NCBI GenBank assembly: GCA_030704615.1
Contig: CM060731.1
Span: 67,394,001 to 67,458,000 of the forward strand
Direction: 5' to 3'
Length of the DNA stretch: 64,000 nt
DNA from: Takakia lepidozioides
Lineage: Eukaryota > Plantae > Bryophyta
Shown here: one piece after another, positions 1 to 64,000 of the stretch
Layout: every line of letters starts with the position of its first letter
How positions within the stretch are numbered: the first letter of the stretch is position 1
The notes under the pieces: generated by a model
What the model saw: only the letters and a program-made list of their open reading frames with translations
Told to the model about the DNA's origin: nothing
Databases searched by the model: none
Translations under genes and position numbers: made by a program

Positions 1-456
1 CTCTGCTTTTTAAAGCACATCACCATTGCCATGACTGTTCGTTATCTATCCAACCCAGTATTATTGGCTATTGAATCAAAGGTATGTATTCCTGCACACA
101 AAAGATAATTGCATTGCTCAACCACCAACTCGTCTTGTTGGTTTATTTGCACTGGTGATATGATGCCGTTGTAGGTGTGAAAGAGCTGACTCTAGATCCA
201 CATGTTTGAGCACTCTAAAACGTTTGAGCAAGACCATTGCAAAGTACACACTGACTGTGAATACAAACAACCTTACACTTCTGTTAGGTTGGCCCCAAAT
301 CACACAGGATGTGACATAAAACCCCGTAGGAGGAGTCGGAGGGTATGAGCCCAAGTAACTGGAAGTCCAGCCACATCAGGCACATGGTGAAGAACAGATC
401 ATAGGTAGGTGATCCTCAGAAAACGCAAGACGAAGAATGGCTGGATGGGAACGTAC

Positions 457-2000
457 CTGGGGAAGAGGCAAGACTGTGATGAGATCTAGCAGAAAGAATC
501 CCCTCAAGTAATGACGTGCAATAGCCTTTGGATCATCCACCAGCTCTCCACTGCCTTTCTTCAAATATGCCAACCTAAACTGCACTCACCCCGTGACCAC
601 CAACACAACTCTTGCCAGTTACAATTTCATTGTCTATGAACAACAGCCATACAACCACACAAGATCTGAAATATGCGCTATGTAGAAAGTCACGTCCAGC
701 ACACTTTTTTAAGGAGCTCTTCCAGAGAGACAGAAGAGCTCACCCAACATTCATGAGCATTCGTGAACTCAACTGCCAACCGTCAAACAAAGCAGAGAGC
801 CAGAAGGAGCCAAAGGTAACCCGAAGCATATCACAAAGGCATACCCGAACATACAGATGGTCCTGCTACTGTGTGCATGAGCAAGTAGCTGCTGGGTTGA
901 GAAACTCTTAAGCAATGGTCACATATGCACAGAGACCCACCTGAAGAAGCATATTCAGCAAATATACGGAATCTGATATAGTCCTCAACACAGTGAAGGC
1001 CACTGCCCACTCGTGATTTAACACAATGCATAAATTACCCTGTTGAAACAGTGAAACCACAATAATCAATAACAAAGCTGGGGCGCTGATGGAAGTAAGA
1101 ATACCACTCAACTTGCAACCGCCAGTTGTTGAACTTCTCCTGACAATGGTTGTAATCATCTAATTAATCAGTAATTTATGCTACATAGGGCATTCCACTA
1201 TGCTCAAGCAACAATGACATACTGTTTGTGGTATCGTTTGCACCGAGAGTAAGAAGAAGAAAAGGGGGTCCAAAAAGATGCTGAAAAGGCTGGAGATGGC
1301 AAAAAACTTGTTCCACTGCTGCACCAGCCTTGTATGCGGATTCAGAATCCCCGGAAGTAAGAATTTTCCCCATTCTCTTATTCTGATCAAGAAACTCCGC
1401 ACCCTTCGTTTCTTTGTCCTGCCAATCTACTCCCCACACAGAGCCAAGTGGTGTTAGATACAAATTAACAGTCATGGACAAAACTTCCCTCAGGACAATG
1501 GTATTCCAAGAAGAACAACACATCAAGCTGTGTTCAGCCTGTGGGCTCCATCTGTTCAACCACCCTGCTGCGGACAAACCTACAACCTGGAAAACCTTAT
1601 GTATCCGCCCATCTTCAAGCCTTCGGCTACCCCTTCATCCAGCCTGATCAATTCTGATTCCTGGTCAAGTCATCAAACTAAATCCATGTAAGACAATGCT
1701 ACCCCAAGAACACAATAGGTTGTGGAAGCATACAGTCTTGGATTGGTGGAAAGTTCCGCTGTACAGAGGCTGACTGTAGGCATCGTATAGGGGAGGGCAA
1801 GTGGTACAGAAAGGGTCGTGACACTTGCCCAATGCACCTGACTTCCACAAATGCTCATGGCTGACCACTTTCTCTTCCTCTTGATCAGCTCCGTTCGCCA
1901 CATCACTTTCGACAATGATGATGGAACGTTCCTGGGGTGAAGGGAAAGACGTAAGCTCCAGCATTGGCAGCTCATCCATGTCCGGCTCCTCATATGCCAT
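457..2000 (-). CDS. CNGC: Cyclic nucleotide-gated ion channel, 5' exons only (about 1734-2000, 1223-1418, 941-1039, 457-579; at least one small exon unresolved); gene continues beyond the left edge
   Basis: Peptides HLWKSGALGKCHDPFCTTCP, PGILNPHTRLVQQWNKFFAISSLFSIFLDPLFFFLLSV, CIVLNHEWAVAFTVLRTISDSVYLLNMLLQ and FRLAY..GELVDDPKAIARHYLRGFFLLDLITVLPLPQ match the plant CNGC N-terminus/S1-S3 (CNGC19/20-like). GT/AG borders are seen at each listed exon. Confidence 0.9.
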
Positions 2001-3539
2001 CTTCAACTCAGTACCTTAACATTATGCCATAGTTCGGCTAAAGCACGAAGGAAACAAACTTCTCAAATTGAATGTTGCCATGATGAGATCAAGCGGGTAC
2101 ATGTACACATGATACACGAAGGAGATGGAGATGCAACGCCCGAGACACTATCGGTAACATGTCAGGTATCAGTCAGGCAACATGAGGTTCACAATGCTCT
2201 CCACAATTCAGTTCCATCTCTCGTCGGCTCGAATTCAATTCAAAGACTGTCACGACGTCCCCATCTCTGTCCTTCTCTCTTCCTCCAACACACAAACCCA
2301 CATCAGCATGGGGGGTTATCTCGCACAAGCTTTATCATACAACCAAAGGAACTAATATCTGCTCGATTGTAGTGGGCAAGTAGTTATGCAAAAGATAAAT
2401 CCTGAACACCTACGAGGCTTATAGGCACAACAACACCCCAATTCAACCACTTTTCCGCCAAATGCTTCTGATCTCTCTACTCCCTCCCCAGCCCACAACC
2501 TCTAAGCCCTGGACCAACAAAATTCAGAAGCTTCCTGCTCCACACGGCAGCACCATGGGTCTTACATTGCATTCCATTGACCAAGGAAAGCACTCCAGTC
2601 TAAGAAAGATTGCCGACAATTCTGGTTCGGGTTGCTTCTGGGAAATGCAGCTGCTGAGGCCGGCCTCTCCGCCTAGTTGACTCCTGCCCAACACCGGTCA
2701 AGACATATCCCTGTGCTTGGACACCGACGTCACAATGATGCTCCACAAGCTTGCCTCTTTACTCTTTACTAGTCATCTCTTCTTTGCACAAAGTGTGTTT
2801 TTTAACAAAACTGGAGAGATGAGAAGAGACAAGAGACACATGTTTCTGTAGCATGCTGCAAATGGGTACATTTGAACAGGACTCTGATGCAATGGATATG
2901 AACTTTGCTAGATCCATCTTTCCTTTTATTGTCAAGTTCTAAAATTAACTAGAGAGAGGCCGGCAGCTACTGTTGAATTCATTAACATAACGTGAAGCCT
3001 TTGTTGATTTTACAAAGGGACCCACCTAGGACTCTGTTGGGAACTGAGAGAAAAAAGAGGTGGACAAACACTACCATTCACAACTTGAAAGTAATGAAAC
3101 ACAACCTCCTCAGGATGGACCCCTTGCATTATTGGAACTCTAAGGAAAGCTTGTGGCATATCACAACAGGCATCAATCCATAGACTCTCCCTCTTGGGCA
3201 GAGCCAACAAACAGCAATGGTGGGCAATGCAATCATGTAAAGTGGTGACTAAAGGAGGCCACTGCAAATGTAAGTCAATATAGAATGTTTTTTAATGTTT
3301 TTTCTTTTTTTAAATTATCTTTTTTGACATTAGATTAATGCATGGGTATGCTGATCACATTGGGTTTTCAAGATTTGGATCAATCTCACACATTAGGGCT
3401 GTGTTGGTACAGATAATACAGGTAAGTCTTTAAAACTATCCAGACAAAGTGATGTTAGAACTTACATGGACAACTTTTCAAATCATTCTAAATGTCTAAG
3501 CAAAAGTTTATGTAAAGAGATGTTTGAATATATATATAT

Positions 3540-4765
3540 TATATAACCCTGCATAGCTTTATAAAAAGACCCAAGTGGGGTGACTGTACAAATGGGTGTA
3601 ACTGTCCCCAAGAGGAAACAACCAAAGCTCGTAGAGCTAGATATATTAACACAAAGAAAGAAATCAAACTATTCTAGTATCACCTACAGCCTAAAGAAGG
3701 TCAGACAACAGGAAAAAAGGTGGATCAGAGAGTGCGGGGAGGCGAGATGAAGCCGCCCCAGCAACCTCTGCCCGACGTAAAATAGATTGAGCTTGAGCCT
3801 TTTGCAAAGCAACAGAAACTCGTTGTCTAAAGAAAGCTACAAGAACAGAGGCGTATGGGCTTCCAAGACTTTTGTTTTCTGCTGCACGATGGGCATATGT
3901 GCGAAGGAACTCGTTGAACTGATGATGCAAACAACCAAAGATCTCGACTGCCAAAGGAAGGAACGTGTCTATGGAATGACGTGCCCGATAGTCATGCTCC
4001 TTTCTCTGTGCAGCTACTGAAGCGGCAACTCCCTGTGATGAGGTTGTGCGGGGCAGGAGATCCGACCTAGTAAGATCAGCGATGACAACGTCCACCAATG
4101 TACGCAATCCGTCCTGTGAGAGAACAATGTCAACCCGTCGTCAAGTGGAATGGTGATTGTGGGTCGATGGGAGTATGTGCACCTGCTCTCGAATGACATG
4201 TATCCCAGCATCACGAGCAACCGCACCTGCAGCATCCCGGACGACGTTATGGGTCGCAGTGCGTCTCCACCGCAGGGGCAACAAAGAAGATGTACGCCGA
4301 CTGAATCGAGAGGATGGCGACAAACACACTGCTGTAGTCCTAACACAGAGGGATGCGGAAGACCCAGTCGAACTCGTAGGGAGGTGGTAAATACAGCAGA
4401 AGGCATACGAAAGGGTGCCATGGTTGGTCGTACCGTGAGCCACGCGCCTGCCCCGGGCCCTGCGCACGAGAGAAGTCTGGCCCGATGTGCATCTAAAGGA
4501 GCGTCAGAAAGCATGCTGGCAAATGAGTGTCGGTGCACGTGTTCCATGATGGTATCATGTAAATGCTCAAGACCTTGAAGGACCAACTGTTCAAAGGGTG
4601 GCAGACAAGCCCGTGTTGGTGTTGGGATGAGATCTCGCGATGAACGAAAATGTTGCTGGAAGGACAAAGAGCCATCGTCAATGTGGGCAACCCCCTCCAT
4701 GAGAAAAGGGCGTTGCTTACACAGAAACCGAGATGCCAAGGTTGGAGCCACTAAAGCCCAGGCTT
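3540..4765 (-). mobile_element. 5'-truncated, frameshifted non-LTR retrotransposon with restriction-like endonuclease (CRE-like)
   Basis: Across three frames: AGAWL..P, RLGLP, zinc knuckle CVC...HLLCC, THNVVRD, RRVDIV...LVDVVIAD...AAQRKEHDY, FLPLAVEIFG, QRVSVALQKAQA. The 3' end abuts a (TA)n tract at about 3528-3545. Confidence 0.75.
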
Positions 4766-5126
4766 GATTGTCCCTCTGCCTACCTGCTTATTGGGGGTTA
4801 TTAGAAATGTGGCCCTCAGAACACATTAGCAAACCTAAATGAGCTCTTAATTAGACCCCTAATGTTGTCTGTCCCTGTGTGCCCTCCCCTAAAATTTGTG
4901 ACATCAAACCAAAAGTGATTTTGGAGTTCTTTTCCCTCATGGCTCCTTCTCAATGCATTTTCGGCTGCCGCATTTCAACAAAACAAAAAAACCAAAGAAA
5001 GTGTCATGGTTTTAGACATGGTTAACTAGAATTACCCTGTCGTGCACCTAAGCATCGTGCCACAACATACATCGTTGTCCACCACACAATGTAAGCACAC
5101 AATCCTAGAAAGCTATACCACAATAA

Positions 5127-5417
5127 TGTTGGAAAACCACTAGCGTGTGGTCGGGCTAGGGATTGAACCTAGGACCTCCCCCATTCCGGTGGGGTGCTCT
5201 ACCACTGAGCTACCCGTCCCGTTCTATTCTCAGAGTGCCGTGCAAGGGCTATAGCCTTGACACCTCCAACACTCCACCTCAAGGCATAGCCCTTATGCTA
5301 ATGCCCACCCGTTCTGACCACCGCCCCAACCTTGGCTCTGATACCATGTTGGAAAACCACTGGCGTGTGGTTGGGCTAGGGATTGAACCTAGGACCTCCC
5401 CCATTCCGGACGGGGTG
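5127..5417 (-). mobile_element. TRIM (miniature LTR retrotransposon): complete 3' LTR 5127-5271, truncated 5' LTR 5347-5417
   Basis: LTR TGTTGG...CCAACA repeated; Met-i PBS TGGTATCAGAGCC (minus, 5334-5346); PPT GAGGTGGAG (minus, 5272-5280); about 75 bp non-coding interior. Confidence 0.85.
5148..5219 (-). other. tRNA-derived sequence inside the TRIM LTR (Pol III A/B boxes); not a bona fide tRNA gene
   Basis: Minus strand reads GGACGGG TA GCTC AGTGGTA GAGC A CCCCA CCGGAA TGGGG GAGGTC CTAGG TTCAATC CCTAG CCCGACC A: a cloverleaf with one acceptor mismatch and a 6-nt anticodon loop. Confidence 0.8.
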
Positions 5418-5794
5418 ATAAGAGATGAGAAATGAGAGAAGTAGAAGACAATGAAAGCTCTCAAAGCATGAAGCAATCACATGAAGAACAAGCCCTAGTC
5501 CTTCCAAGTGAAATCCACTCTATCACATAAACTAAGTCAAGCCAAGGGCACCTTTGCTAAAGGAATCCACCCTACAAAGCCCTCAACACACTCCCTCTCA
5601 ATACCTAGAGCTATGGAGGTGAGAGAAGCTCATGGAGGCTCAACTACAAGAAGATGAGCCTCCTCAACACTCACAACGGGAAAACCTATCTCCATGTCTC
5701 AAGTGAGGCTCGACACCTCAGGGTGCTTTTAAGATGCAGCTTGCTACAGAAGGCCTGGTTGCTCCGATTCTATGTAACTATGCGCCAACGGTCT

Positions 5795-7040
5795 TCAGTA
5801 GACTATGAGTGCGTCGCACCCCAAAATGCCCCAACTCCTCATGGGCATGCCGCACTAACCGTGCCCGCTATGTTGGGTGAGGCACAATCCTCACTCGACC
5901 ATCCTCCCACACTCGGAGCAGGTGTGTCCCCTCCCACTTGAACCTCTTGGCTCATTGTAGGATCCGATCCCTCTCCTTGGCAGACACAGTGGCTGCAATG
6001 TCTCCAGTGCGGAGGTAGGCCAACACAACTGAATCCTTATGTATATCTTTGGCGCCACCTTGCTCATTGCTGGCCTCAGGGTCCTCAGACACTCGGTCTA
6101 CAGTCATCCCTGTTGTAGGTCCAACCTGGCCTTCCGCTGCCAAGATACACAGAAATGCAGATGCATGCCATCCGGGCACCATCTCCTCGTCCGTCTCACC
6201 ATGCCACCGAGCTCCAGTGTCATCCTGCTGGCTCGTGCATGGATTGCGACTCAACCCATCTGCATTGCGATTGACCAAACCCGGTCGATGCACCACCTGA
6301 AAGTCATACTCTTGAAGGATGAGTGCCCACCGTGCAAGCTTCCCCGTAAGCTTGTCTGACTCCATCAACCACTTGAGTGGTTGGTGATTCGTGACAAGGG
6401 TGAAGAGATTGTCGTATAGATAGCACCAGAAGTGTGCCACGGCCCACACTGCAGCTAAGCATTCTCCCTCATATGAGCTATACTTAGACTCTGCAACGTT
6501 GTTCGAGCGGCTAGCATAAGCCACTACGAACTCTCTTCCCTCATCGTCCACCTGTGTGAGCACCACTCCAAGCCCCAGCATGCTCCAATCCGTATGCAGC
6601 TGAAAAGGATGCCCCCTAATAGGTCGTCTCAAGATGGGCGCCGAGGTCAACCTCGCCTTGAGCTCTTGAAAAGCTTGTTCTTGCTCATCTTCCCACTGCC
6701 ACTCCTGGTCCACCTTGGTCAGCTTGGTTAGAGCCTTTCCAATGGCACTAAATCCCTTAACAAACCGTCTATAATAGTTTGCTAACCCCATGAAAGCTCG
6801 AACTCGGCTCACATCCGTGGGGCGTGGAACCTGTGCAATGGACTCTACCTTAGTCTGCTGTACCCCCAATCCTCCAGGATATATCATGTGACCCAGATAC
6901 TCAATCTGGTTGTGGAAAAACTTGCACTTTCCCGGATGTAACTTCAATCCGTGCGCCCTCAAGCGCTCAAATACCCCATGAAGGTGTCTCTCATGCTCTT
7001 CCACCGTAGCACTAAAGATGATGATGTCATCTATGTAGCA
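5795..7040 (-). pseudogene. Family X copy 1: RT C-half, RNase H and start of integrase zinc finger
   Basis: [58 protein letters not shown]. Confidence 0.9.
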
Positions 7041-8219
7041 CGGAGTGGTATACACACAGAGGTGCAACAATTTGTGGCTAGGTGCATGGTGTGTGACAGG
7101 GTGCGTGCTTCATTCAACGCCCCTACTCCACAATTGCACCCTCTTCCGATCATGGGATTGGGCTACAGATGGAGTCTTGACTTCGCAGGGTCGTTGCCAC
7201 TGACCATCCGCCACAAGAAGTACGTGTTGGTGATGGTGGAGCACTTCTCCAAGTGGATTGAGTTGGTTCCATTGCCTGATAAGGCTAGTGAGGGAGCTGC
7301 GTATGCATTCTTGGATTGTGTGCTTAGCCGATTCGGTGCTCCAGTTGAGGTACTCACGGACCAAGGGAGAGAGTTCTTGGGAAAGTTTCAGGCTTTGAGT
7401 GACAAGGCCTTGATAGACCACCGCACCACTTCTCGGGATCATCCTGAGGCCGATGGCTTGGCAGAGAGAGTTGTTCAGACAGTAAAGAGGGGTTTGCGCA
7501 AGTATGGCTTGCAGAAGGGACACCTAGGAGATTGGGACCTTCAGTTACCCTGGTTAGCCATGGGCTACAGGTTCAGCAAGCAAGCATCACTTGCCTCCTT
7601 CTCACCATACTTTCTTCTCTTTGGCCGAGAGCCGGATTTGCCTACATCCATTCGCAGAGAAGCTGTTACAGTTCTTAACCTTGATGATCCGGACGTGTGG
7701 GCACGTGCATGTGAGCAGCGTGCAGAGTTGTTCAAGAAAGTCATGCCCATGGCTTTCGAGAACCTTGCCATTGCACAACATCGTGATACGTTGAGGTATG
7801 CTACCATACGTGGTGGGGGCTATCGTCCTGGGGTTCGGAGATTCAACCCTGGTGACTATGTCTATCTGCAGTAGACTACTCCTATGACATTGGATGTGAC
7901 TGCAAGACGTGTTATTTTGAGGGTTCGAGAGGTTTTGCCCTCGGGCGTCTTGGTCTTGGAGGGTCGGGATGGCATAACTTGGAAGGACCATGTGCATAAT
8001 TGTGCGCCATGTCACCTTCCGAATGTCGATGGCAGGATTGACCCAAACCTGGCAGTGGTATCTGCAAGTTTGAAATGCATGTTGTGTGGGTCTACTAGAG
8101 GGGCAGCCACCATGCTGGTGTGTGATCGATGCTCTAGAGGTTGGCATATGGGATGCTTGACTCCACCTCTTGAGATGGTTCCTGATGGGGATTGGTTATG
8201 TCCGTATTGCATTGGATAG
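7041..8219 (+). pseudogene. Family X copy 1: integrase core plus C-terminal PHD finger (inverted segment; one in-frame stop at about 7872)
   Basis: CMVC, WSLDFAG, VLTDQG, GLAERVV (DDE); PHD CMLC..CDRC..WHMGC..WLCPYC at 8076-8219. Confidence 0.9.
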
Positions 8220-8671
8220 TGGGAGTGGATACAACCATAGAAGGCTAACAAGAAATGCAAGGCCAAGCTACTAGGAGACCAACACACGAGATCCTGACTC
8301 AAGTTCACAGATTGCAAGACGGCGACTAACGATGGGGTTGCTCTTGTACCCGGCCTCTTGGTCTACAGAGTTTGAGTACAATAGGGATAGTGATAGAGGA
8401 TTTAGTACGGCTGTGGCTATTACATCTTGTAGCTATCTGGAGTTAGAGGGACCTAACCACCAGCTAGGGGGGCGATTGTGGTATGGCTTTCTAGGATTGT
8501 ATGCTTAGATTGTGTGGTGGACAGCGATGTATATTGTGGCACGATGCTTAGGTGCACGACAGCTGTCATGGTTTTAGTCATGGTTATCTAGAATTACCTA
8601 CTTCTAGTTAACTAGGACATTTTAGATATTTATATTTATATTTTGTGTGTTGGGACTTCATTTGGTCTCAC

Positions 8672-9300
8672 ATGCCAAACTCCACCCCTGCTAGAATCAT
8701 GTCCATGACTCTCTGAAACTCTGCTAGAGCGTTCTTAAGCCCAAATAGTAAGAACCGCCACTGGTATAGGCAATCCTTCCCGTGCTCATTGATCCCCCAT
8801 AATGTCGTCTTCTGCTTATCCGCCTCTTTGATCAGCAACTGGTGATATCCGGACCGTAAATCCAAAGTGCTAAAGACCTTGGCATGCCCAATGGCATCAA
8901 AGATCTCCTCTGGTGTCGGCATGGCATACCTATCGGACTTGGTCTGACAATTTACAGGCCGGTAATCACCGCACATACGTCTCTCCGTCCAATTGCCATA
9001 GACATCATTCTTGGCTGGCATCACTGTGGCTGAAGCATACTCTCCCCCAGATAGCTCCACCAAACCAGCCTCCCAAAGGTCCTGAGTTCTTATCTGAATC
9101 AAGGACCTCTCCATGTCACTGTATCTATAGGGTCTCCGAAAGATTGGCGTGTCAGTAGCTAATTCAATGCGAATCTCTTGACCCTTGAGTGCTCCTAAGT
9201 CCTTCAAACTAAAGGCAAAGCAGTTCCTGTAAGCCCTCAAGAACCGCCGTATACGTCGTCGTTCTCCTGTGGTGACTATAGGTCCAACATCAGACTCCTA
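8672..9300 (-). pseudogene. Family X copy 1: RT N-half
   Basis: [36 protein letters not shown]. Confidence 0.9.
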
Positions 9301-9689
9301 GTTGTCCTCCGTGACTGCAACCTTGAGTCCAGCAGGCTTAGAGGTAGAAGACGCGTCTCGTGGTTGCTATGCTGCAACTTCTTGAGCAGTGACCACTGCC
9401 TCCTCTGTCAGTGACAATGTCTCATCCTGCCCCATCATCCCATCCTTGAGGACCTCCTCAACCCGAGAAAAATCCCCAACCTCATCCATCACGGCCGCCT
9501 TGGCTGCCAACTCATTTTGAACCTCGAACACCTCCCACGTGTGCCATGGATGCGGCCTGCACCTCGTGGTCCTCACCTGTTTGCCCCCACTCGCTGCCTG
9601 TACCGTCTCGGTAGGCAGGGAGACCATGAAGGGAAGTGTACTCCGTACTCTGTGCTGCTCAGCCATAGCCAAGCTGTTAATCCAGGTCA

Positions 9690-10625
9690 AGCAATTGAGA
9701 TCCATTGCTTGCCCCAACACCTGACGACGTGATGCCTCAGAAAGAGATGGCACCGCCGTGGTACCTGTGGTAAAACCCATCGCCCGCTCGCGCTCGTCAA
9801 CATTGGGCTCCACTAATTGTTGCAACTGGCTATCCCACAAAAGGCCAGGTCCACCATCCCGAAAAGCATGGGATCCTGGGAAGCTGAGCAGTGTAGGTAA
9901 TGCTGCTCGTGGTTGACCCACCCTGTTGACCACTGCCAAAGGCGAACGATCATCGTGTCTCACACGTTGAGACTGCCTCCCTATGTCCAAAATGCTATCC
10001 ACTGTGAGGTGTGCTGGCCGCTGCACCCCATCAAATGCACGCTTGAGCAGTGCGGGTGACATCAAGTTAGTTCACCATAGCCGTGGATGATGAGCCCATG
10101 ACCCCCCTGCAGCTGCATCCAGCAACACTGCTGACCCAAGCCACGACCAGACTTGATGCACACTGGCCATCACCCTGGCCCGTGAATCACCCATCAGTGG
10201 CACATTCTCCAAGATGTATGCTGGAGATACAGCTTGATGAAGCTGCAAGTGGCGCAAAATCCGCACCATCTCCCAAAACAGATCCGTCCTAGAATCTCGC
10301 AATCCATTGTCATGCCCGGCTGATGAATGCCCTTGGCAGGGCCAACCTGCCACTACCAGATCAATGGAGCCAACCCGCTCCAAATCCTGCGCCCCCAGCA
10401 ACGAAATGACTGCTGGCAAGGCTTGTTGGTATCCACGAACTGCAGACACTGGCAACAAATCAGGGTACTGTTGTACCAACTGAGCAACATGACGCAGTGA
10501 GACGCGTCGTGCAGTCTCATCCCTCTCCACATACATGTAACGTCGAACTCGTACACCTGCCTGCAGTACTACAGCCAATCCAGTGCTGATCTCGCCAAAC
10601 AAGTCCAGAAGACATATGCCTTCAT
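9690..10625 (-). pseudogene. DNMT3-like C5 cytosine methyltransferase domain in the family X copy 1 polyprotein
   Basis: Motif I LLDLFGEISTG, II YVERD, IV IDLVVAGWPCQGHS, V GLRDSRTDLF, VI YILENVP, VIII AHHPRLW*TNL, IX ERERAMGF, X RRQVLGQAMD, in canonical order. Confidence 0.9.
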
Positions 10626-11049
10626 CTGGGCACTGCCACACAAGAGGTGTGGTGTCCAATGGCAACAACTGAGGTGGTCCTGGTGCAATCACCGCACTCT
10701 CCTCTTTTCCTGACGGTACAAAGGCCTCTACCCAGGCTTGTTGTACCCGTCCATCAGCAGCCTGCTGCAAATCCTTGCTCGTACCCCATAATGGAGTGTG
10801 AGCAACCATGGCGGGCAACTCCGCCGTACCATGCATGTCATCCTGCTCTGCTGGAGGTGGCACATCCTCTGCATGGGCATTGCCTTCCAGCAACTCTCTA
10901 GGCCAACTAACTGCAACTGTAAAGGCGGCTAGTGTTGGCAGCTTACCCCGTTGGGCAGCCGCAATACCCCCAATGAATGTCACAGGGAGCTGTGCACGAC
11001 GACCATCCCCTGACTGCCATCCAGGCCTGTAGGATGCTGACTCCTCCCA

Positions 11050-11450
11050 AAAGTCCAGGGTGAAGCCCATGGGATATAACACTGCCCCACCAACAAGGAC
11101 ATCGTAAGAGACCGCGTCTGTCACAATGGCCTTGGCTCGCATCACTGAGCCATCTACAGGATGATCTGGTTGTAGTCCAATGGCCAACTCACGCCGTGTC
11201 ATGCCCCGAGCCTGCTCTGATCCTCCCAGAGATGAAAGGACAAGGCTCCATATCCGCCTCCATGAGGCCCAAACCTGCAATAGCAGCTCTGCCCAACATC
11301 AGTGGCTAAGCTCCTGAGTCCAACAAGACCCGCAGTGGCCAGTACTTCTTGCCTGCCGATCCACTCAAAGTGAAAATGCCTCCCTGGTTGTCTAACAAGA
11401 CAATTCCAGGTGTCACCATGGCGCGCTCAAAGGCTGGTCTAGCTAGCAGC
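11050..11450 (-). pseudogene. Family X copy 1: aspartic protease
   Basis: RVLLDSGA active-site motif; downstream YDVLVG. Confidence 0.8.
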
Positions 11451-12084
11451 TTCGTCAACCTGGCAGCTGCAGCTTGCCATGGCGCAGCCGTGGCAGTCTT
11501 GACCCTCAAATCCGAGGATCCCTCTGCCACTACACCTTCCAGTAACTCCGCAGAAGATGAAGTGACCTCCCCACTCTCGCAGAGTGTTGCTGCTAGTCTG
11601 AACAGTGCAGCTGGTCTTAACCCGGTGTCGCAATCATGGTTGCCGAGAACAGTGGGGCTTGACACACAGAGGTGGCTGCCCCCAATAACACACCGGCTGC
11701 ACTAGCCTTGGTAGCAGGTGTCAGTGCTGCACGTGTAGCTCTCCCCAATGGCATAGTAACCTCCGCCTCGGTAACAGTCGGGCGAGAACTAGGTGCCATG
11801 GATGGCGTCGACATTGTCTCCGCCAATGTGAATGACTGAGGAAGCCTCGCCTGACAGCTTGCCTCCCCACGCTGTGGATCCAATTCCACCTCTGCACCTC
11901 ATGGCTCATGAACTCGTGCTGCTCCTCGAGTCACGGCTGCAGCAGACCACCTGCACTAGTGGTAGTGCTGCTCCGCACATGAATCCCATGCCTCCCATAT
12001 CTCCTCCCTCAGGAGCAGGAGGTGGACCATCCCGCCTGGGAGCCGGTACCACCTGAGCTGTAGCCATGGCAGCAAGCCTCTACT

Positions 12085-13528
12085 CTAGCTGCTGAAGCCG
12101 GTTGGCCATGTCTTGGTCAACACCCTGACCTCCGCGTCCTTGGCCATGTTGAGGTTGCCCTTGGCCTGCACCTCGTGCCCGACCACCTCGTCCTCTCTGG
12201 GCTGGTCCACCTCGCCCCCGGCCACCATTGTTCCCTTAGAATCGGCCTGGGCGCAACTCAGGGTGCAAGTCATAACACTGGGCATCTCCATGCCCATACT
12301 TGCCACAATGCCCACACTGCAACTGTGCAGGCTGTGCTTGTGCCGGCCTTCTGCCACTCTCTGGGCAATCTCTCTTGACATGGGGTCCTCCACATGTCCA
12401 ACATATCACCCCTGGTTGTTGTTGGCCTACAAAAGATGTCACGGGCCTCTGCACATGAGGTCCCCTGTAAGCTCCATAGAACTTGGGTTGGGCAACCTTG
12501 CCCCCCTGACCACGCTGTTGGGCAGTCCCTTGTACCAGTTGGCTGGCAGCTGCACCTCGTGCAGGCACGTCCTTGCCAAATCTAATGGTAACAACTCGCT
12601 CCTCCACCATGTTGAGCTCAATCCGCTCAGCCAGCAGAAACACATCTGCTAATGTGGGTTGGGCCGCTTGTAACAGGGTTACATCCCGCACCTTTCTCTT
12701 GAGCTCTTTGTCCAAAATTCCATACCAGAACTGGACTGCCTGAGATTCAGTAACCCCTTGGGTCACACTTATCAAGCGCCTCATACGAGTGTAGGCCTCT
12801 CGCAAGCTCTCACTGGATTTGCGCTGGAAGTCTTGCAAACTTCGCAGTTTCTTTGTCCGTACACCTTGGTAGTTCCTCCGCAACTCCTGGAAAAACTCCA
12901 CCACCGGGTTGAATCTAGGCATATATGTTGTAGTCATGGCAGGAGGAGTAGTAGCACATTTTGAACTGGTACCACCTGCAGAAGTGCCGGCACTACTTGT
13001 TCCACTACTAGTGCTTGTAGTTGGAGATGTTTGTGTAGCTGCTGGTGTCACCGCTGCCCTTGTGCCTCTAGTGATTGAGACATAGTTAGGTGACCAATAC
13101 TCTCGTCACTCCTCAATCTCCACCGCATGTCCCCGCCTAAATTCATGGTAATCATCCATGGGCGGCTCCTCAAGGTGCTGGAATAGCCCCTTCCACGCCA
13201 TAAAGGGCGTAAACAGTTGTGGATTGCGCATTTGCTGCAAATCAAACTAACTGTCAAACTCTTGTATAAAATCATCAAGCTCGATGGTGCCCACAGCTCC
13301 AGAGTACCTACGTGGCCCCTTGGTAGCTCCATACATCTCCTCCATCGTGTCCCACAACAATGGCACGGAAATGACTTGCACCCTCGGTGAGAATCCTCCT
13401 GACTCCGAGTCTGAACCTTCCTCAGAAGACACTGAAGGTGAAAGTGGCCTAAACCGCACACCTTGTCTTGTGTACCCACTAGTATCGCTGGTGCTCGTAC
13501 CGGCACTCCCCTCAGCAGCTGGTGGCAC
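12085..13528 (-). pseudogene. Family X copy 1: gag with two zinc knuckles
   Basis: FQRKSSESLREAYTRMRRL (MHR-like), CWTCGGPHVKRDC, CGHCGKYGHGDAQC; internal stops. Confidence 0.85.
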
Positions 13529-14352
13529 CTCCGTGATGAAAACTCACAACCCAACCGGTTGTCAACCTGTCTCTAATCCCCACTTTCTAGAAGGTAACCG
13601 GTTAAAGAACCTGTTGCAGCTACTGGTTCAAGCAAGAATAATAGGTTTCTAACGTAGACCTGTACCTGCACCTGCATCCACCGCAAGCACTCATATGGTC
13701 TGCTGGTCATCAACCCAGCCTCACCATAGAAGAAACACCGGTGGTCTTGCTGGTCATCACTCCAGCCTCACCACCGACAGCATACTCTAGGATTGGCCGG
13801 TGATCAAATCCAGACCAACCTCCTATGAAAACAAGCGCCCACACAAAGCTAACATGGCGCACAGTCAAGCATGCAGGTGTGGAGGGGATCCAAACACAAG
13901 AAAATCAAGACAACAACTCCCCCACACCAAAAACACTCCACAGTGTCGCTCCTGCAAGGACACCCCATCCCAAACCCGGACTGACTCTTGCCTCCATCTA
14001 CGGAAAGGTTTTGGCCTACAGAGAGGGTGAAAGACTAAGGAGAAGAGAAACTAAAGCAATTCCTAAACCCAGAATGCTCTCATCCCACCACTCTCCCTCT
14101 TGTCTCTATCCACTCGCTTGTATGGCCGTGGCAAATATCCTTCAATATCCCTCAATCAATCCTTCAAGAGCTCTTCAACATTGTCCACCAAAGCTCCTCG
14201 AAGGGTCCTCCAAGGACCCCAAAGATCCTCCAAACACTCCTCCAAGGACCCCAAAGATCCTCCAAATACTCCTCCAAGGGCCCTCAAATATCTTCCAAAC
14301 AATCCTCCAAAGGCCCTTAAATTTCACAAAGTCCTTTCACTGTTGATAGCTT

Positions 14353-14742
14353 AACAGAGGTATAGTCTGAGGTTGCTAGGGTCCCTTATGTTGATGATAC
14401 CTTTACAGAGGTATAGTCTGAAAATGAGGGTTCTGTTTGGTATACTAACAGAGGTATAGTTTGAGCTGATTAGGGTCCACATATGGTGATACCTCAACAG
14501 AGGTATAGTAAAAGGGACAAGCTCATGTTTGGTATACTAACAGAGGTATAGTCTGAGCTGATTAAGGTTCACATATGGTGATACCTCAACAGAGGTATAG
14601 TAAAAGGAACAAGCTCATGTTTGGTATACTAACAGAGGTATAGTCTGAGCTGATTAGGGTTCACATATGGTGATACCTCAATAGAGGTATAGTAAAATGG
14701 ACAAGCTCATGTTTGGTATACTAACAGAGGTATAGTCTGAGC
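14353..14742. repeat. Tandem array in the family X leader: nine AACAGAGGTATAGT cores, alternating 43/49-bp spacing (92-bp dimer)
   Basis: Cores start at about 14353, 14404, 14447, 14496, 14539, 14588, 14631, 14680 and 14723. Confidence 0.9.
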
Positions 14743-17661
14743 ATACACTACTAGGGTTTGTAATGAAGAGCTAGAATGCAAGTCCTTGACTTCTATGCTT
14801 CTACTCAAGCAAAAATATGGTCTCTAGGTGGTCATAAGAGGCATCTTCTTGCTCTCTTCCACCCTAATGTGCAGCCAAGAGTGGTCCAACTCAACTTGCA
14901 AGTCATTGTCCACCAAATCAATCCCCCTTCTAGTCCTTGGGATTTGATTGCAAACTACCATATCTCCATTGCTGAGCAATCATGCATTTGTCTCCTCATC
15001 ACTTGACAATTGCTCCAAATCAACACAAATTATCTCAATGTGTAGGAGCAATGCTTGTCACTTACAATAATGCTCCCAAGCAATCCGCCTTGGATCCCAC
15101 TCTCACGCCATATGCCTCATTTGGGGTCTTGCACCAATCCATCATCCATGTGCTCCCCGTGGTCATTTGAATGCATGTTTCATGACCTCTTGGCCTATGT
15201 GTTGCTCTCCTTCATCATAACATGAATCAACACCTCTCCACTTCACACACAAGTGGATCTCAAAGGCCTTCACCTCTTGCTAGTTCACGAGCTCCCCTTC
15301 TCAAACTTGAACTTACAAACTCAAGCGAGCATGCTCCACACATGCACCACTTGCTTGGTCAACTATCCACCACAAAGCTCGCACTACCAAGAGCATGAAT
15401 AGCCAAGTATTGTCTCCCCCTCTTGTAACATTACATAGTTAGGGTGAAGCTATGCATACATTGAATGATGATTTCCCTTCAAGGATTTCCCACCACATGT
15501 TCTCCAAGCCCTTCCAATGGCACCCTAAGCTTGGCTCCACACCACCATGATTGGAAGATTTCTTCACATGCTCCCTTTCAAAACCTCTTGAGCTTCTTAG
15601 TGCTCTCCAAGTGCTTGCCCTTGTTGTCTTCAAGCCCAAGCATATATAGCTCATTGGCTTCTCTTCCACAACATCCACACTTTGAACTTGCTTTTGCTTA
15701 ACCCTAGCTTGATAGTGAAATGAGCACTAACAAGCCTTTAGTCACTCTCCACAAGCCATGGCACACACCATCGACTCCATAATGCATACAAAGGATTCTC
15801 AAACCCTAGAATCCATGCTTCCACACACACAAGACTTCCTCATTACAATCCTTGCAAAATCTTGTGACTCAAGAGCTTTCTTCTCAAGCTCTCCAACTCC
15901 TAGGTGCATGCAATATTCGAGCACATTTCCTTGCAACCCTTTGCAAGCCTTGTGATACAAGAGCTAAATTCTCCTAGCTCTCAACCTCTTTAAAATACAA
16001 GTGCAAAACTAATCCTTACACTCCGCACTCACAAGCATAAGGTGATCTTCTTGTAGTGATAAGAGATGAGAAATGAGAGAAGTAGAAGACAATGAAAGCT
16101 CTTTTTAAGCATGAAGCAATCACATGAAGAACAAGCCCTAGTCCTTCCAAGTGAAATCCACCCTATCACATAAACTAAGTCAAGCCAAGGGCACCTTTGC
16201 TAAAGGAATCCACCCTACAAAGCCCTCAACATACTCCCTCTCAATACCTAGAGCTATGGAGGTGAGAGAAGCTCATGGAGGTTCAACTACAAGAAGATGA
16301 GCCTCCTCAACACTCACAAGGGGAAAACCTATCTCCATGTCTCAAGTGAGGCTCGACACCTCACTTGGCATGTGAGACCAAATGAAGTCCCAACACACAA
16401 AATATACATATAAATATCTAAAATGTCCTAGTTAACTAGAAGTAGGTAATTCTAGATAACCATGACTAAAACCATGACAACCCACTTCTAGTTAACTACG
16501 ATATTTTGGATATTAATATTTGTATTTTGTGTGTTGGGACTTCATTTGGTCTCACATGTCAAGTGAGGTGTCAAACCTCACTTGGGACATGGGGATGGGT
16601 TTTCCCCTTGTGAGCGTTGAGGAGGGCTCATCTTTTTGTAGTTGAGCCTCCATGAGCCTCTCCCACCTCCATAGCTCTAGGTATTGAGTGGGAGTGTGGT
16701 GAGGGCTTTGTAGGGTGGATTCCTTTAGCAAAGGTGCCCTTGGCTTGACTTAGTTTGTGTGCTTAGAATGTATAGTGGACAGCAATGTATGTTGTGGCAC
16801 GATGCTTAGGTGCACGACAAAAGGTATAAGGGTTATCATGAATAAGCGGATAGTCGCATATGACTCCTCTTTGGGAATAGCGAAATCAACTTTCATCCAT
16901 AATAAACTTGAAAATTCATCCATTTATTTTTCATAAATTGTTCAATAAAAGAGATGTTACCTATGAGGGAGGTGTTGTCTTTAGGCACTTCATGAGGTAG
17001 TTTTCAACAAAGGAGAGGAGGTGACACCTAGGGAATGCACAAAAGGGGCTTAGCGATTTGGATGCCTAGTCTCCTCTTTATTCTAAAGGGGAGCCAATAA
17101 ATTGAGAAGAAAATGATGGAAAAATAATCTTTTGTGAAAAGCACAACATGCAATCAGAACCTTCTAAAGCTACAGCAAGATAGAGAGAAGATCGGAGGCC
17201 GCAACTAAGAGTCACTTCATCTTTCTACAATGGAAGCCACATAAATGAACCTCGAGAAGACGGAAAAGAACCATCCCCAGGAAGCTTCCAAATATGTACC
17301 CAATGTCGTTCAAAAACAACAATCAACCGTACATCTAAGAGGGTTGTCGGAGGGTGTTATTGCATGCCTCCTAAAGTGGCAATTGCATGTGGGGCCCATT
17401 TGGCGGCTGCATGTAAAGCCCTAACTTAACAAATCTTCTAGAATGTGCTGACATTGTAGGGTGTTGTAGGGTGTGAGGGTGGGAGTCGGAGGCATTGGCT
17501 GGTGGCAGAAGAGAGAGTTAGTAGGAGAGAGGCATAGCCAAGAGAGAGGGCCTGCCACAGCTATGCAAGGGGAGGGTTCATGGACTACTATCCAACGGTG
17601 CTGCAATGAGGAGGAGGGTGTAAAGGATCTACAACAAATATATATATATATATATATATGT

Positions 17662-19114
17662 ATAAGGAGGAGGCATGAACGGATAGCTGGGCACCCTCCC
17701 TAAAGTGATTGGTGCATGGTTACAAGAGCACGCGCACTTTGGGTTCTATGGCATGGGACTCGATCTGGAAGGCTTGGCTTAGGAGTAGGCCTTATTGCTT
17801 TTAGCGCAGGGCTGGCTCTTTTGCTGAGGGATATTAGGAAGCCACTATTCGGGAACTACAATCTGGATCCTTCTCCCCTGCGTAAATTGTCAAGAAAATG
17901 GGCTACGTGGGAAGTTGCGGGCTTTTGTCATGCGGCAAACATTTGGGGATGGAGGAGCAGTAGGCTGCTCACTCTAGGCTAAACTGGTTTCTATCTATTC
18001 CCCTGGCTGGTCTGCAATTTGACCCTCGAGAGTGGGCTTGGAGGAATTGTCCCAAGACCCCATTCTTTGGATACAGTGCCAGAGTAGGATACAGGGGAGG
18101 GAGGGGCTTGGTTGCTCATGTCACCATATCAATTACCCTGATAGGGAAGGCCCCAGACCTAGTAACTGACCCCATGGACAAGACTGACAGATTCCCCTGG
18201 GGGGAGGCCAAAAAGTGTAAACCCTGAATTCCATCTGCAGTATAAGAGAGAGCTAGCAGCACTTGGAAGGGCAAGCCCCCTGTCCCTCCCAACCAAATAA
18301 TAAGAGACCATGGATCATGCTCTGAATTCAACCGAGGGGCAAGGTAAGAAGCTCCCTGGCGGATTGCCTCCCATCCCGAATTGACTGAGCGCCGAGGCAG
18401 GGCAGAAAAAAACAGGTCCTCAGATACTTCTGGGGACAGTGAATTTCTCTCAAAAATGGTCCAGGAAGTGGCAGCACTTTCCAAATACTATCATTCTTTG
18501 GAAGTCAATTTGGAAGGATATTTGGCGCAAGGATAGGCCTCTAAGATCTCCGCTTTCCTGTGGAAAATAGCCAATAGAATTTTCCGTGTGGCGGCTCATT
18601 GCTTTGATGCCAGTCCCTCCTGCAAATTGTGCTTTGGCAACTTTGAGGAAACCATTCAGCACTGCCTCATAAGTTGTCCGATGGCAGCTTAGGTTTGGAG
18701 ATTGGTGTTTGCCTTTTACTCAAACTGGATGACGGGGGCTTGGGGTCTCCACTGATTCAACTCTTAAATTGGGCTCAAGGTCATCTCTGGAGTCCTTGTC
18801 CAGTCTGGTCCTGCCTGCGAGCTCATACGTTGTGGGCATTGTGGAAGTCCAGATGCTCATTCATTCATGAGGGGAAATGCCCCAGCATCAGATCGTTATT
18901 GCATAAAATATTTGCAGACCTGATGACTGAGGGGTTTAAGGCCCAGGCGTCATTGGTTGCAGCTTGTAACAGGTGCAGCGAAGGGAAGCGTCAACAGCTT
19001 ATCTCTGATTTTGACCTCTCCTGGGGTAAGGACAACATCATTTGCACCCGCACATCCGGCTCGACCATTGCCTGGAATTATGTCCTTGCCAACCAATGGC
19101 AAATCCCTGATTGA
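17662..19114 (+). mobile_element. Degenerate L1-type LINE ORF2 C-terminal fragment (zf-RVT)
   Basis: KISAFLWKIANR...CKLC..EETIQHCLISCPMAA*VW at about 18543-18700; LWALWKSRCSFIHEG; KPLFGN. Boundaries are approximate, and a (TA)n tract lies at about 17638-17659. Confidence 0.7.
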
Positions 19115-21639
19115 GTCTGAGGAGGTGGAGGTGAATTGGAGGCACAGAAAGCTCAGGGTTCCAAGGATTAAGGCGCAGCTTGACTTTGCCCCTGAGGCAC
19201 CATAGCTGAAAGTCCAGGCTGGGAGTGTTCTCTTAGGGAGCAGTGTCAGATCAAACTGGTTAGATGGATATTAGTTCTCGGCATGGCCTCTTGGTTCATG
19301 GGTGCAGAGCGAACACTCTACTCCCTTTTCATTTCTGTTCTTCGCTTTGTATGGCAGTGGTTTTTTTTCTGGGATGCAGCTCTGGTTTGTTCCCTTATGC
19401 ATTTAGAGCTCCCGTTTCTGGACGCAGTGTCGCCCGTTACTTCGTACCCCCCATCCCATTCCTCTGTTGTTTGTCTCCGGGTAGTTGTCAGACGTTCTAG
19501 AGATGCAATGATTGGTCTTTAAATACTTATCAGGTGGAGAAACACAACCTCATGCTTTGTCAATGTTGCTGGTGAACTCTAATAGATATTTACCTCTATC
19601 ACTTGAGTTCTATTCAAACCTTCTGGTGGATACGGTGGCTGGCAGTCCATCCTATTTTGTCTGATTTTATTTTTCTTCATATAATAAGACAATACAAAAC
19701 AAACCCTGTTGTAGAAGCCCATATTTTGACATAGAAGAGGCACACAAGGATATCTCCGTGGCCAAGGCAACGGTTACCACCTGCACAAGACTTGCTCTTG
19801 TATGAAACCCAAAAGTGCCATGATCTACTGACCTTGGTCTACTGTTTTAGACCCATCTTTCTTTCTTTTTGTTTGTTTGTTTGTCTTTTTTTTCCCCTTA
19901 ACAGGGGAAGAGCTTTGGAGATATATTAGAAGGACATGGAAAAAATAACCATGTAAGGCCGTGGAGACTTACACTGGAATTCCACCCCGAACCAAAGAAG
20001 AACTACATGAAACTTGTGTCATGGTTTTAGTCATGGTTAACTAGAATTACCTACTTCTAGTAACTAGGACATTTTGGATATTTATATTTGTATTTTGTGT
20101 GTTGGGACTTCATTTAGTCTCATATGCCAAGTGAGGTGTCAAACCTCACTTGGGACATGGGGATGGGTTTTTCCCCTTGTGAGTGCTGAGGAGGGCTCAT
20201 CTTCTTGTAGTTGAGCCTCCATGAGCCTCTCTCACCTACATAGCTCTAGGTATTGAGAGGGAGTGTGTTGAGGGCTTTGTAGGATGGATTCCCTTAGCAA
20301 GGGTGTCATTGGCTTAACTTGGTTTATGTGATTGAGTGGATTCAAGAATGGAGTGTTTCCATTGTGTTCACTTTCATTATCACTACAAGAAGATCACCTT
20401 ATGCTTGTGAGTGCGGAGTGTAAGGATTAGTTTAGCACTTGTGTTGGTGTACACTAAGGAGTGAGAGAGCTAGGAAAAGCTCAAGTATCTCACAAGGCTT
20501 GCAAGGTGTTGCAAGGATAGGTGCTTGGTGAAGTTGATGCACCAAGGAATATGAGAGCTAGGAGAATTTAGCTTTTGTATCACAAGGCTTGCAAGGGTTG
20601 CAAGAAAAGGTACTTGTGGTGTTACACCAAGGTATTGGAGAGCTCAAGAAGGAGCTTGTTTGCCACAAGATTTGCAAGGATTGCAAGAGGGAAGTCTTGT
20701 GTGTGTGGAAGCATGGATTCTAGGGTTTGAGAATCATTTCTATGCATTATGGAGTCAATGGTGTGTGTCATGGCTTGAGGAGAGCAACTAAAAGATTGTT
20801 AGTACTCATTTCACTATCAATCTAGGGTTAAGCAAGCTCAATTGTGGATGTTGTGGAAGAGAAGCCAATAAGCTACATAGGCTTGGGCTTGAAGACAACA
20901 AGGGCAAGCACTTGGAGAGCATTAGGAAGCTCAAGAGGTTTGAAGGGGAGCATGTGAAGAAGTCTTCCAATCATGATGATGTGAAACCAAGCCTAGAGCA
21001 TTGAAGAGCCTGGAGCACATGTGGGAGATCATTGGAGGTGGTCTTCATGAAGAAAAAAGATTGTGGCTCAAGGCATGCATAGCAACTTCAACCATATATT
21101 AGCATGTGACAAGACAAAGAAGGGGAAGGTGAAGCTCACGTATTCATTCCCTTTTGGCTTAAGTTTTGTGGTGGATGGTTGATCAAGCAAGTGATGCTTA
21201 CGTGGAGCATGCTTTCCAAGTGTGGCTTCCAATTTCAAACTTGAGGAGAGCTAGAAAGTGAAGGGAGTAAGTTGATTCCCTTGTGTACGAGGTGATGCAT
21301 GTGTAAAACATGTTTTTGGCTTGAGCTTTGCAATTTCAAGCTTGAAAGGAGTGGCTCTTGAGCTAGCACGTGAAGGGAGCTTGAATGACCAAGGCTTGAG
21401 AGGAGACAAGGCTTGGTGGCTTGCCAAAAGAGGTACAAGCTTGATTTTGAGTTCCAATGAGAAATCGAGCTTGTTGTGTGGCCAATGCATTGCTAGTTGA
21501 GTTGGAGACAAACTTGAGTAGCTTAAGGTGAAGAAGATCAAGGGAATTTGCCTTGGTACCCCATAGAATTCATGGATGTTTGAGGGGATTAAGCATAGAG
21601 CCCCAAGGAGCACAAATCCTAGCTTGGTAAGGCTAAACC

Positions 21640-22100
21640 TCAAGGAAATAGAGGGGGAAGTGGCTAAAGCTTAGGGGGAAATGGCTAAACCCTAGGGGGA
21701 AATGAACTACTCCATGAGGGGGAAATGGCTATTGCCAGGGGGAAATGGCTATTCCTAAGGAGAATACAAGGGGAATACAAAGGGAATACATATAGGCCCA
21801 GGGGAATACTGGGGGAATACTATGGCATATTCTTAGGAATGTTCTTAGGGAACTTATTGGTAACCCATTGGGAACTTGGAAATGCATTGGGAACGCATTG
21901 GGAACATGGTAACATAGGAAGAGTCCTTGGAGGACTGTTTGGAGGACCATTGGGAGTCTTTGGAGGACTGTTTAGGGTCCTTGGAGGACCAGTTGGAGTC
22001 CTTGGAAGACTATTTGGGGTCCTTGGAGGCCAATATTTGGCGAGCTTGAGGAGTCTTGGCGACTTGTGTAAGGGACTATTTGGGGTCCTCGAGGGCTAAG
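21640..22100. repeat. Degenerate G-rich short tandem repeats in the copy 2 leader
   Basis: Reiterated GGGGGAAATGGCTA, GGGAATAC and GTCCTTGGAGGAC units. Confidence 0.7.
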
Positions 22101-22826
22101 TTTTGGCAGGCTCTTGGGGCCTTGGTGTACTGTTTTGGAGTCCCATTGTGCAAGGATTGGGAGCCTTAGTGAGATTGTTTGAGAGACATATTCTTGAGGG
22201 CTCCTGGAGAGTTATTTGAGAGACCCTTGAAAGGTAGTCTTGTCTATTGTTCAAGCAAGAGAGTGTGGAGATAGGGTAGTGGGATGAGAGCATGTTGGGA
22301 TTAGGAATTGCTTTAGTCTCTCTTCCTTGTAGTCTTTCACCCTCTCTGTAGGCCCAAACCTTTCCGTAAGTGGAAGCAAGAGTCAGTTCGGGTTTGGGCT
22401 GGGGTGTCATTGCAGGAGCGACACTGTGGAGTGTTTTTGGTGTGGGGGAGTTGTTGTCTTGATTTCCTTGTATTTGGATCCCCCCCACACCTGCATGCTT
22501 GACTGTGCGCCATGTTAGCTTTGTGTGGGCGCTTGTTTTCATAGGAGGTTGGTCCGGATTTGATCACCGGTCAATCCTAGAGCGTGCTATCGGTGGTGAA
22601 GCTGGGGTGATGACCAGTCAGACCATCATTGTTTCTCTTATGGTGAGGCTGGGTTGATGACCAGTAGACCATATGAGTGCTTGCGGTGGATGCAGGTGCA
22701 GGTTTATGTTACGAACCTAGTAGTCTAAGCCATAAACCGCAATATATTCTCTACCTAGTTACCTTGTGGAAAGGGGGATTAGAGACAGGTTTACAACAGG
22801 TGTGGTTGTGAGTTTTCATCACGAAG

Positions 22827-25800
22827 GTGCCACTAGTTGCTGAGGAGAGTGCCGGTACGAGCACTAGCGATACTAGTGGGTATACAAGACGAGGTGTGCG
22901 GTTTAGGCTACCTTCACCTTCAGTGTCTTCTGAGGAAGGTTCAGACTCAGAGTTAGGAGGATTCTCGCCAAAGGTGCAAGCCATTTCCGTGCCATTGTTG
23001 TGGGATACGATGGAGGAAATGTATGGAGCTACCAAGGGGCCACGTCAGTACTCTGGAGCTGTGGGCACCATCGAGCTTGATGATTTCATATAGGACTTTG
23101 ATAGTTGGTGTGATTTGCAGCAACTGCATAATCCACAACTGTTTACGCCTTTTATGGCATGGAAGGGGCTGTTTCAGCACCTTGAGGGGCCGCCCATGGA
23201 TGACTATCATGAGTTTAGGCGGGGACATGAGGTGGAGATTGAGGAATGGTGGGTGTATTGGTCACCTTACTATGTTTCCATCATTAGAGGCACAAGGGCA
23301 GTGGTGACACCGGCAGCTACACTGACAGCTTCTGCAAGCAGCAGTGGGATGTCAAGTGGAACAGGAGCTGGGAAGTCCACCCGAGCTCCTGCTGCAGCAC
23401 CAACATCCGTGCCTGCCTTTAACCCAGTTGTGGAGTTCTTCGAGGAGTTAAGGAGAAACTACCAGGGGATAAGGACGGAGAAATTGCGGAGCTTACAAGA
23501 GTTCCAACAAAAGCCTACTTAGAGTTTGAGAGGAGCTTACACGCACATGAGGCGATTGATAAATGTAACCAAAGGGGTTACGGAAGCTCAAGCAGTCCAA
23601 TTCTGGTATGGGATATTGGACAAGGAGCTGAGGAGAAGGGTGCGGGATGCAACTCTCCTATAAGTGGCCCAACCCACCTTAGCAAACGTGTTTTTGCTGG
23701 CAGAGCGGATAGAGCTCAATATGGTGGAGGAGCGAGTAGTCATGGTAGGGTTTGATAAGGAAACACAACAAAGTGGGGCTCCTAGCCAACAACAACCACT
23801 ACCCCAACCTGCTCAAGGCAACGGCATGAAGAGACCCTTTGTTATGACTTGCATCCTGAGCTACAGCCAGGCCAGTTCCAAGGGAACAATGGTGGCCGAG
23901 GACAAGGCAATGTATTCCAGAGAGGTAGAGGAGGCAGAGGTCGTGGTGGAGGTCGTAACCAAAACCAAGGAGCACAGGATCAGGGTCAAGGTCAAGGTCA
24001 AGACCAAGACCAAGGCATGGTGGATAGGCTTGTTACTAACACCTTGGGTTCATCACTTCAATCAGGAACATATTTGATAACCTTTTGTCATGCTCAGACC
24101 AAGGTGTTAGTATATAACAACGTCTTGCTACCATGGCCACTACTCATGTTGCGCCAGTTCCAAGACCTGAGGTTCAAGCCCCACCTGCACAACCTCATAT
24201 GCCTAGAGAAGACCAGATTGGTATGGGCTTCATGTGTGGAGCCGCACTTGCAGGACCATTGCATGTGGACTCTGTAGCTACTGTCACTTGAGCAGCAACG
24301 CGTGCTCCTGAGCCAAGAGGAGCGGATGTGGATTTTGATCCACAAATAGGGGAAGCAAGTTGGCAGACAAGGCTTCCACAGTCTTTCACATTGGCTGAGA
24401 CAGTGCCAACTATGCCATCGATGACACTCGCTCGCCCAAGTGTGTCAGAGGTAGAGCCACGAGTGCCATTGGGGAGAGTTGATATGGCTCGGGAAATGCC
24501 AGTGGGTGGTACTGCAAAGCAAGTTGCAGCCAGTACATTGTTGGGGGCGGCTATGGCAATTTGCCAAGCTCCATTGTTTTCTGTCACGACAATTGCAATG
24601 TCGGGGATGTGGCCAGCTGCAGTGTTTAGATTGGCAGCTGCACTCTGTGAAAGTGGTGATGCATCGGCACTATCTGCGGGGATAGCGGATCAGGTGCAGT
24701 GCATGGATGCCCTGGATTCAAAGGTGAAGATAGCCACAGCTGCGCCATGGCAAGCGGCAGCTGCAAGGTTGCAGGAGTTGTCAGCTAGACCAGCCATTGA
24801 GCGTAGTATGGTGACTCCTGGGGTAGTCCTGGTGGACAATCAGGATGGTGTGTTTCAGTTGGGTGGCCCAGCCGGGAGGAGGTATAGGCCACTGCGGGTC
24901 TTGTTGGACTCGGGAGCACAGCCATTGATGTTGGGGATAGCAACAATTGCAGGCTTGGGCCTTACAGCGGCGGATTTGGAGCCTTGCCCTTTCCAAATTC
25001 AAACATCTTTGGGCGGTTCAGAGAAGGCACTAGGGATTACACGCCATGAGCTCTTCATTCGATTGCAGCCAGATCATCCTACATATGGCTCTGTCATGAG
25101 AGCTAAAGCCATTGATACGGATGCGATGTCTTACGATGTGCTTGTTGGTGGGGCTGTGTTATACCCGATGGGCTTTACTTTGGACTTTTGGGAGGAAACA
25201 ACATCCTACAGGCCGGAATGGCAGTCAAGGGATGGTCGACGTGCACCGCTCCCAGTGCGGTTTATTGGGAATGTAGCGGTGGATCATAGGAACATGATGC
25301 CCACATTGGCTGCATTATCAGGGGTGGTGGCTTGGGGTGGTGAACTCTTGGAGGGCAATAGCCATGCAGATGATAGGCCACCACCTGATGAAGACAAACA
25401 ATTGGCATACAAGGCTGATTTGCTTCCTCATGTGCCTATTCATACTCCCCTGTGGAGTACAGTTGGGAATTCGCATCGAATAGCAGGCGAGTGTGTGCAC
25501 CAAGCATGGCAGGAGGCATATCCATTGGTGAGTGAGGGGAGTTCAGTGACATCACCTAGACCTCCTCAATTAGCTCCTTTGGACACAGTGCCCATTACCT
25601 GGCAACCACTTGACTCGGGGATTTGTTTGCTAGACCTGTTTGGAGGCATGAGCACTGGGCTTGCGGGAATGTTGCAAGTAGGGATTAAAGTACGTAAGTA
25701 CTTGTATGTGGAGAAGGATGAGATAACTCGGCGTATTTCTATGTGCCACATCGCCTTGATCACACACCAGTATCCTGAGTTGTTGCCTCTCTCAGCAATT

Positions 25801-27177
25801 CAAGGGTATCAAAAGGCCTTGCCAGCAGACATTACCTTGCTGGGGGCGGATGATATGGACCGGCATGGTACCATTGACTTGGTGATAGCTGGATGGCCTT
25901 GCCAAGGACACTCTCCCGCAGATCATGGGAATGGCTTGCATGATGCACGATCGCATTTGTTTTGGGAGATGTTGAGAGTGTTGCGTGACTTGCAGACGAG
26001 ACAAATGCAACCTCTAGCCTATATCTTTGGAGAATGTTCCTCTTATGGGGGATTCTCGGGCACGGATGATGGCCAGTGTGCGTCAGGTGCGGTCTTGGAT
26101 TGGATCGGCGGTGCTATTGGATGCAGCAGCGGTGGGATTACGGGCACATAGGCCTAGGTTGTGGTGGACCAATCTTGCACCGCCGGAGTTGCTCAAGAGA
26201 GCATAAAATTCCATTCAGCGACCACCCAATCTCACGGTTGAGGGCATTTTGGACCAAGGGAGGCAACCACAAAGGGTGCGACATGATGACCATCCACCTT
26301 TGGCGATGGTCAATTAAGTGGGGCAGCCACGTACGGCCTTGCCTAAGCTTTCCCTCGTCTCATGCTTTTCGAGACAATGGTCCTGGGTTGATTTGGGACA
26401 GTGTGCTACAGCAATTGGTGGAGCCTAATGCGGATGAGTGCGAGCGGGCAATGGGGTTTGCCACGGGCACTACAGCTGTGCCAGCTCTGTCAGAGGCATC
26501 ACGACGCCAGGTGTTGGGTCAGGCAATGGATCTCAATTGCTTGACATGGGTCATTGGCTTGTGCATGGCTGAGCAATGGAGATTGCAAGCATTGGTGGCT
26601 ATTTCTGCACTTCCATTGGATATTGCACCATCTCTGCCAACCGGGACGGTGGAGGTAGTGAGTGGGGGCGAGCACAGGATCATGGGGTGCAAACACCCAT
26701 GACAGATGTGGGATGAGATGCGCAAAGAGAGAGTCATTGGATCTCTCAAGCAGTAGTATGAGGAGTGGGGAGAGCCATACACTGAGGATCAGTTGGAGGC
26801 CAAGGTAGCTAAGGTTTTTGAAGAGGTTGAGAATGTTTCTTACTTAGAGGATGTTCCCAAGGTGGCTATGGCGGAGCAAGTAGAGGCTACGCAACAGTCA
26901 GGGTGGGTGGATAAGGCCCAAGAGGTTGTTATCTAGCAACCAAAGGATGCATCTCCTACCTCCAAGCCTGGTGCACCCAAGGTTGCAGTCACTGAGGACA
27001 ACTGGGAACCAGATGTTAGACCTACAGTCACCGGAGGAGAGAGACGGAGGATCCAGCGATTTCTAAAGGCTTATAGAAATTGCTTTGCCTTCGGTTTGAA
27101 GGATTTGGGGAGTTTGAAGGGCCAGGAGATTCGTATTGATTTGGCAAGTGACACGCCAATTTTTTTAAGGCCCTACC
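22827..27177 (+). pseudogene. Family X copy 2: gag, protease, DNMT3-like methyltransferase (about 25618-26545) and the very start of RT
   Basis: ORF 24328-26151 carries RVLLDSGA, LLDLFGGMSTG and IDLVIAGWPCQG in a single frame. A +1 frameshift sits at the YILENVP motif; then AHRPRLWWTNL, ECERAMGF, RRQVLGQAMD. Confidence 0.9.
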
Positions 27178-30100
27178 TGTCATGGACATAGCCCAGAGGA
27201 ATTTATCAGGAGTAAATACCAGAAGTTATCAAGTTACCATGTTACCAAAAATTACCATGATTTATCTTGATTTACCATGATCTATCATGATTTACCATTA
27301 CAGACCAAGTTACCGGGAGTTTACCAAATTACCAAAAGTAACTTGGGAAACTACTCAGGAAGCTTCATTTGAAGGAAACTTCTCCATCAAGATACCTCAT
27401 TTGCTTAAGGAAGCTTCTCCATCAAGAAACCTTTGTTTAATCTTGGAAACTTCTCCAGCAAGCAATCTCCATAGGGGAAGCTTCTTAGGGAAGCTTCTTA
27501 GTAGCCAGTATATATAGGAGGCGAGATTGGACACTCTTCAGTCTCGCCAACACCAGTTCAAGCTATTTTTGTTTCCAGATCCCAGTACTCCAGTCCAATT
27601 CCCAGTACCCTAGCCCAGTTTCCAGTATCTGGTACTTCAGTCCAGTTTCCAGCATTCCAGTATTCAAGTCGTGTTCCAATATCTTGTACTCTTGTTCATT
27701 GTTATAAAGATCGTCTTGATTTCTATTTACTCATCGTGCATTCGGCCACGTCGACCTTGACTTCTTGTCTAGCCTTGTACCTCTAGTCTTATTTCTTGTT
27801 TGTGTTCAGTCATGTTCTCGTCCTTGACAGTTTGACGATACTGCAGTTTGTTCCTTAGTTAGTTAAGATGGAAGACACATTTGCAGAAGTGGTCGCCACA
27901 TTACAGAGTCTTCAGCTCCAGATGCAAGAACTTCGTGCCTCTACTGCCCAACTACAAGCTGATCAGTCTCAAGACCTTGGCAATGCTCTCAACAATTTGC
28001 AACAACAAATTTCAGAGTTAAAGGAGTCGAACAATGGATCTTCAACCTTACGAGTCCCTACTACAACAAATCGTACTGCAATGGTTTCTCTAAATCTTCA
28101 ACAGATTACAAGGGAACCAAAGGTCAGCATGCCTGATAAATTTGATGGGACGAGATCAAGATTTCGCGGTTTTGTTCAACAAGTATGATTGTTCCTACGA
28201 CTACATCCACAACGTTACTCTGATGAAGGTATTCAAGTGGGATTCGTAGGCACCCTTCTATTACGCACTGCCCTATCTTGGTTTGCACCGCTATTAGAGA
28301 AAAATTCACATTTACTATACAATTTTGAAGCGTTCATGTCCGAGTTCACTGCAACGTTTGGAGAGAATAATAGAGAGAGAGTTGCAGAGACAAAATGCGA
28401 AATCTTCGACAAGGAGCACGTCCAGCTTCCGTTTATGCTACCGAATTTCGACAATTTGCGTGCGACCTTGACTGGAATGAGAAGAGCCTCATTAGTCAGT
28501 TTCGATGTGGCCTAAAAGATAATGTTAAAGATTTGTTGCTGACAATGCCAAACGTGAGTACACTGAGCGAATTCATCACCCAAGTCAGAAAGACGTCAAG
28601 AGAAGCGATCTGGATGGTCGACGACGCACCATGCTGCTGCTACTACTACGGCACCAAATACAACGATCCATCAGACATCCGGTAATGATCCTATGCAGAT
28701 TGATGTTGTCCGATTCAAGCCATTGACACCACATGAAAAACAAAGACGGCGCTCGAATGGATTATGCCTTTATTGCGGAGAAAAGGATCACATGGCATTA
28801 AACTGCCCCAACAAGAGAAGATTCAAAGCTCGGGGCACCACTCAAGTGTTCGATACGAGGAGGTCGGAAAACGAAGATGTCCAGTCACAGTAGGGACCAT
28901 GCGGCTGGACACCCCAAATTCCTCACCAAAAAAAGGTCTATTTCTTCCTCCAGACCCTGTATCTTGTTTCACAGTTCCAGTAAAGATCAGGATGCAAAAT
29001 CGAGATATCTCCGTAGAAGCACTTTTGGACTCGGGCGCTTTAGCGTGTTTTATTGACAAACACTTTGCGAAGCAACACAATTTAACGCTCGTAAGAAAGA
29101 AATTCTCGGCCCCTGTTGAAGTTATCGATGGACGACAGTTAGCATCAGGAAATGTTGACCATGAAACTCGACCCCTTGAAGTGAAGCTTAAAAACCAAGC
29201 ATCACAGATTGTTTTCAATGTCATCCAGTCTCCAACGAATCCTGTGATCCTTGGACTTCCCTGGTTTGTACTTCATAATCCTGACATCGACTGGCAATCA
29301 CGAAAATTTTTGGCAAGACAAAAATGCAAAAGTACCAAAGGTATTCAATCCCTGTTTCTTGGAGCTAGAGCCTTCATGAGAGCTACCAAAAAGGAGACGA
29401 CATTTGCACTTTATGCGACTCCGATCAAGACCACAACAAACAAAGGTACTTCAACATTACCCGTTCAATATCAAGATTTCAAAGATGTCTTCGAGAAGAA
29501 AAATGCAAACATATTGCTAGAACATCGACCTTATGACTGTGCAATTGAGTTACAAGAAGGAGTCCAACCACCATTCGGCCCAATATAACTTATCCCAGAC
29601 GGAGTTGGTTGCATTACACGAATACATTGATGAAAATTTGTCAAAGCACTTCATCCGACATTCCAAATCACCCGCGGGGGCGCCTATCTTGTTTGTGAAA
29701 AAGAAGGACAGATCATTACGCATGTGTGTCAACTATCATGGTCTCAACAAAGTCACAATCAAGAATCGTTATCCATTGCCGCTGATTTCTGGGCTTCTCG
29801 ACCAGCTGGGACGAGCGAAGATTTTCACCAAAATCGACTTGAGAGGAGCTTATAACCTTGTACGGATAAAAGAAGGAGACGAATGAAAAACAACTTTTCG
29901 AACAAGGTATGGACATTTTGAATACAGTGTTATGTCTTTCGGTCTTACAAATGCTCCAGCAATTTTCCAACATATGATGAATGACATATTTCGAGAATTT
30001 TTAGATGACTTTGTAGTCATCTATTTGGACGACATTTTGATATTTTCACAGAACGAAGAAGAACATGGCCGCCATGTATATCTTGTCGTTGATAAATTAA

Positions 30101-30656
30101 GAGAAAGAGGACTATATGCCAAGTTGGAGAAATGTCTTTTCCATCAATTTGAGGTCAAATTTCTGGGCTACAATATTTCCGACAAAGGCGTCTTTATGGA
30201 TCAGAAGAAAATACAAACCATCATCGAGTGGATTAAACCAACTTCGGTCCGAGAATGTTTTCTGGGTTTTGCAAATTTCTATAGAATCTTCATCAATGAC
30301 TACTCCAAAATTGCTGCACCATTGACACGACTCACATAGAAGGACAAATTTGTATGGGACGAGAAGGCTGACCAAGCATTTGAAAGGCTGAAGCAGGCAT
30401 TTACAACGGCTCCAATACTGGTACATGCAGACCCATCTAAACCATTCTTCTTAGAAGCAGATGCATCGGACTTTGCACTTGACGCGGTACTCTCACAATA
30501 CGGTACAGATGGCCGACTTCACCCTGTTGGTTTTCGTTCTCGCAAATTTTCCGCTACGGAGATCAATTATGAAATCCATGACAAAGAACTTCTAGCGATT
30601 ATTGATGTTTTTGAGGAGTGGCGTCATCTATTGGAGGGAGCTAAACATCAGGTCAC
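27178..30656 (+). mobile_element. 3'-truncated Tcn1/Tf1-like Ty3/gypsy element: 5' LTR 27178-27829, gag, PR, RT, RNase H (disrupted)
   Basis: LTR TGTCATGG...CTTGACA with TATATA at about 27509. Motifs PDKFDGTRSRFRGF, PMQID, CLYCGEKDHMALNC, ALLDSGA, YLDDILIFS, EADASD. Clade assignment is by motif resemblance only. Confidence 0.8.
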
Positions 30657-30795
30657 TGCGCCATGCCCATGAGGAGTTGGGACATTTTGGGGTGCGGCGC
30701 ACTCATAGTTTGCTGCAAGGACAATACTGGTGGCGGGGCATGCACACGGATGTACAACAATTAGTGGGAAGGTGCATGGTGTGTGATAGAGTGCG

Positions 30796-33700
30796 TGTCG
30801 CGGCCCTTTGCCTTGAGGGCAGAGGGTTGGGACACATGAGGGGCTGCCCTTGTGGTGGGGGCAGCGGCAGCGATAGGTATGGGGGGGCTGAAGCACCCTT
30901 GAGTGCCCAAGGCACTCAAGGAGGCGGAGGCGCTCACTAGGTGGAGCCTCGCACACCGGGTTGCGGGTGGGGGTCCACAAGGGGTGGTGGTAGCTTAGCG
31001 GGACTTAGTGGGCGTGGCATAGGACTCACCATGGGGGCGGAGACCTCATGGTGGGAATCGTGGGGAGTCTTGGGACTCATCACGGTCCATAGGGGCCGTG
31101 GTGAGTGGGCCAAGACTCACCGCGACTCATCACCGGGAGTCGAGGGTTTTCGTGGTGGTTCGCCATAAAATGGCATGGCTGGTTGTGAAACCCCCGCGGA
31201 CAGCTACAGAAGTATATATAAGGGGAGTAGTGACCCCAAGAACGGTGCAAGCCCGTTGGTGACCAAAAACTAGTGAGCAAGCGAGCGAGCCGGAAAGCGA
31301 CCAAAGAGTGGGGAGCTGTTCCGGACTGCCATCTACCAAAGGGAATTCCACTAGGCCCAAATAGGTGGAGGGTTTAGTGGGAGAGCGAAGGGGGACCGTT
31401 ATGTCCCGGTGAGTAGCCGAAGCTCCAAGTTGGCCCGGCGGCCAGGTTGGGAGTCAGGCGCGCGCATCAAAGCGAGTAATTATGACTTGAAGGGGAGCTT
31501 ACCAAAGTGAGGTGCGCGACACCTGGTATCAGAGCTTAGAGTTCAGTACGTGATTGTCCTTGGGATTGGCCTCATCATGGGGTCGGGCAAGCCAAAGCGA
31601 ATGCGGAACAGCCCAAAAGAAGATGATCCTGGTGAGCCCGACGTGTCACCGAGGCGGCCGTTTGAGGGAGCGATGCACGTTTCCGAAAACGAGGCCGCTC
31701 AAGAGCGGGAGGAATCCGTGAGAGCTCCGACCGACCAACAGATGTCTCCCATGCCAGCAGCCTTTTGGGAAGGGTTGTTGGCGCAGTTTGGCGGGACGCT
31801 GAAAGACGTGTTGAGGGCGGCTAATGCCACTTCCACTAAGGCAAAGTTTAAGGTGAAGCCTAAGGAACCCGGCACCTTCGAGGGCGTCCAAAATCGGAAG
31901 GCGCTCAACACCTGGCTCTTGGAGCTAGAGCAGTACTTCCGGGCGGCCAAGTTGAGTGACGAGGATCGGGTGGAAGTGGCTCCCACCTATTTGAGGGGCT
32001 ATGCTCAACAATGGTGGCAGAAACGCCTTCACGACCGAGGTCCAAGCTTGGAAACCTTGAACTGGAGTGGGTTCAAGGAATTGATGAAGAGACAATTTGT
32101 GCCCCTCAACGCATCCTGGCTTGCCCGGGACAAGATAAGGAATTTGAAGCAAATAGACGACATTCGGGGATATGTCCAGGCTTTCAATGTGCTTTTGCTC
32201 GAAGTCGCGAACATGGCAGAACCGGAAATGGTCTTCAACTTTGTGGCGGGACTGGCCCCATGGGCCAGGCGGAAGTTGGAGGAGAAGCCACCTAAGACTT
32301 TGAACGAGGCAATTGAGAGGGCTGAATGTTTCTCAGATGTCCCTAGGGGTGAAAGACAAGGCCGTACGGAGCTGAACCACAAGAAGACCCGGCGGGAAGG
32401 TGACTCCTTCCGACCGGAAAAGAAGTGGGATAGGCCACGCGGCGACAATGGCACGTGGAAATCGAAGGGAGGGCCATCACAAGTCAAGGCGGCACCCGGT
32501 GCTTCGAAAGGAAAAGCGGGTGGAGCGGCCTATGGCGGACAAAAGGCAACCTTTGATGGAGTGTATTTCAATTGTGGGGAGCCCGGGCACATGGCCAAGA
32601 AGTGCACGAAGCCCCGACAATTGAACATGACTCGGGCGACCACAGAGCTGTCGGAAGATACCATCAGTCGCTTGGTGGAAGCAGTGGTCGCCAGGACTTG
32701 CAAGGTAGGCAAATATTCTTGTGAGTTGTATCAGGAAACTGGCGCATTGCGTAGAGGGAGTCACTTATTGTTCGTGGATGGGATAATATCCGGAACTAAC
32801 GTGTCATTGTTGGTGGACACAGGAGCGTCGCACTCCTTCATGACACCGGCAACGGCACAAAAGTTGGGATTCCCGACAACTGACGTAGGGGCCTCTATTG
32901 AGGTGCGTTCTGCCAAAGGAGAACCGCAATTAGCGACGAGGTTGGCGTTCGATGTTCCTCTTCAACTGGGGAGTTGGGAGGGACGTGAGGACTTCACCGC
33001 CTGCGAGATCGATGGAGTGGATCTCATTTTGGGGATGACCTTTTTGAGCAAATCCGGAGCGGTCATAGATGGCCGCAAAAGAGTAGTCACGCTGCCATGT
33101 GGGAGTGGTGGCGAGGTCTTACGAGTGTCGGAAATGCCCAAACTCGTGGGAGGGCGAATAAACCTTATATCAGCAAGGGAGTGGGCCGTGGAGGAGGCAC
33201 ACGAGCCCCAGTTTTTGCTCTACATTAGAGAAGTGAAGGGAGAAGGCGATGGAGAGCCGAGCCCAGATTGGATCAAGGGGATTTTGGAGAAATACCATGA
33301 TGTGATGCCGGTGGATTTGCCAAGCGGCTTGCCACCGCGAAGAGGAGTTGACCACAAGATTGAGGTGATACCGGGATCGGAACCGCCTGCCAAGGCGCCC
33401 TACCGGTTGAGCCACAGAGAGTTGGTCGAGCTGAAGACTCAGCTCAAAGATCTAATGTCAAAGGGGTACATCCGGCCGAGTAAGTCACCTTACGGAGCCC
33501 CGGTGCTATTCGCAGACAAGAAGGATGGGACGCTGCGGATGTGTGTCGATTACAGGGCTTTGAATAAGGTGACTATCAAAAACCGGTATCCTTCGCCAAG
33601 GATTGACGACCTTTTCGATCGGTTGGCAGGAGCGAAGTATTTCAGCCGGATCGATCTGCGCTCCGGCTATCATCAAATTCGAGTGGCGGAAGGAGATGAG

Positions 33701-36700
33701 GAGAAGACCGCGTGCAGAACAAGGTATGGTTCATATGAGTTCTTGGTGGTGCCTTTTGGGCTCACCAATGCACCCGCGACCTTTAGCACGCTGATGAACA
33801 GCCTTTTCCAGGAATGGTTGGATGACTTTGTGATCGTGTACATCGACGACATCTTGGTGTATTCGAAAACAAAAGAGGAGCACCTGGAGCACCTCAAAAG
33901 GGTGTTCCAGAAATTGCGGGAAGGGAAGCTGTATGCCAAAGTTTCAAAGTGCGAATTCGGGGTCACAAAAGTGGAGTTCCTGGGGCATGTGATTACACAG
34001 GATGGGATCAAAATGGATGACAGAAAGGTGAGGGCGATCTTGGACTGGGAGCCTCCGACTTCGGTCCCGGGAGTGCGATCCTTCCTAGGACTCGCCTCCT
34101 ATTACCGGATGTGAGAAATTTCGCCAAGATCGCGGGGCCGTTGTCAGACCTTCTGTGTATATCCAAAGTCTGGGTATAGAACACCTTGTGTGGCCAAGCT
34201 TTTGCTGAATTGAAGCAGCGGATGGCGGAAGCTCCAGTCTTGAAAATCCCGGAGTTCGATCGTCCGTTCGAGATACATACAGATGCGTCGGACTTCGCGA
34301 TTGGGGGTGTTCTGATGCAAGATGGACGTCCAGTGGCTTACGAAAGTAAGAAACTGAATGAAGTGGAGCGACGGTGGCCGACGCACAAAAAAGAGATGAA
34401 GGCGGTGGTGCACTGTCTTGAGCTTTGGCGCCACTATGTTGGTTCCAACCCAGTGAAGGTGTTCACGGACAATGTCACGGTGAAGTATTTTGCCACGCAG
34501 CCCAAGTTGTCCCCAAAACAACTTAGGTGACAAGATACTTTGTTGGTGTTCGACGTGGATATCCAGTACAAACCGGGACGAGACAACGTGGTGGCCGATG
34601 CTTTAAGTAGGAAGCAGCAGCTCTTGTTGGTGTACAAGGGCGAGACGGATGGGGGTTAAATTGCAGTTCCACTTGCAAAATGGAGTGCTCTGGTATAAGC
34701 AAAAGCGTCTCTATGTGCCGAAGGGAGGGATCAGAGATAGCCTCTTGAGAGAATGCCATGATAGCCCACTTGCGGGCCACGGCGGAGCCAAGCGCACTGC
34801 GGCACTCTTGAAGAAAGAGTATTTCTGGCCCAAACTGAGGGAGGAGGCAGAGGAGTATGTCAAGACATGCACCACATGCCAACAAAACCGGAGCGAGTAC
34901 AAAAAGCAAGCGGGGCTGCTACAACCCTTGCCGATTCCAGAGGGGACTTGGGAAAGCGTCTCGATGGATTTCATGACTGCTATGCCGCTGTCAAAAGGAT
35001 TCGATGCAATCATGGTGGTGGTGGATAGGTTCAGTAAAATGGGCCATTTCATCCCCACCAAGGAGACGGCAACGGCGCAGGAGACATGGCGACTTTACTT
35101 CGCCCACGTCTTAAAGCATCATGGAGTCCCGAAGGATATTGTCTCGGACCGCGATCCAAAGTTTACGAGTAAATTTTGGAGGGCACTTTGGAAGAAGATG
35201 GGGACGAGGCTGAAGATGAGCACCGCCTTCCGACCTACGACCGACGGCCAAACAGAAAGAGTGAATTCCGTAGTGAAGCAGATCTTGCGGAATTACGTGT
35301 CGGCAGACCAAACAGACTGGGTGGAACACTTAGACGCGGCAGAGTTCTGTTATAATAACACAGAATACTCCGCAACAGGAGTTTCCCCTTTCGTATTGGT
35401 CTATGGAAAAGCACCTCTGGTGCCGACAAGTTGGGCCGCCCAGGACGTTGAGGAACCGGCAGTAGCGGCGGTACTGGAAGAACGCGAGCGTTTGTTGAAG
35501 CTCGCAAAGTACAACATTGCCAAAGCTAGGAAACGGTATGAAAGGCAGGCGAATTGAAAGCGGAGGGAAGTGAAGTTTGAGGCAGGCACAGAGGTCTGGT
35601 TGAACATCAAGAATTTCCGACTACCTCCGGAAGTGAGTCTGAAGTTCGTACCTCCGTATGCGGGACCCTTTCGCATTCGGAAGGTTATGAATGAGGATGT
35701 GTATGAATTGGAGCTGCTGGCAAACAGCAAGGTGCACCCAGTATTCCATGTCTCCCTTTTGAAGCCTTACTTCAAAGATGAAGCGTATCCAAATCGGCAT
35801 CAAGTGTTGCGTCCGCCACCTATGCTGTTGGATCATCAAAATGAACCTGAGTACGAGGTGGAGGCAATACTTAAGTCGAGGAGGTTCAGGAACCGAGAAA
35901 CGGAGTATCTCGTCAAATGGAAGGGCTATCATCATGTGGAGGCATCTTGGGTGCGTGCCTCAGAAATGGGAAACGCATCCGAGGCGGTTGCAGCTTTCGA
36001 AGGGCGACCTCAAAAGCGGAAGAAGCGTTGATGGGGACATCAACCTTGGAGCGTGGGAGAGGAAATGCATGCTTAGCCCGGCTTAGCTAGCTTAGGAATC
36101 CGATTGCGAAAACTTGTATTGTACAAAACGTGCTATAAATGAAATGGATTCCAAATGTTGTGCGTCCTATTTTGTTTGGAATGGTGATGCATGGTATGGT
36201 TGGCTAGTGTGTAGAATGCATGCTAGCTTATAAAAGTGGGAGAGGTAAATTGGGTTAATCGTGTGTTTGCGTAGTGCCGAAATCAGGTGACCCCCATCAA
36301 AGGGGCAAGGAAACTTGCGCCTTCTTTGGGAGTTCACGTGCTAGTGCGCATCTGGCGCGTGCGCGTTCTATAACTCCGCTACCGAGGGGGTTGCCTTGTA
36401 GTGCGGGCTAACGCGGAAGCTACGTGCTTCCGTTCACGTACTATAATCGTGTAGCCTCGGGATGAAGTCGTAGTGCGGCTTCGGCGTGTTCCCATACCTC
36501 AGGCGAGCATTCCAAGGCGGACCCAATTGTAGTGATTGGGGCGCACGGTTGGTTCAAGGTTATCTTCCTAGTCAAAGAGGGTTCCAGGGAACCCTTGCTC
36601 AAGGTGATGCCAAAAGCGGCATCATGAGCGGTCGCAAGCAATGTTGTTGTAGTAAGGCGATTCGATCCTCGGGGAGGATCGTTCCTTGGCCTTGAAGTAG

Positions 36701-37663
36701 GCCAAGAAGAGTGCACTGGGAGGAGCTGGAGAGGCTCCACCCTTGGCCGGGACTTGGAGGAAGTCGGCCGAACTAGCTAGTGGAGAGTAGAGTCAAGTGT
36801 GGGGTTTGGTTCTTTGCCATGGGACGCCATGGTACGGAAACAAACTCCTTGATGTGGGACGCCACAACTTGGATGTTCGTTTCTACAAAATGACAAGTCG
36901 ATGAGGACATCGACTCCCTGTTGGTAGGGGTGTGTGTCGCGGCCCTTTGCCTTGAGGGCAGGGGGTCGGGGCACATGAGGGGCTGCCCCTGTGGTGGGGG
37001 CAGCGGCAGCGATAGGTATGGGGGGGCTGAAGCACCCTTGAGTGCCCAAGGCACTCAAGGAGGCAGAGGCGCTCACTAGGTGGAGCCCCGCACACCGGGT
37101 TGCGGTGGGGGTGGCTCCACAAGGGGTGGTGGTAGCTTAGCGGGACTTAGTGGGGGTGGCATAGGACTCACCATGGGGGCGGAGACCTCGTGGTGGGAGT
37201 CGTGGGGAGTCTTGGGACTCATCACGGTCCATAGGGGCCGTGGTGAGTGGGCCAAGACTCACCGCGACTCATCATCGGGAGTCGAGGGTTTTCGTGGTGG
37301 TTCGCCATAAAATGGCATGGCTGGTTGTGAAACCCCCGCGGACAGCTATAGAAGTATATATAAGGGGAGTAGTGACCCCAAGAACGGTGCAAGCCCGTTG
37401 GTGACCAAAAACTAGTGAACAAGCGAGCGAGCCGGAAAGCGACCAAAGAGTGGGGAGCTGTTCCGGACTGCCATCTACCAAAGGGAATTCCACTAGGCCC
37501 AAATAGGTGGAGGGTTTAGTGGGAGAGCGAAGGGGGACCGTTATGTCCCGGTGAGTAGCCGAAGCTCCAAGTTGGCCCGGCGGCCAGGTTGGGAGTCAGG
37601 CGTGCGCATCAAAGCGAGTAACTATGACTTGAAGGGGAGCTTACCGAAGTGAGGTGCGCGACA
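30796..37663 (+). mobile_element. Full-length chromovirus (Galadriel-like) LTR retrotransposon; LTRs 30796-31521 and 36935-37663
   Basis: TG...CA LTRs nearly identical; 5-bp TSD GTGCG; Met-i PBS TGGTATCAGAGC at 31524-31535. Confidence 0.93.
31577..36031 (+). pseudogene. gag-pol with C-terminal chromodomain (frameshifts and stops after RT)
   Basis: [76 protein letters not shown]...YLVKWKGY...SWV. Confidence 0.92.
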
Positions 37664-38652
37664 GTGCGGGCTTGTTTCAATGCACCTACTCCACAATTGT
37701 ATCACACAAAATATAAATATAAATATCTAAAATGTCCTAGTTAACTAGAAGTAGGTAATTCTAGATAACCATGACTAAAACCATGACAGCTGTCGTGCAC
37801 CTAAGCATCGTGCCACAACATACATCGTTGTCCACCACACAATCTAAGCACACAATCCTAGAAAGCTATACCACAATCGCCCCCCTAACAGGTGGTTAGG
37901 TCCCTCTAACTCCAGATAGCTACAAGATGTAATAACCACAGCCGTACTAAGTCCTCTATCACTGTCCCTATTGTACTCAAACTCTATAGACCAAGAGGCC
38001 GGGTACAAAAGCAACCCCATCGTTAGTCGTCGTCTTGCAATCTGTGAACTTGAGTCAGGATCTCGTGTGTTGGTCTCCTAGTAGCTTGGCCTTGCATTTC
38101 TTGTTAGCCTTCCATGGTTGTATCCACTCCCACTATCCAATGCAATGCGGACATAACCAATCCCCATCAGGAACCATCTCAAGAGGTGGAGTCAAGCATC
38201 CCATATGCCAACCTCTAGAGCATTGATCACAAACCAGCATGGTGGCTGTCCCTCTAGCAGACCCACACAACATGCACCTCAAACTTGCAGGTACCATTGC
38301 CAGATTTGGGTCAACCCTTCCATCAACAAAGGTGACATGGCGCGCAATTACGCACATGGTCCTTCCAAATCATGCCATCCCGACCCTCCAAGATCAGAAC
38401 TCCTGAGGGCAACACCTCTCGAAACCCTCAAAATAGTACGTCATGCACTCACATCCAAGGTTGTAGGAGCAGTCTGCTGCAGATAAACATAGTCACCAGG
38501 GTTAAATCTCCGAACCCCAGGACGATAGCCCCCACCACGTATGGTAGCATACCTCAACGTATCACGATGTTGTGCAATGGCAAGGTTCTCAAAAGCCATG
38601 GGCATGACTTTCTTGAACAACTCTGCACGCTGATCACATGCACGTGCCCACA

Positions 38653-41600
38653 TGTCGCGCACCTCACTTCGGTAAGCTCCCCTTCAAGTCATAGTTACTC
38701 GCTTTGATGCGCGCGCCTGACTCCCAACCTGGCCGCCGGGCCAACTCGGAGCTTCGGCTGCTCACCGGGACATAACGGTCCCCCTTCGCTCTCCCGAAAG
38801 TCCCTCCACCTATTTGGGCCTAGTGGAATTCCCTTTGGTAGATGGCAGTCCGGAACAGCTCCCCACTCTTTGGTCACTTTCCGGCTCGCTTGCTTACTCA
38901 CTAGTTTTTGGACACCAACGGGCTTGCACCGTTCTCGGGGTTACTACTCCCTATATATACTTCTGTAGCTGTCCGCGGGGGTTTCACAACCAGCCATGCC
39001 ATTTTATGGCGAACCACCACGGAGACCCTCGATTCCCAGTGGTGAGTCGCGGTGAGTCTTGGCCCACTCACCGCGGCCCCAATGGACCGTGATGAGTCCC
39101 AAGACTCCCCACGACTCCCACCTCGAGGTCTCCACCCCATGGTGAGTCCTATGCCACCCCCACTAAGTCCCGCTAAGCTACCACCACCCCTGTGGAGCCA
39201 CCCCCACCGCAACCCGGTGTGCGGGGCTCCACCTAGTGAGTGCCTCCGCCTCCTTGAGTGCCTTGGGCACTCAAGGGTGCTTCAGCCCCCCATACCTATC
39301 GCCGCTGCTGCCCCCACCACAGGGGCAGCCCCTCATGTGTCCCGACCAATTGCCCTCAAGGCAAAGGGCCGCAACACACACCCCTACCAACAGGGAGTCG
39401 ATGTCCTCATCAACTTGTCATTTTGTAGAAACGAACATCCAAGTTGTGGCGTCCCACATCAAGGAGTTTGTTTCCGTACCATGGCGTCCCATGGCAAAGA
39501 ACCAAACCCCACACTTGACTCTACTCTCCACTAGCTAGTTCGGCCGACTTCCTCCAAGTCCCGGCCAAGGGTGGAGCCTCTCAAGCTCCTCCCAGTGCAC
39601 TCTTCTTGGCCTACTTCAAGGCCAAGGAACGATCCTCCTCGAGGATCGAATCGCCTTACTGCAACAACATTGCTTGCGACCGCTCATGATGCCGCTTTTG
39701 GCATCATCTTGAGCAAGGGTTCCCTGGAACCCTCTTTGACTAGGAAGATAACCTTGAACCAACCGTGCGCCCCAATCACTACAATTGGGTCCGCCTTGGA
39801 ATGCTGGCCTGAGGTACGGGAACACGCCGAAGCCGCACTACGACTTCGTCCCGAGGCTACACGATTATAGTACGTGAACGGAAGCACGTAGCTTCCGCGT
39901 TAGCCCGCACTACAAGGCAATCCCCTCGGTAGCGCAATTATAGTACGCGCACGCGCCAGGTGCGCACTAGCACGTGAACTCCCAAAGAAGGCGCAAGTTT
40001 CCTTGCCCCGATTTTGGCACTACGCAAACACACGATTAACCCAATTTACCTCTCCCACTTTTATAAGCTAGCATGCATTCTACACACTAGCCAACCATAC
40101 CATGCATCACCATTCCAAACAAAATAGGACGCACAACATTTGGAATCCATTTCATTTATAGCACGTTTTGTACAATACAAGTTTTTGCAATCGGATTCCT
40201 AAGCTAGCTAAGCCGGGCTAAGCATGCATTTCCTCCCCCACGCTCCAAGGTTGATGTCCCCATCAACGCTTCTTCCGCTTTTGAGGTCGCTCTTCGGAAG
40301 CTGCAACTGCCTCGGATGCGTTTCCCATTTCTGAGGCACGCACCCAAGATGCCTCCACGTGATGATAGCCCTTCCATTTGACGAGATACTCCGTTTCTCG
40401 GTTCCTGAACCTCCTCGACTTAAGTATTGCCTCCACCTCGTACTCAGGTTCATTTTCATGATCCAACAGCATAGGTGGCGGACGCAACACTTGATGTCGA
40501 TTCGGACGCGCTTCATCTTTGAAGTAAGGCTTCAAAAGGGAGACATGGAATACTGGGTGCACTTTGCTGTTTGCCGGCAGCTCCAATTCATATACATCCT
40601 CATTCATAACCTTCCGAATGCGAAAGGGTCCCGCATACGGAGGTACGAACTTCGGACTCACTTCCGGAGGTAGTCGGAAATTCTTGATGTTCAACCAGAC
40701 CTCTGTGCCTGCCTCAAACTTCACTTCCCTCCGCTTCCGATTCGCCTGCCTTTCATACCGTTTCCTAGCTTTGGCAATATTGTACTTTGCGAGCTTCAAC
40801 AAACGCTCGCGTTCTTCCAGTACCGCCGCTACTTCCGGTTCCTCAACGTCCTGGGCGGCCCAACTTGTCGGCACCAGAGGTGCTTTTCCATAGACCAATA
40901 CGAAAGGGGAAACTCCCGTTGCGGAGTGTTCTGTGTTATTATAACAGAACTCTGCCGCGTCTAAGTGTTCCATCCAGTCTGATTGGTCTGCCGACACGTA
41001 ATTCCGCAAGAATTGCTTCACTACGGAATTCACTCTTTCCGTTTGGCCGTCGGTCGTAGGTCGGAAGGCGGTGCTCATCTTCAGCCTCGTCCCCATCTTC
41101 TTCCAAAGTGCTCTCCAGAATTTACTCGTAAACTTTGGATCGCGGTCCGAGACAATATCCTTCGGGACTCCATGATGCTTTAAGACGTGGGTGAAGTAAA
41201 GTCGCCCTGTCTCCTGCGCCGTTGCCGTCTCCTTGGTGGGGATGAAATGGCCCATTTTACTGAACCTATCCACCACCACCATGATTGCATCGAATCCTTT
41301 TGACAGCGGCATAGCAGTCATGAAATCCATCGAGACGCTTTCCCAAGTCCCCTCTGGAATCGGCAAGGGTTGTAATAGCCCCGCTTGCTTTTTGTACTCG
41401 CTCCGGTTTTGTTGGCATGTGGTGCATGTCTTGACATACTCCTCTGCCTCCTCCCTCAGTTTGGGCCAGAAATACCTTTCTTCAAGAGTGCCGCAGTGCG
41501 CTTGGCTCCGCCGTGGCCCGCAAGCGGGCTATCATGACATTCTCTCAAGAGGCTATCTCTGATCCCTCCCTTTGGCACATAGAGACGTTTTTGCTTATAC

Positions 41601-44600
41601 CGGAGCAGTCCATTTTGCAAGTGGAACTGCGATTTAACCCCCATCCTCAAGTCCTGCATCACGGACTTCGCCAGCTCATCCTTCCGGCAAGCCTTCCGGA
41701 TCTTCCTTTGGAGTGCCGACTCGCCCTTGTACACCAACAAGAGCTGCTGCTTTCTACTTAATGCATCGGCCACCACATTGTCCCGTCCCGGTTTGTACTG
41801 GATATCCACGTCGAACACCGCCAAAGTATCTTGCCACCTAAGTTGTTTTGGGGACAACTTGGGCTGCGTGGCAAAATACTTCACTGTGACATTGTCCGTG
41901 AACACCTTCACTGGGTTGGAACCAACATAGTGGCGCCAAAGCTCAAGGCAATGCACCATCGCCTTCATCTCTTTTTCGTGCGTCGGCCACCGTCGCTCCA
42001 CTTCATTCAGTTTCTTACTTTCGTAAGCCACTGGACGTCCATCTTGCATAAGTACACCCCCAATCGCGAAGTCCGACGCATCTGTATGAATCTCAAATGG
42101 ACGATCGAACTCCGGGATTTTCAAGACTGGAGCTTCCGCCATCCGCTGCTTCAATTCAGCAAAAGCTTGGCCACAAAAGGTGTTCCATGCCCAGACTTTA
42201 GATTTACACAGAAGGTCCGACAGCGGCCCCGCGATCTTGGCGAAATTTCTCACATACTTCCGGTAATAGGAGGCGAGTCCTAGGAAGGATCGCACTCCCG
42301 GGACCGAAGTCGGAGGCTCCCAGTCCAAGATCGCCCTCACCTTTCTGTCATCCATTTTGATCCCTCCTGTGTAATCACATGCCCCAAGAACTCCACTTTC
42401 GTGACCCCGAATTCGCATTTTGAAGCTTTGGCGTACAGCTTCCCTTCCCGCAACTTTTGGAACACCCTTTTGAGGTGCTCCAGGTGCTCCTCCTTTGTTT
42501 TCGAGTACACCAAGATGTCGTCGATGTACACGATCACAAAGTCATCCAACCACTCCTGAAAAAGGCTGTTCATCAGCGTGCTAAAGGTCGCCGGTGCATT
42601 AGTGAGCCCAAAAAGCATCACCAAGAACTCATATGAACCATACCTTGTCCTGCACGCGGTCTTCTCCTCATCTCCTTCCGCCACCCGAATTTGATGATAG
42701 CCGGAGCGCAAGTCGATCCGGCTGAAATACTTCGCTCCTGCCAACCGTCGAAAAGGTCGTTGATCCTTGGCAAAGGGTACCGGTTTTTAATAGTCACCTT
42801 ATTCAAAGCCATGTAATCGACACACATCCGCAGCGTCCCATCCTTCTTGTCTGCAAATAGCACCGGGGCTCCGTAAGGTGACTTACTCGGCCGGATGTAT
42901 CCCTTTGACATTAGATCCTTGAGCTGAGTCTTCAGCTCGACCAACTCTCTGTGGCTCAACCGGTAGGGCACCTTGGCAGGCGGTTTTGATCCCGGTATCA
43001 CCTCGATCTTGTGGTCAACTCCTCTTCGCGGTGGCAAGCCGCTTGGTAAATCCTCCGGCATCACATCCTGGTATTTCTCCAAAATCCCCTTGATCCAATC
43101 TGGGCTCGGCTCCCCATCACCTTCTCCCTTCACTTCTCTAATGTAAAGCAAAAACTGGGGTTCGTGTGTCTCCTCCACGGCCCACTCCCTTGCTGACAGA
43201 AGGTTTATTCGCCCTCCCACGGACTTGGGCGTTTCTGACACTCGTAAAACCTCGCCACCATTCCCACATGGCAGCGTGACTACTCTCTTGCGGCCATCTA
43301 TGACCGCTCCGGATTTGCTCAAAAAGGTCATCCCCAAAATGAGATCCACTCCATCGATCTCGCAGATGGTGAAGTTCTCACGTCCCTCCCAACTCCCCAG
43401 TTGAAGAGGAACATCAATCGTCAACCTTGTCGCCAACTGTGGTTCTCCTTTGGCAGAACGCACCACAATAAGGCCCCCACGTCACTTGTCGGGAGTCCCA
43501 GCTTTTGTGCCGTTGCCGGTGTCATGAAGGAGTGCGACGCTCCTGTGCACCAACAACGACACATTAGTTCCGGATATTATCCCATCCACGAACAATAACT
43601 GACTCCCTTTTTGTAAGGCGCCAGTTTCTTGATACAACTCACAAGAAAATTTGCCTACCTTGCAAGTCCTGGCGACCACCGCTTCCACCAAGCGACTGAT
43701 GGTATCTTCCGACAGCTCCGTGGTTGCCCGAGTCATGTTCAATTGTCGAGGTTTTGTGCACTTCTTGGCCATGTGCCCGGGCTCCCCGCAATTGAAACAC
43801 ACTCCATCAAAGGTTGCCTTCTGTCCGCCATAAGCCGCTCCACCCGCTTTTCCTTTTGAAGCACCGGGTGCCGCCTTGACGTGTGAAGGACCTCCCTTTG
43901 ATTTCCACGTGCCATTTTCGCCGCGTGGCCTATCCCACTTCTTTTCCGGTCGGGAGGAGTCACCTTCCCGCCGAATCTTCTTGTGGTTCAGCTCCGTACG
44001 GCCTTGTCTTTCACCCCTAGGGACATCTGAGAAACATTCAGCCCTCTCAATAGCCTCATTCAAAGTCTTGGGTGGCTTCTCCTCCAACTTCCGCCTGGCC
44101 CATGGGGCCAGTCCCGCCACAAATTTGAAGACCATTTCTGGTTCGGCCATGTCCGCGACTTCGAGCAACAGCACATTGAAAGCCTGGACATACCCCCGAA
44201 TGTCATCTGTTTGCTTCAAATTCCTCATCTTGTTCCGGGCAAGCCAAGATGCGTTGAGGGGCACAAACTGTCTCTTCATCAATTCCTTGAACCCACTCCA
44301 GTTCAAGGTTTCCGGGCTTGGGCCTCGGTCGTGAAGGCGTTTCTGCCACTATTGTTGAGCATAGCCCCTCAAATAGGTGGGAGCCACTTCCACCCGATCC
44401 TCGTCACTCAACTTGGCCGCCCGAAAGTACTGCTCTAGCTCCAGGAGCCAGGTGTTGAGTGCCTTCCGATTTCGAACGCCCTCGAAGGTGCCGGGTTTCT
44501 TAGGCTTCACCTTAAACTTTGCCTTAGTGGAAGTGGCATTAGCCGCCTTCAACACGTCTTTCAACGTCCCGCCAAACTGCGCCAACAACCCTTCCCAAAA

Positions 44601-45576
44601 GGCTACCGGCATGGGAGGCATCTCTTGGTTTGTCGGAGCTCTCAAGGATTCCTCCCGCTCCTGAGCGGCCTCGTTTTCGAAAACATTCATCGCTTCCTCA
44701 AACGGCCGCCTCGGTGACACGTCGCCCCCATCGGGCTCACCAGGGTCATCATCTTTTGGGCCGTTCCGCTTTCGCTTTGGTTTGCCCGACCCCATGATGA
44801 GGCCAATCCCAAGGACGATCGCGTACTGAACTCTAAGCTCTGATACCAAGTGTCGCCGGGCCTCACTTCGGTAAGCTCCCCTTCAAGTCATAGTTACTCG
44901 CTTTGATGCGCGCGCCTGACTCCCAACCTGGCCGCCGGGCCAACTCGGAGCTTCGACTGCTCACCGGGACATAACGGTCCCCCTTCGCTCTCCCGAAAGT
45001 CCCTCCACCTATTTGGGCCTAGTGGAATTCCCTTTGGTAGATGGCAGTCCGGAACAGCTCCCCACTCTTTGGTCGCTTTCCGGCTCGCTTGCTTACTCAC
45101 TAGTTTTTGGACACCAACGGGCTTGCACCGTTCTCGGGGTTACTACTCCCTATATATACTTCTGTAGCTGTCCGCGGGGGTTTCACAACCAGCCATGCCA
45201 TTTTATGGCGAACCACCACGGAGACCCTCGATTCCCAGTGGTGAGTCGCGGTGAGTCTTGGCCCACTCACCGCGGCCCCAATGGACCGTGATGAGTCCCA
45301 AGACTCCCCACGACTCCCACCTCGAGGTCTCCACCCCATGGTGAGTCCTATGCCACCCCCACTAAGTCCCGCTAAGCTACCACCACCCCTTGTGGAGCCA
45401 CCCCCACCGCAACCCGGTGTGCGGGGCTCCACCTAGTGAGTGCCTCCGCCTCCTTGAGTGCCTTGGGCACTCAAGGGTGCTTCAGCCCCCCATACCTATC
45501 GCCGCTGCTGCCCCCACCACAGGGGCAGCCCCTCATGTGTCCCGACCCCCTGCCCTCAAGGCAAAGGGCCGCGACA
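38653..45576 (-). mobile_element. Second full-length Galadriel-like chromovirus; LTRs 38653-39376 and 44851-45576
   Basis: 5-bp TSD CCACA at 38648-38652 and 45577-45581; PBS on minus strand 44837-44848; frameshifted gag-pol-chromodomain 40263-44849. Confidence 0.93.
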
Positions 45577-48500
45577 CCACATGTCCGGATCGTCAAGGTT
45601 GAGAACTGTAGCAGCTTCTCTACGAATGGATGTAGGCAAATCCGGCTCTCGGCCAAAGAGAAGAAAATGGTGAGAAGGAGGCAAGTGATGCTTGCTTGCT
45701 GAACCTGTAGCCCATGGCTAACCAAGGTAACTGAAGGTCCCAATCTCCTAGATGTCTCTTCTGCAAGCCATACTTGCGCAAACCCCTCTTCACTGTCTGA
45801 ACAACCCTCTCTGCCAAGCCATCGGCCTCAGGATGATCTCGAGAAGTGGTGCGGTGGTCTACCAAGGCCTTCTCACACAACGCTTGAAACTCCCCCAAGA
45901 ACTCTCTCCCTTGGTCCATGAGTACCTTAGCTGGAGCACCGAATTGGCTAAGTACACAATCCAAGAATGCATACGCAGCTCTTTCACTAGCCTAATCAGG
46001 CAATAGAACCAACTCGATTCACTTGGAGAAGTGCTCCACCATCACCAACACGTACTTGTTGTGGCGCATGGTCAGTGGCAACGGCCCTGCGAAGTCAAGA
46101 CTCCACCTGTAGCCCAATCCCATGATCGGAGGAGGGTGCAATTGTGGAGTAGGGGCGTTGAATGAAGCACGCACCCTGTCACACACCATGCACCTAGCCT
46201 TAAATTGTTGCACCTCTGTGTGCATACCACGCCACCAATACTTCCCCTACAGTAGATTATGAGTGCGTCGCACCCCAAAATGCCCCAACTCCTCATGGGC
46301 ATGCCGCACTAACCGTGCCCACTGTGTTGGGTGAGGCACAATCCTCACTCGACCATCCTCCCACACTCGGAGCAGGTGTGTCCCCTCCCACTTAAACCTC
46401 TTGGCTCGATGTAGGATCCGATCCCTCTCCTTGGCAGTCACAGTGGTTGTCATGTCTCCAATGCGGAGGTAGTCCAACACAGCTGAATCCTCATGTATAT
46501 CTTTGGCGCCACCTTGCTCATTGCTGGCCTCAGGGTCCTCAGACACTCGGTCTACAGTCATCCCTGTTGTAGGTCCAACCTGGCCTTCCGCTGCCAAGAT
46601 ACACAGAAATGCAGATGCATGCCATCCGGGCACCATCTCCTCGTCCGTCTCACCATGCCACCGAGCTCCAGTATTACCTGCTGGCTCATGCATGGATTAC
46701 GACTCAACCCATCTACATCCCGATTGACCAAACCCGGTCGATGCACAACCTGAAAGTCATACTCTTGAAGGATGAGTGCCCACCGTGCAAGCTTCCCCGT
46801 AAGCTTGTCTGACTCTATCAACCACTTGAGTGGTTGATGATCCGTGACAAGGGTGAAGAGATTGCCGTATAGATAGCACCTGAAGTGTGCCACGGCCCAC
46901 ACTGCAGCTAAGCATTCTCCCTCATATGAGCTATACTTAGACTCTGCAACGTTGTTCCGGCGGCTAGCATAAGCCACTACGAACTCGCTTCCCTCATCAT
47001 CCACCTGTGTGAGCACCGCTCCAAGCCCCAACATGCTCCAATCTGTATGCAGCTGAAAAAGACGCCCCCTGATAGGTTGTCTCAAGATGGGCGCCGAGGT
47101 CAACCTCGCCTTGAGCTCTTGAAAAGCTTGTTCTTGCTCATCTTCCCACTACCACTCCTGGTCCACCTTGGTCAGTTTGGTTAGAGCCTTTGCAATGGCA
47201 CTAAATCCCTTAACAAACCGTCTATAATAGTTTGCTAACCCCATGAAAGCTCGAACTCGGCTCACATCCGTGGGACGTGGAATCTGTGCAATGGACTCTA
47301 TCTTAGTCTGCTGTACCTCCAATCCTCCAGGATATATCATGTGACCCAGATACTCAATTTGGTTGTGGAAAAACTTGCACTTCTCCGGATGTAACTTCAA
47401 TCCGTGCGCCCTCAAGCGCTCAAATATCACCTGAACGTGTCTCTCATGCCCCTCCACCATAGCACTAAAGATGATGATGTCATCTATGTAGCACCGAGCA
47501 AACTCCACCCCTGCTAGAATCCTGTCCATGACTCTCTGAAACTCTGCCGGAGCATTCTTAAGCCCAAATGGTAAGAACCGCCACTGGTATAGGCAATCCT
47601 TCCCGTGCTCATTGATCCCCCAGAATGTCGTATTCTGCTTATCCGCCTCTTTGATCGGCAACTGGTGATATCCGGATCGTAAATCCAAAGTGCTAAAGAC
47701 CTTGGCATGCCCAATGGCATCAAAGATCTCCTCTGGTGTCGGCATGGCATACCTATCGGACTTGGTCTGACAATTTACAGGCCGGTAATCACCGCACATA
47801 CGTCTCTCCGTCCAATTGCCATAGACGTCTTTCTTGGCTGGCATCACTGTGGCTGAAGCATACTCTCTCCCAGATAGCTCCACCAAACCAGCCTCCCAAA
47901 GGTCCTGAGTTCTCATCTGAATTAAGGACCTCTCCATGTCACTGTATCTATAGGGTTTCCAAGGCCAATCCTAGAGTATGCTGTCGGTGGTGAGGCTGGA
48001 GTGATGACCAGCAAGACCACCGGTGTTTCTTCTATGGTGAGGCTGGGTTGATGACCAGCAGACCATAGGAGTGCTTGCGGTGGATGCAGGTGCAGGTACA
48101 GGTCTACGTTAGAAACCTATTATTCCTGCTTGAACCAGTAGCCGCAACAGGTTCTCTACCCGGTTACCTTATAGAAAGTGGGGATTAGAGACAGGTTGAC
48201 AACCGGTTGGGTTGTGAGTTTTCATCACGGAGGTGCCACCAGCTGCTGAGGGGAGTGCCGGTACGAGCACCAGCAATACTAGTGGGTACACAAGATGAGG
48301 TGTGCGGTTTAGGCCACTTTCACCTTCAGTGTCTTCTGAGGAAGGTTCAGACTCGGAGTCAGGAGGATTCTCACCGAGGGTGCAAGTCATTTCCGTGCCA
48401 TTGTTGTGGGACACGATGGAGGAGATGTATGGAGCTACCAAGGGGCCACGTAGGTACTCTGGAGCTGTGGGCACCATCGAGCTTGATGACTTTATACAAG

Positions 48501-51069
48501 AGTTTGACAGTTAGTTTGATTTGCAGCAAATGCGTAATCCACAACTGTTTACGCCCTTTATGGCGTGGAAGGGGCTATTCCAGCACCTTGAGGAGCCGCC
48601 CATGGATGATTACCATGAATTTAGGCGGGGACATGCGGTGGAGATTGAGGAGTGGCGAGAGTATTGGTCACCTTACTATGTCTCAATCACTAGAGGCACA
48701 AGGGCAGCGGTGACACCAGCAGCTACACAAACATCTCCAACTACAAGCACTAGTAGTGGAACAAGTAGTGCCGACACTTCTGCAGGTGGTACCAGTTCAA
48801 AAGGTGCTACTACTCCTCCTGCCATGACTACAACATATGTGCCTAGATTCAACCCGGTGGTGGAGTTCTTCCAGGAGTTGCGGAGGAACTACCATGTGTA
48901 CGGACAGAGAAGCTGCGAAGTTTGCAAGACTTCCAGCGCAAATCCAGTGAGAGCTTGCGAGAGGCCTACACTCGTATGAGGCGCTTGATAAGTGTGACCC
49001 AAGGGGTTACTGAAGCTCAGGCGGTCCAATTCTGGTATGGAATTTTGGACAAGGAGCTCAGGAGAAGGGTGCGGGATGCAACCCTGTTACAAGCGGCCCA
49101 ACCCACATTAGCATATGTGTTTCTGCTGACTAAGCGGATTGAGCTCAACATGGTGGAAGAGCGAGTTGTTACCATTGGATTTGGCAAGGACATGCCTGCA
49201 CAAGGCGCAGCTACTAGCCAACAGGTACAAGGGACTGCCCAACAGCGTGGTCAGGGGGGCAAGGTTGCCCAACCCAAATTCCATGGAGCTTACAGGGGAC
49301 CTCAGGTGCAGAGGCCAATAGCTTCTTTTGCAGGCCAACAGCAACCAGGGGTGGTATGTTGGACATGTGGAGGACCCCATGTCAAGAAAGATTGCCCAGA
49401 AAGTGGCAAAGGGCCGGCACAAGCACAGCCTGCAGTGAGGGCATTGTGGCAAGTATGGGCATGGAGATGCCCAGTGTTATGACTTGCACCCTGATTTGCG
49501 GCAAGGCCAGTTCCAAGGGAACAATGGTGGCCGAGGGCGAGGTGGAGCACCTCAGAGAGGACGAGGTGCAAGACGAGGGCAAGCACAATATGGCCAAGGA
49601 CGTGGAGGTCAGGGCGTTGACCAAGGTATGGCCAACCGGCTTCAGTAGCTAGAGCAAAGGCTCGCTGCCATGGCCACAGCTCAGGTGGTACCAGCTCCCA
49701 GACCTGAGGGTCCACCTCCTGTTCCTCCTCAGCAGCGTCATCCTGACGGAGGAGACGTGGGAGGCATGGGATTTATGTGTGGGGCAGCACTACCACTAGT
49801 GCAGGTGGAGTCTGCTGCAGCCGTCACTCGAGGAGCAGCACGAGTTCTTGAGCCACGAGGTGCAGAGGTGAAGTTGGATTCACAACGTGGGGAGGCAACC
49901 GGTTAGGCTAGGTTTCCTCAACCATTCATCTTGGCGGAAACAGTGTCGACGACATCCATGGCACCTAATTCTCGCCCCATGGATACCGAGGCGGAGGTTA
50001 TTGTGCCATTGAGAAGAGCTACACGTGCAGCACTGACACATGCTGCCAAGGCTAGTGCAGCCAGTGTGTTGTTGGGGGCGGCCACCTCTGTGTGAGAGGC
50101 CCCACTGTTCTCGGCAACCATGATTACGACGCCGGGGGTAAGACCAGCTACAGTGTTCAGACTAGCAGCAACACTCTGTGAGAATGGGGAGGTCACTTCA
50201 TCTTCTACGGAGTTAGTGGAAGGTGTAGTGGCAGAGGGATCCTCGGATCTGAGGGTCAAGACTGCCACGGCTGGGCCATGGCAAGCTGCAGCTGCCAGGT
50301 TGACGGAGCTGCCAGTTAGGCCAGCCTTTGAGCGCGCCATGGTGACACCTGGAGTTGTCTTGTTAGACAACCAGGATGACATTTTCTCTTTGAGTGGACC
50401 GGCAGACAAGAGGTACCGGCCACAACGGGTCTTGTTGGACTCGGGAGCTCAGCCACTAATGTTGGGCAAAGCCGCTATTGCAGGTTTGGGCCTCATGGAG
50501 GTGGATATGGAGCCTTGTCCCTTCCAGATATAGACATGATGGCTCAGTGATGCGAGCCAAGGCCATTGTGACAGACGCGGTCTCTTACGATGTTCTCGTT
50601 GGTGGGGCAGTGTTGTATCCCATGGGCTTCACCCTGGATTTTTGGGAGGAGTCAGCATCCTACAGGCCTGGATGGTAGTCAGAGGATGGTCGTCGTGTAC
50701 AGCTCCCTGTGACGTTCATTGGGGGTGTTGCTGCTACCCAACGGGGCAAGATGCCAACACTAGCAGCCTTCACAGCTGCAGTTGTTGGCCTGGAGAGTTG
50801 CTGGAGGGCAATGCCCATGTAGAGAATGTGCCACCTCTACCAGAGCAGGATGACATGCATGGTATGGCGGAGTTGCCTTCCATGGTTGCTCACACTCCAT
50901 TGTGAGGTACGAGCAAGGATTTGCAGCAGGCTGCTGATAGACGGGTGCAACAAGCCTGGGTAGAGGCCTTTGTACCGTAAGGAGAGGAGGAGAATGCGGC
51001 GATTGCACCAGGACCACCTCAGTTGTTGCCATTGGATACCACACCTCTTGTGTGGCAGTGCCCGGATGA

Positions 51070-51785
51070 AGGCATATGTCTTCTGGACTTGTTTGGCGGG
51101 ATTAGCACTGGATCGGCTGCAGTGCTGCAGGCAGGTGTACGAGTTCGACGTTACCTATATGTGGAGAGGGATGAGACCTTGCTGGGGGCGCATGATTTGG
51201 AGCGGGTTGGCCCTATTCACTTAGTAGTGGTAGGTTGGCCCTGCCAAGGGCTTTCATAAGCTGGGTATAACAATGGGTTACAAGACTCAAGGTCACGTCT
51301 GTTTTGGGAGATATTGAGGGTCCTGCGCTATTTACAGCTTCAGCAGACAGACTCTCTGGCATATATCTTGGAGAATGTGCCATTGATGGGTGATTCTCGG
51401 GCCAAGGTGATGGCCAGTGTACATCAAGTGCGGTCTTGGCTTGGGTCAGCAGTGTTGCTGGATGCAGCTGCAGTGGGGTCACGGGCTCATCGCCCACGAC
51501 TATGGTGGACCAACTTGATGCCATATGCATTGCTCAAGCGTGCATTTGATGGGGTGCAGCGGCCACCAAACCTTGCCTACACTGCTCAGCTTTCCAGGAT
51601 CTCATGCTTTCCGGGATGGTGGACCTGGCCTCTTGTGGGATAGCCAGTTGCAACAGTTAGTGGAGCCCAATGCTGACGAGCGTGAGCGGGCAATGGGTTT
51701 CACCACTGGTACCACGGCGGTGCCATCTCTTTCTGAGGCATCACATCGTCAGGTGTTGGGGCAAGCAATGGATCTCAATTGCTTG
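51070..51785 (+). pseudogene. DNMT3-like domain of family X copy 3 (internal deletions, one stop)
   Basis: LLDLFGGISTG, GWPCQG, YILENVP, RAHRPRLWWTNL, ERERAMGF, RQVLGQAMD. Confidence 0.88.
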
Positions 51786-52865
51786 GCGTGTCAGTAGCCA
51801 ATTCAATGCAAATCTCTTGACCCTTCAGTGCTCCTAAGTCCTTCAAACTGAAGGCAAAGCAGTTCCTATAAGCCCTCAAGAACCGCCGTATACGTCGTCT
51901 TTCTCCTCCGGTGACTATAGGTCCAACATCAGGCTCCCAGTTGTCATCCGTGACTGCAACCTTGAGTCCAGCAGGCTTAGAGGTAGAAGACGCGTCCCGT
52001 GGTTGCTATGCTGCAACCTCTTGAGCAGTGACCACTGCCTCCTCTGTCAGTGATAATGTCTCATCCTGCCCCATCATCCCATCCTTGAGGACCTCCTCAA
52101 CCCGAGAAAAATCCCCAACCTCATCCATCACGGCCACCTTGGCTGCCAACTCTTTTTGAACCTCGAACACCTCCCACGTGTGCCATGGATGCGGCCTGCA
52201 CCTCGTGGTCCTCACCTGTTTGCCCCCACTCGCTGCCTGTACCGTCTCGTTAGGCAGGGAGACCATCAAGGGAAGTGTACTCCATACTCTGCGCTGCTCA
52301 GCCATAGCCAACGGTGATCAAATCCGGACCAACCTCCTATGAAAACAAGCGCCCACACAAAGCTAACATGGCGCACAGTCAAGCATGCAGGTGTGGAGGG
52401 GATCCAAACACAAGAAAATCAAGACAATAACTCCCCCACACCAAAAACACTCCACAGTGTCGCTCCTGCAAGGACACCCCAGCCCAAACCCGGACTGACT
52501 CTTGCCTCCATCTACGGAAAGGTTTTGGCCTACAGAGAGGGTGAAAGACTAAGGAGAAGAGAAACTAAAGCAATTCCTAACCCCAGAATGCTCTCATCCC
52601 ACCACTCTCCCTCTTGTCTCTATCCACTCGCTTGTATGGCCGTGGCAAATATCCTTCAATATCCCTCAATCAATCCTTCAAGAGCTCTTCAACATTGTCC
52701 ACCAAAGCTCCTCGAAGGGTCCTCCAAGGACCCCAAAGATCCTCAAACACTCCTCCAAGGACCCCAAAGATCCTCCAAATACTCCTCCAAGGGCCCTCAA
52801 ATATCTTCCAAACAATCCTCCAAAGGCCCTTAAATTTCACAAAGTCCTTTCACTGTTGATAGCTT

Positions 52866-53255
52866 AACAGAGGTATAGTCTGAGGTTGCTAGGGTCCCTT
52901 ATGTTGATGATACCTTTACAGAGGTATAGTCTGAAAATGAGGGTTCTGTTTGGTATACTAACAGAGGTATAGTTTGAGCTGATTAGGGTCCACATATGGT
53001 GATACCTCAACAGAGGTATAGTAAAAGGGACAAGCTCATGTTTGGTATACTAACAGAGGTATAGTCTGAGCTGATTAAGGTTCACATATGGTGATACCTC
53101 AACAGAGGTATAGTAAAAGGAACAAGCTCATGTTTGGTATACTAACAGAGGTATAGTCTGAGCTGATTAGGGTTCACATATGGTGATACCTCAATAGAGG
53201 TATAGTAAAATGGACAAGCTCATGTTTGGTATACTAACAGAGGTATAGTCTGAGC
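52866..53255. repeat. Same 92-bp dimeric tandem array, in the copy 3 leader
   Basis: Essentially identical to 14353-14742. Confidence 0.9.
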
Positions 53256-54979
53256 ATACACTACTAGGGTTTGTAATGAAGAGCTAGAATGCAAGTCCTT
53301 GACTTCTATGCTTCTACTCAAGCAAAAATATGGTCTCTAGGTGGTCATAAGATGCATCTTCTTGCTCTCTTCCACCCCAATGTGCAGCCAAGAGTGGTCC
53401 AACTCAACTTGCAAGTCATTGTCCACCAAATCAATCCCCCTTCTAGTCCTTGGATTTGATTGCAAACTACCATATCTCCATTGCCGAGCAATCATGCATT
53501 TGTCTCCTCATCACTTGACAATTGCTCCAAATCAACACAAATTATCTCAATGTGTAGGAGCAATGCTTGTCACTTACAATAATGCTCCCAAGCAATCCGC
53601 CTTGGATCCCACTCTCACGCCATATGCCTCATTTGGGGTCTTGCACCAATCCATCATCCATGTGCTCCCCGTGGTCATTTGAATGCATGTTTCATGACCT
53701 CTTGGCCTATGTGTTGCTCTCCTTCATCATAACATGAATCAACACCTCTCCACTTCACACACAAGTGGATCTCAAAGGCCTTCACCTCTTGCTAGTTCAC
53801 GAGCTCCCCTTCTCAAACTTGAACTTACAAACTCAAGCGAGCATGCTCCACACATGCACCACTTGCTTGGTCAACTATCCACCACAAAGCTCGCACTACC
53901 AAGAGCATGAATAGCCAAGTATTGCCTCCCCCTCTTGTCACATTACATAGTTAGGATGAAGCTATGCATACATTGAATGATGATTTCCCTTCAAGGATTT
54001 CCCACCACATGTTCTCCAAGCCCTTCCAATGGCACCCTAAGCTTGGCTCCACACCACCATGATTGGAAGATTTCTTCACATGCTCCCTTTCAAAACCTCT
54101 TGAGCTTCTTAGTGCTCTCCAAGTGCTTGCCCTTGTTGTCTTCAAGCCCAAGCATATATAGCTCATTGGCTTCTCTTCCACAACATCCACACTTTGAACT
54201 TGCTTTTGCTTAACCCTAGCTTGATAGTGAAATGAGCACTAACAAGCCTTTAGTCACTCTCCACAAGCCATGGCACACACCATCGACTCCATAATGCATA
54301 CAAAGGATTCTCAAACCCTAGAATCCATGCTTCCACACACACAAGACTTCCTCCTTACAATCTTTGCAAAATCTTGTGACTCGAGAGCTTTCTTCTCAAG
54401 CTCTCCAACTCCTTGGTGCATGCAATACTGGAGCACCTTTCCTTGCAACCCCTTGCAAGCCTTGTGATACAAGAGCTAAATTCTCCTAGCTCTCAACCTC
54501 TTTAAAATATGAGTGCAAAACTAATCCTTACACTCCGCACTCACAAGCATAAGGTGATCTTCTTGTAGTGATAAGAGATGAGAAATAAGAGAAGTAGAAG
54601 ACAATGAAAGCTCTCAAAGCATGAAGCAATCACATGAAGAACAAGCCCTAGTCCTTCCAAGTGAAATCCACTCTATCACATAAACCAAGTCAAGCCAAGG
54701 GCACCTTTGCTAAAGGAATCCACCCTACAAAGCCCTCAACACACTCCCTCTCAATACCTAGAGCTATGGAGGTGAGAGAAGCTCATGGAGGTTCAACTAC
54801 AAGAAGATGAGCCTCCTCAACACTCACAAGGGGAAAACCTATCTCCATGTCTCAAGTGAGACTCGATACCTCACTTGGCATGTGAGACCAAATGAAGTCC
54901 CAACACACAAAATATAAATGTAAATATCTAGTTAACTAGAAGTAGGTAATTCTAGATAACCATGACTAAAACCATGACA

Positions 54980-55985
54980 TAACAAGTATGTGCTGGTGAT
55001 GGTGGAACATTTTTCCAAGTGGATTGAACTGGTGGCATTGCCTGACAAGGCAAGTGAGGGGGCTGCGTATGCATTCTTAGATCGAGTGCTTAGCCAATTT
55101 GGTGCTCCAGCCGAGGTAGTCACGGACCAGGGGAGAGAGTTATTGGGGGAGTTTCAGGCTTTGTGTGAGCAAGCCTTGATAGATCACCGCACTACTTCTC
55201 GGGATCATCCCGAGGCTGATGGCCTAGCAGAGAGGGTTGTACAAATAGTCAAGCGAGGCTTGCGCAAGTATGGCTTGAAGAAGGGACACTTAGGAGATTG
55301 GGACCTTCAGCTACCTTGGTTGGCCATGGGCTACATGTTTAGCAAACAAGCATCACTTGCCTCGTTCTCACCTTATTTCCTTCTCTTTGGCCGAGAACCA
55401 GATTTGTCTGCATCTATTCACAGAGAGACTGCAATAGTCCTCAACCTTGATGATCCGGATGTGTGGACACAAGCATGTGCCCAGCAGACAGAGTTGTTCA
55501 AGAGAGTCATGCCTATGGCTTTTGAAAACCTTGCTATTGCCCAATACTGAGACACATTGAGGTACGCCACTATATGTGGAGGGGATATTGGCAAGGTGTT
55601 CGGCGTTTCCACCCTGGGGACTATGTGTATCTGCAGCAGACAACGCCTATGACTTTGGATGTCACTGCAGGACGTGTGATTCTAAGGGTCCGGGAGGTGT
55701 TGCATTCAGGAGTGTTGATTCTGGAGGGTCGAGATGGCATGGTATGGAAGGACCATGTGCGCAATTGCGCACCATGTCACCTTCCACATGTGGATGGAAT
55801 GATAGATCCCAACCTTGCAGTGGTACCTGCAGGGTTGCGTTGCATGCTATGTGGGTATGCTGGTGGTGCCGCAACCATGTTGGTGTGTGACAAATTCTCA
55901 AGGGGGTGACACATGGGATGCTTGACACCGCCACTTAAGGAGGTTCTTAGTGGAGAATGGTTGTGTCCATGATGCCTTGGCCATA
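54980..55985 (+). pseudogene. Family X copy 2: integrase core plus PHD finger (disrupted); zinc-finger part at 30657-30795
   Basis: VVTDQG, GLAERVV, CMLCGYAGGAATMLVCDKFSRG*HMGCLTPPL..WLCP*C. Confidence 0.88.
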
Positions 55986-57578
55986 GGTAGTGGGCATGAC
56001 AATGGTGTAGTTGACAAGTGATCCAAGGTCTAGCTGATGGGAGCTCAACGCCATGGATACTCAATTGAAGATCATGGATTGCAAGCAGGCGACTAACGAT
56101 GGGACTCTCGTTGCACCCGACCTCTTGATCCATATACTTTAGAAAATTGGGAGATGTGCGATTGAAGACCAAACGATGATCTTATTGAGATGGATACTTG
56201 TCAGCTATCCGGTGTTAGAGGGACCTAATCACCAGCTAGGGGGGCGATTGTGGCATAGCTTTCTAGGATTGTGTGCTTAGAATGTATGGTGAACAGCGAT
56301 GTATGTTGTGGCACGATGCTTAGGTGCACGACAGCTGTCATGGTTTTAGTCACGGTTAACTAGAATTACCTACTTCTAGTAACTATGACATTTTGGATAT
56401 TTATATTTGTATTTTTTGTGTTGGAACTTCATTTGGTCTCACATGCCAAGTGAGCTGTCAAACCTCACTTAGGACATGGGGATGGGTTTTTCCCCTTGTG
56501 AGTGTTGAGGAGGGCTCATCTTCTTGTAGTTGAGCCTCCATGAGCCTTTCTCACCTCCATAGCTCTAGGTATTGAGAGGGAGTGTGTTGAGGGCTTTGTA
56601 GGGTGGATTCCCTTAGCAAGGGTGCCCTTGGCTTGACTTGGTCTATATGATTGAGTGGATTCAAGAGTGGAGTGTTTCCATTGTGTTCACTTTCATTATC
56701 ATTATGGCATAGCTTTCTAGGATTGTGTGCTTAGAATGTATGGTGAACAACGATATATGTTGTGGCACGATGCTTAGGTGCACGACGCTTAGGTGCACGA
56801 CACTTGAGACAGTAAAATCCAGAAAGGGAGAAAGAGCTGCATAATGAAGAGAATCTCACTATTCTATGGCAACAAGCAACAAAATTGAGCTTTCTTTATA
56901 AGCATATTGTGGAGGCTTCAACAAATGGCTCTTTATGAATTCCCTATCAGTTGTATTGAGCTTTGTACGCAGCTATCGCTCTAGTTCAACGTAATTTGTT
57001 GTGGCTCGAAATTCTGGCATTTTTGGGGATCAGATTATATCCCATAATCTGCCGTCATAATCTACCGGGTCTTCTATCATTACAAGTTGCCCTCATCATT
57101 GCTCGTGATCTGACGCTAGCCGCTTCTACCAGCACAAGTTAGTCCTCAATCTTCGGTATCCTGCCATGTCTATGTAAGTAGATCAAATAAAAAATTCCTA
57201 TAGGTTGTTCACGTGCTACGAGATGTTGAACCCTGGATCATTCCATTACGAGAGCATTCCTCGCCAACACAAATTACGTACGGCAACGGCCATTGGTCGC
57301 CACGTCACCTAAGATAATCTGCCGCGGCTCCCGCCTCCCGTTGGCTCTTCGGCAGATTATCCTAGATAACTATCCAAGGTAACGTGGCTCCTAATACGTA
57401 AGAACCTCATCGGAAAATCTTAGTGTACTTTGTGGGGCTTTAAAAAGCATAATTCCCGTTTATCCTGTTATGCCGTTGAGCCTATGGGCTTGGGCCCGTA
57501 ATCATAAAAAGACTAGTAATTATGGACCTTGTAACCTCATATTCTGGATATTCTGGATATGCATTCAGTTTTTATGTG

Positions 57579-57681
57579 AGGTAAAGTCCTGTAACTCGGG
57601 CCTTACGTGATTCAAGACTCCCACGCCCTCGGGGCTATGGAATCTTGAATCGCGTAAAGCCCTCGTTGTAGGACTTCACCT
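57579..57681. repeat. Imperfect foldback with arms of about 43 bp
   Basis: AGGTAAAGTCCTGTAAC...GATTCAAGACTCC pairs with GGAATCTTGAATC...GTAGGACTTCACCT. Confidence 0.8.
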
Positions 57682-59302
57682 AATACACAACATGTCACGT
57701 CTTTGCACACATTGCCCATAATATTGTTAGGTCACAATGGCATGTTATTATTGATACATAGACAAAATTTGTGGAAAGCAATGAATTGGTTAACCATGCC
57801 CATTCAACTAAAGGCCTCAGCATTCCTGGTTTACACCTTTCCTTCCCATATTAGCTGAACAAGTGCCTAGTCGCGTAATGGTTCCACCCTAATTACAAAA
57901 CTAGAAAGCTAGCACTGGCGATTTTGATTTTATTGAAATAAAACCTATAAAGATTTAAAACATAAAATCGGAACCGTTAGCATTGACAAATAGATGTGAA
58001 ATTTAGAATCAAAATATTTTATATTTTCAACTCGATAGAAAATAATAACAATAATAGATTAAGTGCAAGGAATGTGGAATTGGAGGGATAAATCTGAAGA
58101 GCACTGAACATAATGGAAGTCATTATGACAAACCTCACAGAAAGTCTGAAGGGAACTAAATATAATAGAACTGAAGGGATAAATCTAAAGAGAACTGAAT
58201 ATGAAGGGATAAATCTGAAGGAAACAGACTATAATGAAAGTATAGCATTCACCAAGTCACGAATGAATGGGTAACAGTAGGATGAGAATCTATAGTATAC
58301 TGGAAAATGGCTATTTATTGGGGAAGGTATATCTTGGTATTATGTATTGACCGGGGAAGGTACATGAAGAGAAAACAATGTACATGGTCTCTCCTTGGGG
58401 AGGAGCCAATAAAATGCAATGGCCACAAATATAGTGGATGAGTGAGAAGGACTGTGTTTGCAATATGTAGTTGGCAAACCCAGAAGAAAATAGATCCCCA
58501 AAGCCACAAGAATGCATTCGCGCATTGTTAGACACTTGGACAAAAACCCCACAACATTGTTTCGCAGGCCTTGTAAGGAGCTGCAAAGCTCTTGTGCCTA
58601 AGGGTTAGAATGGTGCACCTGCTGCACTAAATAAGAAACCAATTTCACCGAAAGGCATTCGATAATAATCAAATGAAGGGGCAATTAGATCCCTCTTCGT
58701 CATTCGGCACAAGATACCACTAAAATGGAAATGCTGTTCTGAGACCCCTCTTTGTACTAGTGAGAGTGAGATTGGCCAAGTATACATCACCACCAATTGT
58801 TTCACCACCATGCTTTCCTCTCATACTGTTAGTTCGTCGCAAACATTTCACTGGAAGGTTGGATGAAGCTAATAAGCTATCGGTCTAGCTTGAATGACTT
58901 AAAAACCGGTAGCCGATGCAAAGAGTAACACCAATGAGTTATTGATCCAGCATGGGTAGATTCCAGAATTGTCGGCCAATGCAATGAGTATTAGCACCCT
59001 CTAATCAGTTGATGTGGATTGAATGATGGGGATTGCCTATACAATGGGTAATGGCTCTCTCTAATATATAATCTGTTGTTGTAAGAGCTTGGGCCAAGCC
59101 AAGTTAACTATCGGAGACTGCCAAGGCAATAAGTAAGAGCACCCTCTAATCAGCTGAAAAGATACTAGGAAAAATGACTTTCATGGACCCACCACCAGTT
59201 GCCACTTTCAACTTGTTTGACAATACCGTTCTTATGAAAATGACTATTAGCGACTACCGAGTATGAGCACCCTAAATTATGCATCAACCAATCCGAGCAT
59301 GA

Positions 59303-62300
59303 CTAGTTGATGAAGCAACTAAGGAAATCCGAGGAGAAATGACTATAGGGGACCCACCAGTTCCCATTGTCATCTTGTTTAACAACCCCCTTCTTATCAA
59401 CTTCTGTCACTTTCCCCTCCAGCTCCACCAAAAACATCGCCTCCTTCAACCCTTTTCGGCGATCCAATAGGCGGACAACAGGATAATACTTACAATTTCT
59501 CTTTGTCTGCGCTTTCAGAACTTTCTCACCGTGACTGCTTTTGCCAAGGATATTGCGCATTTGTCGCTTGGCTTCCTTCTTATTCAAGATTGTAGCTGGC
59601 ATGGCTTCATGTCTTGTGCTCAAGTGTATAGCTTTTGCCTTGTATTCAGATTCTTTGTGTGGGTCGATGGCCTTCTCTTTCCTCTCCCTCTCCCTCTTCA
59701 AGTTTTTCTGTCTTCGTCCCTTTTCCCCTTTTCCCGCATGTTGTGGGGCCATTGACTGCGTGCCTTGATGCATGGAAGAGGATGGAACAGTCACAGGTTC
59801 TAAGACGTCGGCTCCAGTAGTAGACCTTGTTCTCTTGGACACAGCTTCCATGGCCGAAGTTGATGGTCTAAATTGACTGCGATGCACGCCATCGGCAGTT
59901 TTGACTGCTGGGAAAATATGAACCGTGACTGTGACGACTGATAGGGAAGAACCAATGACTTCAAACACACATGCATCACATTCCTTGAGGGAATGTACAT
60001 GAGCAAAGTCTCTCCAACCTTGACCGCCTATAGACCAACTGTTTGGATTCCAGTAACCAGCCCACGATTGGCCTTCTGGGCTCAATAAAGTGACTTGCGC
60101 AGATGTCTTTGGCAAATGCTCTCTTGAGAATTGTCTTGGTACACGCTGCAAAAAAATTCACAAACATCACATCGTCAATATTCCCTACAAATTGATCGCC
60201 AATACAGATCTTGAAATTCATCTTGGAGAGAACCAAAACAGCACATGTTAACGGCTATGACACTTTTGTAAGATCCTTGTGTCCTAACATTGTAACCCCT
60301 ATCTGTTGATGTGAAAACCCTAATTATTACATGACTTGATAATAGAATGTACTCATAAGACGTTGTTTGCCGTAGCCTTGTGGCCATGACTTGATAATAG
60401 ACAAAGTGTTCAAAGATTGTTCGAGCCGTGGTAAACTTGCCAATATAACAATTTTAAGCCCAAAGAATATGGAGTATATAAGTAACATGATGCTTCAGAG
60501 GATGGCAGCCCCTAGCTATTAGGGTGGGACATCTACTTAATTAGTGATGACTGATAAACAAGAAACTGTTAAAAGATTTGAAGAACAAAAAGGGCTAAGG
60601 TGACAAGTTAACCTCATGGTGACAAGCTTCCATTTAAGCCAAAGAAAGAAAGATGGGAAATCCTTGGAGAATACTTACAACAAGGCAGTTTTTGCTGATA
60701 TGGGAGGGCCTCATGACTACTACAACACTTGGTTTTTCACACTTCAATACGCAAACGCGCGCAGCATTAAGGGCCTTCTCTACATTGACCAGGTGCTCCT
60801 GAGGGAGAAGAGTGCTTGTTGATTGCAACATCCTAGGATGATTTGCAATCTCTCCATTGCTTCGAGAGCCTGGCTCCTCTTTCACTATAACCTCTGGTAC
60901 ACTAAGTAAGTTGTGCTTCGGACTGTCAATCATTTTTTGCATGTCAGCTGTCTCCCTGGACTTTCGTATCCCCCTTAGTGTCTTCCCTTGGCTATAATCT
61001 CCAATATGTTTGCCACCCACATGGCAACTTGCCTCGAGCCCCACATTGTCTGGTACTTTTCCCTTCTTCCTAGGACTAGGCTCCCCCTTATCCTGCGTGC
61101 CTTCAAGAATCTGAACATGACCTTCAGCGCCACCGTCAGTTTCCGGCATGTTGGCAGTCTTTATACCTTGTGATCGCAGGCTTGTTCTCTTTTTCTGGTT
61201 GCTATGCTCCATGTATGCAGCCAATGTTGTTCTCTTCCAAACCTTACCTTCTGCACCCCTAACATTTGCAACCTTCCCAGCCTTTGCGTTTTCAATGGCC
61301 ATCCCATGAAGACTATGGCCCTCCTCCACAACATCATCCCTTCCGCTTGTATCTTCACTCTTCATACTGATTCCATCCTCACTGTCTAAGGTTGTTTCAC
61401 TATCACTGTTGGAGGAGCTAGTCCCAACATCACCATCTGAGCTACTTTTGCTCTCACTGTCACCATCCTCCTCTGAACTCTCACCATCAGTACTCACTTC
61501 ATCATTATGACTAACCTTGTCCTTGTCCTTGAGAATCTCATGAACCCTCTGTCCTTGTGGATACTTCAGCATCCGTTGGACTTTCGATAACCTGGGTCCG
61601 CTATTGTGACCAATCCCACCTCCAAAGTCAGCACCCAAATGCTGTCCCACGGAACCTCTGTTTGGAGGATTCGAAACTCCCATTTGGCTCTCCTCACACA
61701 ACACCTTATCTCCTGCAATTGGTGGTGCATGTGCATCGTCTCTAGCCTTTCGCTTTCCACATTTGCTTCCCTCACTAAAGATGCGAGTGATGGTTGCTTC
61801 ATAAGAGCTTGCTTTCTCACAACCAGACTTGTCAAACACTTGCACAATGAAGCGTTCATCTGAGATCAGAGTAAACATAAGCTGCTCTCCCTTCTCCAGC
61901 CAGTGGTCTCTAGCAAATATCCTCCACCCACCACAGATAGACCCATTTTTTATTTTCACACGCCATTCGCAACCGCTCGCTCCTTCTAGGGTTGCAATCT
62001 CTTTGATTTTGGAGCTGTGTGATCTCACAAAGGAAATTGGCAATTTCTGCCAGAGACAACCCAAGTGAGGAATGATTCTTCAAACCTGATAGACTCACCA
62101 CTGTCCTTGAATGGCATACATTTTAGCTCTTGAACCATACCCATGCCGCAAGTCAGTACCGAGTTCTGGCAATTGTATGACCAAGGAGGCATTAAACCAA
62201 AAGTCTTAACCCTTTACCCAAAGACTAAGCAAATACTGGTTTTCCGGAGCTGCACTACTTCATTAGAGGAAGCGACCACCCCTCCAAACTCAGAACCCTC

Positions 62301-63894
62301 CACCCAAACATATCAGAACCGCTACTTTGCAAAGGTACAGTACTTAGGAGCAGAGTGGCAGAGTGCAATCATCTGTTCAACCAGTGTGCACCTTCAATCA
62401 CCAACATAAGCCAGCTGGGCTCAACCAGAAGATTGTTTCTTCCTTGTCCAGGCATAATACTCCACATGTCAATACATGCAGTGTTTGGTACGGGTTAAGG
62501 TCCAGATAGTTACTGGCGAAGGATGGTAGAAGTAATGACGAACATGGTGGGTCATGGAGGTTTGTAACAAGACTAGGTGCATACAATGGTGGTTGCACTA
62601 AAGAGGAGGATGACTTGTACATGCTGGCCTGGCAAGTACTCAGGCCTGAGGACAGTGTTCAGCTCAGGTTTGAGAGCAGTGGCCATTGTAGTTTAACACC
62701 GAATGTGTTCAATAGTCATTGTAGTGAAGTGCATAATTAATGGACATGCAGTTCTGTGAAAGATTCATAGCAGCTTTGCTTAGCCTCATTGATTTCCTGT
62801 GCTACATGGCTATTCACCCCTACCATCATCTTCCTATGAAAATTTTGCTGTCAATGAACATCATGTAGACATCTTGAAGTTCACTCAGTTTTCATAATAA
62901 AAGCCCATTCATGACCCAGGTGTTGCACAAAGTAATGTGGTTTGAGTATTCGAAAGTAGAGTCATGTACATATCTAGGAAGTTCAATCAATTTTTTTGAA
63001 ACAGGAATAGGAGAACTTACCAATAGATGGTAGTAAAAGATTAAAAATAAAATAATTGACTTACTGAAGAAGGAGATCACTCATATTATGCATATATAGA
63101 TTAGAAGTCTCGCCTCCCTCCCTCCACAAGGTAACACATCAGCACGAAGACACAAGGAAAACAACTGCTAATCGGTACAGTAGCAATAGACTCCCCCTCA
63201 AGACATTCCAGGGAGGCCTTACACAGCCCCAGGGCAACTACAAATATCTAGGTCGTCAGACATGGAAATGAGAATTAGACAGGTAAGGCTAACCTGTGCA
63301 CTCTGACTTTCTATCAGATGCAAAAGGCCAAAGATTGCTTGGCTGTGGGTTTGGATTAGGCAGCTTCACAGAAAGCAACGTGAATTCATCATAATGTAGT
63401 GGTTCAAGGGCACAGCCCTCTGACGCTAGCTCAAAATCGGCCCACAGTGTCGTTGGCCAATCACTGTCCGTGCACAAGCGATCGGTGGGGTATGAAGGCC
63501 TAGTAGTAAAGACATCGTACTGAAATGCAGACGTTTGAGTGCTGCATTGTTGGCCCACTAGGGGCAGCCCAACACAGCTAATGATTCAATAGAGAGATCA
63601 AGGAAGAATGTACCCCTGGCGGTGCTCCAACTATGAGACGCCGAGAGTGCGCCGCCAGTCTAGTCTACTCTAAGTAGCGAGAGAGAGAGAGAGAGAGGAT
63701 CTGAAATTAACAAGAAAACTTACCAGGAAGCAATTCTTGGTTGAGTGCAGAGCGCGATCTGGCAGTGTCTTGAGGAAACAAGGAAACAAGCTGGCCTTGG
63801 GCTTCGTCTTCCGCTTCCCATGTGCAATGAAACATGCATGTGAGCACACTGCGCATGGGGTGTATCGATCCGCCCTCACATTCTCTTCCCCCAT
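59303..63894 (-). CDS. REM/VRN1-like protein with two B3 DNA-binding domains; exons about 63724-63894, 60679-62046, 59303-60145 (about 790 aa)
   Basis: B3 motifs FLKTL../KLPISFV..LEGASGCEWRV..GGWRIFARDHWLEKGEQLMF and VVMRPSHI../RVPRQF..GQSW..GWRDFAHVHSLKECDACVFE. Phase-0 GT/AG introns split each B3 domain; acidic Ser-rich linker. Confidence 0.85.
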
Positions 63895-64000
63895 TCGTAC
63901 GATAGTAACCCCAAACTTCAAATCTGAAACCCACAATCTTAGCTCTTCGTAAGCATCATTCTGCTTACTTCACTTCACATCCGAAGGCAGAAATAAAGAT

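Follow-up and report, generated by a model that had tools for sequence, protein, structure and literature searches.

Among the closest described systems is KnitGypsy-Dnmt3 of Klebsormidium nitens. Like the family reported here, it combines Gypsy domains with an unpermuted, intronless DNMT3-like domain inside Pol, and it shows purifying selection and a DIRS-like repeat layout (PMC5890265). In the available text of that article, the capture was read as independent and local, "in the K. nitens lineage", and the role of retrotransposon DNMTs was left open (de Mendoza et al. 2018; PMC5890265). Our family differs in being found in a land-plant-type genome at a far higher copy load, which is a measure of read depth and not of copy number. 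In contrast to an independent capture, our tree indicates a much older origin. Self-priming, an internal integrase site, 4-bp duplications, and a PHD finger are absent from the available text of the article; its Fig. 4c may show domains (PMC5890265). SymbioDIRS-Dnmt3 likewise carries DNMT3 inside Pol and has A-coding-B-A-B repeats, and it methylates CG de novo in yeast (PMC5890265). However, SymbioDIRS-Dnmt3 is a tyrosine-recombinase element (PMC5890265), whereas our family has a DDE integrase (PF00665) and 4-bp duplications. The rve core and the 4-bp duplications ruled out membership in the DIRS/PAT tyrosine-recombinase group.

Tf1/Sushi and the plant elements Tcn1 and TAR have a primer site that abuts the LTR and complements LTR-internal sequence with no tRNA, as in our family, but they have ordinary paired LTRs (PMC6317226). 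Tcn1 also carries a chromodomain, in contrast to the PHD finger and methyltransferase found here (PMC6317226). With the 2-LTR circles of foamy virus and HIV-1, integrase cleaves the palindromic end-to-end junction and can integrate from the circle (PMC1180852, PMC4372172). There, the cut junction consists of the joined cDNA ends, whereas in our family, the cut site would be inherited within the LTR and the end-join would persist as an A-B scar. Host DNMT3 of non-flowering plants (Yaari et al. 2019; PMC6453930) and animal DNMT3A/B share the unpermuted motif order. DNMT3A/B also have the fold of a modeled relative's domain (Z 28-29), but the window-family domain is only 22-27% identical to them. 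Unlike these host enzymes, it is embedded in a polyprotein and lacks the PWWP, ADD, and plant N-terminal domains. Troyka is also Gypsy-like with unusual ends, and it is described, in the available text, with CG...CG ends, 3-bp duplications, and ordinary LTRs, and from animals only (Kojima 2025; PMC12440569). The TG...CA ends and 4-bp duplications of our family ruled out membership in Troyka.

A search of the openly available literature found no land-plant Gypsy-DNMT3 family and no paper on the replication model proposed here for split repeats and self-priming. The Gypsy-DNMT3 kind is already published for an alga, and the land-plant family and its replication model are apparently unpublished. 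The land-plant family had been presented in the preliminary description as a separate novelty. This was not supported: repeat layout, domain position, and tree clade are shared with the Klebsormidium element. The split repeats, the self-priming site, the internal integrase site, the PHD finger, and the CpG depletion are additions to that description.

The window, which is the whole 64-kb stretch of DNA analyzed, contains three broken Ty3/Gypsy copies with a C5-methyltransferase placed between protease and RT, none of which is intact. The family is a high-copy Ty3/Gypsy family with a DDE integrase core (PF00665, rve) and the complete Gypsy domain set in the expected order. The polyprotein runs gag, protease, DNMT3-like methyltransferase, RT, RNase H, integrase, and PHD finger. 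The best explanation, with a probability of roughly 0.68, is a Gypsy family with a packaged DNMT3-like CG methyltransferase for its cDNA, split repeats, self-priming, and integration from a circle. A fuller version is more doubtful and is put forward tentatively. In it, an ancient lineage spread across the green plants would have an integrase site mid-LTR, obligatory integration from an end-joined circle, a CG methyltransferase active on its own cDNA, a PHD reader, and a CpG-free promoter as protection from self-silencing. Perhaps the methyltransferase mark also shields a second, spare integrase site from cutting. If true, this would place a writer-plus-reader transposon in the model liverwort Marchantia. 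The features found are as follows, by position in the window.

20017..56802, plus strand: copy 2, whole element, ends TGTC...GACA, with nested insertions inside
20013-20016 and 56803-56806: copy 2 target duplication CTTG
20017..20382, plus strand: copy 2 repeat A1, 366 bp, no CpG
20199..20210, plus strand: copy 2 predicted self-primer and likely RNA 5' end, exactly complementary to the 12 bases that follow A1
20383..20394, plus strand: copy 2 primer-binding site, abutting A1, not of the tRNA 3'-end type
23010..24277, plus strand: copy 2 gag with zinc knuckles, interrupted by stops
24292..26151, plus strand: copy 2 open frame of 619 codons, aspartic protease (LLDSG) and methyltransferase motifs I-V
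25618..26573, plus strand: copy 2 DNMT3-like methyltransferase domain, with two frameshifts and two stops
26574..27176, plus strand: copy 2 linker and RT start
54980..55975, plus strand: copy 2 integrase core and C-terminal PHD finger (PHD 55841-55975)
56235..56247, plus strand: copy 2 polypurine tract, abutting B1
56248..56333, plus strand: copy 2 repeat B1, 86 bp, ending GACA
56330..56339, plus strand: copy 2 internal palindromic B-A junction GACA-GC-TGTC, equal to both element ends joined, predicted integrase site
56336..56701, plus strand: copy 2 repeat A2, 348/366 identical to A1
56702..56802, plus strand: copy 2 repeat B2, with a 15-bp terminal duplication
5038..16479, minus strand: copy 1, whole element, internally rearranged, target duplication GGGT
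9655..10623, minus strand: full-length methyltransferase domain of copy 1, with motif VIII interrupted by one stop
7047..8210, plus strand: copy 1 integrase core and PHD finger (8076-8210), an apparent inverted segment
37703..54979, minus strand: copy 3, rearranged, nested in the copy 2 integrase, 3' end cut within A2
51068..51785, plus strand: copy 3 methyltransferase domain, an apparent inverted segment, two deletions and a stop
5002-5037 and 16480-16819, plus strand: solo A-B repeat, split by copy 1, target duplication AAAG

Copies 1 and 2 have the repeat layout A-coding-B-A-B, which was also seen at four loci of a second host (L005, L062, L064, and L072). Exact 4-bp target duplications flank all three two-ended elements in the window. 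Both ends were present at 11 of 80 loci in the second host, with duplications that were exact in nine and carried one mismatch in two; seven of the 11 are plain A-coding-B. Among public contigs, 43, 26, and 27 diverge directly after 56333 into unrelated flanks. All three window copies have a 12-base exact complement between repeat A and the primer site. The primer site complements a stretch of the element's own LTR, as in Tf1-like self-priming retrotransposons. In the second host, the primer-site sequence differs, yet the pairing is kept, over up to 17 bases. Pairing was complete (14/14) in six of 27 primer sites there compared to 0/540 shuffles, and the other 21 were no better than shuffles; the count of 27 includes several loci that are the same insertion seen twice. 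The neighboring chromovirus was considered as a self-priming Tcn1 and dropped, since its primer site is of the tRNA-Met type.

In both hosts, the A-B junction fuses the base just ahead of the primer site to the base just behind the polypurine tract. An A-B junction different in every copy was also considered and dropped because the join is precise in most copies. The primer site follows A and the polypurine tract precedes B, so B+A likely forms the true LTR and holds the integrase site at its middle, and insertion from an end-joined circle would account for the split-repeat layout. Transcription would very probably start near base 183 of A, and the first 12 bases of the RNA would pair with the primer site, as in the self-priming mechanism of Tf1. 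RT would then yield a linear [B-A]-coding-[B-A] cDNA, in which B+A is the real LTR. Joining of the cDNA ends would create the A-B junction, and integrase would probably cut GACA-GC-TGTC of the upstream LTR and so shift B to the 3' end. The integrase C-terminus is a PHD finger (Pfam; copies 1 and 2). PHD fingers are readers of histone tails, and the chances are about even that this one would bind histone tails at the target site. With its primer site, polypurine tract, and target duplications, the family offers a concrete model of how an element that has an integrase could replicate with split repeats, a layout that LTR finders built for paired TG...CA repeats would overlook.

One result speaks against the circle: the two junctions are equal in the model, yet B precedes none of the 27 5' A repeats. 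The plain A-coding-B form of seven of the 11 two-ended second-host loci also counts against the main reading. The alternative that survives best, which we still consider unlikely, is that split repeats arise with no closed circle, through template switching or head-to-tail joining of two linear cDNAs, and that integrase cuts internal sites in linear DNA. The absence of the reciprocal form A-B-A-coding-B (0/27) agrees with this, as does the fact that target duplications flank some insertions of the A-coding-B and solo A-B forms. However, the latter two forms are also expected from ordinary repeat recombination or assembly collapse, and the A-B junction omits the primer site and polypurine tract in an identical, precise join in two hosts. 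As a separate observation, low-depth contigs of run X1 contained at least seven A-to-B joins with deletions compared to one across B-to-A, which is a hint only.

The preliminary description had reported unpermuted methyltransferase motifs in all three copies, and a motif check located them where they had been placed, in unpermuted order in 3/3. The motif wording that had been quoted was inexact, being a composite across copies. Motif I reads LDLFGEISTG in copy 1, LDLFGGMSTG in copy 2, and LDLFGGISTG in copy 3, and motif VIII of copy 1 is interrupted by a stop. The Pfam DNA_methylase HMM (PF00145), a check proposed at the time, exceeded its cut-off with an E of 6.7e-13 for copy 1 and 1e-7 for copy 2. 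The copy 3 domain aligns at 86% to copy 1 and 78% to copy 2. In copy 1, the C-terminal half of the protease, the methyltransferase, and the RT start lie in one frame, from 11241 to 8677 on the minus strand, with only three stops. The single frame claimed for the copy 2 protease and motifs I-V is indeed open for 619 codons (24292-26151). Copy 2 has frameshifts at about 26026 (just before ENV) and near 26345 plus two stops, and its RNase H and most of its RT are gone. The copy 3 methyltransferase has two internal deletions and a stop immediately after the catalytic motif.

A PDB profile ranking placed DNMT3A (E 2e-25) and DNMT3B (2e-22) ahead of DRM (3e-14) and HhaI (1e-8). The predicted structure of the domain of relative P0002, which is 74% identical to copy 1, was built with 66 aligned sequences and reached a pLDDT of 97. 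Compared with DNMT3B, the model gave a Z of 29.4 and an rmsd of 2.5 with 270 aligned. The Pfam match, profile ranking, and fold comparison agree with the DNMT3-like identity first proposed; by profile and predicted fold, the domain is DNMT3-like, with DNMT3A/B as its nearest solved relatives.

Third-position C before G was found at 38/267 in copy 1 compared to 95/198 in the neighboring chromovirus (P 2e-15). Repeat A has 0-1 CpG compared to 15-18 expected and is stripped of nearly all CpG and CHG sites. CpG is as scarce in the host B3 genes of the window (odds ratio 0.19) as in the element (0.14), and at four second-host loci the flanks are more CpG-poor than the element. Therefore, long residence in a methylated genome could give the same pattern. 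An excess of post-insertion CG mutation specific to the family was not found, CG and CHG transitions being alike in the family and the chromovirus. The CpG pattern fits self-methylation without proving it, and judging from the sequences, the packaged methyltransferase is likely used to methylate the family's own new copies. With odds slightly in its favor, the protease would free the methyltransferase in the particle, the CGs of the cDNA would be marked, and the CpG-free A would keep the promoter usable.

Another possible explanation, and an improbable one, is that the domain was retained for binding and not for methyl transfer. Its role would then be to hold or shield the cDNA or circle, or to act as a scaffold for the integration complex. 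In yeast, no methylation by the Klebsormidium domain was seen, an assay that its authors judged inconclusive (PMC5890265), and motif IV has EC in place of PC in 19/42 protease-MTase-RT relatives and in many of the other relatives. However, at least 90% of the 66 aligned relatives retain the catalytic Cys, the Glu of motif VI, and the Arg of motif VIII, related dinoflagellate retroelement DNMT3 domains methylate CG (PMC5890265), and the CpG loss is family-specific relative to the chromovirus. We give as little weight to an enzyme that is active mainly in trans or after insertion, with the target flank, sibling copies, or the host genome as its substrate instead of the cDNA. The PHD finger on the integrase could guide the complex to chromatin, and the host genes in the window are likewise CpG-poor, but the domain lies within a polyprotein packaged together with its own RNA, and near-total loss of CpG and CHG from repeat A is expected of a self-target. 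Self-methylation is directly testable in Marchantia polymorpha because of its genetics, methylation mutants, and intact-looking domains, with Mp_4g09160 as one source of a whole domain.

The methyltransferase domain is under purifying selection. Its dN/dS was 0.12 (0.08-0.18) and 0.09 between subfamilies and 0.25 for a close copy pair, with gag at 0.16 and the protease core at 0.18 for comparison. Against the Ka/Ks of under 0.2 used to mark the Klebsormidium kind, 0.12 and 0.09 lie below this level and the close pair, at 0.25, lies above it. Selection had been suggested earlier from motif retention, and the values of 0.09-0.25, which are not near 1, support this.

Relatives were found in Marchantia, Calypogeia, Closterium, Klebsormidium, and chlorophytes, so the same kind of element is now placed in land plants, Marchantia polymorpha included. 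Methyltransferase trees were quick, midpoint-rooted trees of 215 domains of 250-420 residues and then of 43 hand-picked ones, all with no host DNMT3 sequence. In these, one branch (FastTree 0.986, SH-aLRT 98) sets apart the protease-MTase-RT elements, among them those of Klebsormidium, Closterium, Marchantia, and the window. K. nitens GAQ93235.1, the sole named K. nitens protein, has the protease-then-methyltransferase order by which it was equated with the published element, and it falls in the same clade as the window element. On these trees, the methyltransferase is in one clade with the Klebsormidium element and the lineage is old. Since the methyltransferase tree follows host lineages, the element would be an ancient one of green plants and not a new capture, which suggests that the domain has been retained since before the chlorophyte/streptophyte split, in two Pol positions. 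As to whether close relatives came from viruses, none of 50 pattern matches among viral contigs was confirmed; a distant viral source is still compatible. In an RT tree with weak support (0.71), three outgroup rows, and no K. nitens RT, 10/11 same-architecture RTs group at 0.85. Every copy in the window is broken, and two of the three have been rearranged. Even so, the dN/dS range makes it extremely improbable that the domain is a piece of a host gene captured recently and neutrally, or a chimera of the assembly, and the one-off capture named in the preliminary description is ruled out, since the same fusion occurs in 14 Marchantia proteins, 80 loci of the second host, and 344 clusters at 50% identity.

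The methyltransferase (MTase)-bearing Ty3/Gypsy family in the window is real. The MTase domains of copies 1, 2, and 3 are present where the preliminary description had placed them, and PF00145 was matched above its curated cut-off in copy 1 (E 6.7e-13) and copy 2 (1e-7). In copy 2, one frame of 619 codons spans the protease (LLDSG) and MTase motifs I–V, as had been claimed, and in copy 1 a single frame with three stops covers the C-terminal half of the protease, the whole MTase domain, and the start of the reverse transcriptase (RT). The quoted motifs are all present, but their wording is a composite of the copies and not one sequence. All three copies are damaged, with stops, frameshifts, or deletions in each. 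Three outcomes had been named as counting against the family: no HMM hit, a dN/dS near 1, and a one-off capture. None of these was found.

The proposal that the domain is DNMT3-like was borne out by profile and by structure. A profile of 66 relatives matched DNMT3A best among solved structures (E 2e-25), followed by DNMT3B (2e-22), DRM (3e-14), and M.HhaI (1e-8), and DNMT3A was also the first match of a Marchantia relative. The MTase domain of the relative protein P0002, which is 74% identical to copy 1, was modelled with AlphaFold (pLDDT 97), and DNMT3A/B ranked at the top with both Foldseek and VIA-align (DNMT3B, Z 29.4, rmsd 2.5, 270 aligned; DNMT3A, 28.0; M.MpeI, 26.0). At least 90% of the 66 aligned sequences retain the catalytic Cys, the Glu of motif VI, and two Arg of motif VIII.

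After codons with stops or gaps were dropped, pairwise dN/dS for the MTase was 0.12 between copies 1 and 2 (95% bootstrap 0.08–0.18), 0.09 between copies 2 and 3, and 0.25 between copies 1 and 3, which are closely related; between subfamilies it was 0.16 for gag and 0.18 for the protease core. The MTase dS of copies 1 and 3 (0.29) is far above that of gag and RT (0.06–0.07), and the middle of the domain (10007–10401 vs 51179–51573) is only 85% identical. This divergent middle is likely a patch exchanged between subfamilies.

The copy 1 domain retrieved 17 proteins, 14 of them gene models of Marchantia polymorpha (51–72% identical), and one relative protein was also found in Calypogeia fissa. 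When 1.84 billion representatives were searched with a profile, 344 clusters had E <1e-30. The 14 Marchantia proteins and the 344 clusters with a related domain rule out a one-off capture. Two layouts were seen: protease-MTase-RT in the window, Marchantia, Closterium, and Klebsormidium (GAQ93235.1), and RT-RH-MTase-IN-PHD, whose named members are from chlorophytes. The latter was observed in 30 of the 150 top representatives. Most of the distant relatives (P0029, P0039, P0061, P0209, P0218–P0220, and others) carry the MTase between RNase H and integrase, with Scenedesmus, Haematococcus, Cymbomonas, and Hariotina as named sources; some have an extra G-patch, Tudor, or NUDIX, and many have EC as the catalytic motif.

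The MTase trees were built without host DNMT3 sequences. Of the 42 rows with the protease-MTase-RT layout in a 215-domain tree, 41 together made up one side of a single branch (0.986), and the exception was a protease-MTase-IN row. A quick ML tree of 43 rows gave the same split (SH-aLRT 98) and grouped the window, Marchantia, and the second host, the source of related elements in metagenome contigs, at 100; Closterium, followed by Klebsormidium, branched further out with weaker support. The RT tree agrees weakly with the MTase tree. These sequence relationships fit vertical descent across green plants with a single move of the MTase domain. Judged by its closest groupings, the window comes from a streptophyte, most likely a bryophyte.

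KnitGypsy-Dnmt3 of Klebsormidium nitens has Gypsy domains, a DNMT3 in Pol, DIRS-like repeats, and a Ka/Ks <0.2 (De Mendoza et al. 2018, PMC5890265). The window family shares all of its testable defining features and, therefore, belongs to that kind; an identity with Troyka was excluded. The main text of PMC5890265 does not mention Marchantia, and later papers, in the sections available, cite "streptophytes" without new hosts (PMC12344493; bioRxiv 10.64898/2026.05.21.726589). Our literature search found no paper with a land-plant Gypsy-DNMT3 family or with the replication model below. The window integrase ends in a C-terminal PHD finger (PF00628, E 3e-10 and 3e-8), and retrotransposon PHD fingers are already known (PMC6673714), as are other self-priming lineages in plants (PMC6317226). 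The value of the family comes from its land-plant range, a model host for testing, and a specific proposal for its replication, rather than from three dead copies.

Self-comparison showed two split end-repeats, A (366–423 bp) and B (86 bp), in the order A-coding-B-A-B. The insertions were delimited as follows.

Insertions of the family and their target duplications
20017–56802: copy 2, target duplication CTTG, contains nested insertions
16479 to 5038: copy 1, target duplication GGGT, inserted in a solo A-B
Solo A-B hosting copy 1: target duplication AAAG

The element begins with TGTC and ends with GACA; in all three copies the internal B-to-A junction is GACA-GC-TGTC, a palindrome equal to both element ends joined. 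Public contigs (three runs of one sample) bore out the 3' end, as 43, 26, and 27 contigs diverge directly after 56333 into unrelated flanks; their summed depth over the repeats was ~1000x that of the flank, which is a depth and not a copy number. The two A repeats match at 413/420 positions in copy 1 and 348/366 in copy 2, which points to separate, rather recent periods of activity of the family. Tandem repeats of ~32 and ~92 bp (14188–14834 and 52702–53347) lie in the long leader that separates A1 from gag. Copies 1 (5793–8678) and 3 (47963–52311) show an apparent parallel rearrangement, with adjacent segments swapped and one inverted; its breaks have short shared bases or filler, and it may be real or made by the assembly. 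A further Gypsy-like element (27177–30650), likewise starting TGTCATGG, occupies the site of copy 2's lost RT and RNase H.

The 12 bases 3' of A1 are unlike a tRNA 3' end. In copy 2, they are exactly complementary to A bases 183–194, and likewise in copies 1 and 3 (chance ~2e-5 for one repeat); an RNA beginning at the A complement is predicted to fold with this pairing. A polypurine tract lies immediately 5' of B1. Since this tract and the primer site bound B+A, the LTR in the reverse-transcription sense is probably B+A, and the target duplications flank the B-to-A junction in the middle of that unit. We propose that self-primed reverse transcription would yield a linear [B-A]-coding-[B-A] cDNA, whose ends would become joined. 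Integrase would then cleave the palindrome in the upstream LTR, giving A-coding-B-A-B with a 4-bp duplication. The cycle would close because the integrated copy retains the A1 start site as well as a second A, which would serve strand transfer. For foamy virus and HIV-1, integrase is reported to cleave the palindromic junctions of circles (PMC1180852, PMC4372172). A cut at the downstream junction predicts A-B-A-coding-B, which was seen in 0/27 second-host and 0/3 window 5' ends. This asymmetry is the weak point of the circle model; methylation of one junction is a speculative cause.

The metagenome scan reduced 234 pattern matches to 99 confirmed relatives and 80 loci, of which 40 had A or B of the second-host family. 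Both ends were present in 11: four were A-coding-B-A-B, two of them probably one insertion, and seven (L012, L016, L020, L044, L053, L070, L074) had the form A-coding-B, lacking the second A-B and flanked by target duplications. Under the model, these seven would be incapable of further transposition. The 4-bp duplications were exact in 9/11 and had one mismatch in 2/11. At the A-to-B junction, the base that immediately precedes the primer site is again joined to the one that immediately follows the polypurine tract. The primer site differs in sequence from that of the window family and still pairs with the equivalent position in A, by up to 17 bases. Among 27 5' repeats, six had 14/14 primer pairs (0/540 shuffles) and 16 had their best match at A positions 155–185; the copies other than the six, which are more decayed, paired no better than shuffles. 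The MTase was in one frame of >300 residues at 35 loci, 26 with PCQ and ENV and three without a stop.

CpG observed/expected is 0.42–0.49 in the family's coding DNA vs 0.87–0.89 in neighbouring Gypsy elements. At synonymous sites, C preceded G in 38/267 cases in copy 1 vs 95/198 in the chromovirus, a neighbouring chromodomain Gypsy element (P 2e-15), and NCG codons numbered 54/211 vs 104/192; the coding part showed no CHG depletion. In repeat A there are 0–1 CpG (15–18 expected) and 0–1 CHG (11–13 expected), and B retains its three CpG. A lineage methylating its own CGs every cycle, with a target-free promoter, would show such a composition. Against self-methylation, the host B3 genes are as CpG-poor as the element, flanks in the second host are CpG-poorer than it, second-host A is less depleted (4–7 vs 13–15 expected), and post-insertion mutation was similar in the family and the chromovirus. 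In yeast assays, dinoflagellate DIRS domains methylated CG and the Klebsormidium domain gave no methylation (PMC5890265).

The only clear host genes seen in the window are two minus-strand open frames (59303–60157 and 60634–62079) that encode B3 DNA-binding domains (PF02362), and these indicate a streptophyte plant. Two young chromodomain Gypsy copies with paired LTRs and little CpG depletion (0.87) are nested in copies 2 and 3 (30795–37663, plus; 38653–45577, minus); the first is flanked by a 5-bp duplication and has a primer site of the tRNA-Met type. A small non-coding LTR element (5127–5415, minus) with the same type of primer site, a tRNA-like sequence in its repeats (ARAGORN, 5147–5219), and a shortened first repeat is located exactly at the A-to-B junction of copy 1.
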